This document shows, piece after piece, positions 1 through 64,000 of a stretch of 64,000 bases of DNA. Source of the stretch: Candidatus Bathyarchaeia archaeon (lineage in GTDB: Archaea; Thermoproteota; Bathyarchaeia; Bathyarchaeales; Bathycorpusculaceae); assembly GCA_049512935.1 (NCBI GenBank), contig JBEKWR010000002.1, forward strand, positions 32,001-96,000. The letters are read 5' to 3'. Below the pieces are notes generated by a model. It worked only from the letters and a program-made list of their open reading frames with translations, did not search any database and had not been told where the DNA came from. The first letter of the stretch is position 1; each line of letters opens with the position of its first letter. The position numbers and the translations under genes were made by a program.

Positions 1-480
1 GTTAACCGCCCTATATTCTATTGGCGGCTTAATCATGTGGAAGTTGTAGATGCCGATCGAGGTTTTCTGGCGGTTCCTTCCGAAGGTTTTATCCAGCTTA
101 TCCTGCATGTGCATCAGCCCCCGAATGACCGCGTCGCTTAACTGCACGTCTTTAATGACGGCGCAGGCGATGAATGGGCGAATATCGAAGAGTTGTGCGT
201 CCACGTTGACGTCAACGACTGGTTTCTCCGCGGTGTACAGCCTCGCTCCCTTTTCCAACCCAAGATAACAGCGCAGCCCTCTGGCTAATCCTTCCGCACT
301 CCACAGGTCGGGGCGGTTGGTGTCCTTCATTTCGATGCTTACGGTGCCTTCCTGCTCGTTGAAAAGCTTCACTTCGCCCTTGACGTTGGCAAGGATTTCG
401 TCGAGCCGCTCCATTTTCCAGTGCAGGTCCAAGCCCAGAAGCCGCTCAAGCTCCAAATAATCCAGGTCGATCGTCGGCGT
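1..480 (-). CDS. pheT: Phenylalanyl-tRNA synthetase beta subunit, 5' part (runs off the left edge)
   Basis: Manual translation gives (T)PTIDLDYLELERLLG...SIEMKDTNRPDLWSAEGLARGLR, with the NRPDL motif of archaeal PheT. Lies directly downstream of pheS. GAGGTGA SD lies 6 nt before an ACG codon at 480-478. Confidence 0.93.
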
Positions 481-481
481 T

Positions 482-2014
482 TTAGGTCACCTCTTTCTTT
501 CTCAGCCAATCAAGGTCCTGGCTGAAAATCATCCTTATGTCCTCGATGCCTGCCCGCATCATGAAGAGGCGGTCAACGCCTAAACCCCACGCGATGACGG
601 GTTCCTTTACGCCGAGGGGCAAGGTGACTTCGGGTCGAAATATGCCGCTGCCGCCAAATTCCACCCAGCCGTAGCCTTCCTTGTACGCGCTGAGTTCCAC
701 GCTGGGCTCGGTGAAGGGGAAATAGTCGGGTTTGAACCGTACTTTGTCGGCTCCCGCGATTTCCAAAGCGAACTTGCCGAGCACGCCCAGAAGATCTTTG
801 AGGGTTAGGTTTTCGTCGATGATTATGCCTTCCACCTGGTTGAATTCGGAAAGGTGAGTTTTGTCGATTAGCTCTGGACGGTAAACCCGTGCGATGCTGA
901 AGTGCTTGCTTGGCACAGCGAATTTTTTTGCCGCAAGCGTTCGCGCGCTAAGGCACGTTCCGTGACCACGCAGGATTAGTCGTTGAGCCGTTAGGAGAGA
1001 GTACTTGTACCCCCATCCCGTGGAGCCAGTGGTCCACCCGTCTTCATGCGTTTCCTTCACCTGCTCCAAGGCTTGGGCGTGCATGCTTACGTCGCCGTAC
1101 GCGGGGTCCTTCGTGTAGTAAATGTCGCTTTCCTCTCTTGCAGGGTGATCCTGCGGCACGAAAAGAGCGTCAAAGTTGAAGAAGCCCGTTTCAACCGCCG
1201 TGCCCGTCATCTCCTGGAAACCCAACTGCACCAGTTTAGCGCGGACTTCGTCGAGAAACTGGAGGTAGGGATGCTTCTTGCCGGGCCAAGTTTTGGCGAC
1301 GGGCGCTTCAATGTTGTACTTTTGAAGTTTTGAGGTGTGCCATTTGCCAGTGATGATGAGTTCAGGCGTGAGCTGCGTGATTTCCTGCGGGGCGGTTTTG
1401 GCTTCGGCGGCGGCTTTTTTGCCTTCCGCGGTGATTTGCAGCGTGCGGCTTGTTTTAGGTTCGATAGAAAGAACCTTGCGTTTCTTCAGCAGTTCAGCAG
1501 CCTGTTTCAGTTCATCCTGTTTGAATTCTTCAAGCGCCGTCTGCCCTTTCTCATTTACGATTGCGAGGAGTTTCTCATCTTCGCCCTCTGGGATGAAGGC
1601 TTGGTGAATAAAGTTTTCAGCGACTCGCAGGGTGTTGTCGCTTGACGTGTAGAGCGCCCATTTTTTTCTTATCGCCCAGCCGAGCGCGATTTGGATGAAC
1701 TGAGCCTCAATGCCCGCCTGCTTCGCCGCTTCTTTGAGGTCTGCTGACCCGCCCTGCGCCGCCACGGCTCGCATCAGGCTGCGTTCAGGCAACCCGTTTT
1801 TGGAGTAAGTTTCCCCCTCAGCGGTCAGTTTGATGACGTTCTGGTGTTTTGCGTGTATGCCAATGAGGCTTTTTTCCTGCAGGGTCAGAGCCGTGCGCAT
1901 GACTGCCGTGTCTTGCATGCCTGTTTTTTCGATTAGCTGCTCTACCGAGGCGTCTCCGCCGACCGCCTGCAAGGCGCATAGGAGTTGTTGTTCCTGCGTT
2001 CTGAGTTCAACCAT
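482..2014 (-). CDS. pheS: Phenylalanyl-tRNA synthetase alpha subunit (archaeal long form)
   Basis: FNFDALFVPQDHPAR, HLSEFNQVEG, YFPFTEPS and AWGLGVDRL motifs; N-terminal wHTH-like extension. Confidence 0.97.
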   Translation of the reverse strand: MVELRTQEQQLLCALQAVGGDASVEQLIEKTGMQDTAVMRTALTLQEKSLIGIHAKHQNVIKLTAEGETYSKNGLPERSLMRAVAAQGGSADLKEAAKQAGIEAQFIQIALGWAIRKKWALYTSSDNTLRVAENFIHQAFIPEGEDEKLLAIVNEKGQTALEEFKQDELKQAAELLKKRKVLSIEPKTSRTLQITAEGKKAAAEAKTAPQEITQLTPELIITGKWHTSKLQKYNIEAPVAKTWPGKKHPYLQFLDEVRAKLVQLGFQEMTGTAVETGFFNFDALFVPQDHPAREESDIYYTKDPAYGDVSMHAQALEQVKETHEDGWTTGSTGWGYKYSLLTAQRLILRGHGTCLSARTLAAKKFAVPSKHFSIARVYRPELIDKTHLSEFNQVEGIIIDENLTLKDLLGVLGKFALEIAGADKVRFKPDYFPFTEPSVELSAYKEGYGWVEFGGSGIFRPEVTLPLGVKEPVIAWGLGVDRLFMMRAGIEDIRMIFSQDLDWLRKKEVT

Positions 2015-2352
2015 TTTGGCGCGTGCCTTCTACGTGGTTCTTTTTGAGGTTTGTTAAGGGATAGTTCCTTCGCCTCAAATAAAAGCATGCTGATGAGTCT
2101 TGACCATGCAAGAGAGAAGCAGAAGGCTGTCTTGAGGCTTTTTTGGCGCTATACCGCGCGTTAGGACGTTTTATTCTTTTTTTTTGCCAGTTAAGAGGGG
2201 TTTTTTCTTCAGAAATTGGCTGGTCTGTTTTCATTTCAGCCCTAAGCGGACTTGAGATCCAAAAACCTCTTATTTAAGATGCTTGTTCATTTTAAAGCAG
2301 GTTTTTTCAAAACTCTAATCCCCTTCTTAAGCGCTGGTTGCCAGTAGAAGGT

Positions 2353-2419
2353 TGGTTAAGGGCTGTCTGGAACCTTCAGGAAGAGAGAAGGGGGTGAACC
2401 AGAAGGCAACCCTTAACCA
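2353..2419 (-). ncRNA. Candidate small stem-loop RNA with a pyrimidine, anti-SD-like loop
   Basis: TGGTTAAGGG (2353-2362) pairs with CCCTTAACCA (2410-2419); inner stems TCTGG/CCAGA and TTCA/TGAA. Minus-strand loop is CCCCCTTCTCTCTTCC. TATA-like TTTTTATG on the minus strand about 23-30 nt upstream. Confidence 0.35.
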
Positions 2420-2682
2420 GATTGGTAATCAATCGAGTTAGCATAAAAAGCTTTGCATTAAATTACTTTTACCTATGAACAATTCGCTGAGTTTTAAGGG
2501 TCTAAACTGAGTTTGCGCTATCGCAGTCAACCTGCTGAAAAATGTTATTCGTAGAATCCACCGAGCTTTCAGCAGAACAACCATCACCGTTGAACTGCCG
2601 CCAAGTTTGCGGATGAAAAGTTTGCTTAAGGCGGAAGCTAACGTTTTACTTTGAAACCGCTTTTTGAGGGGGCTAAGCCTGC

Positions 2683-2862
2683 TTACGCCATTGCTAATTT
2701 GCGCAGCCCAATTCTTTCTAAGTCTTCGCACTCGTCGCAGAGGTCAGACGTGGGTCTGCTGAAGCGTTTGCGAATGACCGCCCGCGGGTACTGCTTGCAG
2801 TCTTTCTGCCAATGCCACCTGTCAGGCTCAGGACCCTTAACATACTCCACATTCTCCGCCAA
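2683..2862 (-). CDS. Small Cys/His putative metal-binding protein (59 aa)
   Basis: GGAGG SD before TTG at 2862; HWxxxC...LCDEC motif. Confidence 0.6.
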   Translation of the reverse strand: MAENVEYVKGPEPDRWHWQKDCKQYPRAVIRKRFSRPTSDLCDECEDLERIGLRKLAMA

Positions 2863-2978
2863 TCCGAAACCTCCCACAAAGAGCCTCAATCAACACAATA
2901 TAGTATACAACAACTATTATTTCTAATTTGCCAATCCCTTAAATAGGGACAAAAAAAGGTTGGTTAGCGACGCAGAGC

Positions 2979-3083
2979 TTATTTTGCCTTTCCAGCTTTC
3001 TTAGCGCAGGCGCTACTGCAGTACTTGCTTTTAGCATCAAACGTCGTGTAAACCCGTTTGCAAACTGGACATTTCTTATCCAA
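2979..3083 (-). CDS. 34-aa TRASH/MYM-like zinc-finger microprotein (not in ORF track)
   Basis: MDKKCPVCKRVYTTFDAKSKYCSSACAKKAGKAK has CxxC...YCSxxC; GAGGTTG SD upstream of TTG. Confidence 0.65.
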   Translation of the reverse strand: MDKKCPVCKRVYTTFDAKSKYCSSACAKKAGKAK

Positions 3084-3207
3084 ACTCAACAACCTCTTAA
3101 CAGCATTGTGGTACGCTGGACTTAAAACTTTTTTGCGAAAAAACCCAAAACTAACCTGAAGCCAACTCTGTTTTTAGAGCACCCGCAGTTCAGCATGTGT
3201 TTTTGGG

Positions 3208-3390
3208 TTAAGTGTTGTTCAGGATTAAGTCTGCCTTCGGCGCTTCGTTCCTAACAAGGTTAACCGCGTTCTCGCAATCCGACCTGTTATGGTAGCCCTC
3301 GCAGCTTTCAGCGATGACTGCGCCGTTGCCTGCCCTCAGCTGCCACCTGAACAGCCGAGCGTTATCCTTGTACACCTCAAACTGAGCCAT
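3208..3390 (-). CDS. YegP/DUF1508 family small protein
   Basis: MAQFEVYKDNARLFRWQLRAGNGAVIAESCEGY matches the family pattern FEIYKDxxGxxRWRLxAxNGxIIAxSGEGY. Confidence 0.88.
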   Translation of the reverse strand: MAQFEVYKDNARLFRWQLRAGNGAVIAESCEGYHNRSDCENAVNLVRNEAPKADLILNNT

Positions 3391-3403
3391 AAGAAAACCT
3401 GCC

Positions 3404-4441
3404 CTAAACAGGTATAGCGTCCAAGTCACATATAGCTTTAACCGAACTGCCGCTGGAAGGCTTTCTAAAGTTTCTTCGTCTGGTCCTTACCAAGATGAGA
3501 TAAACCGCTACAGCCATCACTATTCCCACCGAGAAAACCCCGACTGTTTCAGCGATTGTAAAGGCACTTCGAGCTGCCGCGCCATCGGAGCCCGTGGGAA
3601 CTGTCGCATTATTGGGGTAGCCGCGGCTTTCCCAGTATCCTAGGTAGCTTGAATCGTTTGACACATCGATCTGCGTTACCCATTTTATCCATTTGTATCC
3701 ATATTGGTCAGGAGGCACAAGCGCGAGTGGAAACCCTGCCGCGGCGGGGAGAGTTACGTTGTTCATTTTGTAAGCTAAGGTTATGTTGTTCTGTTCCACG
3801 TAGCTTAATGGAAGCGATGTGGTGTAGCCGTCGGCGGCTATGAAGATAAGAGTGTTCGCATCTGGGCTGACGCCTGCCTCTTTGATGAGGTCGCTTACAA
3901 GGACTCCTTGCCATAAGCAGGTTACGCTCCAGCCTTCTACGCAGAGAAGTGTGGAAACATTCTGGTACAACGTGAAGTTATTGAGTATGTCGCTGTACGT
4001 ATATTCTACAGGTTGGTTTACGAGACCGGTGATTGTTAAGTTGTAAGTCGCCTCGTCTATGTGTTGTGTTCCATCGATTGCAACGTCGGGGTGTAGAGCG
4101 ATATCTTCAACGAAAGTGCTGATTGACGTCAATTGTTGACCATCATACTCGGTAACTTCTCCCGGGTAAAGCCCAGAGGGCAGCGGTGGTGGTGGCGTAA
4201 AACCACCTGTTAGCATCGACGGAGGATATGGCGAAGCAGACGGCGTCGCGGATGTACCTGGGGCGGAGGGTGAAGAAGACGCCGTAATTGTCGGTGTTAA
4301 GGAAGCAGTTGGAGTGGGGGACGGTACGAGCGTTACGGAAGGCTTAGAAACGTTCTGAGCAATAAACAGCGAAACAACCAGCGCCGCCACTAACAAAACC
4401 ACAACCAAAACTAGTCTTACATGCCGCTTAATTACCTGCAT
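3404..4441 (-). CDS. Membrane-anchored molybdopterin-dependent oxidoreductase (sulfite oxidase/MsrP-like)
   Basis: CVEGWS, LAYKMN, GFPLALV, YGYKWIKW and GYWESRGY motifs; N- and C-terminal TM helices; Pro/Ser/Thr linker. Confidence 0.88.
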   Translation of the reverse strand: MQVIKRHVRLVLVVVLLVAALVVSLFIAQNVSKPSVTLVPSPTPTASLTPTITASSSPSAPGTSATPSASPYPPSMLTGGFTPPPPLPSGLYPGEVTEYDGQQLTSISTFVEDIALHPDVAIDGTQHIDEATYNLTITGLVNQPVEYTYSDILNNFTLYQNVSTLLCVEGWSVTCLWQGVLVSDLIKEAGVSPDANTLIFIAADGYTTSLPLSYVEQNNITLAYKMNNVTLPAAAGFPLALVPPDQYGYKWIKWVTQIDVSNDSSYLGYWESRGYPNNATVPTGSDGAAARSAFTIAETVGVFSVGIVMAVAVYLILVRTRRRNFRKPSSGSSVKAICDLDAIPV

Positions 4442-4548
4442 TTCAAACTAATAATGAGAATGCCTTCATATTTATCTGTAACGCGCGTGCGTTCCTCCGC
4501 AGGCATCCTTTTCAAAACATGTTTCAGGAAGTTATAAAAGCGTGTTCG

Positions 4549-4568
4549 TCCCACATGGTATTGTGGGA
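4549..4568. promoter_or_regulatory. Inverted-repeat operator of the AbrB-VapC locus
   Basis: TCCCACA-N6-TGTGGGA lies between TTATAAAA (4532-4539) and ATG 4573. Confidence 0.55.
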
Positions 4569-4572
4569 AAAG

Positions 4573-4818
4573 ATGGAGCAATTAACAGTTAAAGTAGATT
4601 CAAAAGGCAGAATTTGCATTCCAGCCGAAATAAGAGAAGAATTCGGAGACACCATCACCATCAAGAAAACCCAAGAAGGCTACATGATAATTCCCGGCAA
4701 ACGCCAAGATTTTCTTGAAGAGTTCAAAAAGTTAATCAATTCTGAGCCGAAGCGTAAAGGTAAACCAAAACTTGCAACTCCAGAAGAAATGAAGTCAGTT
4801 TGGAGAACCGCCAAGTGA
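4573..4818 (+). CDS. AbrB/MazE/SpoVT-family antitoxin
   Basis: VKVDSKGRICIPAEIREEFG AbrB motif; upstream of a PIN toxin. Confidence 0.88.
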   Translation: MEQLTVKVDSKGRICIPAEIREEFGDTITIKKTQEGYMIIPGKRQDFLEEFKKLINSEPKRKGKPKLATPEEMKSVWRTAK

Positions 4819-4937
4819 AACATCAGGACAATACTGAAAAGCTGCTCAAAATGATCAATTCTAAACATCGCCGAACAGGTAAGCCTGAAAATTGGCCCCC
4901 TGAAAAGATGAAATCTATTTGGTGCAAAACCCAATGA
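4815..4937 (+). CDS. 40-aa mini-antitoxin, paralogous to the C-terminal half of the upstream antitoxin (not in ORF track)
   Basis: GTG start overlaps the antitoxin stop (GTGA); its TGA overlaps the vapC ATG (ATGA). 18/40 ungapped identities with the antitoxin C-terminus. Confidence 0.55.
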   Translation: MKHQDNTEKLLKMINSKHRRTGKPENWPPEKMKSIWCKTQ

Positions 4938-5371
4938 TTATCGGCTTAGACACCAACGTACTATGCTACGCCCTTGACCCAGCATATCCTGAACATGAAA
5001 ACGTGAGACATTTATTGCTCAATCTCTCACCAGAAAACCTCATTGCCCTAAACCCGACTGTTCTGCATGAGGCTTATCACACGCTCGTTAACTACTTAGA
5101 ATGGACCCCTGAAGAAGCCGCCAAAAGACTCACCGCACTTTTGAATCACCCATTTATCGAGTTCTATAACCAAACACAAAAAACCAGCCTAATCGCACTA
5201 AACCTGGCAGTAAAACACAACCTCGACGGAAGAGACGCCCTCATAATAGCCAACTTCTTAGCAAACCAAACACCCATCATGTACACCCACGACAAAAAAC
5301 TCCTAAAACTACAAAAAATAACCTGGAAAAACACCAGCTTAACCCTCAAAGACCCAACAACACAAGGCTAA
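4934..5371 (+). CDS. vapC: VapC-family PIN-domain toxin
   Basis: LDTNVL, VLHEAY, DALIIA and THD PIN residues. Confidence 0.9.
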   Translation: MIIGLDTNVLCYALDPAYPEHENVRHLLLNLSPENLIALNPTVLHEAYHTLVNYLEWTPEEAAKRLTALLNHPFIEFYNQTQKTSLIALNLAVKHNLDGRDALIIANFLANQTPIMYTHDKKLLKLQKITWKNTSLTLKDPTTQG

Positions 5372-5486
5372 AGACAAACCTCTAAAGTAACCTGAATTTG
5401 AATTCTATTTACTGCGTTGTTGGTTCGTTTTGTTTATATATTCGAACTTTGACTATGCATGTGCAAAAAGAAGGAATATCTAAAAG

Positions 5487-5927
5487 ATGGGTTCTAAGTC
5501 ACCAAGGGGCGAATTCGCCGCAAGGCAGTTAGCTAGGAAACGGAAAAATTTCCGTTGGCACGATCGTTACTTTAACCGTCGCATGCTTATGCTCGACGAA
5601 AAAGTTGACCCGATGCAGGGTGCACCCCAGTCACGGGGCATCGTTCTGGAGAAAGTCGGCGTTGAATCTAAACAGCCGAACAGCGCCATCCGCAAATGCG
5701 TCCGCACGCAGCTTATCAAGAACGGAAGGACCATCACGGCGTTTTTGCCGGGAGATGGCGCGCTCAACGTTGTTGACGAGCACGACGAGGTCGTTGTTGA
5801 AGGCATCGGCGGGACAAGAGGCGGCGCAATGGGAGACATTCCAGGAGTCCGCTGGAAGGTCGTCATGGTTAACGGCGTAAGCCTAAACGAGCTCGTTTAC
5901 GGGCGTAAACAGAAGCCAGCGAGGTAA
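5487..5927 (+). CDS. rps12: 30S ribosomal protein S12 (uS12)
   Basis: [16 protein letters not shown] and [10 protein letters not shown]. Confidence 0.98.
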
Positions 5928-5933
5928 AATGGT

Positions 5934-6524
5934 ATGACACAAGCATCAGTCGCTCAACCTCAAGAAATCAAGCTTTTCCAGAAATGGAGCTTCAAAGACA
6001 TCAAAGTCGAAGACATAGGTCTGCAGCGGTACCTGAACTTGACCCCGATGGTTGTCCCCCACAGCATGGGACGCCACGAGCACCAAAGATTCCGCAAGGC
6101 AAAAGTCAACATCGTGGAACGATTAATCAACAACCTCATGCGTCCAGGCAAGAACGCGGGCAAAAAAGCCAAAGTAACCAACATCGTCAAGGAAGCCTTC
6201 GAAATCATCTACACGCGCACGGGCAAAAACCCCGTTGAAGTTCTCGTGAAAGCCGTTGAAAACGCGTCGCCATGCGAAGACACAACACGCATCAGCTACG
6301 GCGGAGTCGTCTACCACTTGTCCGTTGACGTCGCGCCGCAAAGACGCATAGACCTAGCAATCAGACACATAACCGAGGGCGCAAGGCAAGCCAGCATGAA
6401 CACTCCGCGCAGCATACAAGAAGCAATTGCAGACGAACTGATCCTGGCGGCAAACAAGGACATCAAGAGCGCAGGCGTAGCAAAACGCAACGAAATCGAA
6501 CGCGTCGCGCAATCCAGCAGATAA
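5934..6524 (+). CDS. rps7: 30S ribosomal protein S7 (uS7)
   Basis: KLFQKW, IVERLIN, VDVAPQRRID and EIERVAQSSR. Confidence 0.98.
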   Translation: MTQASVAQPQEIKLFQKWSFKDIKVEDIGLQRYLNLTPMVVPHSMGRHEHQRFRKAKVNIVERLINNLMRPGKNAGKKAKVTNIVKEAFEIIYTRTGKNPVEVLVKAVENASPCEDTTRISYGGVVYHLSVDVAPQRRIDLAIRHITEGARQASMNTPRSIQEAIADELILAANKDIKSAGVAKRNEIERVAQSSR

Positions 6525-6869
6525 AACAACTTCCCTTTTTACCGTTCAAATCTACTTTTCCTTTATTCTAACAAGCAAGCTTTGACCCTTCATATGCAAA
6601 GTTGAGACAGACAAAAGCTGCCTAAGCCTGATCCAAGCCCTAAACCTAAAAAGCTGCCCGAAACAAGCCCTGACTGGCGACGAGGGGAGGAGGTCTACTA
6701 TTTACATCAAAATCCCATTGTAAATATGGATTTGGTTCTTTCGGGGTGGTTGCTAGCTGCCCTCAGCGGGGGATGGCGGGTGCTTTTCTTTCGGTTTCCC
6801 TGAATATGCGGGGGTTTGATTAGAAATAGTCTTAAAGTTGACGGTGGAATATTACTTTACGAAGTTTGT

Positions 6870-8057
6870 ATGCCGACTAATTTGCCGCCTGAAGCGTTGG
6901 ACAAATGGGAGCTAGTTGAAGCTGCTCATACGCCTAGAGAAAAAATGGATGCCATGATTGAGTTCCTAAAGTATGTTCCACATCACAAAGGCACCATGAA
7001 ACTGCGGGGCGAAATGAACAGGAAAATTTCTCTTATCCGCGCGGATTTAGACAAGAAGAAACGCATGGGCACGGGCAAAAGCAGCGGCGGACCGAAGCTT
7101 TCTGTTGAAAAGGAGGGTTCTGCGCAGATTGCTTTGATCGGCGTGACCAACGTGGGTAAGAGCTGTTTGATGAGTGCCACCACCAACTCGAAAGTGGTAG
7201 TTACGCCGACGCCTTACAGCACTCATGAGCCAGTGCCAGGCATAATGAACTACGCGGATGTGCAGTTCCAGATTGTTGAAGCCCCAGCGGTGATGGAAGG
7301 CAGCGCCGACGGGCGAGCAGCAGGTCACGTTACGCTTGGTTTAGCGCGCAATGCCGACGCCGTGATTCTGATGGTTGACTTGTCCCGTGACCCAATCGAG
7401 CAGTTGGATCTGGTTTTGGCGGAGCTGGAAAAAAGCCGCGTGCTCGTAAGCAAGCCCAGCGGCAAGGTGGTTATTGACCGCCGCCATGCTGGGGCAGCAC
7501 TGAGGGTTATTCTTGTCGGGAAGCTTTTGGATTGCAGCATGCAAGATGTTGAAGATTTGCTTCGCAGCTACAAGATAAACGATGCCACAGTGAGAATCAG
7601 CGGCGACGTGCGGCTTGACGACGTGGAGGACGCCATTTTTGAGACCACGACCTACAAGCCCGCGGTGATTGTTGCGAACAAGCTGGATTTGAAGGGCGCA
7701 GCGGCGAACCTGCGGCTTCTGAAGCAGTACGTGAACGAGCGGTTGCCCGTTGTCGCCATGTCCTGCGAGCAGAAAACTGGGATTGACGAGTTGGGCCGGG
7801 CGCTCCTGGAAAGCTTGCAGGTTGTTCGTGTTTACACAAAGGAGCCTGGGTCGCATAGGCCGACTGGACGCCCGTTCGTGCTTAAGCGCGGCGCCACAGT
7901 TAACGATTTGGCGAAGAATATTCATAAGGAGCTGGTTTGGAACTTTTTGTTTGCGATGGTTTGGGCTAAACGTTTGCCTTTCAGCCCCAAGAAAGTCGGG
8001 TTAGGCTTCGTTTTGGAAGACGGGGACGTAGTGGAAATCCACGCGAAAATAGGTTGA
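6870..8057 (+). CDS. DRG/OBG-family GTPase with C-terminal TGS domain
   Basis: MPTNLPPEA start, GVTNVGKS P-loop, NKLD G4, RVYTKEPG and LEDGDVVEIH TGS motifs. Confidence 0.92.
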   Translation: MPTNLPPEALDKWELVEAAHTPREKMDAMIEFLKYVPHHKGTMKLRGEMNRKISLIRADLDKKKRMGTGKSSGGPKLSVEKEGSAQIALIGVTNVGKSCLMSATTNSKVVVTPTPYSTHEPVPGIMNYADVQFQIVEAPAVMEGSADGRAAGHVTLGLARNADAVILMVDLSRDPIEQLDLVLAELEKSRVLVSKPSGKVVIDRRHAGAALRVILVGKLLDCSMQDVEDLLRSYKINDATVRISGDVRLDDVEDAIFETTTYKPAVIVANKLDLKGAAANLRLLKQYVNERLPVVAMSCEQKTGIDELGRALLESLQVVRVYTKEPGSHRPTGRPFVLKRGATVNDLAKNIHKELVWNFLFAMVWAKRLPFSPKKVGLGFVLEDGDVVEIHAKIG

Positions 8058-8107
8058 TAAAAAGCTAAGTTTTGTGTCGCGTTTGCGACCTTTTTTTAAA
8101 AAAAGGG

Positions 8108-9070
8108 TTATGGTGGGGGCGGTGGAGGCGGCGGTGGCGGAAGCGGCTGCTCAGCCTGTCCTTTCTTTCGGCGTGTTCTCAGAAGCATCAGAACGGCGAG
8201 GACGACTACTATCACGACTACTGCGGAGACTGCGCCGTACGTTACCAGCGAGTTAACGGGGGTTGGGGTTTGTTTTGGCTTTGACGAGGAAGATGGTGAG
8301 TTGTTTGGTGTGGGTGTGGGTGAGCCTGTGTGTGACGTTGGCGGCGGGCTTGTCGAAACGTATTCGACTAGGACGGCGTAGCTTTTGACGTCGTTGGACA
8401 GTGAGGCTGAGTTGTCTGTGGGCGATGCGATGAAGGGCACTTCGCTGTCAGGCGCAAGCGCTGTAGACAAGTAGCCTGTGTAGTTCATTCCTATGACTTT
8501 TTCTGAAGCGTCGTAGAACGTTGTTGCGACCCAGACGTTGTCGGCTGTTAGGCTGCCGTTGTTTATGACGTTTCCTGTGACGGTGTACACGCCACTGTTG
8601 TCAAAGCCGCTCAGGCTGTTTGTTGATAGGTTTTGGTATACTGTTTGGTTTGTGGCGTCGGCTATTGACACTCTGAGGGTAACGTTGGTGACGCTGCTTG
8701 TGTAGCTGTTGTCTTGGGTGACGCTTTGTACGGGGTTGAAGTCGGCGTAGAAGGGAGCTTTATATCCAGGAAGCAAAGGTACCGCTAAAACTGGGTAGTC
8801 GACTTCGTTCAGTACGTTACCTGAGGAGTTTAAGGCCTCGCCATAAATGTAAATTGTGCCAAGGGTCGTCGTTCCAGTGTTCTCGACTTCGCCGACTACG
8901 ACTAAATCGCCGATGTATCCTGCTAGGACGGTGTTTGTGGGCGAAGTGTACCATTTGTAGCTGAGGATGGCGGCGTCTGTTGTTTGTGCTTTCGCGTTCG
9001 GTGCTGATAGGGCGGCAAATGCGCTTATGACTAAAATTACAAGGATTACGGATGCTACTATTTTCTTCAA
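8108..9070 (-). CDS. Surface protein with two FxLYD-like Ig domains, C-terminal TM and poly-Pro tail
   Basis: Signal peptide; VVGEVENTG / VTGNVINNG repeats; TFYDA; PT linker; TM helix; terminal P10. Confidence 0.75.
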   Translation of the reverse strand: MKKIVASVILVILVISAFAALSAPNAKAQTTDAAILSYKWYTSPTNTVLAGYIGDLVVVGEVENTGTTTLGTIYIYGEALNSSGNVLNEVDYPVLAVPLLPGYKAPFYADFNPVQSVTQDNSYTSSVTNVTLRVSIADATNQTVYQNLSTNSLSGFDNSGVYTVTGNVINNGSLTADNVWVATTFYDASEKVIGMNYTGYLSTALAPDSEVPFIASPTDNSASLSNDVKSYAVLVEYVSTSPPPTSHTGSPTPTPNNSPSSSSKPKQTPTPVNSLVTYGAVSAVVVIVVVLAVLMLLRTRRKKGQAEQPLPPPPPPPPPP

Positions 9071-9326
9071 TTTATCCTCACTCGAAATAAATATTTCCCT
9101 TTAGAACCATCATAGTCAAGTAAACAGTTATTAAACTTTTTCAAAATTAACCCCAAATTTTACCCGTTCCCCGCTCGTGCAGCGGAGCCCGTGTTGGGGC
9201 TGCTTGTTTCTCAGCGGCGCTTTTTGTGGTGATTTTTGGTCACACGCGCGCGCTTTTCACAAAAAGACTCCAAAATAATCCTTAAAGAACACCTAAAAAG
9301 GAGAGGGCGAAAAAAGCTTGGCTTTA

Positions 9327-9380
9327 TCTGAATGCGGAAGCATCACGGCTCCTGTACCCGAAGGGGGTATTTGCATGCTG
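9327..9380. repeat. Copy A of a 54-nt imperfect direct repeat flanking a vapBC module
   Basis: 43/54 identical, ungapped, to 10301-10354. Confidence 0.8.
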
Positions 9381-9567
9381 TGTGCTACTGCTAGAGCTAG
9401 TGCCCATGTCGTGTCGTCGTGGCTGTTTTGTGGGTGGCTGAACATTAGGTGTCTGTTTTTGGTGTAGGTGTATTGTTGCTCGTTTAGCTGTTAGCAACGC
9501 TCTCAATCGTCGAAGACTTGGATGCCAACAACGTTTTATATACGGACATTGTATATACATTTCTCGT

Positions 9568-9792
9568 ATGTCAGAAGTAATTACTGTTAGAGTCAAAAAG
9601 ACACTGAAAGAAAAAATACGAAAACACAGAATAAACGTCAGCAAAACCGTCAGAGAAGCTCTCGAAGATGAAGTCAAGAAGCGGGAAAACGCTGAACTAT
9701 CCCAAGCCATAACTCAAATGAAAGCTGTCTTACAAAAGATCCCAGATGACGAAATCGTGAAAGCCATAAGGGAATCAAGAGACCAACGATGA
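9568..9792 (+). CDS. VapB-type (RHH/CcdA-like) antitoxin
   Basis: MSEVITVRVKKTLKEKIRKHRINVSKTVREALE; ATGA overlap with the PIN toxin; TGTATATACA palindrome at 9550-9559. Confidence 0.85.
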   Translation: MSEVITVRVKKTLKEKIRKHRINVSKTVREALEDEVKKRENAELSQAITQMKAVLQKIPDDEIVKAIRESRDQR

Positions 9793-10295
9793 AACACTGT
9801 CTGATTGATGCAAGCGCATTCATGCTTTTAATCAAAAAAGCCGACCCCAAAAGCACGATCAAATTCCTCCAAGACTCCAGCATTCTCGATTTAACCTACT
9901 ACGAGGTCGGGAACGCGGTTTGGAAAGAAAGCGTTCTTACAAAGCTGCTAACGCCAGACGCCGCGAAAACCCTACAGAGAACGGCTGAAACCGTTCTGGC
10001 AAAAATCGACCGAATAAGCGGCGAGGCAGATAGCTTCGAAAAAATCATGGAAATAGCCCAACTTGAGAAACTCACTTTTTACGATTCAAGCTACATTCAT
10101 TTCGCCAAAGAAAAAGGGCTCCAACTCATAACCGAAGACAAAGAACTCAAAACAAAAGCTCAAAAATACGTCAAAGCCCAAACCGTGACAACAGCCATTT
10201 TAGGAAAATCGTTCGGCACAGACAGAGAACGCATTAAACCCTTCACGGAAACAGACCGCGGCGAAGACTGCAACGAGTGGAAAAAAGGGTCTTAG
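9789..10295 (+). CDS. vapC: VapC-family PIN toxin with C-terminal extension
   Basis: LIDASA, YEVGNAVWK, LTFYDSSY and LITEDKEL. Confidence 0.9.
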   Translation: MKHCLIDASAFMLLIKKADPKSTIKFLQDSSILDLTYYEVGNAVWKESVLTKLLTPDAAKTLQRTAETVLAKIDRISGEADSFEKIMEIAQLEKLTFYDSSYIHFAKEKGLQLITEDKELKTKAQKYVKAQTVTTAILGKSFGTDRERIKPFTETDRGEDCNEWKKGS

Positions 10296-10300
10296 CCTTT

Positions 10301-10354
10301 TCTGAATGGGGAAGCGTCACGGCTCCGTCTCCTGAACAGGGTGCTTGCATGCTG
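10301..10354. repeat. Copy B of the 54-nt imperfect direct repeat
   Basis: 43/54 identical to 9327-9380. Confidence 0.8.
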
Positions 10355-10386
10355 CGGGAACACTGCTGAAGCCATAGCTAATCTCA

Positions 10387-10640
10387 AAAGTCGCTATCCC
10401 CAAGAGCCTTGCCTTCCAAAGTGGAAAACCAAAACCCAAGCAAACCGAGCATGCCCTGGGAAACCGCCGCGCCCATAACCGACAATAACCTCAACATGCA
10501 GTCAACATTGAAAGTCGCATTCCGCCCATCCCAAAGTCGCAACACGCAAACACCTCCAAACCCCAACCCAAAAAAACAACCCAAAACACAAAGCGCCACG
10601 GCGGAAAGTCGCAACTTTCCCGTAGCAAAAGTCGCAACTT
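10387..10640. repeat. Five AAAGTCGC copies; the last two form AAGT-CGCA-ACTT palindromes
   Basis: Copies start at 10387, 10511, 10533, 10605 and 10628. Confidence 0.7.
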
Positions 10641-10987
10641 AAATTTTTTCAGGAAAAAACAAACCAAAAAATCAGAAAACCGAAATCCACTCATAAGAAA
10701 AACCAAAAAACAAACCCGAAAAACCAGACGACAGATTCGCGTTAGATGGACGACAACAGAAAAATTTTTATGCTCTCACACCCATTTTTTGGTAGGGAGT
10801 GGCGAAGCAATAGTCAAATCCGACGATTTGGCTCCGCCGCGGGCAAATATGCAGCCCTCTTCCTTTCCAAATTCTCGAGAACCTGCTTTCCCAAAGTCAA
10901 AGCATCGGCAACAACAAAGGGAATTTAGTCGAGGGATTAGAAATAGACAATCAACATTCTGTACAAGAACTTTCTGAACTTCAAAAA

Positions 10988-12484
10988 GTGAAGTTGAAAC
11001 TTGAGGAAAACGCAGAAAAATACAGGTATCTCGTCAAGTATGCCCCAGTAGGAATCTGTGAGCTTAATCTTTCACCGCTAAAGTTTGAAAGCGTCAACGA
11101 TTCAGCATGCCAAGCGTTGGGTTACAGCGAGCAAGAACTGCTTGTCATGAACCCGTTTGACCTTCTCTACGGCCCAAGCAAAAAACGCTTCGAAGGGCGA
11201 ATTGCAAAAGTTTTGAAGGGCAAAAGAATCGATGAGCCAGTTGAGTATCATGTTAAGACAAAAGATGGCAGGGGAATTTGGGCTTTCTTCAACTTCAAAT
11301 TCACTTACAAAAATGGGAAACCAGAGAACGGCCTGGCAATTGCACAGAACATTACAGCCCGCAAAAGAACAGAGCAGCAACTTGTCCTGTCAGAAATGAG
11401 ATTCCGAAGGCTCTTTGAGACAACCCGCGATGGAATCATGGCTCGAGACCTGAAAGGGCGAATGATCAACTGTAATTCAGCCTACGCCGAGATGCTCGGT
11501 TACACCAGAAAAGAGTTGAGAAACCTCACGGTTCACCAGCTACTGCCCCCAGAGTGGCATGAGCAAAGGGAAAGAGTCGTCGGCAAAGTGCTACAGACTG
11601 GGCACTCCATAGTTTTCGAAAGGGAATACAAACGCAAAGACGGCTCAGTTTTTCCAGCGTCAGTCCGAACTTGGCGTTTGACCGACGGAAAAGGAAAAGT
11701 GATCGGAATATGGTCCATTGTGCGAGACATCAGCCAGCAGAAGGCACTCCAGAAGAACCTTGAAGAACAAGCTGAGAATCTGGAGCGGCTTGTTGAAAAG
11801 AGAACAAAGCAGCTTAAGGATTCGGAGCGTTTAGCAGCTATCGGCCAAACCGCGGGCATGGTGGGGCATGACCTGCGCAATCCCCTGCAAACAGTCATCG
11901 GCGAGTTGTATCTTGCAAAAGCTGAGGTTGATTCGCTGCCTCAAAACGAGATTAAATGCAATTTGCTTGAGAGCATTCATGTGCTAGAAGAGCAAGCCGT
12001 CTACATGGACAAGATTGTCTCCGACTTGCAAGCCTTCGTGCGACCCGTCAAAATAGTAAAAAACTCAGTTATCCTCAAAGAAGCCGTTAATGACGTTCTC
12101 GCGTCAATCGCTATCCCAGATAACATCGCGGTGCAGATGCAAATTAAAGATAATTTAGCCATTAAAGCCGACCCTCAACTTCTAAAACGGGTTCTCATCA
12201 ACCTGGTGACAAACTCGGTGCAAGCCATGCCGAAGGGCGGAAAACTCTTCATCAAGTCGCAGGTTAACCGTGACGGCTACGTTTCAATCTCCGTGGAAGA
12301 CACAGGCGTGGGGATACCTGAAAAGATTAAACCTAAAATTTTCACTCCACTTTTCACCACCAAACCGAGAGGCCAAGGCTTCGGCTTAGCCGTCTGCAAA
12401 CGGGTGATTGAAGCGCACGGCGGCACCATCAGTTTCGAAAGCCAAGAGGGCAAAGGCGCAAAATTCACGATTCAGTTTCCTTGA
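10988..12484 (+). CDS. Cytoplasmic PAS-PAS sensor histidine kinase
   Basis: Two PAS/PAC domains; H-box GHDLRNPL, N-box NLVTNSVQAM, DTGVGI, PLFTTK and GFGL. Confidence 0.95.
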   Translation: MKLKLEENAEKYRYLVKYAPVGICELNLSPLKFESVNDSACQALGYSEQELLVMNPFDLLYGPSKKRFEGRIAKVLKGKRIDEPVEYHVKTKDGRGIWAFFNFKFTYKNGKPENGLAIAQNITARKRTEQQLVLSEMRFRRLFETTRDGIMARDLKGRMINCNSAYAEMLGYTRKELRNLTVHQLLPPEWHEQRERVVGKVLQTGHSIVFEREYKRKDGSVFPASVRTWRLTDGKGKVIGIWSIVRDISQQKALQKNLEEQAENLERLVEKRTKQLKDSERLAAIGQTAGMVGHDLRNPLQTVIGELYLAKAEVDSLPQNEIKCNLLESIHVLEEQAVYMDKIVSDLQAFVRPVKIVKNSVILKEAVNDVLASIAIPDNIAVQMQIKDNLAIKADPQLLKRVLINLVTNSVQAMPKGGKLFIKSQVNRDGYVSISVEDTGVGIPEKIKPKIFTPLFTTKPRGQGFGLAVCKRVIEAHGGTISFESQEGKGAKFTIQFP

Positions 12485-12486
12485 AG

Positions 12487-12783
12487 TTAAGGCTCAACCA
12501 TTTCTTTCTGCTGTTCGGTGCCTCTGAGCCGTTGCCTCAGCGTGTAGGCGAAGGCGATGAACCAGAAGCCGACGCTTACCCACCCCAGTATGAACCCGAC
12601 GATGTTGCCTAAGATGTAGTAGGCGATTTGGAAGCCCACGAGGGAGACAAACGTTAGGAATGAGCCGGTGATGCTGTAGCCTCGAAGGGCATTTCTGTTT
12701 CTTATGACGGCGCGGAGCATGAGCAGTAGGGCTGTGAAGTTGATGACGCTGGCGATGCTTAACACTAAATTTGCGGTGTTCAT
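12487..12783 (-). CDS. Small three-TM membrane protein
   Basis: Three hydrophobic segments; GAGGG SD-like site upstream. Confidence 0.65.
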   Translation of the reverse strand: MNTANLVLSIASVINFTALLLMLRAVIRNRNALRGYSITGSFLTFVSLVGFQIAYYILGNIVGFILGWVSVGFWFIAFAYTLRQRLRGTEQQKEMVEP

Positions 12784-12917
12784 TTTCCCTCAATTTTCTC
12801 ACTGCCACAACGGCTTTGCTCAACTTAAGACTTGCGTCGCTCAAGTGAGCCGTGGCAAGTAAGATGGTTTAAATTCCATAGTAGCTATTAGCATAGGTGA
12901 CTGAGAAGGGGAAGAGG

Positions 12918-13067
12918 ATGGAACACAAAAAAATGATTTCGGGCGACTGCGTCGGGTGTGCAATGGAGCAGCCATGCGTCAGAACTTACCGAAGGGTTTC
13001 TTTCGGAGAAAAAGTCTACTGCCCAGACGGGACAATGCACCTTGTCGACGAAGCAAGTCTCGCATAG
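12918..13067 (+). CDS. 49-aa CxxC-x5-C...VYCPDGTxH microprotein, paralogue 1 (not in ORF track)
   Basis: MEHKKMISGDCVGCAMEQPCVRTYRRVSFGEKVYCPDGTMHLVDEASLA; purine-rich upstream region; clear paralogue at 41507-41680. Confidence 0.8.
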   Translation: MEHKKMISGDCVGCAMEQPCVRTYRRVSFGEKVYCPDGTMHLVDEASLA

Positions 13068-13272
13068 GCTGGTTCAAAAGGGAATAAAGCTCGTTTTTTG
13101 AGCGTTTTTTGTTGGTATTTGTGGTTGTTTTTGGTTGTAAATACTAGGGTAGGTCTACGGGAAGGGGCGTTTCCAATAGGGCTTGGATCATTTGCTGTTC
13201 GTTGAATGGACGCTGGAAAACGTTTTCTTTCCCTGCAGTTTCCAGATTTTTCGGTGGGTTTCTCTGGGAAAT

Positions 13273-13298
13273 TCAGGTATCAATGGATTTATACCTGA
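13273..13298. promoter_or_regulatory. Inverted-repeat operator overlapping the TATA box of an ArsR-like gene
   Basis: TCAGGTAT-N10-ATACCTGA; TTTATA at 13288-13293; ATG at 13316, consistent with a leaderless transcript. Confidence 0.55.
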
Positions 13299-13315
13299 TC
13301 GGCATCCCTTAACCT

Positions 13316-13648
13316 ATGCGCATCATCGAAAAATACGCGCTGCCTACGCAAACCCGCCTGCTCATCGTAGCGCTGGATAACCCGACCAGGCAAGCCATCC
13401 TCGTCCTGCTCAGCCAATGCCCCGACTTCTCCTTCACCGAAATCCAAAAGACCCTTGGCTTGGAAAAACACGCCCTCACCTTCCACCTCAAAAAACTCTT
13501 CGCCGCCGCCTTGATCGCCCGCCGCCTCGAAGCAGGCACCCACAAATACTCATACTACACCGTAACGCCGCTTGGAAGCCGAATCCTCGCCAGCCTCAGC
13601 AACCCGCCAACGCAGCCAGCACCTAAGAGCACTAAAAATCCGAAGTGA
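13316..13648 (+). CDS. ArsR-family winged-helix transcriptional regulator
   Basis: ALDNPTRQAILVLL...SFTEIQKTLGLEKHALTFHLKKL...YTVTPLG. Confidence 0.82.
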   Translation: MRIIEKYALPTQTRLLIVALDNPTRQAILVLLSQCPDFSFTEIQKTLGLEKHALTFHLKKLFAAALIARRLEAGTHKYSYYTVTPLGSRILASLSNPPTQPAPKSTKNPK

Positions 13649-13792
13649 AGCCAACAACGAAAAATCTCGACTTGATAGGCGTTATTTGAACCTAGACGGC
13701 CTTTCAACCATCTTAGCAATTGCTCCATCGCTTAAAAAAGCAAAACCCATCTTTTGAGGGGGTTACCAAGTTTCGAGCGTTAATCCTCAATT

Positions 13793-14062
13793 TTAGATAA
13801 GTTTTGAGAAGTCATCGTATACTTTCTTTCTGTGACCGACAAAAAGTACGGTTACTTCGCTTCGGTTTGGATCAATTTCATAGATAGCTCGGTAGTCACC
13901 CGACCTTATGCACCAGTAATCTGAAGGGTGTAGCGGTTTTCCCGCTTTGAACGGGTCCTCTGCGAGTTCTCCAAGCGCCTTTTTTAACCTCGCTTGATTT
14001 GCTAGGTCTATCTTCCTTAATTCTTTAGCAGCGTTCGGATGTAGCAAAACCTTGAAAACCAA
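13793..14062 (-). CDS. relE: RelE/ParE-family toxin
   Basis: FKVLLHPNAAKEL, RSGDYRAIYEID and VGHRKKVYD. Confidence 0.9.
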   Translation of the reverse strand: MVFKVLLHPNAAKELRKIDLANQARLKKALGELAEDPFKAGKPLHPSDYWCIRSGDYRAIYEIDPNRSEVTVLFVGHRKKVYDDFSKLI

Positions 14063-14066
14063 AAAC

Positions 14067-14285
14067 CTAAGCTTCCTCTAACGGAACCAACTTTTCTGGA
14101 TGTTTCTTTGCTTCTTCGCTGCGCTTATTTAGAAGCTCATAGAACTTGCGGGTTTTCTCGCGTTCTTCGTAGAGGCTTATTATCGTCTTTATGGCGTCGC
14201 TTCGGCTTTTAAATCGTCCCTCAGCTACCCAACTGTCGATTTCAGCAATCATTTCTTGAGGCAGTCTTAACTGAACTTGAGCCAT
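14067..14285 (-). CDS. Ribbon-helix-helix (CopG-like) antitoxin
   Basis: VQLRLP...EIDSWVAEGRFKSRSDAIK; upstream of relE. Confidence 0.87.
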   Translation of the reverse strand: MAQVQLRLPQEMIAEIDSWVAEGRFKSRSDAIKTIISLYEEREKTRKFYELLNKRSEEAKKHPEKLVPLEEA

Positions 14286-14295
14286 TAAGGGTCAC

Positions 14296-14315
14296 TGTAA
14301 ACAATAGTGTTTACA
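14296..14315. promoter_or_regulatory. Inverted-repeat operator of the RHH-relE operon
   Basis: TGTAAACA-N4-TGTTTACA, 10 nt upstream of the antitoxin ATG. Confidence 0.6.
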
Positions 14316-14394
14316 AATCCACTTAAAGCTTTGCCCAATACAGCCAATACAGCCCTAAGATGAAAATTAACAGCCGAGCTCTACTACAATCTTA

Positions 14395-15090
14395 TTATTT
14401 CGCACGAATAGACGCCCCACACTGCTTGCAGAATGAGGCTTGTGCCTTGTTCTTTGTTCCGCAACGGCTGCAAGTCAACTCTGAAGAAGGAACATTCACC
14501 GTTTCTTCACCAAGTCTTTTGCCGCAGTTCTGGCAGTAGACCGCGTCGATATCGTTGCTGGCGCCGCAAGCCTCGCAGAGAGACGCCGCCTGGTTTTCGC
14601 CGTAAAGCGCGGTCCATTTGCCGGCTATCCAAAGCTTATCTTTCAAGCCCTCCACCGTCGGAATTATCTCGATTAACTGGTCAAACTGCTCTCCATTGGG
14701 AGCAAATTTCGATTCACAATCTTGGCTCAGTATCACAAACTTCGGCGTTTTTCCCCAAACCAACTCGACCTTTTCGATTTCCTCGACTGTATAGAAACAG
14801 CTTTTCTTGCTCAGCTTCAACAGGTCGTCTAAAGAAAGGTCTTTTATTTTTTCATCAATCGATTCCCTGTTCTCCGTCTTTTCCGTGTATTGCGCCACGG
14901 GAGCAGGCACCCCAAACGCTGAAGGCATATAAGAAAGCGTCTCTTCGGTCTCCGACTCAAAACGTTCCGCCCTACCCAAGCAAACAATCCCAACACGCCT
15001 ATCAGTAAAATAAACATCATACCTGGTGCGAACATCAACAGGCAAAACGACATCTTTAACGATTCCCAACAACCTTTCAGAAGTTGACAT
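14395..15090 (-). CDS. Protein with C-terminal double zinc ribbon
   Basis: CEACG..YCQNCG..CSRCG..FCKQCG. Confidence 0.8.
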   Translation of the reverse strand: MSTSERLLGIVKDVVLPVDVRTRYDVYFTDRRVGIVCLGRAERFESETEETLSYMPSAFGVPAPVAQYTEKTENRESIDEKIKDLSLDDLLKLSKKSCFYTVEEIEKVELVWGKTPKFVILSQDCESKFAPNGEQFDQLIEIIPTVEGLKDKLWIAGKWTALYGENQAASLCEACGASNDIDAVYCQNCGKRLGEETVNVPSSELTCSRCGTKNKAQASFCKQCGASIRAK

Positions 15091-15180
15091 GTATTGAGTT
15101 CCTCATCAGATGGTTCTTGTTTTCGCTGATTCATAAGGTTTCTTGTAGGTTATGCTCGCGCGCCTAGTTGGGAGACAAAC

Positions 15181-15231
15181 TGGTGGGACGGGGGGGGATT
15201 TGAACCTATGATCGCATGCGCTCCAAGCGTG
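15181..15231 (-). pseudogene. Degenerate tRNA 3'-half remnant (att-like)
   Basis: Minus strand reads ...GGTTCAAAT-C8-GTCCCACCA (T-loop plus CCA); possible TGG anticodon remnant; no 5' half. Confidence 0.6.
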
Positions 15232-15624
15232 TTACCATGATTCTATTTGCAAGCCCTTTATTCTCTTAAAGTGAACCTGATTACGGGTAACCAGCGTCAA
15301 ACCGTTCTCAACGGCTATTGCAGCTATCATGGCGTCTCTGAAGTCTATTGTTTCCCCTTTGGCCGCCAGTGTCGCAGATATTTCAGCCGCTTTCCTTGAG
15401 GATGCAAAATCTAAAGGAAAAACGGTTAGCCTCTCAAGCAGCTTTGAGGTCTCCTTCAAGTTTTCCTGTTTTCTTTCTGACTTGTTAGCGCCAAAGAAGA
15501 GTTCAAAGGCATTAACCGAAGTAGTTGCGCCCCTGTCTTCTTCATCTATTTTGTCGACTTTTTTCTTTGCCTCTTCTTTGCCGCGTAAGATGGCGATGAG
15601 GATGTCAGTGTCCAGACATTTCAT
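15232..15624 (-). CDS. vapC: VapC-family PIN toxin
   Basis: LDTDILI, FELFFG, DAMIAAIA and LVTRN. Confidence 0.92.
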   Translation of the reverse strand: MKCLDTDILIAILRGKEEAKKKVDKIDEEDRGATTSVNAFELFFGANKSERKQENLKETSKLLERLTVFPLDFASSRKAAEISATLAAKGETIDFRDAMIAAIAVENGLTLVTRNQVHFKRIKGLQIESW

Positions 15625-15844
15625 TGCAAATTCTCTCTTGAGCAGTTTGCCATCCTTTGGCGAGCTCAGCTTTGATGACTTTTTCTTCTTCGTCTGTCAT
15701 TTTCCAGGTTCCGAAGCAATCTGAGATTTTGCCTGACTTCTTGGTTATACGCAGAATGATGTCCGTGAAGCTTTCCTTGCCCGTTTTTTCGCGGCGTAGT
15801 GCTTCGTATGCCTCGTCTTTTATTGAAATGGTTTTTGTGCCCAT
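15605..15844 (-). CDS. vapB: VapB antitoxin (DUF217-like)
   Basis: MGTKTISIKDEAYEALRREK..ESFTDIILR. Confidence 0.88.
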   Translation of the reverse strand: MGTKTISIKDEAYEALRREKTGKESFTDIILRITKKSGKISDCFGTWKMTDEEEKVIKAELAKGWQTAQERICNEMSGH

Positions 15845-15853
15845 AAATATGTA

Positions 15854-15869
15854 TGTGTACATGTACACA
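15854..15869. promoter_or_regulatory. Perfect 16-bp palindromic operator
   Basis: TGTGTACATGTACACA, 9 nt upstream of the vapB ATG (15844). Confidence 0.6.
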
Positions 15870-15921
15870 GATAAACATTGCTCACTTATGATGTGGCAAA
15901 ATAGGGGTGTCTGAATGTTTA

Positions 15922-15962
15922 TGGCGGCGACGTTGGAGTTTGCACCCCGCGGTCTTGGCTTT
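15922..15962 (-). pseudogene. Second, more degenerate tRNA 3'-end remnant
   Basis: Minus strand AAAGCCAAGACCGCGGGGTGCAAACTCCAACGTCGCCGCCA has a T-loop-like GGTGCAAAC and terminal GCCA. Confidence 0.4.
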
Positions 15963-16035
15963 ATCCTATTTTGCTTTTTTGGTAGGAAAATCTTTTAGGG
16001 TAGGATAGTTTTATTCTTAACGAGGAGCAAAAAGC

Positions 16036-16275
16036 ATGCAAACGTTGGATGTCAGTATTGTGAAAGTCACGCGAAGAGGACAGACGACGATTCCTTTGGA
16101 AATCAGGCAAAAATGCGGAATCAAAGAAGGCGACCGCCTGCTCGTCGAACTTACAGACAAAGGGGTACTGTTCAAGCCTATACCGAAACTGCTGGATATG
16201 GCTGGGTTCATGGCTGGACACGGGACGCCTGAGGAAATAAAGAAGGAAATCGACAAGCTTAGAGAAGAGTACTAA
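16036..16275 (+). CDS. AbrB/MazE/SpoVT-family antitoxin
   Basis: VKVTRRGQTTIPLEIRQKCGIKEGD. Confidence 0.9.
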   Translation: MQTLDVSIVKVTRRGQTTIPLEIRQKCGIKEGDRLLVELTDKGVLFKPIPKLLDMAGFMAGHGTPEEIKKEIDKLREEY

Positions 16276-16276
16276 C

Positions 16277-16675
16277 TTGAAAGAAGTCATCGACACAAGA
16301 TTCCTGGCAGAATATTCCAACAGCACAAAGTCAGACGTGATAGAGAAAACGCATCGAAAATTAGACAGCCTAATCTCAAAAAAAGAAGGGATACTTCCTA
16401 CCATAGTTATCGCTGAAATGATACAGATCACCTGCGGAAGACTTGGAAAGGACATGGCTGGAAGCGTTTATCAAGCCCTGATTCAGAGCGGACTGGAAAT
16501 TCAAAATTTAACTCCGCAGATCGCTCAGCAAGCGGGACTTTACAAGTGTGTACACAGAAATTTGCCGATGGGAGATTGTGTAATCGCAGCCACCGCCCTG
16601 TTGAACCATGCAAGAGTTCTGTCAGATGACGCCCATTACGACTGCATAGAGGAAATCAAACGAGTCTGGATCTGA
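16277..16675 (+). CDS. vapC: VapC-family PIN toxin
   Basis: VIDTRF, IAE, MGDCVIAATA and SDDAHY. Confidence 0.88.
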   Translation: MKEVIDTRFLAEYSNSTKSDVIEKTHRKLDSLISKKEGILPTIVIAEMIQITCGRLGKDMAGSVYQALIQSGLEIQNLTPQIAQQAGLYKCVHRNLPMGDCVIAATALLNHARVLSDDAHYDCIEEIKRVWI

Positions 16676-16682
16676 CAAAAAC

Positions 16683-16760
16683 TGGTGGACGAGCCGGGAT
16701 TTGAACCCGGGGCCTCCACGATGCCAACGTGGCGATCATACCAGACTGATCTACTCGCCC
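16683..16760 (-). tRNA. tRNA-Ala(GGC) with encoded CCA
   Basis: GGGCGAG/CTCGTCC acceptor stem with G3:U70; anticodon arm CCACG-TTGGCAT-CGTGG; T-loop GGTTCAAATCC. Confidence 0.97.
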
Positions 16761-16927
16761 AAAGCAGCTGGCTTCTAAACTTTAATCCGCGTCATTTAAT
16801 AAGCGTTTCTTATGCATTTTAAAAAAGAAGCTTAAAGGCGGGCAATGGGCATTTTGTTCAATCGTTAATGTCGGCGTAGCTTTTTATAATGCAATCGCAA
16901 ATAGAGAAGCCAAGCAAGGTGCCACAT

Positions 16928-17980
16928 ATGCCCAAGGTTAAAGTTGCATTGATCGGTGTTGGAAACTGCGCCTCAGCCTTCATCCAAGGCGTCGTGTACT
17001 ACCAGAAATTCAGCAAACCTGAAGAGTTCGTCGGGCTGCGCAACCCAGTTTTGGCTGGTTTAAGCCCGAAGGACATCGCGGTTGTCGCCGCGTTTGACGT
17101 TGACGCCCGAAAGGTTGGAAAAGACGTTTCTGAAGCCATTTTTGCCGCGCCGAACAACGCGCCCAAAGTGGCTGATGTACCCGCGCTAGGTGTTAAGGTC
17201 GCTAAGGGTCCGCTGCTTGACGGGTTGGGAGATTCAACTAAAGCCATAGTTCAAGTCAGCAGTGCCCCCGATGCAGATGTCACTAAGGTTCTCAAGGCTG
17301 CGGGCGCTGAAGTTATGGTTAATTTGCTGCCGAGCGGAGCCTCACAAGCCACGCAGTGGTACGCCGAGCAGGCTTTGGCGGCGGGATGCGCATTCGTGAA
17401 CGCTACACCGACATTTATCGCGAGCGATGCGGCGTGGGCGAAACGGTTCAGCGACGCTAAACTGCCGCTTGCCGGCGACGACTTGATCGATCAGATCGGC
17501 TCAACCGCGCTGCACAAGACGCTTCTTAAGCTGCTCAGCGACTGCGGCGTAAAGATCGAAGAGACTTACCAGTTGGACGTCGGCGGCGGAACAGAATCCG
17601 TGGACACGATGGATCGCACGCGCGACGCTAAACGCCAAATCAAAACCGAGTCGGTGGCTGCCTCGCTACCGTACAAGGCTGAGGTTGTGGCTGGCAGCAC
17701 GGACTACGTGGATTTCCTGCAGAACAAGCGTGACAGCTACTTCTGGATAAGCGGCGTCTACTTCCTCAACGCGCCGATGAAGATCGACCTCAAATACCAA
17801 ACAGTCGACGCGCCCAACGCGGGCAGCGTGCTCTTCGACGTTGTCAGAGCCATGAAGCTTGCGCTTAGCAAGAAAGTTAAGGGCGCCGTGGAACCTGTCT
17901 GCGCTTACGGGTTTAAGCGTCCGCCGCAGATTGTCCCGATTGAAGTTGCCGACAAAGAATTCGCAAAGTTTGTCGCGTAA
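16928..17980 (+). CDS. ino1: myo-inositol-1-phosphate synthase
   Basis: GVGNCASA Rossmann motif, VAAFDVDARKVGKD, GCAFVN, GDD and DAPNAG; some catalytic-region residues look divergent. Confidence 0.85.
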   Translation: MPKVKVALIGVGNCASAFIQGVVYYQKFSKPEEFVGLRNPVLAGLSPKDIAVVAAFDVDARKVGKDVSEAIFAAPNNAPKVADVPALGVKVAKGPLLDGLGDSTKAIVQVSSAPDADVTKVLKAAGAEVMVNLLPSGASQATQWYAEQALAAGCAFVNATPTFIASDAAWAKRFSDAKLPLAGDDLIDQIGSTALHKTLLKLLSDCGVKIEETYQLDVGGGTESVDTMDRTRDAKRQIKTESVAASLPYKAEVVAGSTDYVDFLQNKRDSYFWISGVYFLNAPMKIDLKYQTVDAPNAGSVLFDVVRAMKLALSKKVKGAVEPVCAYGFKRPPQIVPIEVADKEFAKFVA

Positions 17981-18076
17981 ACCACATCAAACACAAAATA
18001 GCTTTATCATGTACTGGGCAAATAAGCGAAAAATTAAAAACAGAACTATCCACTAAACGCTAAGGAGACAAGCCAA

Positions 18077-18373
18077 TTGGATACCATAAGAAGACACTTC
18101 CTTCTTTGCGTAATTGGAGGCGCTTTCTGTGTTGCCTTCGGACTTTGGGCTTCAATAGTCAACCCCACAGGCATCAGCAATGCGTACACTCTTCCAGAGT
18201 TCCCATTTTTTGGGGAAATCTTGGTGGTCTTTGGTTTATACTTTCTTTGGAAATACCTTCCACCATTTGCTCATTGGAAAGGCTTTTTAGGCTACATCAA
18301 ATGCCCACATTGTGGATCCCTTGTTAAAGAAGACGGGACTGTTTGCAAGTACTGTGGAAAAAAACTCGGTTAG
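18077..18373 (+). CDS. Small two-TM protein with C-terminal zinc ribbon
   Basis: Two TM helices followed by CPHCG..CKYCG. Confidence 0.7.
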   Translation: MDTIRRHFLLCVIGGAFCVAFGLWASIVNPTGISNAYTLPEFPFFGEILVVFGLYFLWKYLPPFAHWKGFLGYIKCPHCGSLVKEDGTVCKYCGKKLG

Positions 18374-18470
18374 CAAAAGGCTCCAACTTGGATGACAAAT
18401 AACTTAACGATGTCCCATCGAGGATAGTCATATTAGGAAGAGTTTGCCTGAGTGACTAAAGTGTTACCGC

Positions 18471-19004
18471 ATGGAATTCATGAATGTCATAACTTCACGG
18501 AAAAGCGTCCGGGACTTTTTAGGCAAAGCGGTTGAGGAAGAAAAGTTGATGAAAATCTTGGAGGCTGCGAGGCTAGCGCCTTCCTGGGCTAACAAGCAAG
18601 GATGCAAATACGTTGTGGTAAAGAATAAATCTACAATCAACGAGTTAGCAACCGGGTTCACCAGTTGGCTAAGCGAGGCGCCCGTCATCTTGGCTGCGTG
18701 CATTGACCCCAAAGACTCCGGCTCGCACAACGGCATGGATTACTACCTTGTAGACGTGGGCATATCAATGCAGCAGCTTGTTTTGGCGGCAACGGACTTG
18801 GGGCTTGGAACCTGCTGGATAGGGGGATTCGACGAGGACAAAGTTAAGAAAGTTTTGGAGATACCAAGCAACATCAGGGTTGTTGCGTTGACTCCTATAG
18901 GGTACCCGGCACCAATGAGTGAGAGAAGCAAAACCGTGCGCGAATTCGTCAAGGCATTTCAAAGAAAGCCGCTGGAAAGCATGGTTCACCGAGAAAAATG
19001 GTGA
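18471..19004 (+). CDS. Nitroreductase family protein
   Basis: RKSVRDF, ARLAPSWANKQ, LGLGTCWIG and PIGYP. Confidence 0.93.
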   Translation: MEFMNVITSRKSVRDFLGKAVEEEKLMKILEAARLAPSWANKQGCKYVVVKNKSTINELATGFTSWLSEAPVILAACIDPKDSGSHNGMDYYLVDVGISMQQLVLAATDLGLGTCWIGGFDEDKVKKVLEIPSNIRVVALTPIGYPAPMSERSKTVREFVKAFQRKPLESMVHREKW

Positions 19005-19024
19005 CGGACCTTCAGCGTTGACCG

Positions 19025-20125
19025 CTAAAGTTTTCGTAGTTCAGCCAGCACTTTTTCCCTGAACCCGTTATATTTCAGCGTGTCTTTGAGGTAGTTTATG
19101 GTTTTGACAGGAGTCGGGTCTACGCCGCGCAGCACCGCCAAGTAGACGCTTGCAAAGTCGCCGATCAGCGTAGTTGAAAGCATCCGTGCCAAGCGGCTTT
19201 TGCCTTGGGCTTGAACCTCAAGCAGACCAACACCCGCTTGTTCCATCAGCTCTTTCGTGATTTCTATCCTGCTCTGAATCGCAACTGGTTCCTCCTTGTC
19301 TCTTAAGAAAATCGCCGAAAAAGATTTAGCGAGCTCACCCGCGCGCTCCCAACCCACAATCTCGTTGTGGTTCAGTTCGCTGAAAACGTCCCATTTCGCT
19401 GGAACCTTGCTGTTCTCGTTGAACTGCTGCTTGTAACGCATAGCGACGCTGCGGTACATGCCGAACCCGTAGATGACAGGCGAGGTTTGCCCGATGTTTA
19501 AGGCTAAAGCTTTCGAGTAGTTTTCTACCGTTGCCTTCTCAGGCGCGTTGTCCACGCCGATTTTTTCGAGAAGCTGCACGGCTTCCGAAAGCTCCTCTAA
19601 GGCGCCCGAGACCAAACCCATCTTCTCCACGTAAACCAGAAGGGGAACCATCAGGTAGGGCAATGCCGCCCTTGGAGGCATGCCAGTTGGAACACGCAGG
19701 TACGGCACGTTTAGGCGTTCAGCGTTTTCAAGCAGGGCGCCTCCGCTGCTGACGCAGAAAATCATGCATTTCCGCTTCAACGCGTCAAGAAAGGCGCTGA
19801 GGGTTTCCTCGGTGTCGCCCGAGTAGCTTGTTATCAAAACGAGCGTTTTTTTGCCCGCGTACTCGGGAAGCTCGTATTCCCTGTTAACTTCAATGGGCAC
19901 GGCGGTTTGGTTTTTCGCCCAGTCCTTGAGGAGGTCGCCGCCGATTCCTGAGCCGCCCATTCCCGCGACAATTATGCTGCTCGGCTTAGGATAGTTGACT
20001 TTGACTTTGCCTGCTAACTCCTCAGCTTCACGGTAAAGCTTGGCGGAGTTAACGCAGAAGTTGACAGCGTTGCTCCTGTCTACCATCTTGATTTTTTGAA
20101 CATCGTCTAAAACGGGTGCAGCCAT
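19025..20125 (-). CDS. Bifunctional phosphoglucose/phosphomannose isomerase
   Basis: GMGGSGIGG, SYSGDTEET, QFNENSK, ELNHNEIVGW and VDPTPV. Confidence 0.93.
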   Translation of the reverse strand: MAAPVLDDVQKIKMVDRSNAVNFCVNSAKLYREAEELAGKVKVNYPKPSSIIVAGMGGSGIGGDLLKDWAKNQTAVPIEVNREYELPEYAGKKTLVLITSYSGDTEETLSAFLDALKRKCMIFCVSSGGALLENAERLNVPYLRVPTGMPPRAALPYLMVPLLVYVEKMGLVSGALEELSEAVQLLEKIGVDNAPEKATVENYSKALALNIGQTSPVIYGFGMYRSVAMRYKQQFNENSKVPAKWDVFSELNHNEIVGWERAGELAKSFSAIFLRDKEEPVAIQSRIEITKELMEQAGVGLLEVQAQGKSRLARMLSTTLIGDFASVYLAVLRGVDPTPVKTINYLKDTLKYNGFREKVLAELRKL

Positions 20126-20223
20126 TTCATGATTCCTCCAGTAACCCGCAATTTTATATCTAAAACCTTCCTTTTAAGCTCAGCGCAGAAGCATCAACCA
20201 AGCGGTAGGAAGCAAGAAAATTC

Positions 20224-21078
20224 GTGGATAAGAAGAAACTTACAATAGCCATTCCGGCGTCAACAGTCTCAGACACGCCTCATCTGAGGGAGAAAACCTC
20301 GAAGGTGGGATCGATCGGGCGGGCTGCGGCGATTTTCAGAGTGGACGAAATCATAGTTTACGCTGACAACCCTAAGGCTAACCAGGTGCGGGACCTGGAT
20401 TTCACCGCGCTTTTGCTGACTTATCTGGAGACGCCTCAGTACCTGCGCAGAAGACTCTTCAAACTTGAGCCTAACCTGCAGTACGCTGGAATTCTGCCGC
20501 CTCTGCGCACGCCTCCTCATCTTGTAAGCGGCAAAACAAGGGATTTGAAGGTCGGCGAGTACCGTGAAGGGGTCGTCGTTTCGAGGGCTAAGGACGGCTT
20601 GCTTGTGGACGTGGGCGTCGAGCAGCCAGCGATCCTAAGAGAAACCCAGCACGCGCAGGACGAACGCTTAACCCTGCAGGTCGTCAACGTTTCGGGGCGC
20701 GTTGAGGTCCAAACCGTAAACCGCAGCGACATAGAGGCTTACTGGGGCTTCAAGGTTCGCATGGAAAACAAGCCTTTCGGGCAGGTTGTGGCTGCAGGCG
20801 GGTTCGACTTGACAATTGCCACGGCTAGGCTCGGCGTCAACTTTAGAGAAGTTGCTGACAAGATCAGCGCGAAATGGAGCCAAGCCCACAGTGTTTTGGT
20901 CGCGTTTGGGGCGCCGTCGAGGGGTCTGCATGAAATCGCCGAAGACGAAGGCTTAAGGCTGGGGTCAATCGTCGACTTCGTCGTTAACACGATTCCTAAG
21001 CAGGGCACGGCGACGGTTAGAACTGAAGAAGCGCTGCTGGCTTCACTAGCCATCTTCAACGAACAATTTAACCATTGA
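20224..21078 (+). CDS. SPOUT RNA methyltransferase (DUF171/MTH1-like)
   Basis: IGRAAAIFRVDEI, ETPQYLRR, GILPPL and NTIPKQGTATVRTEEA. Confidence 0.92.
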   Translation: MDKKKLTIAIPASTVSDTPHLREKTSKVGSIGRAAAIFRVDEIIVYADNPKANQVRDLDFTALLLTYLETPQYLRRRLFKLEPNLQYAGILPPLRTPPHLVSGKTRDLKVGEYREGVVVSRAKDGLLVDVGVEQPAILRETQHAQDERLTLQVVNVSGRVEVQTVNRSDIEAYWGFKVRMENKPFGQVVAAGGFDLTIATARLGVNFREVADKISAKWSQAHSVLVAFGAPSRGLHEIAEDEGLRLGSIVDFVVNTIPKQGTATVRTEEALLASLAIFNEQFNH

Positions 21079-21119
21079 ATCCCTAAAAAGAAGCCAAGCG
21101 TCTGCCCAGTCAGTTTTCT

Positions 21120-21701
21120 TTAGAGGCTGTTCTCTTTAATTTGCTTGTATCGGAAGCAAAACGTCAAGTGGTCGTTGACTAAACCTGCGGCTTGCATGAA
21201 AGCGTAGCATATTGTGGGTCCGACAAACTTGAACCCTCTCTTTTTCAGGTCTTGGCTCATTGCCCTTGACTCCTCTGTTTCCGCGGGCACATCTGCGAAG
21301 CTCTTGAAGCCGTTGTGGATTGTTTGTCCGCCCACGAACCGCCATATGTAGGTGTCGAAACTGCCGAATTCCTTTTGGACCTGCAGGAACTTTTCGGCGT
21401 TGTTTATGGCGGCTTTGATTTTCAGTTGGTTGCGAACTATGTTGGGTGTCGCCATTAATCTTTCAACGTCGAAGGCGGTGTATTTTGCGATTTTCTCGGG
21501 GTTGAAATTGTCGAAGGCTTTGCGGAAATGCTCTCTCCGCTGAAGTATAAGCAGCCACGTTAAGCCTGCCTGAAAACTGTCAAGGACTAAGAACTCGAAA
21601 AGCTTGCGGTCATCATGCAAGGGGATTCCCCATTCCTCGTCATGGTACTTAATGTAGAGCGGATTGGTTGTATCCCAGCATCTTCTCAGTGTTGAATCCA
21701 T
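21120..21701 (-). CDS. tag: DNA-3-methyladenine glycosylase I
   Basis: YHDEEWG, QAGLTW and GFKFVGPTICYAFMQAAGLVNDH..C. Confidence 0.96.
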   Translation of the reverse strand: MDSTLRRCWDTTNPLYIKYHDEEWGIPLHDDRKLFEFLVLDSFQAGLTWLLILQRREHFRKAFDNFNPEKIAKYTAFDVERLMATPNIVRNQLKIKAAINNAEKFLQVQKEFGSFDTYIWRFVGGQTIHNGFKSFADVPAETEESRAMSQDLKKRGFKFVGPTICYAFMQAAGLVNDHLTFCFRYKQIKENSL

Positions 21702-21825
21702 AAGGAGGGATAATTGCCTTGGTGTTTTTAAGGTTTAATCCAATGGCGACTCGGGGGCAAATGTCGGAAGGTTCTTTTCTGTTTTGGCTAAAGAAATAAA
21801 TGCGGCGCTGATAATTGCTCTGACT

Positions 21826-22989
21826 ATGGTCTACTTTGACATTGCCATGCCAATCACACTGTTTGTTGTGCTTGTCGTTGCTACGCTGCTAAACAAGCGT
21901 GTTGCTAGGAAACTGCAGTCAACTGTCGAAGAAAAAGAGCTCAGGACGAAGGATGTAATCCTCCTTGTAGTTTTCATGGCGATAGTGATTTCAGCCATAA
22001 CTTACTTTTCAATAGTTAATCCCGGTGCAATATTCGAAAATGTTCTGCTCATATTCTTCTTGTCCGCATACACCATGCTACTATTCACGATTTCCTACGT
22101 GTTCAGCAATATCCCCAAAGCAAGGGCGCAGTTGCTATCCGTCGGCTTCGGCGTGGCAAGCGCGATTTTGGGAGTAGCATGCGTGTTAGGCCCACTTCGA
22201 GATGCTTATACGATTTATAGGGTAGTGGCGTTTTTTGGGTTGACAGCCTTTTGTTTTGGCGTTGTAGTCTTTGAACAACTGAAGACTTATCCAAAGTCGA
22301 AATGGTATGTAGCTGCTCAGCCGCCGGCAATTTTCGTGCTATTATTTGTTTTTCTTAACTTCATCAATAATTCTGGCACTGTTGCATTATGGTATCCCGT
22401 TATTATGGATACTTTTGGGTTAACGTTTGCCGTCTTGATAATTCTGTATCTCAGCTCATTGTTCAGTTGGAAGACGGTGGGGCTCTTTGCCGTGCTCCTT
22501 ACAGCGATGGATATGATTCTGGTTTTCAGCGGGCCGATGGTTGCTGCTGCCAATACATTCACAGGTTTAGGCCTACCAGTTTTGGTATGGTTACCGAACG
22601 TTCCGCTGTTTCACTCTACGGCGGCAGGAAACATATTTGGGTTTGCACAAAATGGGCTTGGGCTAGGCGACTTTTTCTTTGCAGGAGTCTTAACAGTGCA
22701 AACATTCAACAAATTCGGCAGAAAAACCGCTTTCGCGGCTATTGTGGCTATTACTGTCGCATTTGCCCTTTGGGAAGCTTCTTTCCCATATACTCTGCCT
22801 GCGATAACCTCGTTCCTGAGGCTAAGTAAACCCCTTGAAGGTTTTCCAGCGACTGTATGTATCCTTAGCGGTTGGGCACCCATTATAGCCTTGAAGCTGC
22901 TTAGCGAAAGAAGAAAAGCATCGAAGATGCCGATTGTTAACCAACCGACTCAAACTTCCACCGAACAAAGCAGCTTGCCAACGCAATAG
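21826..22989 (+). CDS. Presenilin/signal-peptide-peptidase-like GxGD intramembrane protease
   Basis: Multi-TM protein; AMD (YD-equivalent), LGLGDFF and PAT (PAL-like). Start uncertain (21784 or 21826). Confidence 0.72.
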   Translation: MVYFDIAMPITLFVVLVVATLLNKRVARKLQSTVEEKELRTKDVILLVVFMAIVISAITYFSIVNPGAIFENVLLIFFLSAYTMLLFTISYVFSNIPKARAQLLSVGFGVASAILGVACVLGPLRDAYTIYRVVAFFGLTAFCFGVVVFEQLKTYPKSKWYVAAQPPAIFVLLFVFLNFINNSGTVALWYPVIMDTFGLTFAVLIILYLSSLFSWKTVGLFAVLLTAMDMILVFSGPMVAAANTFTGLGLPVLVWLPNVPLFHSTAAGNIFGFAQNGLGLGDFFFAGVLTVQTFNKFGRKTAFAAIVAITVAFALWEASFPYTLPAITSFLRLSKPLEGFPATVCILSGWAPIIALKLLSERRKASKMPIVNQPTQTSTEQSSLPTQ

Positions 22990-23090
22990 ACGCGCTTTTT
23001 GGTTTTCAGTTTCTTAACTTTCAGCGTATAAAATGGAAAAATAATTGTTTTGGGGAAAAATTGTTATTTAAAAATAAGAGAGAGGCTGAT

Positions 23091-23417
23091 TTACCCGAAT
23101 AGGGCGCCTAATCCTTCTAACGCTGCTTCTTCTTTGGCTTTCTCTTCTTCAGCTTTCTTCTTCTTGTCCTCTGGAGCTGCTGCCGCTGGCTTTGCTTCTG
23201 CACCTGCCGCTGGAGCCGCAACTGGAGCCGCCGCCATCATCGTTGGTGCCGCCTTGATTGCCTCGTCAATGTTTACCTCGCTGAGTGAAGCGACGAGCGC
23301 TTTGACTTGAACCGCGTCAACGCTGATTCCTGCCGCTTTGAGAACGCTGGTTACTGAGTTTTCGTTTATTTCTTTCCCTGCCTTGTGAAGGAGCATCGCT
23401 GCGTAAATGTTTTCCAT
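23091..23417 (-). CDS. rpl12: 50S ribosomal stalk protein P1 (L12p)
   Basis: [17 protein letters not shown], Ala-rich hinge, terminal GLGALFG; GAGGTGA SD. Confidence 0.97.
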
Positions 23418-23663
23418 ACCTTTTCACCTCTTCAACGGACTATTTTAACTTTTCAGTTGGTCAGACCCGCCTGTTTCGGGAAGGCTGGTCGTTACCTTGA
23501 ATCGGCAGTTGATTCTGCCACTTGCCGTTAGGAAAAAGACCCATTACCTTAAGAACCTTTCGTACATGAGTTGACTCCCATGACGTTTCCATTTTGAAAC
23601 CCGAAAAGCCCTCATAACGCTTATCTTTTAGACGCGCTACAATGGCAACGGGTTAATGATAAT

Positions 23664-24635
23664 ATGGGAAACGTTACGGTCGCCGTTCTCGGCGCTTTAG
23701 ATTACGGGGGCAGCATCGGCAAGAAAGGGACATCGACAGACATAACGTTCTACAACCTCAAGAGGGGCGAGGACACTGTTACCCTTATCGAGCCGACACG
23801 GTACCCTGAAAGGCTTGCGCCTTTGTTCTACGCTGTTTCGCTCTCGAAAAAAGCCATAGTCGTGGTTGACCAATTGGACGCTACCTTCGGCGAATGCCTC
23901 GTTATGCTTCAATGCTCAGACATAAAAAGCGGCTACTTCGTCCTAAGAAACTACATTCCTAAAGAAAAAATCGAGCCCCTCATCAAAGGAACCAGCCTTG
24001 AAAAATTCGAGTTCGTGGGCGACGACCCCAATTTTTTCCGAGAACAGCTCTTAGCTGAAGCCTCAGGGCAGAAACCCGTCGAAGTCGCGGCGGGGCAGCA
24101 GGCGGTCGGGACTGTTCCAGTTGACCACTCCTTCAACGTTAAAGGCGTCGGCGTCGTTGTGCTCGGCGTAGTTGCTTACGGGGCAGTGCAGAAACATGCA
24201 ACCCTAAACGCGTTGCCAGCCGGGAAGTCGGCGCAGGTCCGCTCGATACAGAAGCACGACGACGAGTTTGACGTGGCGGGCGAGGGCGACCGCGTGGGGC
24301 TTGCGTTGAAAAACATCGAAGTCGAAGATTTGGATCGGGGCGTAGTTTTAACAAATGACCCGTCAATCAAAGTTTCATCTAAGCTGGAAACGCAAGCGTC
24401 TCTCGTGAAGTATTGGCAGATGCCCATTAAGGAGGGAATGGTCATGCACGTTGGCCACTGGACGCAGTTCGTAACCGCCAAGGTCGAAGCCGTCAGCGAC
24501 GCGGGCGACTGGAGAAAACCATCGTTGACCTTAACGCTGGATAAACCGCTTGTCTACCACCCAAATGATAAAGCTGTCCTGATGTATTTGGAGGGCACCA
24601 AGCTCCGAGTGGCAGGGAACCTGACGCTATCTTAA
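23664..24635 (+). CDS. Archaeal SelB-like/EF-Tu domain-2 protein with degenerate G domain
   Basis: GKKGTSTDITFYN, VDHSFNVKGVGVVVLG, VRSIQKHD and GDRVGLALK. Confidence 0.85.
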   Translation: MGNVTVAVLGALDYGGSIGKKGTSTDITFYNLKRGEDTVTLIEPTRYPERLAPLFYAVSLSKKAIVVVDQLDATFGECLVMLQCSDIKSGYFVLRNYIPKEKIEPLIKGTSLEKFEFVGDDPNFFREQLLAEASGQKPVEVAAGQQAVGTVPVDHSFNVKGVGVVVLGVVAYGAVQKHATLNALPAGKSAQVRSIQKHDDEFDVAGEGDRVGLALKNIEVEDLDRGVVLTNDPSIKVSSKLETQASLVKYWQMPIKEGMVMHVGHWTQFVTAKVEAVSDAGDWRKPSLTLTLDKPLVYHPNDKAVLMYLEGTKLRVAGNLTLS

Positions 24636-24649
24636 ATAAAACCAGTAGC

Positions 24650-25054
24650 ATGCATTCAGTTTGGAGAATCGATTTGCCTAAGAAAATAGCTCAACATGAC
24701 CCAGCGCCTCTCGAACGCCTATTTGGCTCATCCACGGCGCGGTTAATTGATTTCTTTACGCTATACGGTCAGTGGGACTACTCGAAAACAGACATAGCTG
24801 AAAACGCCGAAGTCAGCGTACGAACAGTTGCACGAGCTATTCCCTTCTTGGAAGAGCACGGAATGATAAAGAGGACTCGGATGGTAGGCAACGCGGAAAT
24901 GTACCAGACCAATAAGCAAAGCCCCATAATGCAGTATTTGAGCAAAGCTTCGCTGGCAATTGCAGATGTCGATGTGCGTCAAGAATTGAAGCGCCAAGGC
25001 TGCCTAAAAGAAGCTCAAACGAAGCAACATGAGATTAAACAAGTTGCCAAATAG
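24650..25054 (+). CDS. Winged-helix DNA-binding protein
   Basis: DYSKTDIAENAEVSVRTV..LEEHGMIKRTRMVGNAEMY. Confidence 0.72.
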   Translation: MHSVWRIDLPKKIAQHDPAPLERLFGSSTARLIDFFTLYGQWDYSKTDIAENAEVSVRTVARAIPFLEEHGMIKRTRMVGNAEMYQTNKQSPIMQYLSKASLAIADVDVRQELKRQGCLKEAQTKQHEIKQVAK

Positions 25055-25334
25055 CCTTACTTAAAGACCTGATTCTTATACATTACAAAAACAAGAGTTA
25101 CCGCGAAGGGCTGCTTCTCTTTCCGCCGCGACTTTAAGCGCTAAAACCAAAATCGTATAGAAAATCTTAAGTTTCTCTTAATTTGTTAGGAAACGCTAAA
25201 CTTCGGTTCGGACAGCGGTTTAGCGATTGTAACCAAAGCAACCGCTATGTAGGTATGTAAAGATTTCACTTGTTTAATTAACGGTTTGATATGAAAAAGA
25301 TTTATTAATTGTAAACTACAAACTCGGCAATACC

Positions 25335-25988
25335 TTGAAACCAAAGAAGACTCCCTATTTGCAAACTCCAGATGTTCAACCAAACGATAGAAAAGGGTTT
25401 GCAGGTGTTCTTGGGGGAAAGCTGCGTTTTTTGGTTGTTTTCGCTGTTATTTACGGGTTAGTGTTTATTAATTATATTGACATTGCCTCGTCAGGTTTAG
25501 TGTACGGTTACCATTTATGGCTGGTTTTGATGTATTTTTTACCGTTCGTCGGCTTTTCAATGCTTAGCCTAAAGAATTGGAAGCTGACGGTTGGGTTGGG
25601 GCTTATCGCGTCGCTTATGAATGACGTGTTCTATCACTTCATGCAATACCTCGTTGGTTTGCCTACCAACTTGTCACGTTCCTACGATCTGTGGCTTATT
25701 CCCCAGAATGCACTCCTATTTCACATGAACTTAGGTTTCGCTGATGTACAGGTTATGTCATGGATGATGGCACTTTCCATCTACCTCAGAATCGCTGTTG
25801 TCGTCGGTTTGTTATGGAACTGGAACCTTGCAGGAAAATCCCCGATGGTAAGAAACGAAGAAGCGACCCCCAGGCTGGGTTTAGGTGGGTTAAATCGGAT
25901 ACCTTCCCGAATAAAACGCTTGCATAAACCTCACTCAATCAAGAATTTCGCGAAGAAAAAAGCGTCCACAAAAATGCTTGGTGACTGA
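25335..25988 (+). CDS. Hypothetical membrane protein
   Basis: About four TM segments; SLMNDVFY motif; no family recognised. Confidence 0.6.
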   Translation: MKPKKTPYLQTPDVQPNDRKGFAGVLGGKLRFLVVFAVIYGLVFINYIDIASSGLVYGYHLWLVLMYFLPFVGFSMLSLKNWKLTVGLGLIASLMNDVFYHFMQYLVGLPTNLSRSYDLWLIPQNALLFHMNLGFADVQVMSWMMALSIYLRIAVVVGLLWNWNLAGKSPMVRNEEATPRLGLGGLNRIPSRIKRLHKPHSIKNFAKKKASTKMLGD

Positions 25989-26048
25989 TACTCGTCAAAA
26001 AAGAAAGCATAAATTAAGAACGCCCTCACCCATAAAAGCGGAAAAATT

Positions 26049-27188
26049 ATGTATCGAACTGGCGTTGCAAACCTGCCGCTCCACGGAGGAGACGCGCCCG
26101 CCTGGCTGACCGTGCGAATGCGTAAGCTAGCCAAGGAGATAGCCAGCATCATGATTGAAGAGCAGGGCACGGCAAAGTTTATCGAGCGCCTGTCTGACCC
26201 GTACTGGTTTCAAGCTTTCGGCTGCGTCTTAGCCTTTGACTGGCACAGTTCGGGTGTAACAACGGTCGTCACAGGCATCCTCAAAGGCGCTCTGTCGCCT
26301 GAAGAGCACGGCATCGCGGTCTGCGGCGGCAAAGGCAAAACCTCAAGGAAAACGCCCAGCGACATTGCTTTGGCAGGGGAAAAATTCGGCTTTTCAGAAG
26401 AAACCATCAAAACTCTCACTTACAACAGCAAAATGTCTGCGAAAATAGACAACACCGCCATCCAAGCGGGATACCAACTGTACCACCACGCGTTTCTTGT
26501 CACTCGGGATGAAAAGTGGGCGGTCATACAGCAGGGCATGAGCGAGGAGGACCACTCGGCAAGGCGTTACCATTGGCTATCCGACAAAGTAACTGACTTC
26601 GTTATTGAACCAGAAAACGCCATAGTAGGCGACGTAAAACGACAAAGTGCCCTAAACATGGTGGCAAAAGACAGCGAAGGCTCCCGTAAGGCTTCGGTTG
26701 ATTTGGCTAAAGAACCCACCCGCAAACTCATGAACCTCATCCAATCCGCCGCCAAACCACTGAACCAAGCCTCGCTGCAGAATTGGCTTCCCAAAACGGT
26801 TGAGGGTGACCCGTGGCAGCAAACCCTCAGCAGCCTTAACATGCCCCGCAACATTAACTGGGATACGTTGAGCCGAGCATACGAGTTTCAACCACGAAAC
26901 TACGAGGAACTGCTAAGCGTCAAAGGCGTGGGGCCAGCAACAGTCCGTGGTTTAGCGTTAGTTGCGGAGTTGATTTACGGGGAAAAGCCCAGTTGGGAAG
27001 ACCCAGTCAAATTCAGCTTCGCATTCGGAGGCAAAGACGGTGTCCCGTTCCCGGTTGACCGTAAAGCAATGGACGAATCAATCCAAATCCTCAAACAATC
27101 TGTGCATGAAGCCAAAATCGGTGAGAAAGAAAAATTGCGTTCGTTGGAGAGGTTAAGGCGGGTCGTTCCCGAAAACGCAAACTCGTAA
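26049..27188 (+). CDS. DUF763 family protein
   Basis: LPLHGG, SDPYWFQAFG, DWHSSGVTT, QLYHH, RRYHW and GGKDGVPFPV. Confidence 0.93.
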   Translation: MYRTGVANLPLHGGDAPAWLTVRMRKLAKEIASIMIEEQGTAKFIERLSDPYWFQAFGCVLAFDWHSSGVTTVVTGILKGALSPEEHGIAVCGGKGKTSRKTPSDIALAGEKFGFSEETIKTLTYNSKMSAKIDNTAIQAGYQLYHHAFLVTRDEKWAVIQQGMSEEDHSARRYHWLSDKVTDFVIEPENAIVGDVKRQSALNMVAKDSEGSRKASVDLAKEPTRKLMNLIQSAAKPLNQASLQNWLPKTVEGDPWQQTLSSLNMPRNINWDTLSRAYEFQPRNYEELLSVKGVGPATVRGLALVAELIYGEKPSWEDPVKFSFAFGGKDGVPFPVDRKAMDESIQILKQSVHEAKIGEKEKLRSLERLRRVVPENANS

Positions 27189-27260
27189 GCTTGAACCTTT
27201 CTTTAAAAACGAATAACTTTTATTGTTGCAGGTTCACTTATTTGCCCTGTGCCTGGAGGT

Positions 27261-27438
27261 GGGGTCGTAGTCCAGCCAGGCTAAGACGACGGGCTCCAGA
27301 AAGCAAACATATAACGGGTTTGCTGACTCCGCGAGGAGAATGACGAATTTCCGGAGCGGTCTTGAAGAAACCCGTAAAGAACGGCTTCGCACTGTTCTTG
27401 GGTAAAGGTCGTCGGTTCAAATCCGGCCGGCCCCACCA
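27261..27438 (+). tRNA. tRNA-Trp(CCA) with two introns (37/38 and 43/44) and encoded CCA
   Basis: GGGGTCG/CGGCCCC acceptor; ACGGG-CTCCAG/A-CCCGT anticodon arm; introns 27300-27369 and 27376-27405 with BHB-like motifs; GTCGG-TTCAAAT-CCGGC T-arm. Confidence 0.92.
27300..27369 (+). ncRNA. tRNA-Trp intron carrying a partly degenerate box C/D guide RNA
   Basis: ACGGGTTTG-CTGA (guide plus D'), CTCC-GCGA-GGAG hairpin, ATGACGA (C'), GGAGC second-guide remnant. Confidence 0.65.
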
Positions 27439-27557
27439 AATCTTTTCTGTCTTGTAAAAACGGGACTTAGCTTTTTTTCATGACTGTGCTTATCAAAGTC
27501 GGAGTAGTTTCAAAAATATTTTTATTATAGTTCTTTAGCTATAATACTATAGTCAAA

Positions 27558-28628
27558 ATGAAGTTGAAGATAATGAACAACGGAACGGTTCTGATCTTAG
27601 ATACGATAGCATCTCACTTAGGGGAGTCGCTGTCAATTAGCCAATTAACTGAAAAGATCAAGGAAAAGCATGGAACCGCCTACTATTCAAATACTTACAA
27701 AAAGCTCAAGGAACTACAAAAAGAAAAAATATTACTTATCGAAAGCCACGGTAATAGCTCGATCATAAAGCCAAATTTCGAAAACTCCTTAACTGTTGAC
27801 CGCTTAGTGGAAATGGAAATTGAAAAGAAAATTGGCTTTTTTAAAACAAGGAATCACCTATCAACTGTCATAGAGGATTTGAAGGATACTGTTAGCGACA
27901 GATATTTTGTCAGGTCCATTTGTTCCATTGACCCCTTAAGGAATCTTCAACTGAACAGGTTTGAATTACTTTTTATGCTTCTGTCGCCCGCTGACGCCGA
28001 ACGTGAGACAATTCAATTGTATAAGGATACGCTGCGCTTGCAGAATAAATACAATTTGAGAATTGACAGCCTAATTTTGACTGAAAATGATTTTTCATCA
28101 CTCATACGATCAAATGAGATAAACCCTCTCAGAGAAGCAATAGCTAACGAAACAGCCATCTTATACCCTGAAGCGTTTTGGGGCAAGATAAGGGAGATTT
28201 CTCAAGAGAGCACCATCAAAGTTATACAAAAAGAAACTAAACCGAGCAAGATTTCAGAGTCTGACTTGGTGGGCAATCTGTACAGGTTTGGTTACAAGGA
28301 ATTTGGGTCAACGATAGCTGAATCAAGTAAATATTGTGTCGAATACATCGTGACGGCTTTGCTCCTGTCTGGCGACGCGAGAAGGATAGATGCAATCCCA
28401 ATAGTCTTGTCAAAAAACAGCTTCAAAGAGAACATGTTAGCCTTCTTGAGCCAAAAATACAGGACTGCCGGAAAACTTTTGGGGCTACTAACGATACTGC
28501 AGAAAGTCTCGCCAAATGAACAAGTTGAGAGGGCGATTTCAATTTTGCGAACATTTGGTGAAAAAGAAATACCGGGCAATGAAAATAGCATAATCCGTAA
28601 CATGGAGTTGTACGATGCCATCAGATAA
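27558..28628 (+). CDS. wHTH plus nucleotidyltransferase-like protein (putative type IV TA-like antitoxin partner)
   Basis: N-terminal wHTH; C-terminal ARRIDAIPIVL segment; overlaps the DUF6036-like gene; AT-rich and directly after tRNA-Trp. Confidence 0.6.
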   Translation: MKLKIMNNGTVLILDTIASHLGESLSISQLTEKIKEKHGTAYYSNTYKKLKELQKEKILLIESHGNSSIIKPNFENSLTVDRLVEMEIEKKIGFFKTRNHLSTVIEDLKDTVSDRYFVRSICSIDPLRNLQLNRFELLFMLLSPADAERETIQLYKDTLRLQNKYNLRIDSLILTENDFSSLIRSNEINPLREAIANETAILYPEAFWGKIREISQESTIKVIQKETKPSKISESDLVGNLYRFGYKEFGSTIAESSKYCVEYIVTALLLSGDARRIDAIPIVLSKNSFKENMLAFLSQKYRTAGKLLGLLTILQKVSPNEQVERAISILRTFGEKEIPGNENSIIRNMELYDAIR

Positions 28629-29151
28629 GAAACTGGACAAAAACGAATTATTCAGTCTGCTGAAGGTTTTTGATGAAGAGGCATCTAAGAATATTTGTCT
28701 AGTTGCGGTAGGTGGCACGGCAATGACACTTTTAGATCTCAAGCTTTCCACTAAGGATATAGATTTCACCGTTCCAAGCGCCGATAAACCCGAGTTTGAC
28801 AGAGTTAGAAATGCAGTGCCACACGGCTACAAGATAGATGTTTGGACAGATGGAACAATTTTTTGCATTACTCTGCCAGATGATTACATAGACCGCAGCA
28901 TCGACATAATAAGTTACAAGAAAATTCATCTGAAGGCACTGCACCCCCTTGACATAGTCGTCAGCAAAATAGCGAGGCTTGATAGCCATGACATCGAAGA
29001 CATCGGTGTGTACATCAAAAATACAATATCAGCAAAGAAGATATACAAAAAAGAGCAGCAACAGCGATCTATGTTTCTAAACGGGAAGACTATGAATACC
29101 AAGTTAAATGGGTTCTGGAAAACCTTTTCTCATGCTGAATCAAGCGTTTAA
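28615..29151 (+). CDS. DUF6036-like nucleotidyltransferase (AbiEii-like), probably frameshifted near the C-terminus
   Basis: VAVGGTAMTLLDLKLSTKDIDF, DIVVSKIARL and DIEDI. A5 run at 29017-29021; the alternative frame ends at 29138. Confidence 0.75.
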   Translation: MPSDKKLDKNELFSLLKVFDEEASKNICLVAVGGTAMTLLDLKLSTKDIDFTVPSADKPEFDRVRNAVPHGYKIDVWTDGTIFCITLPDDYIDRSIDIISYKKIHLKALHPLDIVVSKIARLDSHDIEDIGVYIKNTISAKKIYKKEQQQRSMFLNGKTMNTKLNGFWKTFSHAESSV

Positions 29152-29266
29152 GAAGAACCCTACCAAATTTTCTTTCATTGAACGTCGAGGGGCTTCCCAA
29201 AATCATCAATGGTATAAATGGGACAGATAAAAAAACAGATTTACGACTAAAAAACCAGCAAATTTC

Positions 29267-29833
29267 TTAATGCGTTTTAAGTTTGGCGATTTCTTTTTCT
29301 GTCGCCGCAAGCTCCTTTTGCACCATAGCCATAACCTCTTTGAAGTGTTTCTGCTTTTGCTTCAAACTTTCTAAGTCTTCTTTGGATTCTGGCCTGTTCT
29401 CATTTAGAAACGCGTCGAAGGGACTGGGCATCATAGGCATTGAAGCCTTTTTCGGTTCCACGTTTAGCACGTCTCTTGCGAATTCTTGAAAAAGCGAATT
29501 CATGCCGCTTGCGAGTTCACTCTGTTTGACCATGGCACTTCTGAGTATGGCTTCCCCTGTTTCCGTGATTCTGTAAACTTTTATTTTTCGGTTCTTTACC
29601 GTGGACCAGTCGCCCACTATGTACCCGGCTTTTTCAAGGTCTCTCAGTATCGGGTACATGCCGCCCGCTGTCGGCTTCCAGAAACCTCTGGTTTTGTCTC
29701 TGATTTCCTTCATTATTTCGTAGCCGTGTGCTGGCCGCTTGTTCAGGATGATTAGTGAGGCTACTCTGATGTACCCTTTCTGGGCTTCCTTGACCCAGTT
29801 GCCCGTTGTTTTCTCTTGCTCTTCAAATGTCAT
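29267..29833 (-). CDS. PadR-family regulator
   Basis: HGYEIMKEI, PTAGGMYPILRDLE and YRITETG; divergent from the ABC exporter. Confidence 0.92.
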   Translation of the reverse strand: MTFEEQEKTTGNWVKEAQKGYIRVASLIILNKRPAHGYEIMKEIRDKTRGFWKPTAGGMYPILRDLEKAGYIVGDWSTVKNRKIKVYRITETGEAILRSAMVKQSELASGMNSLFQEFARDVLNVEPKKASMPMMPSPFDAFLNENRPESKEDLESLKQKQKHFKEVMAMVQKELAATEKEIAKLKTH

Positions 29834-29928
29834 TTGTTGTTTCCAAAACCATATTCTATTAACGGAATATTTATATTTTGCTTAAACATATTGCAACGAA
29901 TTATATTTCAACATATGCTGGTGCCAAG

Positions 29929-30978
29929 TTGGAACAGAAAAACGAAACGGAAACCTATCAGTCAAACGAATCAATCATCTCGGTAAAAAACCTTACCAAA
30001 ATGTTCGGCGATTTCGTAGCGGTGGACAGCATCTCATTCGACGTGAAGAAGGGCGAAATCTTCGGGCTGCTCGGCCCCAACGGCGCAGGCAAAAGCACGA
30101 CGCTGCGCATGCTCTCCACGTTAGCCCGTCCCACAAAGGGAACGGCAACCATAGGCGGATTCGACATCGTTAAGGAGGACACGGAAGTCAGGAAACTGAT
30201 AGGCATAGTTTCAGAAAAAATGATAATGTACAATCGCTTGACAGCCAGGGAAAACCTGGTGTTTTTCGGCAGCCTCTTCAACCTGCCCAAGGACGTTTTA
30301 AACAAGAGAATAGACGAGTTGCTTGAGCTGGTTCAACTCACCAAATGGAAGAACGCTCAGGTAGGCACGTTTTCGACAGGCATGAGACAGAGGATGAACG
30401 TGGTTCGTGCGCTGCTGAACATGCCGCAGGTGCTCTTCCTTGACGAGCCGACCCTCGGCTTAGATCCCCAATCGTCCGTTGAAATCCGAGAGTTCATTAA
30501 GAAACTCAACAGGGAAAACGGAACTACCATAATCGTGACGACTCACATGATGGTGGATGCTGATCTGCTGTGCGACCGAATCGGCATAATGGATCACGCC
30601 AAAATCGTGGCGCTTGACACTTCAACTAACTTGAAAAAGACAATTTCGGGAGCGGATACAACAATATTAAAACTTGAAATCGGAAACCTGTCACCCCAAA
30701 TAATTGAGGCAATCCAGGATTGCAATTGCGTAGACAGCGTTACTCAGGAAAACACGTTGCACTTGAAAGTTATCAGCCATGGTCAAGAGGCGTTCGACTC
30801 TGTAATTGATGCAATAAGAACATCGGGCGGAAAGATTAACTCCATGGAAAACCTTCAGCCAACCCTTGAGGACGTGTTCCTGCATATTACTGGTCATCAG
30901 GTAAGGGACAGCGCAGACCAGAAAATCCCCATGGAACAGCATAAGCACTACGGGGCTGCACCAAGCAGGATAAGGTGA
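29929..30978 (+). CDS. ABC-2 exporter ATP-binding subunit (DrrA-like)
   Basis: GPNGAGKS, FSTGMRQR, LDEPTLGLDP and PTLEDVFL. Confidence 0.94.
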   Translation: MEQKNETETYQSNESIISVKNLTKMFGDFVAVDSISFDVKKGEIFGLLGPNGAGKSTTLRMLSTLARPTKGTATIGGFDIVKEDTEVRKLIGIVSEKMIMYNRLTARENLVFFGSLFNLPKDVLNKRIDELLELVQLTKWKNAQVGTFSTGMRQRMNVVRALLNMPQVLFLDEPTLGLDPQSSVEIREFIKKLNRENGTTIIVTTHMMVDADLLCDRIGIMDHAKIVALDTSTNLKKTISGADTTILKLEIGNLSPQIIEAIQDCNCVDSVTQENTLHLKVISHGQEAFDSVIDAIRTSGGKINSMENLQPTLEDVFLHITGHQVRDSADQKIPMEQHKHYGAAPSRIR

Positions 30979-30983
30979 TAGCG

Positions 30984-32183
30984 ATGGGAGCAAAAAGTTT
31001 ACTTTCGCATTCCTTCCGCATCGCTTGGAAAGACCTGACAGAACTGTTTAGGAACCGTTTGGGTCTGGTTCTGCTTATACTCATGCCGCTGTTCATGATG
31101 GCGATGATCGGCTTCATCTACCCATCCAGCAACACAACGATAAGCAATATGCCAGTTGCCGTGGTGAATCAGGATTCAGGCTTCAACGGCTTGACCCAGC
31201 CGAGCCAGTTCTTCATAAGCACCCTGCAGGGCATAAACAGTCAAACTCACATGCTGAAGCTTTCAAACGCCACAAGCTTAGACCAAATCAAATCTGATAT
31301 TCAGAACAGCAAGATAGACGGCGGCATAATCATACCCAGCAACTTCTCAACCTGCATAATCAACGGCGAACAAGGAACCCTAATTATCGTTACAGACCAA
31401 TCTAACCCGACGGTTTCCGCTGAACTGGAAGGCGCTTTGTCAGGTGTGTTCAGCGAGATGGGCACGGCTCTCGCACAGCATAACGTTCAAGGACTCTCAG
31501 CAGCCGTAACAGCTAACGAGTCTCTCGCAGTAGTGCAGCCCTACATCGTGAAAACGGAAGGGGTTGTTCCTGGAAACCAAAGCTACTTCAACTTCATTGC
31601 CCCTGGAATCATGGCGATGACAGTTATGATGAGCGTCATGACTGGGCTTCCTGTGGCAATATCTCAAGAGAAGGAAGTCGGCACCATGGACGGCATGATG
31701 GTTGCGCCAATCAACAGGTTATCCATCATTCTAGGAAAAGCTTTAGGTCAGACCGCTCGTGGCTTAATTCAAGGGGTCATAATAATGGCGTTGGCTATCG
31801 GGCTATTCGGGGTCGCAGTCCACGGAAGCATTCTACTTGTGTTTGGTTTGCTCTTGCTGGGCGTATTTTCATTCGTCGGCTTAGGCATCGTGTTGACGTC
31901 CCTCGCTAAGGATCAGGAAACGGCGCAGATGATGATGATGACGCTAATGTTCCCAATGATGTTCCTCAGCGGAGTAATGTTCCCACTACAGCAGATGCCA
32001 TGGTACATGCAAGACATAGCAAAATTCCTTCCGCTAACGTATGCTGCTGATGCAATGCGAAAAGTCATGGTGCTAGGCGCAGGAGTCCCCGCCATCTCCA
32101 ACGACCTGATTATCATGATCGTGTTCGGTGTAGTCATGATTGCAATCGCTGTTCCGCTGTTCAGAAGAATGATGACCAGGTAA
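30984..32183 (+). CDS. ABC-2 exporter permease
   Basis: N-terminal TM, large external domain, EKEVGT, FLSGVMFP and PLTYA. Confidence 0.92.
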   Translation: MGAKSLLSHSFRIAWKDLTELFRNRLGLVLLILMPLFMMAMIGFIYPSSNTTISNMPVAVVNQDSGFNGLTQPSQFFISTLQGINSQTHMLKLSNATSLDQIKSDIQNSKIDGGIIIPSNFSTCIINGEQGTLIIVTDQSNPTVSAELEGALSGVFSEMGTALAQHNVQGLSAAVTANESLAVVQPYIVKTEGVVPGNQSYFNFIAPGIMAMTVMMSVMTGLPVAISQEKEVGTMDGMMVAPINRLSIILGKALGQTARGLIQGVIIMALAIGLFGVAVHGSILLVFGLLLLGVFSFVGLGIVLTSLAKDQETAQMMMMTLMFPMMFLSGVMFPLQQMPWYMQDIAKFLPLTYAADAMRKVMVLGAGVPAISNDLIIMIVFGVVMIAIAVPLFRRMMTR

Positions 32184-32434
32184 ACGGAGGCACATGCACG
32201 AGTACCCTTTGCTCCAAATGCCCTTTCTTTCAGCTTGCCCCGCTGATAAGACGCAAGAACGCACGCAAGAGGTGCCGCATCGAACCGCAGCGGCAGCTGC
32301 GAATCTACGAGTGCAAAGACTTCCCGAAAAAAAGGGCGCTCACTTGGAATCGATAAGCGATAATTTGGCAGGCACATTCGCTTGTAGCTAGGCTTTATAA
32401 GCGGCGCGGTAATTTGTGCTCGGGAGATGTCGTT

Positions 32435-33391
32435 ATGTCTTTAGGCGATGTTCCATCGATTGAGGCTGTCAAGCTTACAAAACAGTTCGGTTCATTCGTA
32501 GCAGTTTCAGAATTGAACCTCAAGATAGAAGGCGCGAAATGCGTCGGTTTCCTGGGTCCAAACGGCGCGGGAAAAACAACCACGCTTAAAATGCTCACGG
32601 ATTTGATCCGTCCTTCTTCCGGGGAAGCTCTGATAAACGGCATAAACGTTCACACTAACAAGAAGGCGGCGTTGGCGTCTGTCGCTGCGATAATTGAGAC
32701 GCCTGAAATTTACCCTTCACTGACGCCCCGCGAAGCGCTGACAATGATTGCTGAATACAGAGGAGTTCCAGCATCAGAAATTAAAAAGAGAATAGAAGAA
32801 GCCGTCACCGAAGTCCATATGAACGAATGGATCGATAAGAGAGTAGGCAAGTTCTCCAAAGGAATGAAACAGAGAATTTGCATTGCCTCCGCAATTCTCA
32901 GTGACCCATGTATCCTTCTTCTCGATGAGCCCACCAACGGGCTTGATCCTAGAGGCATGAGTGAAGTCAGGGAAATCGTTAAATCGCTTAAGGGCAAGAA
33001 AAGATTGGTTTTCATGAGTTCGCATCTTCTCAGCGAAGTTTCAGAGGTATGCGACGAAGTCGCCATGATTGACCATGGCAAGCTAATCGTGTATGATACA
33101 ATTTCAAATGTGACTTCCAAATTTTCCGGAGGAGCAAACATGGTTGAAGTTGAACTTCTGCGTCCCATTAATCCCCAATTAGTGACACAGAAGATCGCAA
33201 AACTTTCCAATGTGACTTCAGCGGAGCAAACAAATGATACAAACCTGCGGATACGGTTTAGCGGAGGCTTGGATGCGCAAGAAGGGATTCTCTCTGATTT
33301 GGTAAAAATGAATATTGGAATTATAAGTTACAGAGTAGCGGCTTCAGAACTCGAAGATGTGTATCTTAATTTGATTAAGGAGACGGTGTGA
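32435..33391 (+). CDS. ABC transporter ATP-binding subunit
   Basis: GPNGAGKT, FSKGMKQR, LDEPTNGLDP and SSHLL. Confidence 0.94.
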   Translation: MSLGDVPSIEAVKLTKQFGSFVAVSELNLKIEGAKCVGFLGPNGAGKTTTLKMLTDLIRPSSGEALINGINVHTNKKAALASVAAIIETPEIYPSLTPREALTMIAEYRGVPASEIKKRIEEAVTEVHMNEWIDKRVGKFSKGMKQRICIASAILSDPCILLLDEPTNGLDPRGMSEVREIVKSLKGKKRLVFMSSHLLSEVSEVCDEVAMIDHGKLIVYDTISNVTSKFSGGANMVEVELLRPINPQLVTQKIAKLSNVTSAEQTNDTNLRIRFSGGLDAQEGILSDLVKMNIGIISYRVAASELEDVYLNLIKETV

Positions 33392-33396
33392 TAAGT

Positions 33397-34275
33397 ATGA
33401 ACGAGACAGAATCAATCGGTGGCAATAAAGTGCCGAGCAGCATGGCGCAAGTCGGCATATCAATGAAGTACACGTTTCTCGAATACATTAGGTCGCGACG
33501 TTTCCTAATAATGCTGATTATTACTCTTATAATAGCAGCGCTTCTTACCATCATAGTGGCTTGGCGGCGTCCTGCAGGTTTTCTGGTTTCAAACCTCGGG
33601 TTCTATTCCAGTTGGTGGGGTTTGTCAGTAACCTTTGTAATTATTCTGGCTGGAATTTTCTTCGGAGGGGACGCCATTTCAGGTGAGTTTCAGAATAAGA
33701 CGGGTTATTTCGGGATTCCAAACCCTGTTAGACGGTCGTCAATATACATTGGGAAGTGGTTGGCGGCTTTCTTGGCAGCAACTGCAATATTCGTCTTGTA
33801 CATGGTGATTACAATCGCCAATGGAGTTTACTATTCAGCTACAATAGCCGGTTTTGGCACAGGTCTGCCGTATCAATTCGGTTACTCTTTGCTTTTCGCA
33901 TGGATTTATCTCGCGGCTGTCATGGGATTGGCGTTCTTTTTCAGTTCAATGTTTAAGAGTAGCTCCATATCCATTCTTGTAACGGTTATCCTCTTACTGT
34001 TCGGATTCACGCTAATTCAAGAACTGGTCTCAGATCTTGTCGGGATTGAACCATGGTTTATTCTAACCTATGGGGCAGGGATAATAGGCAACATATTGCA
34101 ATCTCCTTATCCCCCCGCCAAAACCGTGACAACTACGCCGTTCGGTCATGGTCGTACATTTACCACCACTACATTCGCCGCCTCGGTTCCCCAAGGACTC
34201 GCAATCATAGGAATATACTTCATCGTCACCACAATCTTGGGACTACTATTATTTGAAAGAAAAGAATTCACTTAA
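33397..34275 (+). CDS. ABC-2 transporter permease
   Basis: Six TM helices; DAISGEFQNKTG and PVRRSSIYIGK. Confidence 0.9.
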   Translation: MNETESIGGNKVPSSMAQVGISMKYTFLEYIRSRRFLIMLIITLIIAALLTIIVAWRRPAGFLVSNLGFYSSWWGLSVTFVIILAGIFFGGDAISGEFQNKTGYFGIPNPVRRSSIYIGKWLAAFLAATAIFVLYMVITIANGVYYSATIAGFGTGLPYQFGYSLLFAWIYLAAVMGLAFFFSSMFKSSSISILVTVILLLFGFTLIQELVSDLVGIEPWFILTYGAGIIGNILQSPYPPAKTVTTTPFGHGRTFTTTTFAASVPQGLAIIGIYFIVTTILGLLLFERKEFT

Positions 34276-34454
34276 GTGAAAACCCGCTGGGATTTCGTCA
34301 AAATGAATCCCGGCAAACCACTTTTTAATTTTACCTTCGCCTATTTTGCCCTCCCAATTTCAGAAGTGCCAAGTTTATTGCAATTGCTTAGGCATCGTTG
34401 AAGTCGTGGTTGATAGTAAAATTTAACTACTAAAACATACTAAGGCACGGTCTA

Positions 34455-35624
34455 ATGAGAAGACTTCCGCTTCAGCTATTCAGTTCGGTATGCACGAACC
34501 CTGCGCTCATGATGAGCTTCAGCAGAGGAGCCTATCGTGAATTTGTCAAGTCGAAACTGGACTACGGGAACGAAGACGGAAGCAGTTCCTCACTTTGGCT
34601 GCTGAGCCTACGAATCACGCACCGCTGCAACCACAGATGCGCCATATGCGCGCAGTGGGGGCAAAGCGGGTACAACGCAATGGATGATACGCCGAAAGTT
34701 GCGGGAGAAGTTCCAGTTGAAGTTTACAAGAAAGTCATAGATGAAGTGGCGCCCAAGAAGGTTCACGTTTACATAACGGGCGGAGAACCCTTCCTTTACC
34801 AGCCGCTGGTTCCGCTTGTCAACTACATCAAAAGCAAGGGTCTGACGGTTCAAGTCGTGACAAACGGAGTCGGACTGGAACGGAACGCGGAAACCATCGT
34901 TGACAACGGGTGGGACATGATATGCGTCTCTTTTGACGGCCCAAGAGAAATCCATGACAAATGCCGAGGAGTCCCAGGAGCCATGGACACAGCGGTCAAA
35001 GGGTTGGCCGCGATTCAACGGATAAAGAGGGAGAAGAACAAGAGGAAACCCGCCATCTTCACGTTGACGACAATCTCCAGCAACAACCAGTACGCGCTGG
35101 TTGACACGGTGAAGGAAGCCGAGAAAATCCACCCAGGCGGCATAGTGATCTATTATTCTTGGTTCACCCGAGAATGGATTGGACAGGTACACACGAAAAT
35201 AGTTAACGATAAACTGGGGATAACTCCTTTCGCTTGGAAGGGCTACGTGCGCGACACAACAACCTTGGACATAGACGCCATCGTTGAGCAGGTTAAGAAG
35301 ATAAAAAGCCAAAAACACAAAAGTCACGTTCTTTTCGTACCCGACCTGAGAATTGAGGACGTTCGAGCGTACTATGAGGAACCTGAAAACTTCTTCGGCT
35401 ACAAGAAATGCGTTGCACCTTGGTTCCAGCTTGACGTGATGCCGAACGGGGACGTAGTGACATGCAGGGATTTCCCAGACTTCGTCACGGGAAACATCAT
35501 GGAATCACCTATCCTCGACATATACAACAGCGAGAAATACCGCAAGTTCAGGCGCGCCCTAAGAAGCTGCGATAACGGCGTTTTTCCAATTTGCTCCAGA
35601 TGCTGCGGCTTGATGGGGTACTAA
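34455..35624 (+). CDS. Radical SAM protein with SPASM/Twitch domain
   Basis: CNHRCAIC, TGGEPF, VTNG, SFDG; C-terminal CVAPW..PNGDVVTC..CSRCC. Confidence 0.92.
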   Translation: MRRLPLQLFSSVCTNPALMMSFSRGAYREFVKSKLDYGNEDGSSSSLWLLSLRITHRCNHRCAICAQWGQSGYNAMDDTPKVAGEVPVEVYKKVIDEVAPKKVHVYITGGEPFLYQPLVPLVNYIKSKGLTVQVVTNGVGLERNAETIVDNGWDMICVSFDGPREIHDKCRGVPGAMDTAVKGLAAIQRIKREKNKRKPAIFTLTTISSNNQYALVDTVKEAEKIHPGGIVIYYSWFTREWIGQVHTKIVNDKLGITPFAWKGYVRDTTTLDIDAIVEQVKKIKSQKHKSHVLFVPDLRIEDVRAYYEEPENFFGYKKCVAPWFQLDVMPNGDVVTCRDFPDFVTGNIMESPILDIYNSEKYRKFRRALRSCDNGVFPICSRCCGLMGY

Positions 35625-35708
35625 AAAATGCTTTTCCCGTCCACGGTGAAACAAGCGTGGGAACACGAGAAAGCCGTCTTGATTAACCTCTTGAAAAAGG
35701 GTTGAATT

Positions 35709-36446
35709 ATGATTGGGCCCGTGGATGTCGCCATTCTCACAAAGAACAGCGCGGTGAAGCTGAGGGAATGCATCAACTCTGTTTACTTGAACGTGCCCGT
35801 TAAGAACCTCATCGTGGTTGACGGCTTCTCTACCGACGCCACCCCAGCCATAGTGGAGGAGTTCCGACGGCAGCGCGGCAACGTCATCTTCATCCAGCAG
35901 GGGGGGACAAGAGCCAGCGCGAGGCAAACGGCGATTAAACTGGTGAAAGGCGACTGGTTCATGTTTGTAGACAGCGACGTTATCCTTTCAAGAAACTGGT
36001 TTGCCGAAGCAGAAAAACAAGTCAGAGATGACGTGGGCGCAATCTGGGGAATCGAAATCTGGTCGGTTCTGCAGGGAAATGACATACTGCCCCTTTTCGA
36101 GAGGGTTACATTGAAGATTTTCGAGAGGAGAGGCGGAACCCACGACATGTTGATCAGGCGGAAAACGGTTGAGGACATCAAGATACCGTATCAGCTGCAC
36201 ACGTACGAGGACGCGTACATCAAATCGTGGATTGAGAAAAAAGACTTCAAGGTGCTCGGCGTCTACGAGCCTCACTGCATCCACTTCCGTGCGGACCAAG
36301 TGTGGACCGCAAAAAAACACGTTGAACTCGTGGTCACCGACCTAAAATTCGCCGTTCCCCGCCCGACACTTCTGCTGCCCTACCTGTTCTACTCGTCAGT
36401 AGTCACCTATCAAATCGTCATAAGCAAATTCAAGAGAAAAAACTAA
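35709..36446 (+). CDS. Glycosyltransferase family 2
   Basis: VVDGFSTDAT, FVDSDV and YED. Confidence 0.9.
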   Translation: MIGPVDVAILTKNSAVKLRECINSVYLNVPVKNLIVVDGFSTDATPAIVEEFRRQRGNVIFIQQGGTRASARQTAIKLVKGDWFMFVDSDVILSRNWFAEAEKQVRDDVGAIWGIEIWSVLQGNDILPLFERVTLKIFERRGGTHDMLIRRKTVEDIKIPYQLHTYEDAYIKSWIEKKDFKVLGVYEPHCIHFRADQVWTAKKHVELVVTDLKFAVPRPTLLLPYLFYSSVVTYQIVISKFKRKN

Positions 36447-36528
36447 AAAAACAGAGAAAAATGCAATCCCAGCGGAAATCCCATGGCAAATTTAGACGTT
36501 TGCCTAAATCTTTTAAGGACAATCAGCC

Positions 36529-37077
36529 TCAGCGCAAAGTTAAGGCGCCTTCCAAAATCCTCTTTTCAGGAACAGCCAGCTGCTCAGCCAACCAGGCTTT
36601 GAGAATGGACGAAAATTCTGGAAGACAACCCGTGTAAGTGACGATCTGGTTGTTCTTCAACGCGTTTGCCTGAAAAACTTTCTCGTCTTCTTTAAAGCTG
36701 AACGTCACCGTTTGAGCCCCAAAAGCCAAACTCTGGAAGTCTTCCCACCTTGCACACCGCAAAACAACCGCAGGCCCCTGAATTGCGCTGGCAGCCGCTG
36801 TTTCACCCGTTCGCTCCTTGGCTTCGGCAGGGACAGCAGCTTTGGGAGCGCTTGACAAGATGCTGATTAGGCTTGCCATTTCTTTCTGCAGATTGTTTAT
36901 TTTTTCCTCGATTTTCTCCATTCTGCCGCCTAACTTGCCAGTTTCGCCAATTTTCTCAGTGACGACGGATAATTCTTTGATGAGTTTGTCGAGGTCTTTC
37001 TCGTGCTCTTTGAGAACGTTCACTATGAAATCCAAAGCTTCTAACGTATCATCCCTAGATGGAGAGTCGTTTGCCAT
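36529..37077 (-). CDS. Hypothetical protein with coiled-coil N-terminus
   Basis: Start reassigned to MANDSPSR because the ORF-track start overlaps dedA; EALDFIVNVLKEHEKDLD heptads. Confidence 0.7.
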   Translation of the reverse strand: MANDSPSRDDTLEALDFIVNVLKEHEKDLDKLIKELSVVTEKIGETGKLGGRMEKIEEKINNLQKEMASLISILSSAPKAAVPAEAKERTGETAAASAIQGPAVVLRCARWEDFQSLAFGAQTVTFSFKEDEKVFQANALKNNQIVTYTGCLPEFSSILKAWLAEQLAVPEKRILEGALTLR

Positions 37078-37309
37078 GTTGCCAGTCAGGCCTCTTTGAC
37101 GAGTTGTTTGGCGTATGTAACCGCCAAGGTTTCCCTTAAGTTGCCGTCGCTCTCCTAGAAGGAGTGATGTGTGGATAAACTTATGCTTGTTGAACTCAAG
37201 CGGGCATGCGTTTATGAAACTGTATCGTTGTTTTCTGTGCCCTCGGAAAAGCTTTGGGAATAACCCTAAAATATGTTCAAGCCAAGAACTTAACCTAAGC
37301 TGATGGTCA

Positions 37310-38086
37310 TTGGGGCAATCTTCGAGTCTTGGGCAGTTACGTAAGAAAGCGCCGCAGCTAATTGCCATAGCCATCGCCATAATCGTTGTCCTCTACTTCG
37401 TGCTTGACTTTTTGGATGACGTCGTCATCGAGGGCGCCCCAGTGACAAGCGAGCCCATCATCAGCCTCATCCTTTCCATAGTGCATGGTGTGACCTCAAC
37501 CGTGCGGGTTTTCGGGTACCCAGGCATCTTCGCTTTGATGCTGCTTGAAACAAGCTCAGTTCCTATTCCCAGCGAGGTTATTCTTCCTTTCGCGGGCTAC
37601 TTGAGCTTCATGGGGCAGCTTGACTTTTGGATGATTGTGGCAGTGGCGACCTTCGCAGGAATATTTGGGTCTTTAATCGACTACTACATCGGGTACAAAG
37701 GCGTCCAATCCCTCATCAAACATAAAATCTTGGGAAAAGTCATCCTTTCAGGAGCCCAACTGGAAGTCGCGGAGAAGTGGTTTGACAAAAACGGCGGCTT
37801 AATGGTTTTCACCAGCCGCCTCATTCCTGGCTTCCGAACCACCTTTTCGTTCCCAGCTGGGGCAGCGAAAATGCCGCTGAAAAAATTCCTTATCTTCACT
37901 ACTGCAGGATGCTTATTGTGGAACATAATTCTGGTTTATTTAGGCGTGTACCTCGGTCAAAACTGGACGCTGGTTGCTGGAGTATCTCGTTACATACTTG
38001 TGGCGGCTGTAGCGGGAGCGGCAGTTATAGTTGCAATCTACCTGCTTGTTAATAGAAGAAAAAAGGCAGCAGCAAAAACTATGTGA
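37310..38086 (+). CDS. DedA family membrane protein
   Basis: LETSSVPIPSEVILPFAG, GSLIDYYIG and RLIPGFRT. Confidence 0.93.
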   Translation: MGQSSSLGQLRKKAPQLIAIAIAIIVVLYFVLDFLDDVVIEGAPVTSEPIISLILSIVHGVTSTVRVFGYPGIFALMLLETSSVPIPSEVILPFAGYLSFMGQLDFWMIVAVATFAGIFGSLIDYYIGYKGVQSLIKHKILGKVILSGAQLEVAEKWFDKNGGLMVFTSRLIPGFRTTFSFPAGAAKMPLKKFLIFTTAGCLLWNIILVYLGVYLGQNWTLVAGVSRYILVAAVAGAAVIVAIYLLVNRRKKAAAKTM

Positions 38087-38110
38087 ACCCAACCCCGAAG
38101 GCAGTTAGCC

Positions 38111-39136
38111 TCATGTTAGTTTGGTGATTTGTGGTTTCACGTCGCCTTCTAACCCGAGGACTTTTGCTTCCTGAACCTGCAGCATGCAGTCAACGTTTGA
38201 GGCTTCGTTGAACGGCTTGTAATCAATCATGCTCAGGAATGCGGCGTCGATTGACACGGGCGAGTTGGACGCGAAGATGCCGACGTCTTTCATGACTGGT
38301 TCGCCGGGCATTGGCAGGCAGTCGCAGTAGGGCGTGATGTCTTTGGCGAAGCTGACAAATGATACCTTGCCGGCTTTGAAAGTCGATAGCACGCCGTAAG
38401 CGGCTGATGCAAGCGCCCTGAGGAAATCGTCTTGGTGAGTGAAACTTATAGCTTCCATGGGGCAGCCGTGCATGCACATTGGGCAACGCATACAAAGAGG
38501 CGACGTGTTGTGGGCTTTTCCCTCAACGATGTCGGGCAGATGCAACTCGCAAATTTCCTTACATTTGCCGCAGCCGACACATTTGGACTGGTCAATTTCG
38601 AGGCCCACGGTCCTATGCTGACGAAGTTTGCCTACGCCTGGGCAGCAGCCCATGCCGAGGTTTTTTATGGCTCCTCCGAAACCGCTGAGTTCATGACCCT
38701 TATCATGCGAAACAACAATCATGGCGTCGGCTTCCGCAATCATTCCTGACACCTCGATTTCGCTGAGAATTCCCTTTGTTGGGACGACTCGGTAGTTTTC
38801 GCCTTTCAACCCGTCTGCTGGGAAAAACGGCGCCATGCAAAAGCCGTTGGTTAACGCGTTGACTGTGTGGTCGTAGCCGTTGTGGCGGTTGGCATGGTAG
38901 AGCGTGTTGGAGTCGGTTAGAAAGGGTTTTCCGCCTGCCTCTTTAACCCTGCGAACTATCTCATGGACAAAAAACGGTTGGACATAGTATGGGTTCCCAA
39001 GCTCGCCTACATGCAATTTGACAGCGACGAGATCGCCTTTCGACACGCAGTCAAAGGTGCCTGCCTCATCGTAGAGGCGGTTTGCCTCCTCCAGCAGGTT
39101 ACGCGATGGGTCCCATGGAACTAAATGAACGGTCAT
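38111..39136 (-). CDS. DUF362 family Fe-S protein with ferredoxin insert
   Basis: VAVKLHVGE, PFLTDSNTLY, GGAIKNLGMG, CVGCGKC..C, CMRCPMC..C and PYCDC. Confidence 0.92.
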   Translation of the reverse strand: MTVHLVPWDPSRNLLEEANRLYDEAGTFDCVSKGDLVAVKLHVGELGNPYYVQPFFVHEIVRRVKEAGGKPFLTDSNTLYHANRHNGYDHTVNALTNGFCMAPFFPADGLKGENYRVVPTKGILSEIEVSGMIAEADAMIVVSHDKGHELSGFGGAIKNLGMGCCPGVGKLRQHRTVGLEIDQSKCVGCGKCKEICELHLPDIVEGKAHNTSPLCMRCPMCMHGCPMEAISFTHQDDFLRALASAAYGVLSTFKAGKVSFVSFAKDITPYCDCLPMPGEPVMKDVGIFASNSPVSIDAAFLSMIDYKPFNEASNVDCMLQVQEAKVLGLEGDVKPQITKLT

Positions 39137-39241
39137 GACTTTTTCACCTGCATTCTATCAGTCTACCAACTTAATATAAATATAATTCCATGGTTATGTG
39201 CTTAACCATTCAGGATAGAAAAAGGCGATCCTTTCAGGTCG

Positions 39242-40153
39242 TTGCGCAACTTGGGAACACTTGAATGCCACGGGTTAACGAAGGTTTACGAGGACCACCG
39301 CAAAGCCTTGGAGAACGTCACTTTCACAGTGGAAACCAGCGGCATCTTCGGGTTAATCGGCAGAAACGGCGCTGGAAAAACCACGCTTATCCGAATCCTC
39401 GCCACCGAGCTTCAACCCACCGCGGGAACCGCAAGCATCAACGGCTTTGACGTTCTAAAGCAGGAGGGTAGGTTGAGGGAGAAAATTGCGATTGTCCCTC
39501 AGGAAGCCAGGGTCATAAGGTGGATGACAGCTAAACAAGCTGTTTTATCGTATCTTCTTTGGCGTGGTTACAGCTACGGGGATGGGAAGAAGCTTGCCGA
39601 CGAGTCGCTTGCGAAGCTTGGGTTGCAAGAATACGCTAACGTTTTGACCAGCAAACTTTCGGGTGGCACAAAAAGAAAAGTTCTGATAGCAATGGTCATG
39701 GCATCAGAAGCAGAAATAATTTTTCTCGATGAACCCACAACGGGTTTGGACCCGATTTCAAGGCGGGAGCTATGGGAGATTCTTCGAACGCTGGGCAAAG
39801 AGCGGTTTATTTTTCTTACAACTCACTACCTTGAAGAGGCAGAGCAACTTGCGGATAAGATCGCGATTCTTAAGGATGGAAAATTGGTTTCACTCGGGAC
39901 TCTTGCAGAGCTCAGAAAAACCGCAAAATACCAGTACAGCATCAAACTGCCTCCTAAAGTTCAGGTTCCCCTGTTGAAAGACGCAGAGGTCACCACGGAC
40001 AAAACAGGGGTCACGCAGATTATGACCAACGAGGATGAAGCGTTCCGTTTAGCCAAGACGTTTGCTGAGCAATCGGTAAAGTTCTCGATTACACCCGTCA
40101 CTTTGGATGACATTTTCTTCTACCTTGTCGGGCAAAAAGCGAGGGATGAATAA
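39242..40153 (+). CDS. ABC transporter ATP-binding subunit
   Basis: GRNGAGKT, LSGG, LDEPTTGLDP and TTHYLEEAE. Confidence 0.93.
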   Translation: MRNLGTLECHGLTKVYEDHRKALENVTFTVETSGIFGLIGRNGAGKTTLIRILATELQPTAGTASINGFDVLKQEGRLREKIAIVPQEARVIRWMTAKQAVLSYLLWRGYSYGDGKKLADESLAKLGLQEYANVLTSKLSGGTKRKVLIAMVMASEAEIIFLDEPTTGLDPISRRELWEILRTLGKERFIFLTTHYLEEAEQLADKIAILKDGKLVSLGTLAELRKTAKYQYSIKLPPKVQVPLLKDAEVTTDKTGVTQIMTNEDEAFRLAKTFAEQSVKFSITPVTLDDIFFYLVGQKARDE

Positions 40154-40897
40154 CTGAAACGCAGTAAACTCAGCCAAATTCTAGCTGGAATTCTGGTAAA
40201 TGCCATTTACGAAATGGTAAACTACCCTATCGTTTTGTTAAGTGCTGTTATCGCCCCGTTTTCGATTCTTATTGTAATTACCTTCGTAAGCCATGGCGCT
40301 CTTTTCGGAACTGCGATTGAAGGCGGGTTGATAATGACTTTCTTTTCAGCGGGAATTTCACTTCAATCGGACCTTTCCCACTTAAAAAACGACTTCAAGC
40401 TTCAAGACATGATTGTGAGTTCGCCGACAAGCCCAGCCTTATACATGACGGGGATGACTCTTGCGGAGATAGTTTACTCAATCCCTTCTTTAGCTATCCT
40501 TCTTGTGCTTGCAGGAATCTACTTGCAGCATTCGCTTCTTCAAATAGCAATCTTATCCCTTGCGTTATTGCTGATGTTTGCTATTTCAGTGGCTTTAGGC
40601 TTTATGCTGTCCACGTTCTCAAATGATGTGGTTCAGAGCTACGCGTTCTCCAGGTTGCTTTCGCTCCTGTTTACCACGGTGCCGCCAGTTTACTATCCGA
40701 TAACCTATGTTCCTGCGCTGTACAGATACATCGCTTACCTGTCGCCGACAACGTATGTGGCGGAAATCATACAGTCAGCAACCGGCTATCTTACAATTCC
40801 AGTCAGCCTGGTAATTTTGGATTGGGTAGTTCTTTCTGTGGTGTGCGCCGTAATATTGTTCATCGCTTACAAGAAGACAAGATGGAAGGACGTTTAG
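40154..40897 (+). CDS. ABC-2 permease (start CTG 40154 or ATG 40214)
   Basis: Six TM helices, PPVYYP. The frame is open back to a CTG immediately after the ATPase stop. Confidence 0.85.
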   Translation: MKRSKLSQILAGILVNAIYEMVNYPIVLLSAVIAPFSILIVITFVSHGALFGTAIEGGLIMTFFSAGISLQSDLSHLKNDFKLQDMIVSSPTSPALYMTGMTLAEIVYSIPSLAILLVLAGIYLQHSLLQIAILSLALLLMFAISVALGFMLSTFSNDVVQSYAFSRLLSLLFTTVPPVYYPITYVPALYRYIAYLSPTTYVAEIIQSATGYLTIPVSLVILDWVVLSVVCAVILFIAYKKTRWKDV

Positions 40898-40901
40898 GGG
40901 C

Positions 40902-41153
40902 TCAGTATTTTTTTCCTACGCTCAGCTTCTTCAGAGCTTCGGCGGCGTCGGCTTCGCTGTCCGCCAGGATGTTGATCCACAGTTCGAATTCGGCTTTGGA
41001 GATTTCCTTCTGGATGACGCCTTTTTGGTCGCCTGAAAAAAACCTTGACGGCTGGGCGGCGAAGAGTTTGACGTAGAAGATTCTGTCGGCGATTGTGATT
41101 TTTGAGCTGCAGCCTGTTTTTTCGCCTGCGGCGTAGTCGACTTCGTTGCCCAT
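40902..41153 (-). CDS. Hypothetical protein (83 aa)
   Basis: MGNEVDYAAGE...EFELWINIL; protein-like composition; convergent with the permease. Confidence 0.55.
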   Translation of the reverse strand: MGNEVDYAAGEKTGCSSKITIADRIFYVKLFAAQPSRFFSGDQKGVIQKEISKAEFELWINILADSEADAAEALKKLSVGKKY

Positions 41154-41275
41154 GTTTGACCCGCATTTGAGAAGCGCTGGTTTGTTACTTAAGTTTTCTC
41201 TTCCGCAAACCCGATTTTCCCTGAACGCTTCAGCCCGCAGCCAACCCAACTTGAATCCTGCAAGCTGGACGCGAA

Positions 41276-41330
41276 GGGTCGAAAAGGGTCACTTTGGGTC
41301 GGGATGGGTCATTTAGGGTCGAAAAGGGTC
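41276..41330. repeat. Six GGGTC pentamers at exact 10-nt period
   Basis: GGGTC starts at 41276, 41286, 41296, 41306, 41316 and 41326, with variable 5-nt spacers. Confidence 0.9.
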
Positions 41331-41417
41331 GTGACTTACAAACGCTTCAAGCCCCAACCGTGGCAAGCAACCCAAAACGCAAACAACAAAAAACCAACCC
41401 ACCCCCAACGACTCCGC

Positions 41418-41456
41418 CTATAGATTCTATATAGATTATCAAGTTAATCTCTATAG
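41418..41456. promoter_or_regulatory. Candidate Pho-box-like CTATA(TA)G motifs
   Basis: CTATAG at 41418, TCTATATAGA at 41426-41435, CTATAG at 41451. Confidence 0.5.
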
Positions 41457-41506
41457 GAGCGACCATGCATTTACTCTTTTGAACATGCGGAAGAGGTGAA
41501 AAAAGA

Positions 41507-41680
41507 ATGCTCTCAAGAGACTGCGACGGCTGCACCATGCTCAAAGAATGCAGCGTACGCTACAAAAAAGCCCTCAAAGGCGACAAGGTTTACTGCCCAG
41601 ACGGCACGGCTCACCTGATCGACAGGCACAGCATAAAGCAAGGAAACGACGTGATCTGCTTCTTTGAAGCGTTTCAATAG
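41507..41680 (+). CDS. 57-aa CxxC-x5-C...VYCPDGTxH microprotein, paralogue 2 (not in ORF track)
   Basis: GAGGTGA SD at 41493-41499; MLSRDCDGCTMLKECSVRYKKALKGDKVYCPDGTAHLIDRHSIKQGNDVICFFEAFQ. Confidence 0.82.
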   Translation: MLSRDCDGCTMLKECSVRYKKALKGDKVYCPDGTAHLIDRHSIKQGNDVICFFEAFQ

Positions 41681-41788
41681 CGCAAAAAACCCAAAAACGG
41701 CTTAGCTGACGGGCGAAACCTTGACTAAAGTATTTATTTTAGGTATTTCGGCTTTTTTGGTTCTTAAACTTGGTAACACCTAACTTTT

Positions 41789-41827
41789 TATATAGAGGTA
41801 CTCCATAAAATATATAGTCTATATAGA
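41789..41827. promoter_or_regulatory. Candidate Pho-box-like motifs upstream of the AbrB-PhoU regulator
   Basis: TATATAGA at 41789; TATATAGTCTATATAGA at 41811-41827. Confidence 0.55.
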
Positions 41828-41868
41828 GTTACCTAATATAATTAGGCATCAATAGAAAACATAACTGT

Positions 41869-42927
41869 GTGCAACCCTTGACTAAGGAAATCGAAAAGCA
41901 AAACGAGGAACAACGAAAGCTCCAAGTGACAGGCGGATCAACATTCATACTCTCCCTGCCCAAGGAATGGGCCATCCGAAACGAACTCAAAAGAGGAAGC
42001 TCAATGGTGGTCCGCGAAGAAGACGACGGGTCACTATGCGTTGCGCCTTCAAAATTTGTCAAAAAAGAAAGGCAGGACGAAGCCTTCATCAAAGCGTCAA
42101 CGAGCGATAACCCCGACGCCGTTATGAGAACAGCGATTTCAGCCTACTTGGACGGCTACAACATCCTGCACATCAGAGCGCCCAGCCAAAAGGTGCTGTC
42201 AACCAAGGTTCGAAATCACCTTAAAAATTTTGCCAGACATTACCTGGTCGGAACCGAAATCGTAATTGACACGCCGACGGATTTGACTCTTCAGGTGCTT
42301 CTTAACTACCCTGAACTTACGGTTCAGAACGCGCTGAGTCGAATGTCGATAATAGCCTCATCCATGCATAAAGAAGCCTTAGCCGCGTTGACAAAACTGG
42401 ATTATACAGCAGCAAAATCCGTCATTGAGACCGACCGCGAAGTAAATCGGTTCGGGCTGTACATAGTCAGGCTTTTGAAGCTGGCGGTTTCAAACCCGCG
42501 GATCGTAAAGGAAATCGGTTTGAACTCGCAGAGAGACTGCTTGGGCTACAGGCTTATTGGGAAATCCGTTGAGAGAACCGCAGACCACGCAACCAAAATT
42601 GCCGAAAACACGCTTTGCCTAAAGGAACAGGTGAACGCGGAGCTTTTGGGAAAGATCGGCGAGTTAAGCGGCTTGGCCATTTCAATGTTTGAAAATTCGA
42701 TGGATGCCCTGTTTAGGCGAGACTTTAACTTGGCTGAGTCAGTAATCGAAAAACTGGGTCAGGTGCATAAACTTGAGAAGGAAACGGTGCTTTCCATGCA
42801 GAACACCAAGACGGAAGACGCCGTTAACCTCAGACTGATCATAGAAAGTGTGCGGAGAACGGCGGAGTACGCTAGCGACATATCCGAGGTTGTCCTAAAC
42901 CTAAACGTTGAAACCGTTCTGGGATAA
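41869..42927 (+). CDS. Phosphate uptake regulator (AbrB N-terminal domain plus PhoU repeats)
   Basis: RKLQVTGGSTFILSLPKEW; DREVNRF, SVERTADHA and SVRRTAEYA PhoU motifs. Confidence 0.92.
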   Translation: MQPLTKEIEKQNEEQRKLQVTGGSTFILSLPKEWAIRNELKRGSSMVVREEDDGSLCVAPSKFVKKERQDEAFIKASTSDNPDAVMRTAISAYLDGYNILHIRAPSQKVLSTKVRNHLKNFARHYLVGTEIVIDTPTDLTLQVLLNYPELTVQNALSRMSIIASSMHKEALAALTKLDYTAAKSVIETDREVNRFGLYIVRLLKLAVSNPRIVKEIGLNSQRDCLGYRLIGKSVERTADHATKIAENTLCLKEQVNAELLGKIGELSGLAISMFENSMDALFRRDFNLAESVIEKLGQVHKLEKETVLSMQNTKTEDAVNLRLIIESVRRTAEYASDISEVVLNLNVETVLG

Positions 42928-43038
42928 TTCATAAAATGGGTTCCCTAACTTTGAAAAAGCAAGTTCTTGCTGTTGTAAGAGATTAAATAGTCTGGGTAAC
43001 CCCGCTTTTACATGGACCCTTGATTTCTTTTTCGAGCG

Positions 43039-43704
43039 CTACCTCAACGTCACTTTTTCGCCCGTCGCAATGTAAACCACGGCTTCCATAATATGCATGG
43101 CGTGATCTGCGATGCGTTCAAGGTACCTTACGACAAGCACGCTGGAGATGGTACACTCGTTTGTGACGCCCGCCTGCTCCACAAGTTTGTCCAGATACTC
43201 AAAGTACGCCTTATCAACCGAGTCTTCAGCTTGAGTCATCGTTTTAACAAGTTCGGGGTTAAGCTTTCTCAGCGAGCTTATGCTTACCCTGACCATTTCG
43301 AGCACTTTCTCAGCGAGTTTACCGATGTAATCAAAAATCCACTTGTCGCAGTTGATGGTTTTCCCGTTGAAACGCGTTCCGATGAAGGATATGTCCCAGC
43401 CATACCTGCCGTAACGTTCAAAATCGTAGGCGACCTTCATGTAGGAGTTTATGATTCTCAAGTCAGAGGCAACTGGCTGATACCTAGCTATCAAGCCGAA
43501 AGCTTTCTCCTCAACTTCCACAGTCCTATTTACAAGAATTTCCGCGAGTTCATGAACGTCTTTTGAAACGTCTTTGCCATCGATAAAACCGCCCAGCGAT
43601 ATAGCCAAGGCTTTCTCGGCGACTCCGCCCATCTTGTAAACCAACACGGTTAATTCTTCTAATCCAGCATCCAATAGTCTTTGCATGTTACTCAATTTAA
43701 CCAA
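43039..43704 (-). CDS. phoU: Phosphate signalling protein PhoU
   Basis: [18 protein letters not shown] and [10 protein letters not shown]; overlaps the end of pstB. Confidence 0.92.
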
Positions 43705-44479
43705 ACTTCCCCGTTATGTATTTTTCTGTTAACTCGCTCTGCGGGTTCTCAAACACCCTCGCCGTTTCCCCGAATTCTTCCAGTTTTCCAAGGTACATGA
43801 AGGCCGTGTAGTCGGAGACGCGTGCAGCCTGCTGAAGATTATGCGTCACAATAATGACTGTGAACTCTTTCTTGAGTTCAAAAATTGATTCCTCGACCTT
43901 GGCTGTGGCGATTGGATCAAGAGCGGAACAAGGCTCATCCATGAGGAGTATTTCAGGCTGCACCGCAAGAGCCCGCGCTATACAAAGCCTCTGCTGCTGC
44001 CCGCCTGAAAGAGCAGTTCCAGGCTTCTTCAAGTCGCCCTTGACTTCATCCCACAAGAACGCCATTCGAAGGCTCTTTTCCGCCAGCTCATTAAGCTTCT
44101 TTTTGTCTCTTACCCCGTTGAGTTTTAGGCCTGCCACGGCATTGTCGAAAATGGACATAGTGGGAAACGGGTTAGGCTTCTGAAAAACCATGCCGATCCT
44201 TCTGCGAATAGCCACTGGGTCCACGTTTGGCGCGTAGATGTTTACTCCGTCCAAGATGACTTCGCCCTCGACTTTTGCGCCTGGCGTCAACTCATGAATT
44301 CTGTTTAAACACCTGATTAGGGTGCTTTTTCCGCATCCTGATGGACCCATAACGGCGGTTACTCGGTTTTCAGGGAACCTTAGGTTGATTCCTTTGAGCG
44401 CCTGCACCTTGCCGTATATAGCCTTCAAGTCTCTTGTCTCCAGCTTTGCGAGAGACAAATCTTGGCTGTTTTTGCTCAA
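43697..44479 (-). CDS. pstB: Phosphate ABC transporter ATPase
   Basis: [32 protein letters not shown] and YITGKFG. Confidence 0.97.
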
Positions 44480-44538
44480 GTTCAGTCAATCCTCCCGAAG
44501 TTTACGTTGCGAGTTATCTTTTGAAATTCTGCCACTGT

Positions 44539-45414
44539 TTACTCCATCCTTGCCTCTGTTAAGTTTCTTCCTATAACAATTTTAACAAAAAGGTTCAATC
44601 CAAGCATTATAAGTATAAGAACCAAAGCTGCGCCCCACGCTTGAGTAACCCAGGTTGCATAAGGGGAAGTAGCGTAATTGTAGATTAGAACGGTCATAGA
44701 ACCAGTTGGCTGCGTAAACAGATTTGTGATGTAATAAGTGCTTGTCGCTGCCGTAAACAGTAACGGCGCCGTCTCTCCAGTTGCTCTGGCAATCGCCAAC
44801 ACTACACCAGTCAAAAGCCCAGTTTTCCCTGTGCTTATGACGATTCTGAAGATGGTTTTCCATCTTGGAACTCCCAGAGCCATTGAGGCTTCCCTTAACG
44901 TGTTAGGAACCAACTTCAGAGATTCATCTGTTGTCCTGGCGACTATCGGCAGCATTATGAAACTTAAAGCGACTGCGCCTGCAAAGGCAGAATAATGTTT
45001 CGTGTTCAGTACAATTATGATATAGACGAAAAGCCCTATAACCATCGAAGGGAACCCTGTTAGAACGTCGTTCATGAAACCTGAAATTGTGGATAGCTTA
45101 GATGAAGACCATTCTGAGAAAAAGATTCCTGCGCCAACCCCGATTGGCACGGAGATAAGGGCTGCTAAACCAACCATGGTGAAGCTTCCTGCTACGGCGC
45201 TGGCTATTCCGCCGCCTGAAAATGTAGGTCCCGTTGGCAAATGGGTTAAGAAATCTATGTTTATCGCTGGTGCTCCCTTTATCGCAACGTCTCCTAATAT
45301 TAGGATGAGGGGAACAACTGCAAGAAGCACGGCGACAATTATCAAAATAAACATTAACCTATTGACAATTTTTCGCCAAAGCGAAATACCCAGTGGCAAA
45401 TCAGTTCTTTCCAA
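44539..45414 (-). CDS. pstA: Phosphate ABC transporter permease PstA
   Basis: REASMALG, ARATGETAPL and AWGAALVL; AGGAGG SD before TTG at 45414. Confidence 0.93.
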   Translation of the reverse strand: MERTDLPLGISLWRKIVNRLMFILIIVAVLLAVVPLILILGDVAIKGAPAINIDFLTHLPTGPTFSGGGIASAVAGSFTMVGLAALISVPIGVGAGIFFSEWSSSKLSTISGFMNDVLTGFPSMVIGLFVYIIIVLNTKHYSAFAGAVALSFIMLPIVARTTDESLKLVPNTLREASMALGVPRWKTIFRIVISTGKTGLLTGVVLAIARATGETAPLLFTAATSTYYITNLFTQPTGSMTVLIYNYATSPYATWVTQAWGAALVLILIMLGLNLFVKIVIGRNLTEARME

Positions 45415-45428
45415 AAAAGCGTCCTCCT

Positions 45429-46352
45429 TCAAATCTTTTTCTGGGTGCCACGGGTCATCCTCCAAAGCAAAAGTCGAGCTAACACATTGATTATTAAGGT
45501 GACAGCAAACAGGATCAACGCAACCTCAATAATCGCAGACCGATAAATTCCTGTTGCTTCACCAAACTGGTTCGCAATCAGCGCCGACAAAGTGTAACCA
45601 GGTGTAAAAAGACTTGGTGTAATCTTAGCGACATTTCCGATAACCATAACAACCGCCATAGTTTCGCCAACAGCCCGTCCCAAACCAAGAACGAACGCAC
45701 CAAAAATCCCTGACCGCGCATAGGGTAAGACGCTTTTCTGGGTAACTTCCCAGTCCGTAGCGCCAAGCGAGTACATGGCTTCCCGCTGACTGTTTGGAAC
45801 AGCACTCAGGACATCCCTTGAAACTGCTGACATCGTTGGGATTATCATTATTGCCAGAATAACTCCTGCGGTGAAAAAACTTGTCTGATAAGGAGTCCCA
45901 GCAAATAAGGGGATGAAACCGAGTGAAAGGTGTAAGGGTTTTTCAACGTACGTGTATAAGAGGGGAGCTAAGATAAAGAGCCCCCAGAGACCGTAAATTA
46001 CGCTTGGCACCGCCGCGAGAAGATCAACCAATGTGCCCAGTGTGTAACCCAGACCTCGATGACTTTTGAGTCTTTCAGAAATAAAGATAGCCACGCCAAG
46101 GCTAATTGGGAGTCCGATGAGTATTGCAATGGCTGACGTTAATAAAGTTCCATAAATAAAGGGTAAAGCGCCGTAAATATTGTGAGATGGATCCCAAGTT
46201 GACCCAGTTAAAAAGCTGAATCCAAATTCGTTTATTGAGGCGGCTGAACCTGAGAAGAGTTCTACTGCAAGGGCAACAAGAAGAGCTATGACGAAGAAGG
46301 CTGCTGCTGCAAGAACTATTTTTACTACTGTATCGCCTCTTACCAGCGTGAT
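45429..46352 (-). CDS. pstC: Phosphate ABC transporter permease PstC (apparently non-canonical start)
   Basis: AVPSVIYGLWG, LGATDWE and RAVGETMAV. The frame extends 84-86 codons upstream of the annotated GTG, encoding TM1 and FLTGSTWDP..YGALPFIYGTL. Confidence 0.92.
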   Translation of the reverse strand: MTLVRGDTVVKIVLAAAAFFVIALLVALAVELFSGSAASINEFGFSFLTGSTWDPSHNIYGALPFIYGTLLTSAIAILIGLPISLGVAIFISERLKSHRGLGYTLGTLVDLLAAVPSVIYGLWGLFILAPLLYTYVEKPLHLSLGFIPLFAGTPYQTSFFTAGVILAIMIIPTMSAVSRDVLSAVPNSQREAMYSLGATDWEVTQKSVLPYARSGIFGAFVLGLGRAVGETMAVVMVIGNVAKITPSLFTPGYTLSALIANQFGEATGIYRSAIIEVALILFAVTLIINVLARLLLWRMTRGTQKKI

Positions 46353-46421
46353 ATGTACTTCGCCTCCTCAGTTTTTTGTTAATCGCAATACAAAAAAATA
46401 AGGAAAAGATTGTTTTTAAAT

Positions 46422-47708
46422 CTAGTTGAGCAGTGGTATTTGAGCGCCAGTTGATTGGTACGTTATCTGGCTAATTGTTGTAGTGTCGATGGCGACGATG
46501 TTAGCTGGGAGTGGAGCATAGCCCTCTTTTGTTGCGTACGCTTGGCCTTGGTTTATGACCCATGTTAGGAAGCTTACGAGAGCAGCGCCCTGATTGAAGC
46601 TTGTCTGCGATTCGTATACTAGAGCGTAAGTTAAGGTCACAATTGGGTAGATGCCAGTATCTGTTTTGTCATTGAAGATGTTGTCGATTATTGAAACGTT
46701 TGACCACACGCCGTTTCCAGCTGGAAGGTTAGTTGCGCCTGCTGCTAGCGAAAGCTGCATGTTTGACACGTTTGCCAAGATGGCGTTGCCCGCGGCGTTT
46801 ACTACGGCTCCATAGGAGATTAGACTTGGATTCTGGAGTGCGTAAGCTATTTCGAGTGGACCTATTGACCCTGTGTACAATTCAATGTCTTGTGCTACGC
46901 CAGCGTTTCCTTTAGCGCCTAAGCCTACTGGCCAGTTTGGAAGCTTGCTCTTTCCAGGTCCATTTGCCCATGCGGTGCTTGCCTGAGACAGATAATCGGT
47001 GAAGGCGAACATTGTTCCGCTACCGTCTGACCTGTGGATCACGGTTATTGCTGTAGAGGGCAATTGAGCTGCTAAAGTCGGGTTTAGCTGTTGGAGAGAC
47101 AAATCATTCCATGTGGTAATTGTTCCTAAGAAAATGTTTGCTAGCACTGTCCCGTTGAAAATGAGCCCGTCCGGACACATTGAACCGTTGACCAGTTTTA
47201 GGTTGTATGCTGGTACAACTGCGCTGGCAGATATTGGAATAGTTAATGCTGTTGTGCCTGTAGGGAGCCCCGCGATGTCTGCTGCTTGCAGCGGCATATC
47301 TGATTCGCCGAAATCGACAGTTTGACCTTGGAAGGCTGTGATTCCTGCGCCGCTTCCGACTGCATTGTAGTTAACCTGCACTTTGGGTTGGTATTGGTTG
47401 TAGGCTATTTGCCAGTCAGCCATTAATGGTTGGACAAGTGTGCCGCCTGCCCCGTTAAGCTGGGTTGCAGGCGATATTGTTGGAACAGGAGTTGGAGCTG
47501 GAGTGGGTGTTGGAGCGGCAGTTGGGCCTGCTGTTGGAGCAGCTGTTGGTTTCGCCGTTGGTGCGGCTGTAGGCGCAGCTGTCGGGGTTGGTGTGGGGCT
47601 TGAAGCTTGCTTTGAGGCGTTTGATGACATATACGTGTAAGCGAATACGCTACCTATTATGATGGCGATGACGACTACTGCGATAACTATCATGTATGTA
47701 GTTTTCAT
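46422..47708 (-). CDS. pstS: Phosphate ABC transporter substrate-binding protein
   Basis: VGSGAGI, VDFGESD, HRSDGSGT and YPIVTLTY; N-terminal anchor with PTAA repeats; GAGGT SD. Confidence 0.96.
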   Translation of the reverse strand: MKTTYMIVIAVVVIAIIIGSVFAYTYMSSNASKQASSPTPTPTAAPTAAPTAKPTAAPTAGPTAAPTPTPAPTPVPTISPATQLNGAGGTLVQPLMADWQIAYNQYQPKVQVNYNAVGSGAGITAFQGQTVDFGESDMPLQAADIAGLPTGTTALTIPISASAVVPAYNLKLVNGSMCPDGLIFNGTVLANIFLGTITTWNDLSLQQLNPTLAAQLPSTAITVIHRSDGSGTMFAFTDYLSQASTAWANGPGKSKLPNWPVGLGAKGNAGVAQDIELYTGSIGPLEIAYALQNPSLISYGAVVNAAGNAILANVSNMQLSLAAGATNLPAGNGVWSNVSIIDNIFNDKTDTGIYPIVTLTYALVYESQTSFNQGAALVSFLTWVINQGQAYATKEGYAPLPANIVAIDTTTISQITYQSTGAQIPLLN

Positions 47709-47774
47709 CTTTGTTACCTCTTTTTACAAGCGACAATGTAGAATCTGTTGTTATATCGATTCCCAACATAATTA

Positions 47775-47790
47775 CTATAGACTATATAGA
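47775..47790. promoter_or_regulatory. Candidate Pho-box-like motif upstream of pstS
   Basis: Minus strand TCTATATAGTCTATAG shares TATATAGTCTATA exactly with 41811-41823. Confidence 0.55.
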
Positions 47791-47954
47791 CGAGGAAAGA
47801 AGCGAAAGAAGCCTGTAAACCCCAAGAAAACACAGCTTAATCGCCAATTTTTTCGGGAAGGAAGTAAGCGGGGCACAGCTCAGCCGAGTTCACCATGCCT
47901 TTTCTATGAAAACGGGGTAACCTTCAAAAGAGAGCATGTACCGTCATTGGGACA

Positions 47955-48590
47955 ATGGTACCTATTCTGAACGTTAATTGGCAGAGTCTTCCAGAGGACT
48001 ATTACCTTAGCGAACGCGATGCTGACGTGTTGACGCTTATAGAAACTGAAGACTTAGCCGTATTCACGTTTGACGGGCTGAAAAGAAGAACAGGCTTGCA
48101 TCCTGAAACGCTTTCTCGCATCCTTGCCCGACTGGAGCAAGAGGGCATAGTGAAAAAGGAGCATGAAGGCTACAGGGTCACCCCTAAAATAACCAAGCTT
48201 AAACTCAGCCGAACACGCCCACGCAACGAAGAGGCTGCGACGCCGCTGATTCAAACTTTTCTTCCGTCAGACTTGATGACGCAGCAGCTTATCTTATCGC
48301 TTAAAGGCAAATGGTTCGGACTGCTCCGTTGGCTTGGCATTTCAGAAAATAGTCGAGGAGTGACGTTGAAGTGGGTCACGGAAGACGGCGGAATCCAAGT
48401 AGCCGCAAACATTCAGGGAACCGCGCTTAACATCGAAGCGAAATTCTTAACAAGCAACGACTTAAACCTCGCGTTGAAGGCTTCTTACCAGCTTATGGCG
48501 AACATCGGCAAGCTTTGCCAAGGCTCACATACAGCGACAGCGAGGAACGTGGCTTACTACGGCGGCTCGAACTTCTTCATGCCCGCTTAA
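47955..48590 (+). CDS. Winged-helix domain hypothetical protein
   Basis: FTFDGLKRRTGLHPETLSRILARLEQEGIV..GYRVT. Confidence 0.75.
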   Translation: MVPILNVNWQSLPEDYYLSERDADVLTLIETEDLAVFTFDGLKRRTGLHPETLSRILARLEQEGIVKKEHEGYRVTPKITKLKLSRTRPRNEEAATPLIQTFLPSDLMTQQLILSLKGKWFGLLRWLGISENSRGVTLKWVTEDGGIQVAANIQGTALNIEAKFLTSNDLNLALKASYQLMANIGKLCQGSHTATARNVAYYGGSNFFMPA

Positions 48591-48821
48591 TCGCACTGTA
48601 GTCTTTTTTTAGCGGAAACCTGCGTTTTGGTTATTCGCCTTTGCACCAAGTCACCTCAACACTAATGTATCCCCATGCCATTGCCAAAAGCACTAGCAGC
48701 AAAAAATTATGTGATTAATCGGTGACTAAATAGGGGTAAATTGGGAAAAAGCATTTAAAAAGCAAACATAAGCTATGAACGTCCAAATGGGGTTGGTAGT
48801 TGCGCGGGTCTTGGTTGCATA

Positions 48822-49829
48822 ATGGTGGAGCAAGAAACAGAGGAGACAGAGCTAAAGAACTTAAAGCTTGAGAAATTGAAGGCTGAAGTAAGCTTCGATT
48901 ATCACTCTTCAAGGTTCTTCTCTCTGCTTTTCTTAGCCATCTACATCGTCGCCGTAACCATTTTCTGCATAGAATACAGAATCATACCCGGCCCCGAATT
49001 CTTGGTTCTGGGAATTCTCTTCGTCGCCGCTTACAGCAAGCAGACCTGGAGCGCCCTGAAAGATTGGCTGCCGTTCATCACCGTGTTCCTCTCTTACGAG
49101 GTCATGTACAGCTTCGTAGGCATCGTCTCGTCAAGTAACCTCCACTCTGGACCGCAGATCATAGACACAAGCCTGTTCGGTCAACCGCTGTCGCTTACGC
49201 TTCAGCAGACGGTGAGGTTACCGATTCTTGACTACATGGGAGCCGTCTTCTACGGAATATACTTCTTTGTGCCCACCGTTTTCGCATACGTGGTTTGGAA
49301 AAAGAGCCCCAAGAACTACTGGAAGTACACCGTTGCCTTCGGCGTGTTGACTTACAGCGCTTTGATAACGTTTCTTTTCTATCCTGTCGCGCCTCCGTGG
49401 TTTCAATACAACTCAGCGTTTAACCCCACATACTCGGGGCCGCAGGTCATAAGGATCCTAACTGGGTCCGTTGACGTTCAACTGCATCTTCCCGTCTACA
49501 AGACACTGTTTGATTTTCTAAGCCCCAACCTTTACGCCGCCTTTCCAAGCATGCACTCCGCCATGCCCTGGCTGGTTTTCCTCTTCGCATTCAGAATCTG
49601 GAAATGGAAATCCCTTCCGGTGGCGATCATCCCGGTGGGCACATGGTTCAGCGCGGTTTACCTTGGTGAACACTACTTCACGGACGTCGTGGGTGGAATA
49701 GTTTACGCCACAGTCGCGTACTTCGCAGTCGTCAAACTCTTGCCGTACGTGTCAGACAGGATCAACTTCCTGCAGAAGCACGTTCCAAAAGAAAAAAAAG
49801 CCGAATCATCTACCCCGGTTTCGGGCTAA
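48822..49829 (+). CDS. PAP2_3/Aur1-like membrane phosphoesterase or phosphotransferase
   Basis: YPVAPPW, AAFPSMH and VYLGEHYFTDV. Confidence 0.88.
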   Translation: MVEQETEETELKNLKLEKLKAEVSFDYHSSRFFSLLFLAIYIVAVTIFCIEYRIIPGPEFLVLGILFVAAYSKQTWSALKDWLPFITVFLSYEVMYSFVGIVSSSNLHSGPQIIDTSLFGQPLSLTLQQTVRLPILDYMGAVFYGIYFFVPTVFAYVVWKKSPKNYWKYTVAFGVLTYSALITFLFYPVAPPWFQYNSAFNPTYSGPQVIRILTGSVDVQLHLPVYKTLFDFLSPNLYAAFPSMHSAMPWLVFLFAFRIWKWKSLPVAIIPVGTWFSAVYLGEHYFTDVVGGIVYATVAYFAVVKLLPYVSDRINFLQKHVPKEKKAESSTPVSG

Positions 49830-50111
49830 ATCCGTTTTTCGTTCGAAAAACTCGCCGGCACCCCGTAATCTTAGTTTGCCAGTCTCGAAATCTAGTCGTA
49901 AAAACGGCTGCTTAGCGTTTAACGCATTGCCCCGTGGCGGCGTCGAAATGGTAGGTTTTGCTGTAGTCGCAGGTTCTGCAGTCGTCTTTTATTTCTTGAC
50001 CGTACGGGCAACCTTTCAAGTCAGCCATGATTTTTTCACCATGCTTGGAAGGATATCGAAATCTTGCTATTTAAACTGTGCAGATTTTTTGTCGCGTATA
50101 GCAGGTTGGAC

Positions 50112-50585
50112 CTATGAAGAGTCGAATTTTATTATGGCGGGCGAAAAATACGTGTTAAGGTCTTGAGTGAGGCTTGTTATTTGGTCGCTGCTTAGGGGAC
50201 TGTTTGCAAAAAGAACGACTACTTGGTTATCCAAACTTCCAGAGCCAGGGTAACCTGTGACATCCATGTTGAGTGTTGTTTGATCTGAGCCGCTTATTGG
50301 TATGGTTGCAAGTTCTGGATATTTCGACACCAAGGGTTGCAGGGCTTGCACGGAGGGAGTACCGATCCCGGCCTGAGCGTTTAAATTTGTAATCTTAAGG
50401 TGCCATGAATAAAATGTTAGGTTTGAATCTGGAAAGTTAGTTATACCAGCAGGAACGTAATTCTCGCCTAAATAGGTGAAAACAGCTGTTGGTTTAGAGG
50501 AATTAGAAATAACGAAGAAAACTGCCACAACTGCTACGATAATTACTAGCACGATTGCCAAGACAGCTGTAATTTTCTTGTTCAT
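50112..50585 (-). CDS. Membrane-anchored secreted hypothetical protein
   Basis: MNKKI plus hydrophobic anchor; S/T/N-rich body. Confidence 0.65.
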   Translation of the reverse strand: MNKKITAVLAIVLVIIVAVVAVFFVISNSSKPTAVFTYLGENYVPAGITNFPDSNLTFYSWHLKITNLNAQAGIGTPSVQALQPLVSKYPELATIPISGSDQTTLNMDVTGYPGSGSLDNQVVVLFANSPLSSDQITSLTQDLNTYFSPAIIKFDSS

Positions 50586-50864
50586 ATGGCACCAACTCTG
50601 GTTTATTTGGTTCAGCTGCTTTTAATCCCTTCGTAAGCAAACAAGCGTTTTACCAAAGCAGCAACCAAGCAGTTCGCAGAAGCATTACAGCTTTGACCCC
50701 GAAAACATGCAATCAAAACGCGCACAAAAGATGCTTAGAGCAAACAAGTAGCCCGGGAGAGACGGGCGCCCAGGCATGAATCTATACGGAATTAGGCCTC
50801 GGAATAAAGCTCTTTCCCCCATTTTTTCTTTGTTTCTTTTTTTAGCTAGGAGGCTGAGCTAAGC

Positions 50865-51407
50865 TTGGTCGAGGAGCAGACCGTTATCGATGTTCAGCCT
50901 AAGAACCTAATCTGCAACTTTCGAGCTCCCAACTTGCAGCAATACCAGCGTTGGAAGGCTTACGTTCAATGGGCTAAAGAAAACGGCATGGACGTCTGCC
51001 ATGTCACACTTAGTCTGATTGATTCTTTTATGAAAGGAACCGAGGGCGCAGCCGAGGTACGTAACGGAAAGCAAGTCATCACTATCCAGCAGAACAACGT
51101 TTTTCAGTATCAGGTTTCCAAGCCCAGAAGAGAACCATATGACTTGAGTTGTGTTAAACGAGAGTACCAGAAAACATTTAGTAGTAGCCTTTTTGAGGCA
51201 TATGTCCTTAACAAAGCAAGAGAGCTAACGAGGGAATTTAGCTACATGGACTTTTTAGAGCTTAAACATGATGCTTTCCGCCGAATTGTACTACGCTTGA
51301 AGCGGAAAGGCAAAATTGTGGCTAATCCTCAGCGATCGGTTCCGAGATTTTACTTTTTAGCTGACCGCGTCAGCGACTACTCTTCAGATGGAAGAACAAC
51401 ACAGTAA
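50865..51407 (+). CDS. Hypothetical protein with possible C-terminal wHTH (mobile-element-like)
   Basis: GGAGG SD; FRRIVLRLKRKGKI..PRFYFL wing-like motif; at the island's left edge. Confidence 0.6.
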   Translation: MVEEQTVIDVQPKNLICNFRAPNLQQYQRWKAYVQWAKENGMDVCHVTLSLIDSFMKGTEGAAEVRNGKQVITIQQNNVFQYQVSKPRREPYDLSCVKREYQKTFSSSLFEAYVLNKARELTREFSYMDFLELKHDAFRRIVLRLKRKGKIVANPQRSVPRFYFLADRVSDYSSDGRTTQ

Positions 51408-51527
51408 AACAAATGTTTACATGGGAAATTGCCAATTATTATCCCCACAGGATCTATCGGTGGTTTGCCACATTTGTTATTTTTGTTATGACTGTTATTT
51501 CGACTTGAAATGGGTCCTGACACCCTC

Positions 51528-52367
51528 TTAGCTATCTGGGACAACGCAGAACTTGTGTGGTTTATGGTCTTTGTCTACTAGAATTCGCTTCTCTTTCTCC
51601 AGTCGTTTGAGCTCAGCTCTGACAAAACTCTGAGGTTGCCTGATTTTTTCAGCGATACCTTGGACTGTGTTGTTTCCGCTTGCTATCTCTTTTAGCAAAG
51701 TTTCTCTGCTGAGTTTTTCAAGCTTTTCTTCTGCAACCCTTCGAATTTCCTTTTCTATGGGCGAGTATATGTGGTATCTTTGGTTGAGATCTTGAAGGTT
51801 TTGGGAGAGAGCCATTTCCCAAGGCACACCAGCTGCGGCTGACTGCGCTTGACATTCTCTGCTGATGAGTTTCCAGTCAAGCCCGGATTCTGCAAGGATT
51901 CGCATATCATCTAGGTCTGCCTCTCGTTCGGTTATTCCTTTGAATAGGAAGATATCCTCTTTTGATGTAATGAGAACTGTCAAGTGGCTGCCTTTGTAAA
52001 GCGGCTTTGCTCTTTGCTTGATCGCTTCTGACAGCGTTAGCGCATTGCAGACTTTGTTGACGAATAAGTCCCAGCGGAAGCCGTCTGTGTTTTCCATTAT
52101 TGCATTAGTTTGCATTTTACAATAGCTCTTTGTGATGAGAGCCTGAGCGGGCTTGTCGTAACCTGATTTACTTAGCGCAGTGAGCAAACTGTTAAGCTGT
52201 TCTGCGTTTGTTAGGATGATGTCGATGTCTTTGGTTGCTTCTTTGAGTCCATAGAATGCCATGGCGCCTCCTCCAATGAGGTAAAGTGTTGCAGGTTGTG
52301 TCTTGGTGTCGAGTTTGTCGAATTCTTGTTGGAGGTAGTTTTTGTTAAAGGAGCGCCTTTGCGTCAT
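51528..52367 (-). CDS. DUF6036-like nucleotidyltransferase (AbiEii-like) with C-terminal wHTH
   Basis: YLIGGGAMAFYGLKEATKDIDI and EDIFLFKGITEREADLDD. Confidence 0.8.
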   Translation of the reverse strand: MTQRRSFNKNYLQQEFDKLDTKTQPATLYLIGGGAMAFYGLKEATKDIDIILTNAEQLNSLLTALSKSGYDKPAQALITKSYCKMQTNAIMENTDGFRWDLFVNKVCNALTLSEAIKQRAKPLYKGSHLTVLITSKEDIFLFKGITEREADLDDMRILAESGLDWKLISRECQAQSAAAGVPWEMALSQNLQDLNQRYHIYSPIEKEIRRVAEEKLEKLSRETLLKEIASGNNTVQGIAEKIRQPQSFVRAELKRLEKEKRILVDKDHKPHKFCVVPDS

Positions 52368-53302
52368 GCGACCACCCTATAGTCTGTTGCTTTTTCGACG
52401 AACTCGTTCCAGGTTGGCAGCATTGAGTCGGCTTGACGTTTGTGAGTTTTTAAGAATTGTTGCATGGAATCGATTTGACTTCTAATGCCGAGTCGCTGGG
52501 CTTCACTTAGCAGATATGCCGTGTCCAAGTTGTTCCCGATTTTCTTGAGCAGAAGAAGAGCATAAGTTGTGTACCTCGTGCTGTCTGGCTCTATTAACAA
52601 AGTGTGCAGTATAGCGTCTTCTGGCCGGATTTCCTTCTTGTTTTTTGAATAGAGGTAGATTTCGGATTCCGAGAAAAGAGGCAGGTCGTATTCCTGAAAT
52701 ATGGAAGTTGCAGTTTTGAGGAAGCCTTTCGGAGGTCGCTGCACTGTCTTGGGTGCGCGCATCAAAAACTCTCCGTCTTTTTGCCAAAGGATGACTGCGT
52801 CTTTTGAGGCGGTGGCTGCTATTTTTCTCAGAAAGAAATCTTGATATTCCATAAGGAATTCGGATAGAGTTTGAAAGCGGGAATTAATGGAGCCGCTTTG
52901 AGTGATTATTCCGCGGGTTTTCAAGTTTTTAAGGTGACGCCAAAGAGTGTTTTTGGGAATAGTAACTGCGTGATTTTCAGGTCCGTTCAGAGTTTGAAGC
53001 AGGATGTCTATTGCTTTGCCGCTTAGAACATTTTCCCAGTCAATGTGGCTATGGACTGATAAGAGATCGTTAAGCAATATTGCATGTTTTGAATCACTGA
53101 AGTAAGTTTGCTTTTTGAATGCATGCTGGGTTGTTTTAATAAGACCTTTTTGTTCAAGCTTCTTTAGGTTGTAGGAGAGAAGTTGTGGTGTCATTGAAAG
53201 AGCTTTCTCTATGGAAAATAGTTCGTGATTTCCTTTTGCTATCCCTTTTAGTATGGATAGCTCAGCTTTACTGAAGGTGTATTCGGAGCTTGCAGTTTTC
53301 AT
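52364..53302 (-). CDS. Double wHTH protein (AbiEi-like partner)
   Basis: Two wHTH-like segments; EDAILHTL, YALLLL and LPTWNEF; ATGA overlap with the nucleotidyltransferase. Confidence 0.7.
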   Translation of the reverse strand: MKTASSEYTFSKAELSILKGIAKGNHELFSIEKALSMTPQLLSYNLKKLEQKGLIKTTQHAFKKQTYFSDSKHAILLNDLLSVHSHIDWENVLSGKAIDILLQTLNGPENHAVTIPKNTLWRHLKNLKTRGIITQSGSINSRFQTLSEFLMEYQDFFLRKIAATASKDAVILWQKDGEFLMRAPKTVQRPPKGFLKTATSIFQEYDLPLFSESEIYLYSKNKKEIRPEDAILHTLLIEPDSTRYTTYALLLLKKIGNNLDTAYLLSEAQRLGIRSQIDSMQQFLKTHKRQADSMLPTWNEFVEKATDYRVVA

Positions 53303-53495
53303 AGACTTCCATAATATTGAAATGCTATATAAGCCTTTAAATTATATGGTGTGCGAAAAGATTAAGCAGCTGATTACAAGTAAACTAGCTTGCAGCACTT
53401 TCCACCGGGCTCTTAATGCTAAACCTATCTTCTATAATTGCCAGACCGCAGAGCAACGGCTTGCACCTTCTATCGATGTGTTATACAGCATTTAA

Positions 53496-55604
53496 TCAGC
53501 TCGAGGGTTTCACACTCGGAGAGAAATTCAGCTTGTAGTCCGCCAGATTCCCTGCAAACATTTCTCTTAGTTCTCCGTCATCTTTAAGCCATTCTCCAGC
53601 GCCAAGCAGTACCCGGGTCATTTCCGTTCTTTCCCTTATCACTTTCAGTATTCGTTCTTCATAAGTGCCCTTCAAATCAAATAGATAGATTTCGACGGGT
53701 TCCTTCTCCCGAAAAGCTAGTGAGTTGATCCTATCGACTCGACCCACCCTTTGCTCCATGGCAGATGGACTCCATTCAAGGTCATAGTGCATGATTCTAC
53801 GGCAGGAAAGGTGAAGATCGATGCTCTCCCTTCCCTTTTGGCTGCAGATTAAGACGTAAGGAGGCCCCGGAAGGTTGAATGCAAACTGAGTGTGTTCAAT
53901 GGGTTTGTCTTCTTCCGATTGGTCGCCAGTTATTGTTGCCACATAATCGATGTGCTGACTAGGACCCCATGTTTCACTCCAGTATTTGATTTGAGGTTCT
54001 CTTCCAATTAGCTCCTTGTTTAGCTGATTTAGGACCTCGTCGATTCGAGAAGCGTCAAGATCTTTGAAGTAGTATGAAGCGAATCTGGCTCTATCAATAT
54101 TTCCAGAAAATTCTCGTCTATGCAGTGCCGCTCTAACTTTCACCCATTTCTTTGCGCCATCTTTCTGTTCCCTTTGGAACCTGTCTTTCAGGCGTTTTCT
54201 CAACTCACGTATAGTAGCGTTTCTCTCACAGAATACGACAATTTTCTGGAACGAGGTTGGGTTGCTCCTTACGATTCGTTCGATTTCCGATACAGCGAAC
54301 TCCAACTTTGGGGACTCGTTTCCTGCTGCCTTTGGAGGAAGGAATGCAACTACATCATTAAACTGCCCGCTCTTCTCGTTTGAATGCCGGATAGCACTAT
54401 ATGACGAGCACAGCGTCTCTCGATTGCTTGCTATATGCGGCCTCGCACCCCCTGAGAGCATTTCCATGAATTTGCTTTCCAAGGCGAAAGTGGCGAATGC
54501 ATGACTTGGCGAAGCCATCAAGTCCTGAGGAACATCTAAAATGTTTAATCTTCGCCTTTCCTTGCCATTCGGCCACTTATCTGGCCAGGTATTTCGAACG
54601 AGATATCTGCGAAGTTTGGTCTCTACCTGAGTCTTTAGGTCTGTCGAAGGTGGATCTCTCGTCCTTACAGCCGACCGGAATTCATTCAAGGTTTCCTTAA
54701 GTCTCGCAACTTCTGTTCCTTCGTTAATGATCGTCGCGGTATACAAGTCCTTGATTCGTTCGATAAGCTCATCGATGTCCAGTGAGAATGGGGTTGCAGT
54801 AACCAGCAGAGCTCTGTGTGCTTTCGAAGATAACACTTCTTGGAGAAAAGCGTGATTCTGTTCTCCGCCGAGTCTATGGGCTTCATCGAGAATCAATAAG
54901 TCTGCAGCTGTACCGGCAGGTCTTCGAGTTGAAAGAACCAGCCGTTGCAGATTTCGATATGCTCCGTAAACACTGACCCACTTGCCAGAATTACGATCAT
55001 AGTTATCAAACCAGAAACGATTCATCTGCTTTCTTGATACAGTTCTTGGGTTTTCAACACCTGTCCCTACGGGAACGTCAACGAGCCTCTGAGCTCTAAA
55101 TAGCTCTTTCAGAAGACGGCTTCGATTCTTGCCTCGCGGTGCATTCTTAGCATGGGCGAGTTTTTCAAACATATCTCTAACCTCATTGCCAGTTGTGTTT
55201 TTCATCGATTCATATGAGACAAAAGAGATCCCGGATTTTATTCGATCCAACCTATCGACTTCTTTCCCTTTTGGGAGGAACGAGTTTTCAACCTGTTTAG
55301 ACCTCAACAAATCCCAACGCTTCCTCCAGATTTGTGTCATATTGTTGTTGGAAGTGAGAACTAGAACCTTTGTTTCTGGGCCTTTCCTTTTGAAAACCGA
55401 AGCGGCAACTGCGAGAGAGACATAGGTCTTTCCCATTCCGACTTCATCAGCTAGTATCGCGCCAGGAACAGCATTCGGCCCATAAAGCCGTTCTAAAATT
55501 GCAGCGGCCGTAATTTTCTGTCGGGCAATGTCAGGAGCTTCGACCAATTCATCCAGATTTAGGTTGAGCCAATTCAAATCATGCACTGAAAGAGATTGGC
55601 TCAT
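53496..55604 (-). CDS. SF2 (SNF2-like) helicase/ATPase of a three-gene defence-like operon
   Basis: ILADEVGMGKT, LILDEAH, TATP, ESIDLH and EQRVGRVDR. Confidence 0.9.
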   Translation of the reverse strand: MSQSLSVHDLNWLNLNLDELVEAPDIARQKITAAAILERLYGPNAVPGAILADEVGMGKTYVSLAVAASVFKRKGPETKVLVLTSNNNMTQIWRKRWDLLRSKQVENSFLPKGKEVDRLDRIKSGISFVSYESMKNTTGNEVRDMFEKLAHAKNAPRGKNRSRLLKELFRAQRLVDVPVGTGVENPRTVSRKQMNRFWFDNYDRNSGKWVSVYGAYRNLQRLVLSTRRPAGTAADLLILDEAHRLGGEQNHAFLQEVLSSKAHRALLVTATPFSLDIDELIERIKDLYTATIINEGTEVARLKETLNEFRSAVRTRDPPSTDLKTQVETKLRRYLVRNTWPDKWPNGKERRRLNILDVPQDLMASPSHAFATFALESKFMEMLSGGARPHIASNRETLCSSYSAIRHSNEKSGQFNDVVAFLPPKAAGNESPKLEFAVSEIERIVRSNPTSFQKIVVFCERNATIRELRKRLKDRFQREQKDGAKKWVKVRAALHRREFSGNIDRARFASYYFKDLDASRIDEVLNQLNKELIGREPQIKYWSETWGPSQHIDYVATITGDQSEEDKPIEHTQFAFNLPGPPYVLICSQKGRESIDLHLSCRRIMHYDLEWSPSAMEQRVGRVDRINSLAFREKEPVEIYLFDLKGTYEERILKVIRERTEMTRVLLGAGEWLKDDGELREMFAGNLADYKLNFSPSVKPSS

Positions 55605-57364
55605 GGCAATTGCTTCCTTAGGACAGGACTAATATCCTTCTTGATTGGTTTCACAATTCTTATCATTGCTCTCCAAGCTTTCTTACGTTTGTCTCGAGAA
55701 AGAATGAACTTAGCTATTTCGAACTTCGACCATTCGCGCCAATAAATTTCTGTTGGACTCAGACCGGCAACGTCGGAAGCGGAACTTATGCAGCCCTTTA
55801 GAATAGCTTGAACATAGTTGAGCTCAAGTTCTGAGTCTGCATCTTCAATCATAGCCGCGAGATTCGTCAGAGCCTCTCGTAGCGCTACCATACGTTCATG
55901 CCAAGGGAAAGTGGAGTCGCTCGTTGAAGATTTGAAAAGGTCAGTTGTTTGGGCCCTTGACAGTTCACTATCCGTGTTTTCGAAATCTCTTTTTCCAGAT
56001 AGGAGGGCAAGATATTGGTCGAAGGACCATTTTTTTTCCAATGTCGAGTCATCGCATACATCAAATGGACATTCTATGGGAACCCAATCTGCTTCAAAAC
56101 CAATCTCGACGATCGGATTTCTGGGCAATGTCGCCACTGCCCTTTCTGACCCGAATTTTGGGTCCGACAGATTGATTCCCTGGGCAGGATTGACTTCAGT
56201 CCCCGCAAGTGAAACGACAGTGTCTTCGATATTGTGTGGTACAATCCATTTAGGAATTAGTCTCTGAGCTGAAGGCTCGTATCGTATAGACTCTAAAGAT
56301 ATCCAGCGCTTAATTCGTGGTTTTGCTTGTGGTTTGATAAAATTACACTCTTTGAAGCTTACTTCTTTTGCCTTGGGCAAGAAATCCATCGGAAGCGACG
56401 GAGATGTATATTTCAATTGCCAAGCCAGTTCAACGTTGCCAGACTGAGTCCACTTTCGTAACATGGCGGCAGTCGTCGCATTCGGAGACCCTCCCAGCAT
56501 TTGCCAGGTACCCTCTGTGTATACAGCCTGCAGTTTAGCGTGGAGTGGTCTGGAATTCTCTCCGCCTACACGAAAAACTTTGATATGCACCCTATCTTTT
56601 AGGCCAGCGAAAGTAGACCAGCTACCAAAAACTCGACCATCCGGTGCTCCCTGCAGATAGATGTTAAGAGAGGCGGTCTTTGAGTAGGAGTGCTCGACTA
56701 GATGCGAAAAGTAGCCCTCGTCCTCCTGGTTCGCTTCGTCCTCAGCCTGATCGGTAAAGGGTGCGATAACATGAGCACGCGTCCAAGATCCACTCCAATT
56801 CCATTGCTCCCAAATCGAAGCGGTTTCTGAACTTGCAATAATTTGATCATTAATGCGAGGCGGAACATTCCCGAAGTGTTTCTTCGAATACCAAGCTCCA
56901 AATTTTGTGCTTGATCCGATACTTCCAAGTGGAAATGCCCAGCGTTCTATCGCATCCGGAAGCACCCAACCATCCCATTCGAAATATGAGAAGACCTCAA
57001 GATTCTTCTCCCAGCCACTAGGCGTCAAGTTTCCACTCCCGATGAACAATGCAGTCTTGTAGAGCTTTGAATCCTTGTTACGAAGCATTAGTGCAATTAC
57101 TTTGGGATGCCATAGGTTAGTCCCTGGATATTTGCAAACATCGTAACCTGCACCCTGACCATGGAAGTTATCTCCATCAACTATGACAGTAACTAGAAAA
57201 TGTCCCTTCAATTGGCCATGACCGCAAAGAATTCCATCAAGAACTTCGGTTTCAAAAAATGACCTGCGAAAAGTATATGTACAAAACAGTGCAGCTTGGA
57301 TTCTGCAATCCCCTATGGCTTGCACTATTTCGCTCCCCAGATTACTATAGCGGATTTTACTCAC
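55601..57364 (-). CDS. Phospholipase D-family nuclease-like protein with two HxK motifs
   Basis: CTYTF, WHPKV...GSGNLT and LHAKL...GSPNAT. Confidence 0.82.
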   Translation of the reverse strand: MSKIRYSNLGSEIVQAIGDCRIQAALFCTYTFRRSFFETEVLDGILCGHGQLKGHFLVTVIVDGDNFHGQGAGYDVCKYPGTNLWHPKVIALMLRNKDSKLYKTALFIGSGNLTPSGWEKNLEVFSYFEWDGWVLPDAIERWAFPLGSIGSSTKFGAWYSKKHFGNVPPRINDQIIASSETASIWEQWNWSGSWTRAHVIAPFTDQAEDEANQEDEGYFSHLVEHSYSKTASLNIYLQGAPDGRVFGSWSTFAGLKDRVHIKVFRVGGENSRPLHAKLQAVYTEGTWQMLGGSPNATTAAMLRKWTQSGNVELAWQLKYTSPSLPMDFLPKAKEVSFKECNFIKPQAKPRIKRWISLESIRYEPSAQRLIPKWIVPHNIEDTVVSLAGTEVNPAQGINLSDPKFGSERAVATLPRNPIVEIGFEADWVPIECPFDVCDDSTLEKKWSFDQYLALLSGKRDFENTDSELSRAQTTDLFKSSTSDSTFPWHERMVALREALTNLAAMIEDADSELELNYVQAILKGCISSASDVAGLSPTEIYWREWSKFEIAKFILSRDKRKKAWRAMIRIVKPIKKDISPVLRKQLP

Positions 57365-58440
57365 AGCAAATCATTCCGCTTCATCATCCTGACAGCATTC
57401 GACCATCGGCAGTCACCGAGGGTGCTTTCGGAACGGCTTCCGTTATACTGATGTGTATACAGCTTACCGTCTGAAAAGCTTAACCATAGATCCGACTCTC
57501 CCCTTCGCCTTGCTCTAAACTCTGTTTCATGCCAATCGCAAAGCTCCCGAAGAGTCGGAGGTCGGGAAGCAAAGGCTCGTACTGAATCCCAACGAGTTCC
57601 CATTAAATCTTTAGGTGGCAACATCTTGAGTACGGGCCATGAGTCAATGGAAGATTTTCCATCGAATACGACAGAATTGAATACCTTGCGTACTTCATGA
57701 GACCATCTGCAGAATTCATGGGCAAATGACGATATTGGGCCGTAGCTTCCAAGCAGAGGAGCAGCATCATTCCACGCCTCTTTCTCGGACCAATTCAACC
57801 TCTCCATCGCACAGTATAGCTCCGGCATCTTAAGCTTGAGTCTCTCATGAAACTTTCGCCGGAAGCTCGCAAGATTCGCAGAGCACACCTGCTCGAAAGA
57901 TACTCGCCACTGACTCCAGTCTCCATTCGAGAGCCTAGGCGGCTTGTTTGCCCCCTCAGTCCAAACTAAGGCAGAATCTGTTAACATAATTCTCTCTCGC
58001 TCGACAATATCTAGACTTCTGAAAGGTTGCAAGTGTACGCCCAACAAACCCTGCGAACGTTGGTTATGCAGTACTGGGCGGTAAGGTTTTTTTTGAGGGG
58101 CATCTTCCTCGTCTGATTGTCTACGTGACAGTTCGATTCCATCAAAGCTTTTTTCGTCGTGCATTTTTGGGAACTTAGCCCATGTAAGCTTGAGGCATCT
58201 CTCCCACGAGAGAAAATTTCTTACAGCGTCTGGATCATTCTTAAAAGGAATCGTAGACCATCTTAGTAGAATTAGTGTCCAGAAAGCGTCTTTGACAGAA
58301 ATTGTCCTTCCAGTAAGGCAGGGAACAAGTCTATTACTGAGTTCTTCCCTCATTGCGTCGAGTCCTAGCGGATCTGGCGGATTGTTGTTTCGCTCGGGGG
58401 TCGTCCAGAATAAATTAGCCAATCGAACACTAGCGGTCAT
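57361..58440 (-). CDS. DPLGL-motif protein (DUF6361-like N-terminus), first gene of the defence-like operon
   Basis: W..P....DPLGL..R..LS..LVP.LT..T pattern; 4-nt overlap with the PLD gene. Confidence 0.62.
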   Translation of the reverse strand: MTASVRLANLFWTTPERNNNPPDPLGLDAMREELSNRLVPCLTGRTISVKDAFWTLILLRWSTIPFKNDPDAVRNFLSWERCLKLTWAKFPKMHDEKSFDGIELSRRQSDEEDAPQKKPYRPVLHNQRSQGLLGVHLQPFRSLDIVERERIMLTDSALVWTEGANKPPRLSNGDWSQWRVSFEQVCSANLASFRRKFHERLKLKMPELYCAMERLNWSEKEAWNDAAPLLGSYGPISSFAHEFCRWSHEVRKVFNSVVFDGKSSIDSWPVLKMLPPKDLMGTRWDSVRAFASRPPTLRELCDWHETEFRARRRGESDLWLSFSDGKLYTHQYNGSRSESTLGDCRWSNAVRMMKRNDLL

Positions 58441-58494
58441 GACTTATTCTTAGCCCTTTTATCTGATTAAACTTGTTCTTCGCTTGCTTCAGCT

Positions 58495-58803
58495 TCAAGG
58501 GCTAGTATTTCTATTTTCGGTCTCTATTAACTTCGGTATGAATTCAATGAAGTCTTCTTTTTGTTGGTAGGCAAGCTTCTCATAGCCGTCTATTAGGTTG
58601 TTTATGAGCACTCGGTAGACTCTGGTGACTTCCTTGAGCTTAAACTCAATTATCTCATGCGTGAAAGTGGCGAAGGCGTCTGTTTCTGTTTGGTCGTAGA
58701 TGTAGATGGTGCCTTGCTTTATTTCGCCATGAATAGACTTGGCATTGTCTGGTATCCAAGCGACAGAGAGCGGAATACCCAACCTATCCAAAATTCCTTG
58801 CAT
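58495..58803 (-). CDS. Small hypothetical protein with zincin-like HExxE motif
   Basis: HGEI..GTIYIYD..AFATFTHEIIE. Confidence 0.6.
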   Translation of the reverse strand: MQGILDRLGIPLSVAWIPDNAKSIHGEIKQGTIYIYDQTETDAFATFTHEIIEFKLKEVTRVYRVLINNLIDGYEKLAYQQKEDFIEFIPKLIETENRNTSP

Positions 58804-59237
58804 CCGCTTGATGACATTTTCTTTTGCCGCGCTATTATCAAATTATCTTTCTTTATTTTCCATGTGGAAATTCTGTTATCAGGGTTTTGAACTCTTTGCA
58901 TGAGCGTAATTTTCGTTGAGAAAATATCTTTTAACAAAAAATTATTTTTTGTTAATTTTGTTATGATCGCTATTTAGCTGTTTTTCGCAAAAAGTTAGAA
59001 AAATCTAAACTTTTCACAATTTAATATGACCATGTTGAGCTTAAAATTGTAAAAACGGCTCAAATTGCGTTCATCAATGGTAAAAGCATTCTAACTTTTC
59101 ATGGAGCATTTAGTGTTAAACTAGGCTTAACTCATGCGATAAACAGGCTATTACACTGTTATTGCTTGCCACTTCAAGCCTTCAATTGCTTTAGCGCTTA
59201 TATCGGCGCAGACTGCGAGTTTCACAGTTACTCTGCA

Positions 59238-60026
59238 CTAAAGCTCTATTATGTCATAATCATTTGGGATTATGGTTTCACCCGAAAACCGGCTTGATGC
59301 TTCATCGAGTATTTCCTTTTCGGTTCCGTAAAGCAGATGGACAAGAACAAGTCTTTTGGCGCCTGATTTCTGCGCTAAATCAGCAGCCTCTCTAGCGGTA
59401 GAATGCTTTGTCAGCTCAGCAAGGCCATGCATTTTCTCGGTGCAAAAAGCTTCATGGATAAGAACATCAACGTCCTCGACCAAATCGCTCAAACCTTCAA
59501 AAGGTCGAGTATCCGGAACATATGCAATTGAAAACGAGGGATTTGCCATGTCAATTCGGTATCCGTATGCTGGAACCACATGCTGAAGAGGGATCGGTCG
59601 CAAAAGGGCATCTTTGTTTAATTGAATAACCGGTTGCTTTGCGATATCCTGATTGGTTATCTTGGTCATCTTCTCTAATTCGCTCAACTGGTAAGGAAAA
59701 AGGGTCTTGGTAATTTGCAATGTTTGGCTGTATACGACGCTATCAGCAAGTACATTGATTATCGAAGGAATTGGCTTTTGAGACACTATAGCTGTCCAAA
59801 ATGCATGGTAATACAAAGGTACCCCGAAGGTGTGGTCTCCATGAAGATGACTCAGGAATAGATAGTCGATTTTTTCAATCTCGTAGCCGAGCTTTGTCAG
59901 CCTAAGTGTAACGCTCCCACAGCACTCAGTTAGCAAACGTAATTTATCTGAAAAATCAATCAAGAAATTGGTGCTTTCTCTATGCAAAGGGAAGGTGTTG
60001 GTCCCAATAATTGCAATTTTGGGCAA
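59238..60026 (-). CDS. Metallo-beta-lactamase hydrolase, RNase Z-like
   Basis: SHLHGDH, H..PAYGYR, PDT, LIHEA, HST and LVLVH; GAGGT SD. Confidence 0.88.
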   Translation of the reverse strand: MPKIAIIGTNTFPLHRESTNFLIDFSDKLRLLTECCGSVTLRLTKLGYEIEKIDYLFLSHLHGDHTFGVPLYYHAFWTAIVSQKPIPSIINVLADSVVYSQTLQITKTLFPYQLSELEKMTKITNQDIAKQPVIQLNKDALLRPIPLQHVVPAYGYRIDMANPSFSIAYVPDTRPFEGLSDLVEDVDVLIHEAFCTEKMHGLAELTKHSTAREAADLAQKSGAKRLVLVHLLYGTEKEILDEASSRFSGETIIPNDYDIIEL

Positions 60027-60146
60027 TCTATAACCTCATTTGAGGTTAGAGCTCCTTATATTAAAGGTATTCTCAGGAGTCAAATATGCACTTGAGTTGT
60101 TTTAATCTTTCACACCGCAGAAAACCTAACAGTTTCATCCTTGAAT

Positions 60147-61352
60147 TTACTTCTTCTTTCGATGGCAGATTTCTTTGACGGTTTTCTCGGGCAGATTATC
60201 GCCAAACGAATCCTTCGGGACGTACTTGATTTTGAAGTATCTCAGAGATTCTTGATAGTGTTCTCTCTCAATCACTCTAATCAAGCGTTCGTATGTCACC
60301 TTTCTGCAGATTTCGTTCTCCGAGTTGTTTACGAGAACGAACTTTCGGTCTCCTCCATCCTCTTTATTCAGGTCCATGACTGCATGTCCAGTAGTTCCCG
60401 AGCCGGCAAAGAAATCCAAAACTAACGCATGCTTCCCCCCTGCTACCCGAACAAGCTCCTTCACGAGCTTCATAGGCTTCGGAGTCCGAAACATGTCTCT
60501 TCTCCCCAGAATCTCCTCGAGCTCGTCCTTGGCGGATGATGTTGTCCCCAGTCCCTTCAGTATCGTTTCCATGTGGGTCGGAGTCTCTGCATACTCTTCA
60601 CCGCTCCTAGGTGAAGGCATCATCATCGAGCTGAAGTTCGTCTTGTTTTTGTCCTTGAAACAAGCAAAGATGTTCTCATGCACGGTTTTGATGTTGTGAA
60701 AGGGCCTTTCCACACGATTCTGATCAAACTTGGGATCAGTCTTGGGCCAAACTAGAACTACCACGTTGGCTTCGCCAAAAATAGTTTGACATAAGAGGAG
60801 CAGAGTGCCTGTTTCATGTTCGTCAATATGAATGAACATTACACCATTTTCTGACAAAAGGCCATATGCAGCACGGATTCTCTTGTCCATGAAGCTGAGC
60901 CACTTACTATGAACGTATGCGTCGCCAGCGTCTGCATAGTCATAATCATCGTAGTTCAAGGATTCCATCCCTGTATTATATGGGGGGTCGATGTAGATTA
61001 CGTCTACTTTCCCAGCGTAAGACTTTGATAGATGTCTGAGGGCCGCGAGATTCTCCCCTTCTATCAAGAGGTTTGATCTCTTGCCATTGTTGATCGCCAG
61101 TTTCCTCATTTCCGCCAGCTTGATGTCGTTCTTATCCAATAGTTTCTCTATTCCCTCTAAATGCTCTTCGAAGGTAAGGCCGTACCCAGTCTCGACTAAT
61201 GCCCGTCTCACGTCGTCCAGATAACGCAGTAGAGTAGGATTTCCCGAGGCCTTCTCGACGAACCGCCTCACAGCAGATATATGTCTCAGAAGTTCGTCGT
61301 TTCGCCTTCTCGAGACATTTGCGTTACCAGGCGCATGCTTCTTTTTACTCAT
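60147..61352 (-). CDS. Type III Mod-like beta-class DNA methyltransferase with short TRD
   Basis: NLLIEGENL, IYIDPPYNTG, HSKWLSFM, TPKP and LDFFAGSGTTGHAV. Confidence 0.9.
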   Translation of the reverse strand: MSKKKHAPGNANVSRRRNDELLRHISAVRRFVEKASGNPTLLRYLDDVRRALVETGYGLTFEEHLEGIEKLLDKNDIKLAEMRKLAINNGKRSNLLIEGENLAALRHLSKSYAGKVDVIYIDPPYNTGMESLNYDDYDYADAGDAYVHSKWLSFMDKRIRAAYGLLSENGVMFIHIDEHETGTLLLLCQTIFGEANVVVLVWPKTDPKFDQNRVERPFHNIKTVHENIFACFKDKNKTNFSSMMMPSPRSGEEYAETPTHMETILKGLGTTSSAKDELEEILGRRDMFRTPKPMKLVKELVRVAGGKHALVLDFFAGSGTTGHAVMDLNKEDGGDRKFVLVNNSENEICRKVTYERLIRVIEREHYQESLRYFKIKYVPKDSFGDNLPEKTVKEICHRKKK

Positions 61353-61360
61353 AGTGTCAC

Positions 61361-63133
61361 CTACGATCTAGTCAGCCTTGTGTGTGACCTCGAAAACGCA
61401 TGATCTGCGATTGAAACGTTCTTTGGCACTTCCAGGACTGCTAAATTAGGGCAGTTATAAAATGCCCAATCTTCGATTTGAATAACACTTCTAGGGATTT
61501 TGGCTTTCTCTAGTCGTACGCAATTGGCGAAGGCTCCTTTTCCTATGAGCGCGACTCTATCAGGGAGGGTGGCGGACCTAAGATTGCCACACCCGAAGAA
61601 TGCGTTCCGTCCTATTGTTCTAACGGTGCCAGGTATCACGAATTCCTCTTCAGGGTTACGCATTGAGTAGTAAACTAGCTTGGTCTTGGATCTGTTATAC
61701 AACACTCCGTTTTCATAGACAAAGTTAGGACTATTGTTGGTTAGTGACAGGGATGGACAGTTGGCAAAGGGGTTGTAGCCGATGACCTCAAGGGTGCTGG
61801 GAAGGGTCACGTTCGACAGGTTAACACAGCCAAAGAATGAATGCCTCTGAATGGTAGTGACCCCCTCTGGAATGGCGAAGGATTTGGAAGAACTGTTAAT
61901 TGCAAAATAGAAGATTGACGTCCTATTTTTATCGTACAACGCGTCGTTCTCGAAAACGAAGTAAGGGCTGTTGTTCACCAAACTCAAAGATGGGCAACTT
62001 GAGAATGGGTTATTCTCCACTATCGCTACACTGGGTGGAATTGTTATCTTCCGAAGGGCAGAACAACCATGGATTGCATGCTTACCTATGCTGATAATAC
62101 TATCAGGAATCTCAAAGACGCTAGCGGTGTTACTCATCGAGTAGTATATCAACCGGGTTTTCGTCCGGTCGTATAGCGCCCCATCCTCTAGAATGAAGTC
62201 CGGGCTCTCATTCTTTAGGATTAAAGCCGGGCAATTGCTGAATGGATTGTCCCCTATTACTGAAATATGCCGTGGAATAGTTAGGTTGACTAAATTGGTG
62301 CAATCGGAGAAGGTCTCACCGCCTAGGTTTGTAACGGTGTCTGGTATTGTTACCTTCATAATTTCAGGGCGGTCCCAGAAAACTCCATTTCTCAGTTTCT
62401 TCACGCCTTTCGAAATTGCTACTAGTTTCCCGTTACCGAGATATCTAATCAACTCACCGTTTTCAATCTCAAATTCGGAAGAACCAGAGGTTGCTTTAGC
62501 TCGTGTTGTTTTGTCCTGCTGGTTTGTTTTTTCCACAATAATGGGGTGGTAGGCTTCTATCTCTTCCTCGAATAATCCTGTAGTGCTTGAAACTGCTCTG
62601 CCTTTCAGAGCGTGGTCGGGTTTTGCGCAATTGCCTGCTGTGAGGGGGAACATTGTGTATCCGTAATCGATCAATCCGGACCTTAGTGTTGATGCATATA
62701 CACATAGGAATTGGAACTGCTTGTTTTCACTTGCTGGCAGGACAGGCCGGCTCTGGAGTACCTTAACGGCCTCGACTTCTTTGTCATATTCCTTGTCGTC
62801 CCATCGTCTACACCTTATTGCAATCAGCCAGTCGTCGGGTTCAGCCTTGATCGCAATATCACACTCATTGGTAAATCCCATATACAGGCTGCTAGGGCGA
62901 TAACCCTTTAACAATAGCCTGTCAGCACATTCGACGATGACGTAGTTTCTTTGGGTGAACCTTGCGAATGCGATATCACCCAGTCGTATCTTATCCCCGT
63001 AATCAATGAGTTCTTTAGCTAGGTCCACCTTGATTGTGTATTGGCCAGGATACCTCTTTTGATATACATTCTGAGAGACTTCGCGGTATCCGAGCTTCCA
63101 GAAGTAGTTTAGGGGATTCAGGATGTCTGTCAT
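61361..63133 (-). CDS. Fusion of an RM-type endonuclease-like N-terminal domain and BspA-type (LRR_5) repeats
   Basis: N-terminus VDLAKELIDY..NYVIVECADRLLLKGY..CDIAI..IRCR..FLCVYAS; C-terminal repeats IPxxVxxIGxxAFxxCxxL and FxxExGxLYxxxKTxL. Confidence 0.78.
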   Translation of the reverse strand: MTDILNPLNYFWKLGYREVSQNVYQKRYPGQYTIKVDLAKELIDYGDKIRLGDIAFARFTQRNYVIVECADRLLLKGYRPSSLYMGFTNECDIAIKAEPDDWLIAIRCRRWDDKEYDKEVEAVKVLQSRPVLPASENKQFQFLCVYASTLRSGLIDYGYTMFPLTAGNCAKPDHALKGRAVSSTTGLFEEEIEAYHPIIVEKTNQQDKTTRAKATSGSSEFEIENGELIRYLGNGKLVAISKGVKKLRNGVFWDRPEIMKVTIPDTVTNLGGETFSDCTNLVNLTIPRHISVIGDNPFSNCPALILKNESPDFILEDGALYDRTKTRLIYYSMSNTASVFEIPDSIISIGKHAIHGCSALRKITIPPSVAIVENNPFSSCPSLSLVNNSPYFVFENDALYDKNRTSIFYFAINSSSKSFAIPEGVTTIQRHSFFGCVNLSNVTLPSTLEVIGYNPFANCPSLSLTNNSPNFVYENGVLYNRSKTKLVYYSMRNPEEEFVIPGTVRTIGRNAFFGCGNLRSATLPDRVALIGKGAFANCVRLEKAKIPRSVIQIEDWAFYNCPNLAVLEVPKNVSIADHAFSRSHTRLTRS

Positions 63134-63134
63134 G

Positions 63135-63737
63135 TTATGGAGACCTGCTTTGGCTATCTGATTTCAGGATCGGACGCAAGGTTTCCATCATGACTTCCAA
63201 AACTCCCTTCGCACTGAGGCTTGTAGTATCTATTGACTTGTACTTCATCGAGTACCTGATTAGGAAGCCTTCCATCTTCTCCTTGGACTCCTTGTAAAGT
63301 GCTACCTTTCGGAGGTCAGGGTCGCCCGGGTCTCTCTTTCGAAGCCTCTTCATACCTGCGTCTTCGCTGGCCCAGAGGAGGAAGGTGTAGTCTGGCTTGC
63401 CAATTAAGCCGATCAAGCATTGATAGATGGGTTCGGTCTTCTCCCCTCCGCACCAGAAGTAGTTTGACAGCAGATGTCTGTCAGTAATGATGTTCTCTCC
63501 GGCGAACTTGTGGTACAAGTATACGTTTCCAAGTCCGTAGAACCATGCTCTTAGGGCATCATCGTCTACCTGCTGATTGATGTAGTCTCTAATCCTGATG
63601 TAGTTTGTAAAACCTCCGTCAGGATCAAAGACGTAGTGCAGGGGCTTCTCGACGAATTTGAAGTTCAATTTCTCTGCCAGTTTCTTGGCTGCGGTGGTTT
63701 TCCCGACGCCGTCCATTCCCTCTATTGCTATGTGCAT
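63135..63737 (-). CDS. Thymidylate/deoxynucleoside-monophosphate kinase-like P-loop protein
   Basis: IAIEGMDGVGKTT, IITDR, KPD and RLRKRD lid; GGAGG SD before ATG 63737. Confidence 0.85.
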   Translation of the reverse strand: MHIAIEGMDGVGKTTAAKKLAEKLNFKFVEKPLHYVFDPDGGFTNYIRIRDYINQQVDDDALRAWFYGLGNVYLYHKFAGENIITDRHLLSNYFWCGGEKTEPIYQCLIGLIGKPDYTFLLWASEDAGMKRLRKRDPGDPDLRKVALYKESKEKMEGFLIRYSMKYKSIDTTSLSAKGVLEVMMETLRPILKSDSQSRSP

Positions 63738-63747
63738 CAAATTCCTC

Positions 63748-64000
63748 CTACCAATCAAGGTGCGAAGTTGGATTAGGCCTTCTATGCGCGACCTCCGCTT
63801 TCTTGCCCGCGGTGAAGAAGCTAAGGTCTTCCAGATAGCCTGAAACTCGTCTCACCCGATATATGTCATTGCTGCCGCAACTCGGGCAATTGTCGAAGGT
63901 CCCAGTGAGGTTACATTTCAAGCATGTATCTAATGGAAAATTGATTCCGAGGTAGCTGACCCCGTAACTTATGGCAGCCTCGATGGTCTCAATAACCGCC
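63748..64000 (-). CDS. nrdD: Anaerobic (class III) ribonucleoside-triphosphate reductase, C-terminal part (not in ORF track)
   Basis: Manual translation YLGINFPLDTCLKC..CPSCGSNDIYRVRRVSGYL..FTAGKKAEVAHR shows the Zn site and the glycyl-radical loop. Confidence 0.9.
   Translation of the reverse strand, partial: AVIETIEAAISYGVSYLGINFPLDTCLKCNLTGTFDNCPSCGSNDIYRVRRVSGYLEDLSFFTAGKKAEVAHRRPNPTSHLDW

What the first reader, a model, noticed from the sequence alone, without database searches (positions are those of the whole stretch)
59238..64000. nrdD / dNMP kinase / nuclease-LRR / Mod methyltransferase operon: candidate new system
Seen: four co-oriented genes separated by only 10, 1 and 8 nt, followed after 120 nt by an RNase Z-like MBL. 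The MTase is Mod-like with a short TRD and has no Res partner in the window. Known: class III RNR and dNMP kinases supply dNTPs, and nucleotide-pool manipulation is a recurring theme in virus-host conflict. Inference: a horizontally acquired module coupling dNTP synthesis or modification with DNA methylation and an LRR sensor, acting in defence, counter-defence or mobile-element replication. Upstream genes lie outside the window, so the picture is incomplete.
Basis: partly seen in the sequence, partly recalled or inferred. Interest (0 to 1): 0.75.

Follow-up and report, generated by a model that had tools for sequence, protein, structure and literature searches.

The report
Mobile RNR–kinase–LRR–methylase gene cassette
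The four tightly packed genes are the visible part of a five-gene cassette (anaerobic ribonucleotide reductase and its activase, a thymidylate-kinase-like enzyme, a leucine-rich-repeat protein with a dead nuclease domain, and a DNA methylase) that travels as one block between archaea, bacteria and a gut phage; what it does is not yet known.

Summary
On the minus strand lie an nrdD 3' end, a TMK-like kinase, a 590-aa protein with a nuclease-like domain plus BspA LRRs, and a Mod-like methylase. The gaps are 10, 1 and 8 nt, then 120 nt to an MBL gene.

The gene set is conserved. All 8 genome loci found through the LRR protein's N-domain carry nrdG-nrdD-kinase-LRR-MTase in the same order. They come from Nitrososphaerota, Methanocellaceae, Methanosarcinaceae, Planctomycetota, Myxococcota and Poribacteria. 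One temperate gut phage, PV036423.1, carries the same five genes. Flanks are unrelated between loci. The five proteins co-diverge (r 0.79-0.90).

- The "nuclease" has the Type IIB/IIG fold, with BsaXI as best match, but the catalytic ExK is lost. No sequence of 53 has E at that position; the window reads RCR.
- The MBL gene is not part of the cassette.
- nrdG should lie just beyond position 64000.

NrdD, NrdG, kinase and MTase keep their catalytic motifs. The function is inferred. My leading reading is a mobile-element-derived unit for dNTP supply and adenine methylation, with the LRR protein as a non-catalytic adaptor. Defence, nucleotide modification and plain hitch-hiking are not excluded. 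My literature searches found no description of this cassette.

The parts
63748..64000 (-). 3' end of nrdD (class III ribonucleotide reductase), cut by the window edge. It holds the Zn-ribbon cysteines and the glycyl-radical motif RRVSGYL; the Gly codon is at 63838-63840.
   Evidence: Pfam NRDD 3e-17 and TIGR02487 1.1e-18 on the 83-aa fragment. The fragment is 64-85% identical to the C-termini of full-length 565-580-aa NrdDs in 8 genome loci and 53% identical to the phage locus. The L003 orthologue passes the TIGR02487 cut-off, 345 against 326. IMGCRT and RRVSG(Y/F)LE are invariant in 9 of 9 loci.
63135..63737 (-). Kinase of the thymidylate-kinase family, 200 aa. The P-loop GMDGVGKT is at about 63696-63719.
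   Evidence: Pfam PF02223 4.3e-16. TIGR00041 scores 48.4, below its cut-off of 83.25. PADLOC PDC-M51B 4.5e-12 and VakA 2.1e-9. The best PDB matches are thymidylate kinases at only 1e-5. MDGVGKTT and TDR are invariant in 10 of 10 sequences.
62639..63133 (-). N-terminal domain (residues 1-165) of the 590-aa protein. It has the nuclease fold of Type IIB/IIG restriction enzymes, but the ExK motif is degenerate (R107-C108-R109, codons 62807-62815).
   Evidence: PADLOC REase_MTase_IIG 2.7e-13. 179 homologues, most of them the N-termini of proteins with HSDR_N_2 + N6_Mtase + Methylase_S. AF2 model pLDDT 84; best PDB fold is the BsaXI RM subunit, E 5e-5, probability 1.0. ExK is present in 40 of 40 Type IIG relatives but is RCR here, and no sequence of 53 family members has E at position 107.
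61361..62476 (-). BspA-type leucine-rich-repeat solenoid (residues about 220-590) of the same protein.
   Evidence: Pfam LRR_5 1.1e-57 in 4 stretches. PDB sequence matches 4gt6, 4fs7 and 4h09. AF2 full-length model pLDDT 88, pTM 0.84; the top fold matches are the same BspA-type LRR structures.
60147..61352 (-). Beta-class, Mod-like DNA methyltransferase, 401 aa. Motif IV DPPY is at about 60978-60989 and motif I FAGSGTT at about 60390-60410. The target-recognition region is short but conserved.
   Evidence: Pfam N6_N4_Mtase 3e-31. PADLOC MTase_III 4.8e-77. PDB matches Mbo45V 7e-43, a Mod at 1.8e-34 and EcoP15I Mod at 1.8e-31, with about 51 residues where Mbo45V has about 151. DPPYNT, FAGSG, FD.NR and SAKDE are invariant in 10 of 10 sequences.

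Best explanation
Region 60147-64000 is the distal four-fifths of a five-gene operon. The order is nrdG, nrdD, a TMK-like kinase, a protein with a dead Type IIB/IIG-type nuclease domain plus BspA LRRs, and a Mod-like adenine methyltransferase. The operon is inherited and transferred as one block among archaea, bacteria and at least one temperate phage.

Shown:
- The block is conserved and its five proteins co-diverge.
- NrdD, NrdG, the kinase and the MTase keep their catalytic motifs.
- NrdD is short and lacks the N-terminal part of the long NrdD models.
- The nuclease-like domain has lost its ExK motif.
- The MTase has a short, family-specific insert in place of the Mod TRD.

Inferred mechanism. 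The cassette is an accessory unit derived from a mobile element, and it makes and marks DNA under anoxia.
1. NrdG activates NrdD, which reduces NTPs to dNTPs.
2. The kinase carries a dNMP, most simply dTMP or dUMP, to the diphosphate. Thymidylate is the step that NTP reduction does not provide.
3. The methylase puts N6-methyladenine on the DNA. With so little TRD its specificity is probably low. The mark would protect the DNA from restriction.
4. The LRR protein cuts nothing. It acts as a binding or scaffolding partner for one of the enzymes or for a host or invader protein.

In this archaeal chromosome the cassette sits beside an Azaca-like defence trio. Its base composition does not stand out from the rest of the window, so it is not a fresh arrival.
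For: Conservation:
- 8 of 8 genome loci retrieved through the N-domain have nrdD, kinase, LRR and MTase in the same order and on the same strand.
- nrdG homologues lie directly upstream in 9 of 9 loci.
- Phage PV036423.1 carries all five genes next to two serine recombinases.
- In an all-against-all comparison, only these five genes, plus an AP_endonuc_2 gene in L001, L002 and L005, are shared between loci.
- Twelve LRR clusters and twelve kinase clusters share an identical longest-contig length. This is indirect evidence of co-occurrence.

Co-inheritance:
- Pairwise identity matrices of the five proteins correlate at r 0.79-0.90.
- The clades {window, L001, L002} and {L007, L008} recur in most of the single-gene trees, though not in all.
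- Start and stop codons overlap or lie within 1-41 nt of each other at most junctions.

The lineages are specific to the cassette:
- The kinase and the N-domain each match 1 of 50,697 phage records. The kinase matches 0 of 72,556 plasmids.
- The L003 NrdD matches 2296 phage records. PV036423.1 is 51% identical; the next rows listed are about 29%.

The enzymes are intact:
- CxxxCxxC in NrdG, and IMGCRT plus RRVSG(Y/F)LE in NrdD, in 9 of 9 loci.
- P-loop and TDR in the kinase, and DPPY and FAGSG in the MTase, in 10 of 10 sequences.
- The L003 NrdD passes the NCBIfam equivalog cut-off.

The nuclease is dead:
- BsaXI needs E73, D90, E105 and K107; each alanine mutant is inactive (PMC11997821, passages read).
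- 40 of 40 Type IIG relatives keep acid-x-K.
- Among 53 LRR-family members, position 107 is never E, and only 3 read DCK.

Links to mobile elements:
- The cassette sits beside the integration module in the phage.
- A degraded serine integrase follows the MTase in L006.
- A tRNA lies 480 nt upstream in L003.
- An IS66 sits inside the L002 LRR gene.
Against: - No experiment and no published description bears on the function. The roles of the LRR protein and of the kinase's substrate are guesses.
- A pure supply-and-protection module does not explain why a non-catalytic LRR protein is kept in every copy and at the same position.
- None of the 51 flank ORFs scanned in the genome loci matched a capsid, portal or terminase family in PHROGs. 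The chromosomal copies are therefore not visibly inside proviruses, and hosts seem to keep the cassette intact.
- 4 of 9 cellular loci have defence genes within 10 kb. That fits a defence role equally well.
- The GC content of the cassette (0.46-0.47) equals the window mean.
- The N-domain and the LRR domain show no basic charge bias that would suggest DNA binding. Median pI is 5.7 and 7.8.
- The reverse test, whether every kinase-family member has an LRR and MTase neighbour, could not be run. The kinase family is large: 1303 proteins at E<=1e-10.
- Several loci come from MAGs, so the phylum labels of short contigs such as L006 and L008 may be binning errors.
Confidence: 0.42

Rival explanations
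1. The cassette is an anti-phage or anti-plasmid defence system derived from restriction-modification. The methylase marks self DNA. The LRR protein, built on a former restriction-nuclease domain, senses an invader protein or unmarked DNA. The RNR and kinase act as the effector arm or the recovery arm by shifting nucleotide pools.
For: - The MTase sits next to a restriction-derived domain, which is an R-M-like layout.
- The kinase matches two PADLOC defence-linked kinase models, PDC-M51B at 4.5e-12 and VakA at 2.1e-9.
- Defence genes lie within 10 kb in the window (Azaca-like), L003 (Type III Res pieces), L004 (BrxH/SngC-like helicase) and L007 (Cas5/6). That is 4 of 9 cellular loci.
- Prophages often carry defence genes beside their integrase (established knowledge). 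The phage copy sits there.
Against: - No active nuclease, toxin or other recognisable effector is present. The ExK motif is lost in the window and in all 9 loci.
- An RNR raises dNTPs, which would help an invader and not starve it.
- No PADLOC system model matched NrdD or NrdG, apart from a weak radical-SAM hit at 6e-4.
- 5 of 9 cellular loci show no defence neighbours.
Confidence: 0.2
2. The cassette is a pathway that makes a non-canonical DNA precursor. The dedicated NrdD lineage and the divergent kinase process a modified or unusual nucleotide, for example a uracil or methylated-base nucleotide, so that the element's DNA carries a bulk modification. The TRD-poor methylase and the optional Endo IV-like enzyme act on that DNA or on its precursors.
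For: - All five proteins are lineages specific to the cassette. NrdD is only about 29% identical to the other phage NrdDs listed.
- The kinase falls below the dTMP-kinase equivalog cut-off, 48 against 83, and reaches only 1e-5 against solved TMKs.
- The methylase's TRD is reduced to a conserved insert of about 50 residues.
- An Endo IV / xylose-isomerase-like TIM-barrel gene sits between the LRR and MTase genes in 3 of 10 cassettes.
- Phage hypermodification pathways use dedicated dNMP kinases (established knowledge of T4 and the PBS phages, recalled).
Against: - NrdD keeps every canonical motif and passes the NrdD equivalog threshold.
- PF01555 enzymes are known as DNA methylases, not nucleotide methylases.
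- No base-modifying enzyme (hydroxymethylase, deaminase, transferase) is conserved in the cassette.
- This reading gives the LRR protein no role.
Confidence: 0.13
3. There is no joint function. nrdG-nrdD-tmk is an ordinary anaerobic dNTP operon that serves as the host's housekeeping RNR. An orphan methylase and an LRR gene have stayed attached to it through shared descent and joint transfer.
For: - RNR genes are known to move horizontally (established knowledge).
- NrdDG followed by TMK is a logical metabolic pair.
- The cassette's composition equals that of the chromosome.
- The surrounding window is housekeeping chromosome, with PheRS, ribosomal protein S7 and the Pst transporter.
- The archaeal copies group roughly by taxon.
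Against: - The order and tight spacing are kept at protein identities as low as 34-51% (LRR and NrdD, phage against the rest), across two domains of life and a phage, while every flank differs.
- All five genes stay open in 9 of 10 cassettes; the exception is the IS66 hit in L002.
- The LRR and MTase genes co-diverge with NrdD at r 0.79-0.90.
Confidence: 0.15

Closest known systems
Phage-type anaerobic ribonucleotide reductase modules (T4 NrdD/NrdG with a dNMP kinase)
   Same: A glycyl-radical NrdD, a small radical-SAM activase and a nucleotide kinase are encoded together on a mobile genome. NrdD is short, about 570 aa. It matches only the C-terminal 435 positions of the 746-position NF005497 model, so the N-terminal region is missing. 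That this region is the regulatory ATP-cone is recalled, not tested.
   Different: The NrdD is a separate lineage, about 29% identical to the T4-like phage NrdDs listed. It is locked to an LRR protein and a Mod-like methylase, which those modules do not have.
Type III restriction-modification, Mod subunit (EcoP15I Mod, Mbo45V)
   Same: The MTase aligns with Mod on both sides of the TRD, including the N-terminal helical extension, DPPY and FxGxG. PADLOC MTase_III 4.8e-77; PDB 7dsu 7e-43 and 4zcf 1.8e-31.
   Different: About 51 residues stand where Mod has a TRD of about 151. No Res helicase-nuclease is adjacent in the window or conserved in any of the 9 loci.
Type IIB/IIG R-M fusion enzymes (BsaXI RM subunit; HSDR_N_2 + N6_Mtase + Methylase_S proteins)
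   Same: The first 165 residues of the LRR protein share sequence (E down to 1e-15) and predicted fold (BsaXI, E 5e-5) with their N-terminal PD-(D/E)xK cleavage domain. The helix Glu (53 of 53) and the beta-strand Asp (48 of 53) are kept.
   Different: The ExK dyad that BsaXI needs (E105, K107; PMC11997821) is replaced by variable residues. The domain is fused to LRRs and not to a gamma-class methylase with specificity domains.
BspA-type LRR_5 proteins (for example PDB 4gt6, 4h09 and PcpA 4cp6)
   Same: The same repeat family and solenoid fold.
   Different: The solved relatives are described by their depositors as cell-surface proteins. Here the N-terminus is a nuclease-like domain inside an operon of cytoplasmic enzymes, so the protein is presumably cytoplasmic. 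No signal-peptide tool was available to test this.
Defence-linked nucleotide kinases in PADLOC (PDC-M51B; VakA, which I read as 'viperin-associated kinase')
   Same: Full-length profile matches of the cassette kinase, 4.5e-12 and 2.1e-9. In both settings a kinase is paired with a radical enzyme that acts on nucleotides.
   Different: The partner here is an RNR and not a viperin. No other gene of the cassette matched those systems. The meaning of the name VakA is my inference from the wording of a neighbouring model; two literature searches found nothing on either name.

Membership tests
Class III ribonucleotide reductase (NrdD with NrdG) | Full-length match to the NrdD family above the curated threshold | tested here: inconclusive
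   The window holds only 83 C-terminal residues (67 bits against a cut-off of 326). The orthologue in L003 passes (345 against 326). Pfam NRDD covers positions 1-560 of 562 in 9 of 9 loci.
Class III ribonucleotide reductase (NrdD with NrdG) | C-terminal glycyl-radical motif and Zn-ribbon cysteines | tested here: met
   RRVSGYLE and CLKC...CPSC are in the window fragment. RRVSG(Y/F)LE is invariant in 9 of 9 loci. That this glycine carries the radical is established knowledge, recalled.
Class III ribonucleotide reductase (NrdD with NrdG) | Adjacent radical-SAM activase with CxxxCxxC | not testable with these tools
   The gene lies outside the window. It is present directly upstream of nrdD in 9 of 9 other loci, with GC...C..C invariant. 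The best NCBIfam match is NrdG at 3.5e-30, below the cut-off.
dTMP kinase (Tmk) | Family profile match with P-loop and DR(Y/H) motif | tested here: met
   PF02223 scores 59.6 bits against a cut-off of 27. MDGVGKTT and TDR(H/Y) are conserved in 10 of 10 sequences.
dTMP kinase (Tmk) | Equivalog-level score, meaning the same function as housekeeping Tmk | tested here: not met
   TIGR00041 scores 48.4 bits against a cut-off of 83.25. The best solved TMK reaches only E 1.2e-5. Substrate unknown.
Type III restriction-modification system | Mod methyltransferase with beta-class motif order and a full TRD | tested here: not met
   The Mod-like core is present, but the TRD region is about 51 residues against about 151 in Mbo45V.
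Type III restriction-modification system | Res subunit (helicase plus nuclease) encoded next to mod | tested here: not met
   No Res-like gene is adjacent in the window, and none is shared among the 9 loci. The Res fragments in L003 belong to a separate neighbouring system.
Type IIB/IIG restriction enzyme cleavage domain (PD-(D/E)xK, HSDR_N_2 type) | Fold and sequence homology | tested here: met
   PADLOC 2.7e-13. 179 homologues. Foldseek finds BsaXI at E 5e-5, probability 1.0.
Type IIB/IIG restriction enzyme cleavage domain (PD-(D/E)xK, HSDR_N_2 type) | Catalytic tetrad E...D...ExK | tested here: not met
   The window has E68 and D92, but RCR at 107-109. Of 53 family members, none has E at 107, 7 have D, and 3 read DCK. 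40 of 40 Type IIG relatives keep acid-x-K. BsaXI E105A and K107A are inactive.
BspA-type LRR (Pfam LRR_5) | Repeat profile match and solenoid fold | tested here: met
   PF13306 scores 193.8 bits in 4 stretches. AF2 pLDDT 88, with top fold matches to 4gt6, 4h09 and 4cp6.
Any defence system catalogued in PADLOC v2 | Profile matches to a full set of a system's genes | tested here: not met
   Only single-gene matches were found: kinase to PDC-M51B/VakA, MTase to MTase_III/II, N-domain to REase_MTase_IIG. NrdD gave none and NrdG only a weak radical-SAM hit. Only the best 25 of 43 MTase matches were shown, so a low-ranked match cannot be excluded.

The most novel reading that the evidence does not exclude
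The cassette is a new kind of nucleotide-centred conflict module that phages, archaea and bacteria share. It contains its own RNR lineage, which lacks the N-terminal region of the long NrdDs, and a divergent kinase. Together these build a private dNTP stream, possibly a non-canonical one. A TRD-poor Mod-like methylase marks the resulting DNA broadly. The LRR protein, a restriction-nuclease domain turned into a catalytically dead binding module, couples the enzymes to each other, or to a host or invader target. It might, for example, act as a decoy for Type I/IIB/IIG restriction complexes. If so, this would be the first case of a dedicated RNR wired into a DNA-marking system. It would also be the first cytoplasmic BspA-LRR adaptor with a defined partner set.
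Probability: 0.15. Interest if true: 0.85.

Novelty: new variant of a known kind. Interest (0 to 1): 0.66.

Why it matters
Every component belongs to a known family, but the fixed five-gene combination does not fit any described system. My text searches found no description of it.

It would be a compact, experimentally tractable example of nucleotide-pool enzymes hard-wired to DNA marking. It would also show a restriction-nuclease domain recycled into a non-catalytic module.

The cassette crosses the archaea-bacteria-phage boundary. Its kinase family includes members named by their sources as Asgard archaea (Thor-, Loki-, Heimdall- and Promethearchaeota) and Thermoplasmataceae, and its LRR family includes Thorarchaeota, Thermoplasmataceae, Bacilli and Bacteroidales. 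It may therefore be a widespread, unannotated accessory trait of anaerobes and their viruses.

For annotation, the practical lesson is that these nrdD and 'thymidylate kinase' genes should not automatically be read as housekeeping copies. The 590-aa protein should not be called a nuclease.

Tried and rejected
- **Complex prediction, LRR protein with MTase.** 991 residues, alignments A4 and A5. The queue was full eight times; the job ran and was collected. Verdict: 'no answer', score 0.00. This is neither for nor against binding. Kinase-LRR and NrdD-LRR pairs were not tried because the cap is one job.
- **Plasmids.** The kinase found nothing in 72,556 records.
- **Phages.** Only PV036423.1 carries the kinase and the N-domain. 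Two short unannotated phage fragments matched the MTase only and were not followed up.
- **PHROGs on 51 flank ORFs.** No virion or packaging genes.
- **PADLOC on 62 flank ORFs.** Three ORFs hit.
- **Rfam on all 9 loci.** Only a tRNA in L003, and no riboswitch.
- **Sigma-70 promoter and terminator scan of 58400-64000.** Not above the shuffled controls, and not suited to an archaeon anyway.
- **Charge and pI of the two domains of the LRR protein.** No basic bias.
- **Literature.** Searches for VakA, PDC-M51 and combinations of nrdD, nrdG, thymidylate kinase, BspA, leucine-rich repeat and methyltransferase gave nothing relevant. The Heliusvirales paper (PMC11283538, passages only) mentions a common DNA methyltransferase and an invertase, but no RNR. 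Its supplements were not read.
- **Rejected: the MBL gene belongs to the unit.** It is absent from all 9 loci.
- **Rejected: the helicase at 53496-55604 is a missing Res.** It matches ZacC/PDC-M27C and sits with a ZacB-like PLD protein.
- **Rejected: conserved opposite-strand ORFs are genes** (for example 60259-60696 +). They overlap the MTase frame in every locus, so they are shadow frames.

Full report
**What is in the sequence**

Five co-oriented open frames fill 59238-64000 on the minus strand.

- 63748-63999 is the last 83 codons of a class III ribonucleotide reductase. Pfam NRDD scores 3e-17 on profile positions 491-560 of 562. TIGR02487 scores 1.1e-18. The fragment contains the Zn-ribbon cysteines and the motif RRVSGYL.
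- After 10 nt, and with a GGAGG overlapping the stop codon, comes a 200-aa kinase at 63135-63737. Pfam Thymidylate_kin scores 4.3e-16. The dTMP-kinase equivalog model scores 48 bits against a cut-off of 83. Solved thymidylate kinases are matched only at 1e-5.
- One base later a 590-aa protein begins (61361-63133). Its C-terminal 370 residues are BspA-type LRR_5 repeats at 1.1e-57. Its residues 13-161 match the N-terminus of a PADLOC Type IIG enzyme model at 2.7e-13.
- Eight bases later comes a 401-aa methyltransferase (60147-61352). Pfam N6_N4_Mtase scores 3e-31 and PADLOC MTase_III scores 4.8e-77. It aligns with the solved Mod proteins Mbo45V and EcoP15I Mod on both sides of their target-recognition domain. 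About 51 residues stand where Mbo45V has about 151.
- After 120 nt follows a 262-aa metallo-beta-lactamase-fold protein that resembles RNase Z.

**Is the set conserved?**

The N-terminal 215 residues of the LRR protein found only 8 relatives in the word-indexed protein search. All 8 had the same N-domain plus LRR_5 architecture.

I aligned their N-domains (A2) and used the alignment to scan one genome per prokaryotic species. Of 112 pattern matches, 8 were confirmed, giving 8 loci. By record title they are two Nitrososphaerota, one Methanocellaceae, two Methanosarcinaceae, one Planctomycetota, one Myxococcota and one Poribacteria.

- In 8 of 8 loci, tblastn with the window's proteins finds nrdD, kinase, LRR protein and MTase in that order on one strand.
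- Pfam on 118 ORFs of these loci adds a 150-aa radical-SAM activase directly upstream of nrdD. An all-against-all comparison finds it in all loci, including L007 and L008.
- The MBL gene, orf102 and the Azaca-like genes of the window have no counterpart in any locus.
- The only other shared gene is an AP_endonuc_2 (Endo IV / xylose-isomerase-like) gene. It lies between the LRR and MTase genes in L001, L002 and L005.
- Flanks otherwise differ between loci. Examples are threonyl-tRNA synthetase, ABC transporters, IS91 and IS66 transposases, an RHS protein and Cas5/6.
- In L002 an IS66 transposase splits the LRR gene.

**A phage copy**

tblastn against 50,697 phage records gave one record for the kinase (50% identity) and the same single record for the N-domain (28%). 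This is PV036423.1, phage NatCom_17901, Ca. Heliusvirales, 57 kb.

Its annotation and Pfam scans show nrdG, nrdD, 'thymidylate kinase', a 536-aa protein with the N-domain and LRR_5, and a 292-aa N6_N4 methylase in one row. Two large serine recombinases follow on the other strand.

Heliusvirales are described as temperate phages, mostly of Firmicutes (PMC11283538, passages read). No plasmid of 72,556 matched the kinase.

**The block moves and diverges as one**

- Pairwise identities of the five proteins across the 9 loci and the window correlate at r 0.79-0.90.
- The single-gene trees repeat the groups {window, L001, L002} and {L007, L008}, and more loosely {L004, L005, L006}, in most genes. 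The phage sits on a long branch. The kinase tree is unresolved.
- A Planctomycetota contig groups with Methanosarcinaceae, and the bacterial copies are 55-65% identical to the archaeal NrdDs. This is not vertical descent. However, MAG binning of short contigs could mislabel some loci.
- The lineages are private to the cassette. The L003 NrdD matches 2296 phage records. The cassette phage is 51% identical, and the next rows listed are about 29%.

**The families are larger than the 8 loci suggest**

The kinase has 1303 relatives at E<=1e-10, and the 120 listed are all at least 55% identical. Their source names include Thor-, Heimdall-, Loki- and Promethearchaeota and Thermoplasmataceae.

A profile of diverse N-domains (A3) found 754 longer proteins. 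Of the 120 listed, 48 have the LRR architecture, including entries named Thorarchaeota, Thermoplasmataceae, Bacilli and Bacteroidales.

Twelve LRR clusters and twelve kinase clusters share an identical longest-contig length. This hints that they lie on the same contigs, but it does not prove it.

**Which parts can work?**

- NrdG keeps GC...C..C, the radical-SAM cysteines.
- NrdD keeps IMGCRT and RRVSG(Y/F)LE in 9 of 9 loci. The L003 NrdD passes the NCBIfam equivalog threshold.
- These NrdDs are about 570 aa and match only the C-terminal part of the long NrdD models. That the missing part is the ATP-cone, and that the M-G-C loop points to a formate-type enzyme, are recollections and not tests.
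- The kinase keeps its P-loop and TDR(H/Y). The methylase keeps DPPY (typical of adenine-N6 enzymes, recalled) and FAGSG. It also keeps family-specific motifs inside the short TRD region (FD.NR, SAKDE) in 10 of 10 sequences.

The N-domain of the LRR protein is different.

- The exhaustive representative search found 179 relatives. Besides the LRR family, these are N-termini of proteins of 1050-1330 aa. Pfam resolves 5 of 5 sampled ones as HSDR_N_2 + N6_Mtase/Eco57I + Methylase_S. These are Type IIB/IIG restriction-modification fusions.
- In an alignment, 40 of 40 of them have E...D...(E/D)xK and a following GGQLFSY motif.
- The LRR family keeps the helix Glu (53 of 53) and mostly the Asp (48 of 53). 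At the ExK position it has R, K, Y, D, Q, F, A, N or I, and never E. At the Lys position it has fifteen different residues. Only 3 of 53 read DCK.
- The window reads R107-C108-R109, codons 62807-62815.
- The AF2 model of the domain (pLDDT 84) has the alpha-beta-beta-beta-alpha-beta core. Its only significant PDB match is the BsaXI RM subunit at E 5e-5.
- In BsaXI, E73A, D90A, E105A and K107A each abolish cleavage (PMC11997821, passages read).

I therefore read the domain as a structural relic of a restriction nuclease and not as an enzyme. The full-length model (pLDDT 88) shows this domain, two disordered linkers and an LRR solenoid.

**Context in the window**

The window is ordinary archaeal chromosome, with PheRS, ribosomal protein S7, the Pst transporter and PhoU. 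The GC content of the cassette, 0.46-0.47, equals the window mean.

Downstream of the MBL gene lies a stretch without long frames (58804-59237), within a 2-kb bin of GC 0.41. Then comes a three-gene unit whose last two proteins match ZacB and ZacC of Azaca and also PDC-M27. Defence genes lie within 10 kb in 4 of 9 cellular loci. None of the 51 flank ORFs scanned matched virion genes. L003 has a tRNA 480 nt upstream of nrdG.

**How it most likely works**

Shown: a conserved, mobile, co-diverging five-gene operon with four intact enzymes and one dead domain.

Inferred: the unit makes dNTPs without oxygen (NrdG, NrdD). It completes a dNMP-to-dNDP step, most simply for thymidylate. It methylates adenines in DNA with little sequence selectivity. 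It uses the LRR protein as a binding adaptor. This fits an accessory module of mobile-element origin that supports replication and shields DNA from restriction. I give it 0.42.

The rivals are:
- an R-M-derived defence system with an LRR sensor (0.20);
- a pathway for a non-canonical DNA precursor (0.13);
- a housekeeping RNR operon with passengers (0.15).

A complex prediction for the LRR protein with the MTase gave no verdict and counts neither way.

**Novelty**

The components are known, but the combination is not catalogued in PADLOC. It was not found in five full-text searches. I file it as a new variant of known kinds (phage nucleotide-metabolism modules and orphan Mod-like methylases) with a new protein architecture, a dead IIB/IIG nuclease domain fused to BspA LRRs.

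The reverse census, whole-genome copy counts, and the closed metagenome and virus collections remain unchecked.

Noticed in passing
window 53496-58440 (minus strand): A three-gene unit. A 702-aa SNF2-type helicase matches PADLOC ZacC at 7.5e-31 and PDC-M27C. A 587-aa PLD-like protein matches ZacB at 1.9e-12. A 359-aa protein has no family match. This looks like an Azaca-like defence system right next to the cassette.
   Followed up: partly
window 59238-60026 (minus strand): An MBL-fold protein whose best match is RNase Z (5.4e-34, below cut-off). It also matches a cyclic-nucleotide-degrading phosphodiesterase model (5e-17) and, weakly, anti-Pycsar Apyc1 (0.008). A TAATATAA box and a 7-bp hairpin lie in the 120-nt spacer upstream. 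It is absent from all 9 related loci, so it is a separate transcription unit.
   Followed up: partly
window 51528-53302 and 27558-29151: Two copies of a DUF6036 nucleotidyltransferase-like gene. The first (51528-52367) overlaps a winged-helix / HVO_2833_C regulator (52364-53302). The second (28615-29151) overlaps an unassigned 356-aa gene. They may be toxin-antitoxin-like pairs.
   Followed up: no
window 58495-59237: A stretch without long open frames (58804-59237; the 2-kb bin has GC 0.41) lies upstream of a 102-aa ORF (58495-58803). That ORF has no match in Pfam, NCBIfam, PADLOC or PHROGs.
   Followed up: no
L001 11806-12831 (-), L002 13391-14179 (-), L005 9165-9935 (+): An AP_endonuc_2 (Endo IV / xylose-isomerase-like TIM barrel) gene sits between the LRR and MTase genes in 3 of 10 cassettes, in either orientation. 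The L005 copy is 40-43% identical to the other two. It may be an optional sixth member.
   Followed up: partly
L002 11230-12642: An IS66-family transposase is inserted in the LRR gene and splits it into pieces of 418 and 129 aa. This is the only broken cassette gene seen.
   Followed up: no
L003 6655-6729; L006 6723-7876; L009 12018-14868: Signs of mobility at the cassette borders. A tRNA lies 480 nt upstream of nrdG in L003. Fragments of a serine integrase lie just after the MTase in L006. Two intact large serine recombinases occupy the same position in the phage.
   Followed up: partly
window 60259-60696 (+) and equivalent frames in the loci: Long open frames opposite the MTase, kinase and LRR genes are 'conserved' between loci. 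They overlap the real genes throughout, so they are shadow frames.
   Followed up: yes
proteins P0046, P0299, P0362 and others: A second, shorter subfamily of the LRR protein, about 549-554 aa, resembles the phage version. Entries are named Bacilli and Bacteroidales, which suggests that many more prophage-borne cassettes exist in gut bacteria.
   Followed up: no

What the first reader, a model, noticed from the sequence alone, without database searches (positions are those of the whole stretch)
61361..63133. Restriction-endonuclease-like domain fused to leucine-rich repeats, with altered catalytic motif
Seen: about 190 N-terminal residues follow the pattern I recall for the endonuclease N-terminus of type IIG/I-like RM proteins (VD..I.Y, N.V..EC..RLL.KGY.P, DI, IECK..KE, FLC.Y.S). 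The E-x-K appears as R-C-R. The usual MTase module is replaced by about 370 aa of BspA-type LRRs, and there is no signal peptide. Inference: a cytoplasmic sensor with immune-receptor-like architecture, using either a dead nuclease fold as a DNA/partner-binding or decoy domain, or a variant active site. I know of no described example.
Basis: partly seen in the sequence, partly recalled or inferred. Interest (0 to 1): 0.75.

Follow-up and report, generated by a model that had tools for sequence, protein, structure and literature searches.

The report
Dead nuclease-LRR partner of a methyltransferase
This gene encodes a restriction-nuclease-like domain that has lost its cutting residues, joined to leucine-rich repeats, and it always travels with a DNA methyltransferase, a nucleotide kinase and an anaerobic ribonucleotide reductase as one mobile gene cassette in archaea, bacteria and phages.

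Summary
ORF 61361-63133 (-) encodes 590 aa. Residues 1-197 are a true homologue of the N-terminal PD-(D/E)xK nuclease of single-chain type IIB/IIG enzymes, by sequence, fold and a BsaXI match. Residues 223-590 are BspA-type LRRs. The E-x-K motif is R-C-R here. No LRR-linked relative examined has E at the first motif position (0 of 28); all 17 type IIB relatives keep E-C-K. The domain is therefore dead, not a variant active site.

The protein never stands alone. In 15 of 15 non-redundant loci it sits in the fixed order NrdG, NrdD, thymidylate-kinase-like kinase, dead-nuclease-LRR, Mod-like DNA methyltransferase lacking a target-recognition domain. These loci come from archaea, Planctomycetota, Poribacteria, one complete gut phage and one viral contig. 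In 11 protein clusters the LRR protein and the methyltransferase are one polypeptide. One protein fuses the kinase to it.

The LRR part is better conserved than the nuclease-like part and has no indels, which argues against a diversifying immune sensor. My best reading is a non-catalytic adaptor of this methyltransferase within an undescribed mobile cassette. Whether the cassette serves defence, counter-defence or nucleotide modification remains open.

The parts
61361..63133 (-). Whole ORF, 590 aa: dead type IIB/IIG-like nuclease domain, linker and BspA-type LRR solenoid (P0001).
   Evidence: Full-length AF2 model: pLDDT 87.1, pTM 0.84.
62543..63133 (-). Residues 1-197: PD-(D/E)xK fold homologous to the N-terminal nuclease of type IIB/IIG enzymes. 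Includes the conserved GLFE..I..Y tail motif that type IIB enzymes share.
62807..62815 (-). Codons 107-109, R-C-R, at the position of the catalytic E-x-K (E-C-K in 17 of 17 type IIB relatives).
   Evidence: In BsaXI, E105A and K107A each abolish cleavage (PMC11997821, passages read).
62468..62542 (-). Residues 198-222: poorly conserved, low-confidence linker.
   Evidence: Column conservation 0.27. pLDDT below 50 at residues 203-217.
61364..62467 (-). Residues 223-590: BspA-type LRR (LRR_5) solenoid of about 368 aa, with no sizeable indels across the family.
60147..61352 (-). Cassette gene 5: Mod-like beta-class DNA methyltransferase, 401 aa (DPPY and FAGSGTT motifs), lacking a target-recognition domain. 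It starts 8 nt after the LRR gene's stop.
   Evidence: Fused to the LRR protein in other lineages.
63135..63758 (-). Cassette gene 3: thymidylate-kinase-like P-loop kinase, 207 aa from the TTG start. Relatives start at the ATG 7 codons further in, at 63737. One base separates its stop from the LRR start.
   Evidence: Kinase-LRR fusion P0161.
63748..64000 (-). Cassette gene 2: C-terminal 83 codons of a 579-aa anaerobic ribonucleotide reductase NrdD (glycyl-radical motif RVSGYL). The gene runs off the window. NrdG (148 aa) follows outside it, at L053 6462-6908.

Best explanation
The ORF encodes a cytoplasmic, non-catalytic adaptor. Its N-terminal domain descends from the nuclease of a single-chain type IIB/IIG restriction-modification enzyme. 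It has lost the E-x-K half of the active site and the following GGQLFSY motif, but keeps the fold. The C-terminal 368 aa form a conserved LRR solenoid.

The protein works together with the downstream Mod-like adenine/cytosine-N methyltransferase, most likely bound to it. That enzyme has almost no target-recognition domain. In other lineages the two are one polypeptide: dead nuclease, LRR, methyltransferase.

It is also coupled to the upstream thymidylate-kinase-like kinase. All three always follow a compact NrdG/NrdD pair without an ATP-cone.

Inferred mechanism: the LRR/dead-nuclease module supplies the substrate or partner engagement that the methyltransferase lacks. It also holds the kinase and methyltransferase together. 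The five-gene cassette would then give a mobile element, or its host, both deoxynucleotide supply and DNA methylation.

Shown here: homology, loss of catalytic residues, fixed synteny, gene fusions, and horizontal spread including phages.

Inferred only: physical binding in the split form, what the LRR binds, and the biological purpose of the cassette.
For: 1. Dead nuclease. 17 of 17 type IIB relatives have D...E-C-K. None of 16 LRR-linked N-domains has E at the first motif position, and K is kept in 1 of 16. None of 12 further fused proteins has E there. The homologous E105 and K107 are individually essential in BsaXI (PMC11997821, passages). LRR-linked and type IIB N-domains separate at one branch with support 100/99.

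2. Fixed cassette. tblastn with the five own proteins finds the same genes in the same order in every locus, as far as each contig reaches. The loci are L003, L004, L005, L006, L007, L008, L009, L065, L066, L067, L068 and L070, confirmed by Pfam, plus phage L073 and viral contig L074. With the own locus this is 15 of 15 non-redundant loci. Identity to the own proteins: NrdD 53-78%, kinase 51-79%, methyltransferase 50-74%, LRR 35-64%. Flanking genes differ between loci.

3. Fusions. Among the 120 best longer relatives of the methyltransferase, 11 clusters carry LRR_5 + N6_N4_Mtase. P0164 residues 1-573 are 42% identical to the whole of P0001, followed by the methyltransferase domain. P0269 is 31% identical. 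All 11 contain the N-domain. One protein, P0161, is kinase + dead nuclease + LRR.

4. Kinase stop and LRR start overlap, or lie at most 16 nt apart, in 13 of 13 loci.

5. Methyltransferase without a target-recognition domain. 51 residues stand where Mbo45V (7dsu) has 151. DPPY and FxGxG are invariant in 9 of 9 cassette methyltransferases.

6. The LRR half is the more conserved half and has no sizeable indels.

7. Accessory and mobile. The own genome also has a housekeeping NrdD (655 bits against 355 for the cassette copy) and two other thymidylate kinases. The N-domain was not found in 24 genomes of the same genus nor in 400 of the same phylum. Serine recombinases, IS elements or defence genes lie next to the cassette.
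Against: No direct evidence of binding in the split form.

In 2 loci (L003, L008) another gene (AP_endonuc_2) sits between the LRR and methyltransferase genes, so that link is looser than the kinase-LRR link.

The kinase fusion is a single sequence on a single contig and could be a frameshift artefact.

The N-domain is mostly acidic (net charge -18 to +4). This does not favour DNA binding by that domain.

Nothing shows that the methyltransferase needs a partner. Beta-class enzymes without a recognition domain can be non-specific (recalled, not tested here).

The roles of NrdD/NrdG and the kinase are unexplained by a pure methyltransferase-adaptor reading.
Confidence: 0.55

Rival explanations
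1. Sensor of a new methylation-linked defence system. The LRR detects a phage component or unmodified DNA. The methyltransferase marks self DNA. NrdD/NrdG plus the kinase make or unbalance nucleotides as the effector. The dead nuclease is a docking or decoy domain.
For: The own locus lies in a dense defence island: a BrxL fragment, an AAA_15/DUF3696 ATPase, a UvrD-nuclease, and ZacB/ZacC-like PLD and SNF2 genes. L065 has a helicase and a PLD gene upstream. The kinase resembles viperin-associated kinases (PADLOC VakA 1.4e-9, PDC-M51B 4.5e-12). The pairing of a radical enzyme with a kinase parallels viperin operons. The family is rare and patchy.
Against: No NTPase switch domain was detected and no obvious effector is present. 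The LRR is conserved and has no sizeable indels rather than diversifying. NrdD keeps all residues needed for ordinary reduction. The cassette also sits in a complete phage genome and a viral contig next to serine recombinases. Several loci have no defence neighbours.
Confidence: 0.2
2. Pre-replicative nucleotide modification complex. The methyltransferase without a recognition domain acts on free nucleotides rather than DNA. The kinase and NrdD convert the product to a modified dNTP. Optional phosphoesterases remove the canonical nucleotide. The LRR protein is the scaffold that channels intermediates.
For: The recognition domain is absent. The kinase and methyltransferase are each found fused to the LRR protein. 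Optional Metallophos (L074, and P0160 fused to the kinase) and AP_endonuc_2 phosphoesterases occur. The cassette-specific kinase subfamily occurs in only 1 of 50,697 phage records, the phage that carries the cassette. The logic resembles phage base-replacement gene clusters (recalled).
Against: The methyltransferase is a typical Mod-type DNA enzyme by sequence (PADLOC MTase_III 4.8e-77; PDB Mod proteins). No precedent was found for such an enzyme acting on nucleotides. Most loci are in cellular genomes without visible virus genes.
Confidence: 0.1
3. Anti-restriction decoy. The dead nuclease domain pairs with the nuclease domains of host type IIB/IIG/I enzymes, or mimics their substrate-bound state, and poisons cleavage. 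The cassette as a whole is a counter-defence module of mobile elements: broad methylation plus dNTP supply against nucleotide depletion.
For: The cassette is present in a complete phage and a viral contig beside recombinases. The NrdD has no ATP-cone, like phage T4 NrdD among the PDB hits. The N-domain is acidic in most members. The nuclease domain is retained over deep divergence although dead.
Against: Only 1 of 50,697 phage records and no plasmid record has it. A decoy would be expected to track host enzymes, yet N-domains form one clade apart from all type IIB enzymes. This reading gives the LRR no role.
Confidence: 0.1
4. An active nuclease with an unconventional R-C-R site.
For: E68 is invariant in the members examined and D92 is kept in 12 of 16 members.
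Against: The positions replacing E-x-K vary freely across the family. D92 is H or N in 4 of 16 members. The GGQLFSY motif and a hairpin of about 10 residues before D92 are lost.
Confidence: 0.02

Closest known systems
Single-chain type IIB / type IIG restriction-modification enzymes (HSDR_N_2 nuclease + N6_Mtase + specificity domains; BsaXI is the solved example)
   Same: The N-terminal domain is homologous: about 35% identity over about 150 aa, E down to 1.7e-15. The fold is the same. In 11 clusters the domain is again the N-terminus of a methyltransferase-bearing polypeptide.
   Different: E-x-K is lost. The linked methyltransferase is beta-class (N6_N4_Mtase, Mod-like), not gamma-class N6_Mtase. 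There is no Methylase_S or other recognition domain. An LRR solenoid lies between the two. No cleavage is expected.
Type III Mod methyltransferases (EcoP15I Mod 4zcf, Mbo45V 7dsu, 6k0w)
   Same: The neighbouring methyltransferase matches them: E 7e-43 to 1.8e-31 and PADLOC MTase_III 4.8e-77.
   Different: About 100 residues of the recognition domain are missing. No Res helicase-nuclease gene is in the cassette. The partner is a dead nuclease-LRR protein instead.
BspA-type LRR (LRR_5) surface proteins
   Same: The repeat type is the same (PF13306, 193.8 bits).
   Different: There is no signal peptide or anchor (by inspection). The protein is cytoplasmic, fused to a nuclease-like domain, and encoded in a nucleotide/methylation operon.
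Prokaryotic NLR-like / STAND sensors with repeat domains
   Same: A repeat domain combined with a nuclease-type domain in a cytoplasmic protein found in defence islands.
   Different: No NTPase module was detected. The nuclease-type domain is dead. The repeats are conserved rather than variable.
Viperin-kinase operons and phage NrdD/NrdG + dNMP kinase + methyltransferase gene sets (the T4 comparison is recalled)
   Same: A radical enzyme acting on NTPs next to a nucleotide kinase. The kinase weakly matches the viperin-associated kinase model VakA (1.4e-9).
   Different: The radical enzyme is a bona fide NrdD (TIGR02487, 347 bits, above the cut-off of 326), not a viperin. It is strictly linked to the LRR and methyltransferase genes.

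Membership tests
PD-(D/E)xK nuclease superfamily (fold) | Alpha-beta-beta-beta-alpha-beta core fold. | tested here: met
   AF2 model with pLDDT 86. Matches to BsaXI, HsdR, BpuSI, DrdV and Hjc.
PD-(D/E)xK nuclease (active enzyme) | Catalytic E/D ... (D/E)-x-K residues. | tested here: not met
   The motif reads R107-C108-R109. 0 of 28 LRR-linked family members have E at the first position, against 17 of 17 type IIB relatives.
Type IIB/IIG restriction-modification enzyme | N-terminal HSDR_N_2-type nuclease domain. | tested here: met
   PADLOC PDLC03624 at 2.7e-13 and phmmer hits to such enzymes. Pfam HSDR_N_2 itself does not reach significance on this protein.
Type IIB/IIG restriction-modification enzyme | Gamma-class N6_Mtase and specificity (Methylase_S or TRD) modules in the same protein or system. 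| tested here: not met
   Pfam finds only LRR_5 in the protein. The neighbouring methyltransferase is N6_N4_Mtase without a recognition domain.
LRR_5 (BspA-type LRR) | Pfam PF13306 above the gathering score. | tested here: met
   193.8 bits against a cut-off of 27.7, in 4 stretches.
STAND/NLR-like immune sensor | Central NACHT/NB-ARC-type NTPase. | tested here: not met
   Pfam, NCBIfam and PADLOC scans gave no NTPase match. The model has only two domains.
Type III restriction-modification system | Mod with a recognition domain plus a Res helicase-nuclease. | tested here: not met
   The Mod-like core is present, but the recognition domain is about 100 aa short. No Res gene lies among the five cassette genes in any locus.
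Any system in PADLOC-DB v2 | Matches of the cassette genes to the models of one system. | tested here: not met
   NrdD gave no hit. NrdG gave only weak pVip hits (5.7e-6). The kinase matched PDC-M51B and VakA. The LRR protein matched only the IIG N-terminus. The methyltransferase matched generic MTase_III models.
Class III ribonucleotide reductase (neighbour NrdD) | Thiyl Cys, glycyl-radical motif and Zn ribbon. | tested here: met
   MGCRTRV, RVSGYL and CxxC...CxxC align with solved NrdDs. TIGR02487 scores above its cut-off.

The most novel reading that the evidence does not exclude
The cassette is a previously unrecognised kind of mobile multi-enzyme system. An LRR scaffold carrying a fossil nuclease domain physically couples a de-regulated anaerobic ribonucleotide reductase, a dedicated nucleotide kinase and a methyltransferase without a recognition domain. 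The coupling would serve either to make and install a methylated nucleotide before replication, or to act as a methylation-gated, nucleotide-based immunity shared by archaea, bacteria and phages. LRRs would then be shown to serve as a substitute for the target-recognition domain, or as an enzyme scaffold, in prokaryotic DNA modification.
Probability: 0.25. Interest if true: 0.85.

Novelty: new variant of a known kind. Interest (0 to 1): 0.7.

Why it matters
This is a clear case of a restriction nuclease domain kept for hundreds of millions of years after losing catalysis, re-used with LRRs as part of a methyltransferase.

The strict linkage to NrdD/NrdG and a private kinase subfamily holds across two domains of life and phages, and is backed by gene fusions. 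It points to a functional unit that none of the Pfam, NCBIfam or PADLOC scans run here assigns to a known system, and that none of the eight literature searches run here describes.

If the LRR sets where or on what the methyltransferase acts, it would add a new way of targeting DNA modification. If the cassette is a defence or counter-defence module, it adds nucleotide reduction to that repertoire.

The system is small (about 5.8 kb) and directly testable in an anaerobically grown laboratory host.

Tried and rejected
**Co-folding.** Complex prediction of the LRR protein (A4) with the kinase (A5) gave 'no answer', score 0.00. This is not evidence either way. LRR with methyltransferase could not be run because the cap is one job.

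**N-domain alone against curated libraries.** No Pfam match at E<=10, no NCBIfam match, and no PDB sequence match at E<=10.

**Collections with no hit.**
- Plasmids: none.
- IMG/VR pattern scans with P0002 and A3: none.
- Phage records: only one phage, with no close relatives by megablast.
- Own genus 0 of 24, own phylum 0 of 400.
- 399 Clostridia genomes searched with the cassette kinase: 0. Two further genomes could not be scored.

**Expression.** No RNA holder was listed. Contigs of four other peat or wetland runs carry the same DNA in short pieces, but none spans the whole gene.

**Other negative or uninformative tests.**
- BFVD fold search of the full model returned only generic LRR proteins with low TM.
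- Net-charge comparison of N-domains was inconclusive: mean -2.8 for LRR-linked against +0.6 for type IIB.
- No archaeal SSU rRNA was found in the assembly. The archaeal assignment rests on a tRNA with a long intron and on the nearest cassette relatives.

**Literature.** Searches found no description of the fusion or the cassette. Of PMC11283538 and PMC12386605 I saw only passages; neither mentions it. Supplements were not read.

**Readings rejected.**
- Variant active site: the replacing residues are not conserved.
- Assembly chimera or pseudogene: the architecture recurs and the frame is open.
- Secreted adhesin: no signal peptide, and the gene sits in an operon.
Full report
**The gene.** ORF 61361-63133 (-) encodes 590 aa. 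Pfam finds LRR_5 (E 1.1e-57, 4 stretches) and nothing else. PADLOC aligns residues 13-161 to the start of a type IIG REase-MTase model (E 2.7e-13). The N-terminal 230 aa alone match no Pfam, NCBIfam or PDB sequence.

**Homology of the N-domain.** phmmer against 1.84 billion representatives returns 174 hits at E<=1e-3. All 5 of the 5 long hits scanned (1059-1329 aa) carry HSDR_N_2 + N6_Mtase + Methylase_S, and 4 of the 5 also carry Eco57I. This is the single-chain type IIB/IIG architecture. 9 of the 24 proteins scanned carry LRR_5 instead.

**Fold.** An AF2 model of residues 1-230 (pLDDT 86, pTM 0.82) has a small N-terminal sheet followed by the alpha-beta-beta-beta-alpha-beta core. Foldseek ranks three BsaXI entries first (E 9e-5 to 6e-4, prob 1.0). 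VIA-align against 48,161 chains ranks HsdR EcoR124I (Z 8.0), another HsdR (7.5), a restriction-endonuclease-like fold protein (6.4), BsaXI (6.4, 198 aligned), BpuSI (6.3) and DrdV (6.2) on top. The ESM Atlas look-up agrees.

**Catalytic residues.** I aligned 16 LRR-linked and 17 type IIB N-termini.
- All 17 type IIB enzymes show E (helix), D, E-C-K and a following GGQLFSY motif.
- The LRR-linked proteins keep the helix E (E68 here) in all members examined.
- They keep D92 in 12 of 16; it is H in 2 and N in 2.
- None has E at the first E-x-K position, and only 1 of 16 keeps K.
- They lack a hairpin of about 10 residues before D92 and the GGQLFSY motif.
- Twelve further fused members likewise have no E at that position.

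In BsaXI the four homologous residues (E73, D90, E105, K107) are each essential for cleavage, and are described as absolutely conserved in type IIB enzymes (PMC11997821, passages read). The domain is therefore inactive as a nuclease. Because the replacing residues vary, there is no alternative site. In an unrooted tree the 16 LRR-linked N-domains lie on one side of a branch with support 100/99, consistent with one origin.

**The family and its context.** A word-indexed search restricted to residues 1-200 finds 8 proteins of 324-593 aa, all with LRR_5, at 36-68% identity. Scans of species genomes and metagenomes give full-length members in MAGs labelled as follows:
- Nitrososphaerales or Nitrososphaerota (L003, L007);
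- Methanocellaceae (L004);
- Methanosarcinaceae (L005, L008);
- Planctomycetota (L006);
- Poribacteria (L009);
- several unbinned contigs.

In every locus the neighbours are the same and in the same order: NrdG, NrdD, a thymidylate-kinase-like kinase, the LRR protein, and an N6_N4 methyltransferase.
- The own genome shows this once DNA beyond the window is read.
- L065 ends 843 nt after the LRR gene.
- L066, L068 and L070 are short contigs that show only the genes they can hold.
- In L007 an IS66 transposase splits the LRR gene.
- In L003 and L008 an AP_endonuc_2 gene lies between the LRR and methyltransferase genes.

A complete phage genome (L073, Ca. Heliusvirales, 57 kb) carries all five genes. 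Its LRR protein is 33% identical over the full length and its methyltransferase 49%. An IMG/VR contig (L074) has NrdG, NrdD, a Metallophos phosphoesterase, the kinase and a fused LRR-methyltransferase protein, beside two large serine recombinases.

Counting near-identical loci once, 15 of 15 loci agree. Flanking genes are unrelated between loci.

**Links between the parts.** Kinase stop and LRR start overlap, or lie at most 16 nt apart, in 13 of 13 loci. A search for longer relatives of the methyltransferase lists 11 clusters with LRR_5 + N6_N4_Mtase among the best 120. Two were checked by BLASTP and Pfam, and all 11 contain the N-domain. A search for longer relatives of the kinase finds one kinase + dead nuclease + LRR protein and one Metallophos + kinase protein. 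These fusions place the LRR protein physically between the kinase and the methyltransferase.

**The partners look active.**
- The methyltransferase keeps DPPY and FxGxG in 9 of 9 members. It aligns to Mod proteins with 51 residues where Mbo45V has 151, so it has no real recognition domain.
- The kinase keeps the P-loop, the D-R-H motif and the lid arginines in 11 of 11 members. This subfamily occurs in only the one phage among 50,697 records.
- NrdD keeps the thiyl cysteine, the glycyl motif and the Zn ribbon, and lacks about the first 150 residues, including the ATP-cone region, of longer NrdDs.
- The own genome also has a stronger-scoring NrdD and two other thymidylate kinases, so the cassette copies are accessory.

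**The LRR part.** It is more conserved than the N-domain (0.67 against 0.54) and has no sizeable indels (366-370 aligned residues) in all 20 relatives. The full-length model has pLDDT 87.1 and pTM 0.84. This pattern fits a constant partner, not variable ligands.

**Interpretation.** The protein is best read as a non-catalytic adaptor of the methyltransferase that lacks a recognition domain, also tied to the kinase, within a mobile five-gene unit. The purpose of the cassette is not settled. Four readings remain, given with odds in the rival explanations:
- a defence system;
- a counter-defence and replication-support module of mobile elements;
- a pathway for a modified nucleotide;
- an anti-restriction decoy.

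**Distribution.** The cassette is rare. The N-domain was not found in 24 genomes of the same genus or 400 of the same phylum. The kinase was not found in 399 Clostridia genomes.

**Host and locus.** The host assembly is 2.3 Mb in 49 contigs and 93% complete. It is probably archaeal, on the basis of a tRNA with a long intron. The locus lies in a defence island.

**Novelty.** Eight literature searches found no description of the fusion or the cassette. Supplements were not consulted.

Noticed in passing
window 53496-58440 (-): A three-gene candidate defence module: a 359-aa protein with no family, a PLD-like 587-aa protein (PADLOC ZacB 1.9e-12, PDC-M27B) and an SNF2 helicase of 702 aa (ZacC 7.5e-31, PDC-M27C).
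   Followed up: partly
window 59238-60026 (-): A metallo-beta-lactamase-fold hydrolase of 262 aa between the cassette and the Zac-like genes. Its match to the anti-Pycsar Apyc1 family is only E 0.008, below the cut-off.
   Followed up: no
L053 6994-14951 (own genome just beyond the window end): More defence-type genes upstream of NrdG: DUF6946, a 343-aa protein with no family, a 1003-aa UvrD helicase fused to a PD-(D/E)xK nuclease (GajB-like), an AAA_15/DUF3696 ATPase (NsnB/HEC-03B, about 1e-68), and a 388-aa ORF matching only the C-terminal half of BrxL.
   Followed up: partly
window 27261-27435 (+): A tRNA match spanning 175 nt, that is, with an intron of about 100 nt. This suggests an archaeal host.
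   Followed up: no
own genome, L054 and L056: Three NrdD paralogues are present (655, 355 and 208 bits), and no class I/II reductase was detected in the 93%-complete assembly.
   Followed up: partly
L007 9230-10642: An IS66-family transposase is inserted in the LRR gene of a Nitrososphaerota MAG. The gene's 3' part continues at 10723-11274.
   Followed up: partly
L003 9806-10831, L008 9165-9935, L074 5825-6391, P0160: Optional phosphoesterase genes occur inside the cassette. AP_endonuc_2 TIM-barrel genes lie between the LRR and methyltransferase genes in two archaeal loci. A Metallophos gene precedes the kinase in a viral contig, and is fused to the kinase in P0160.
   Followed up: partly
L073 8419-11269 and L074 28-2684: Large serine recombinases lie directly beside the cassette in both viral records, hinting that the cassette moves as cargo of a recombinase-driven element.
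   Followed up: no
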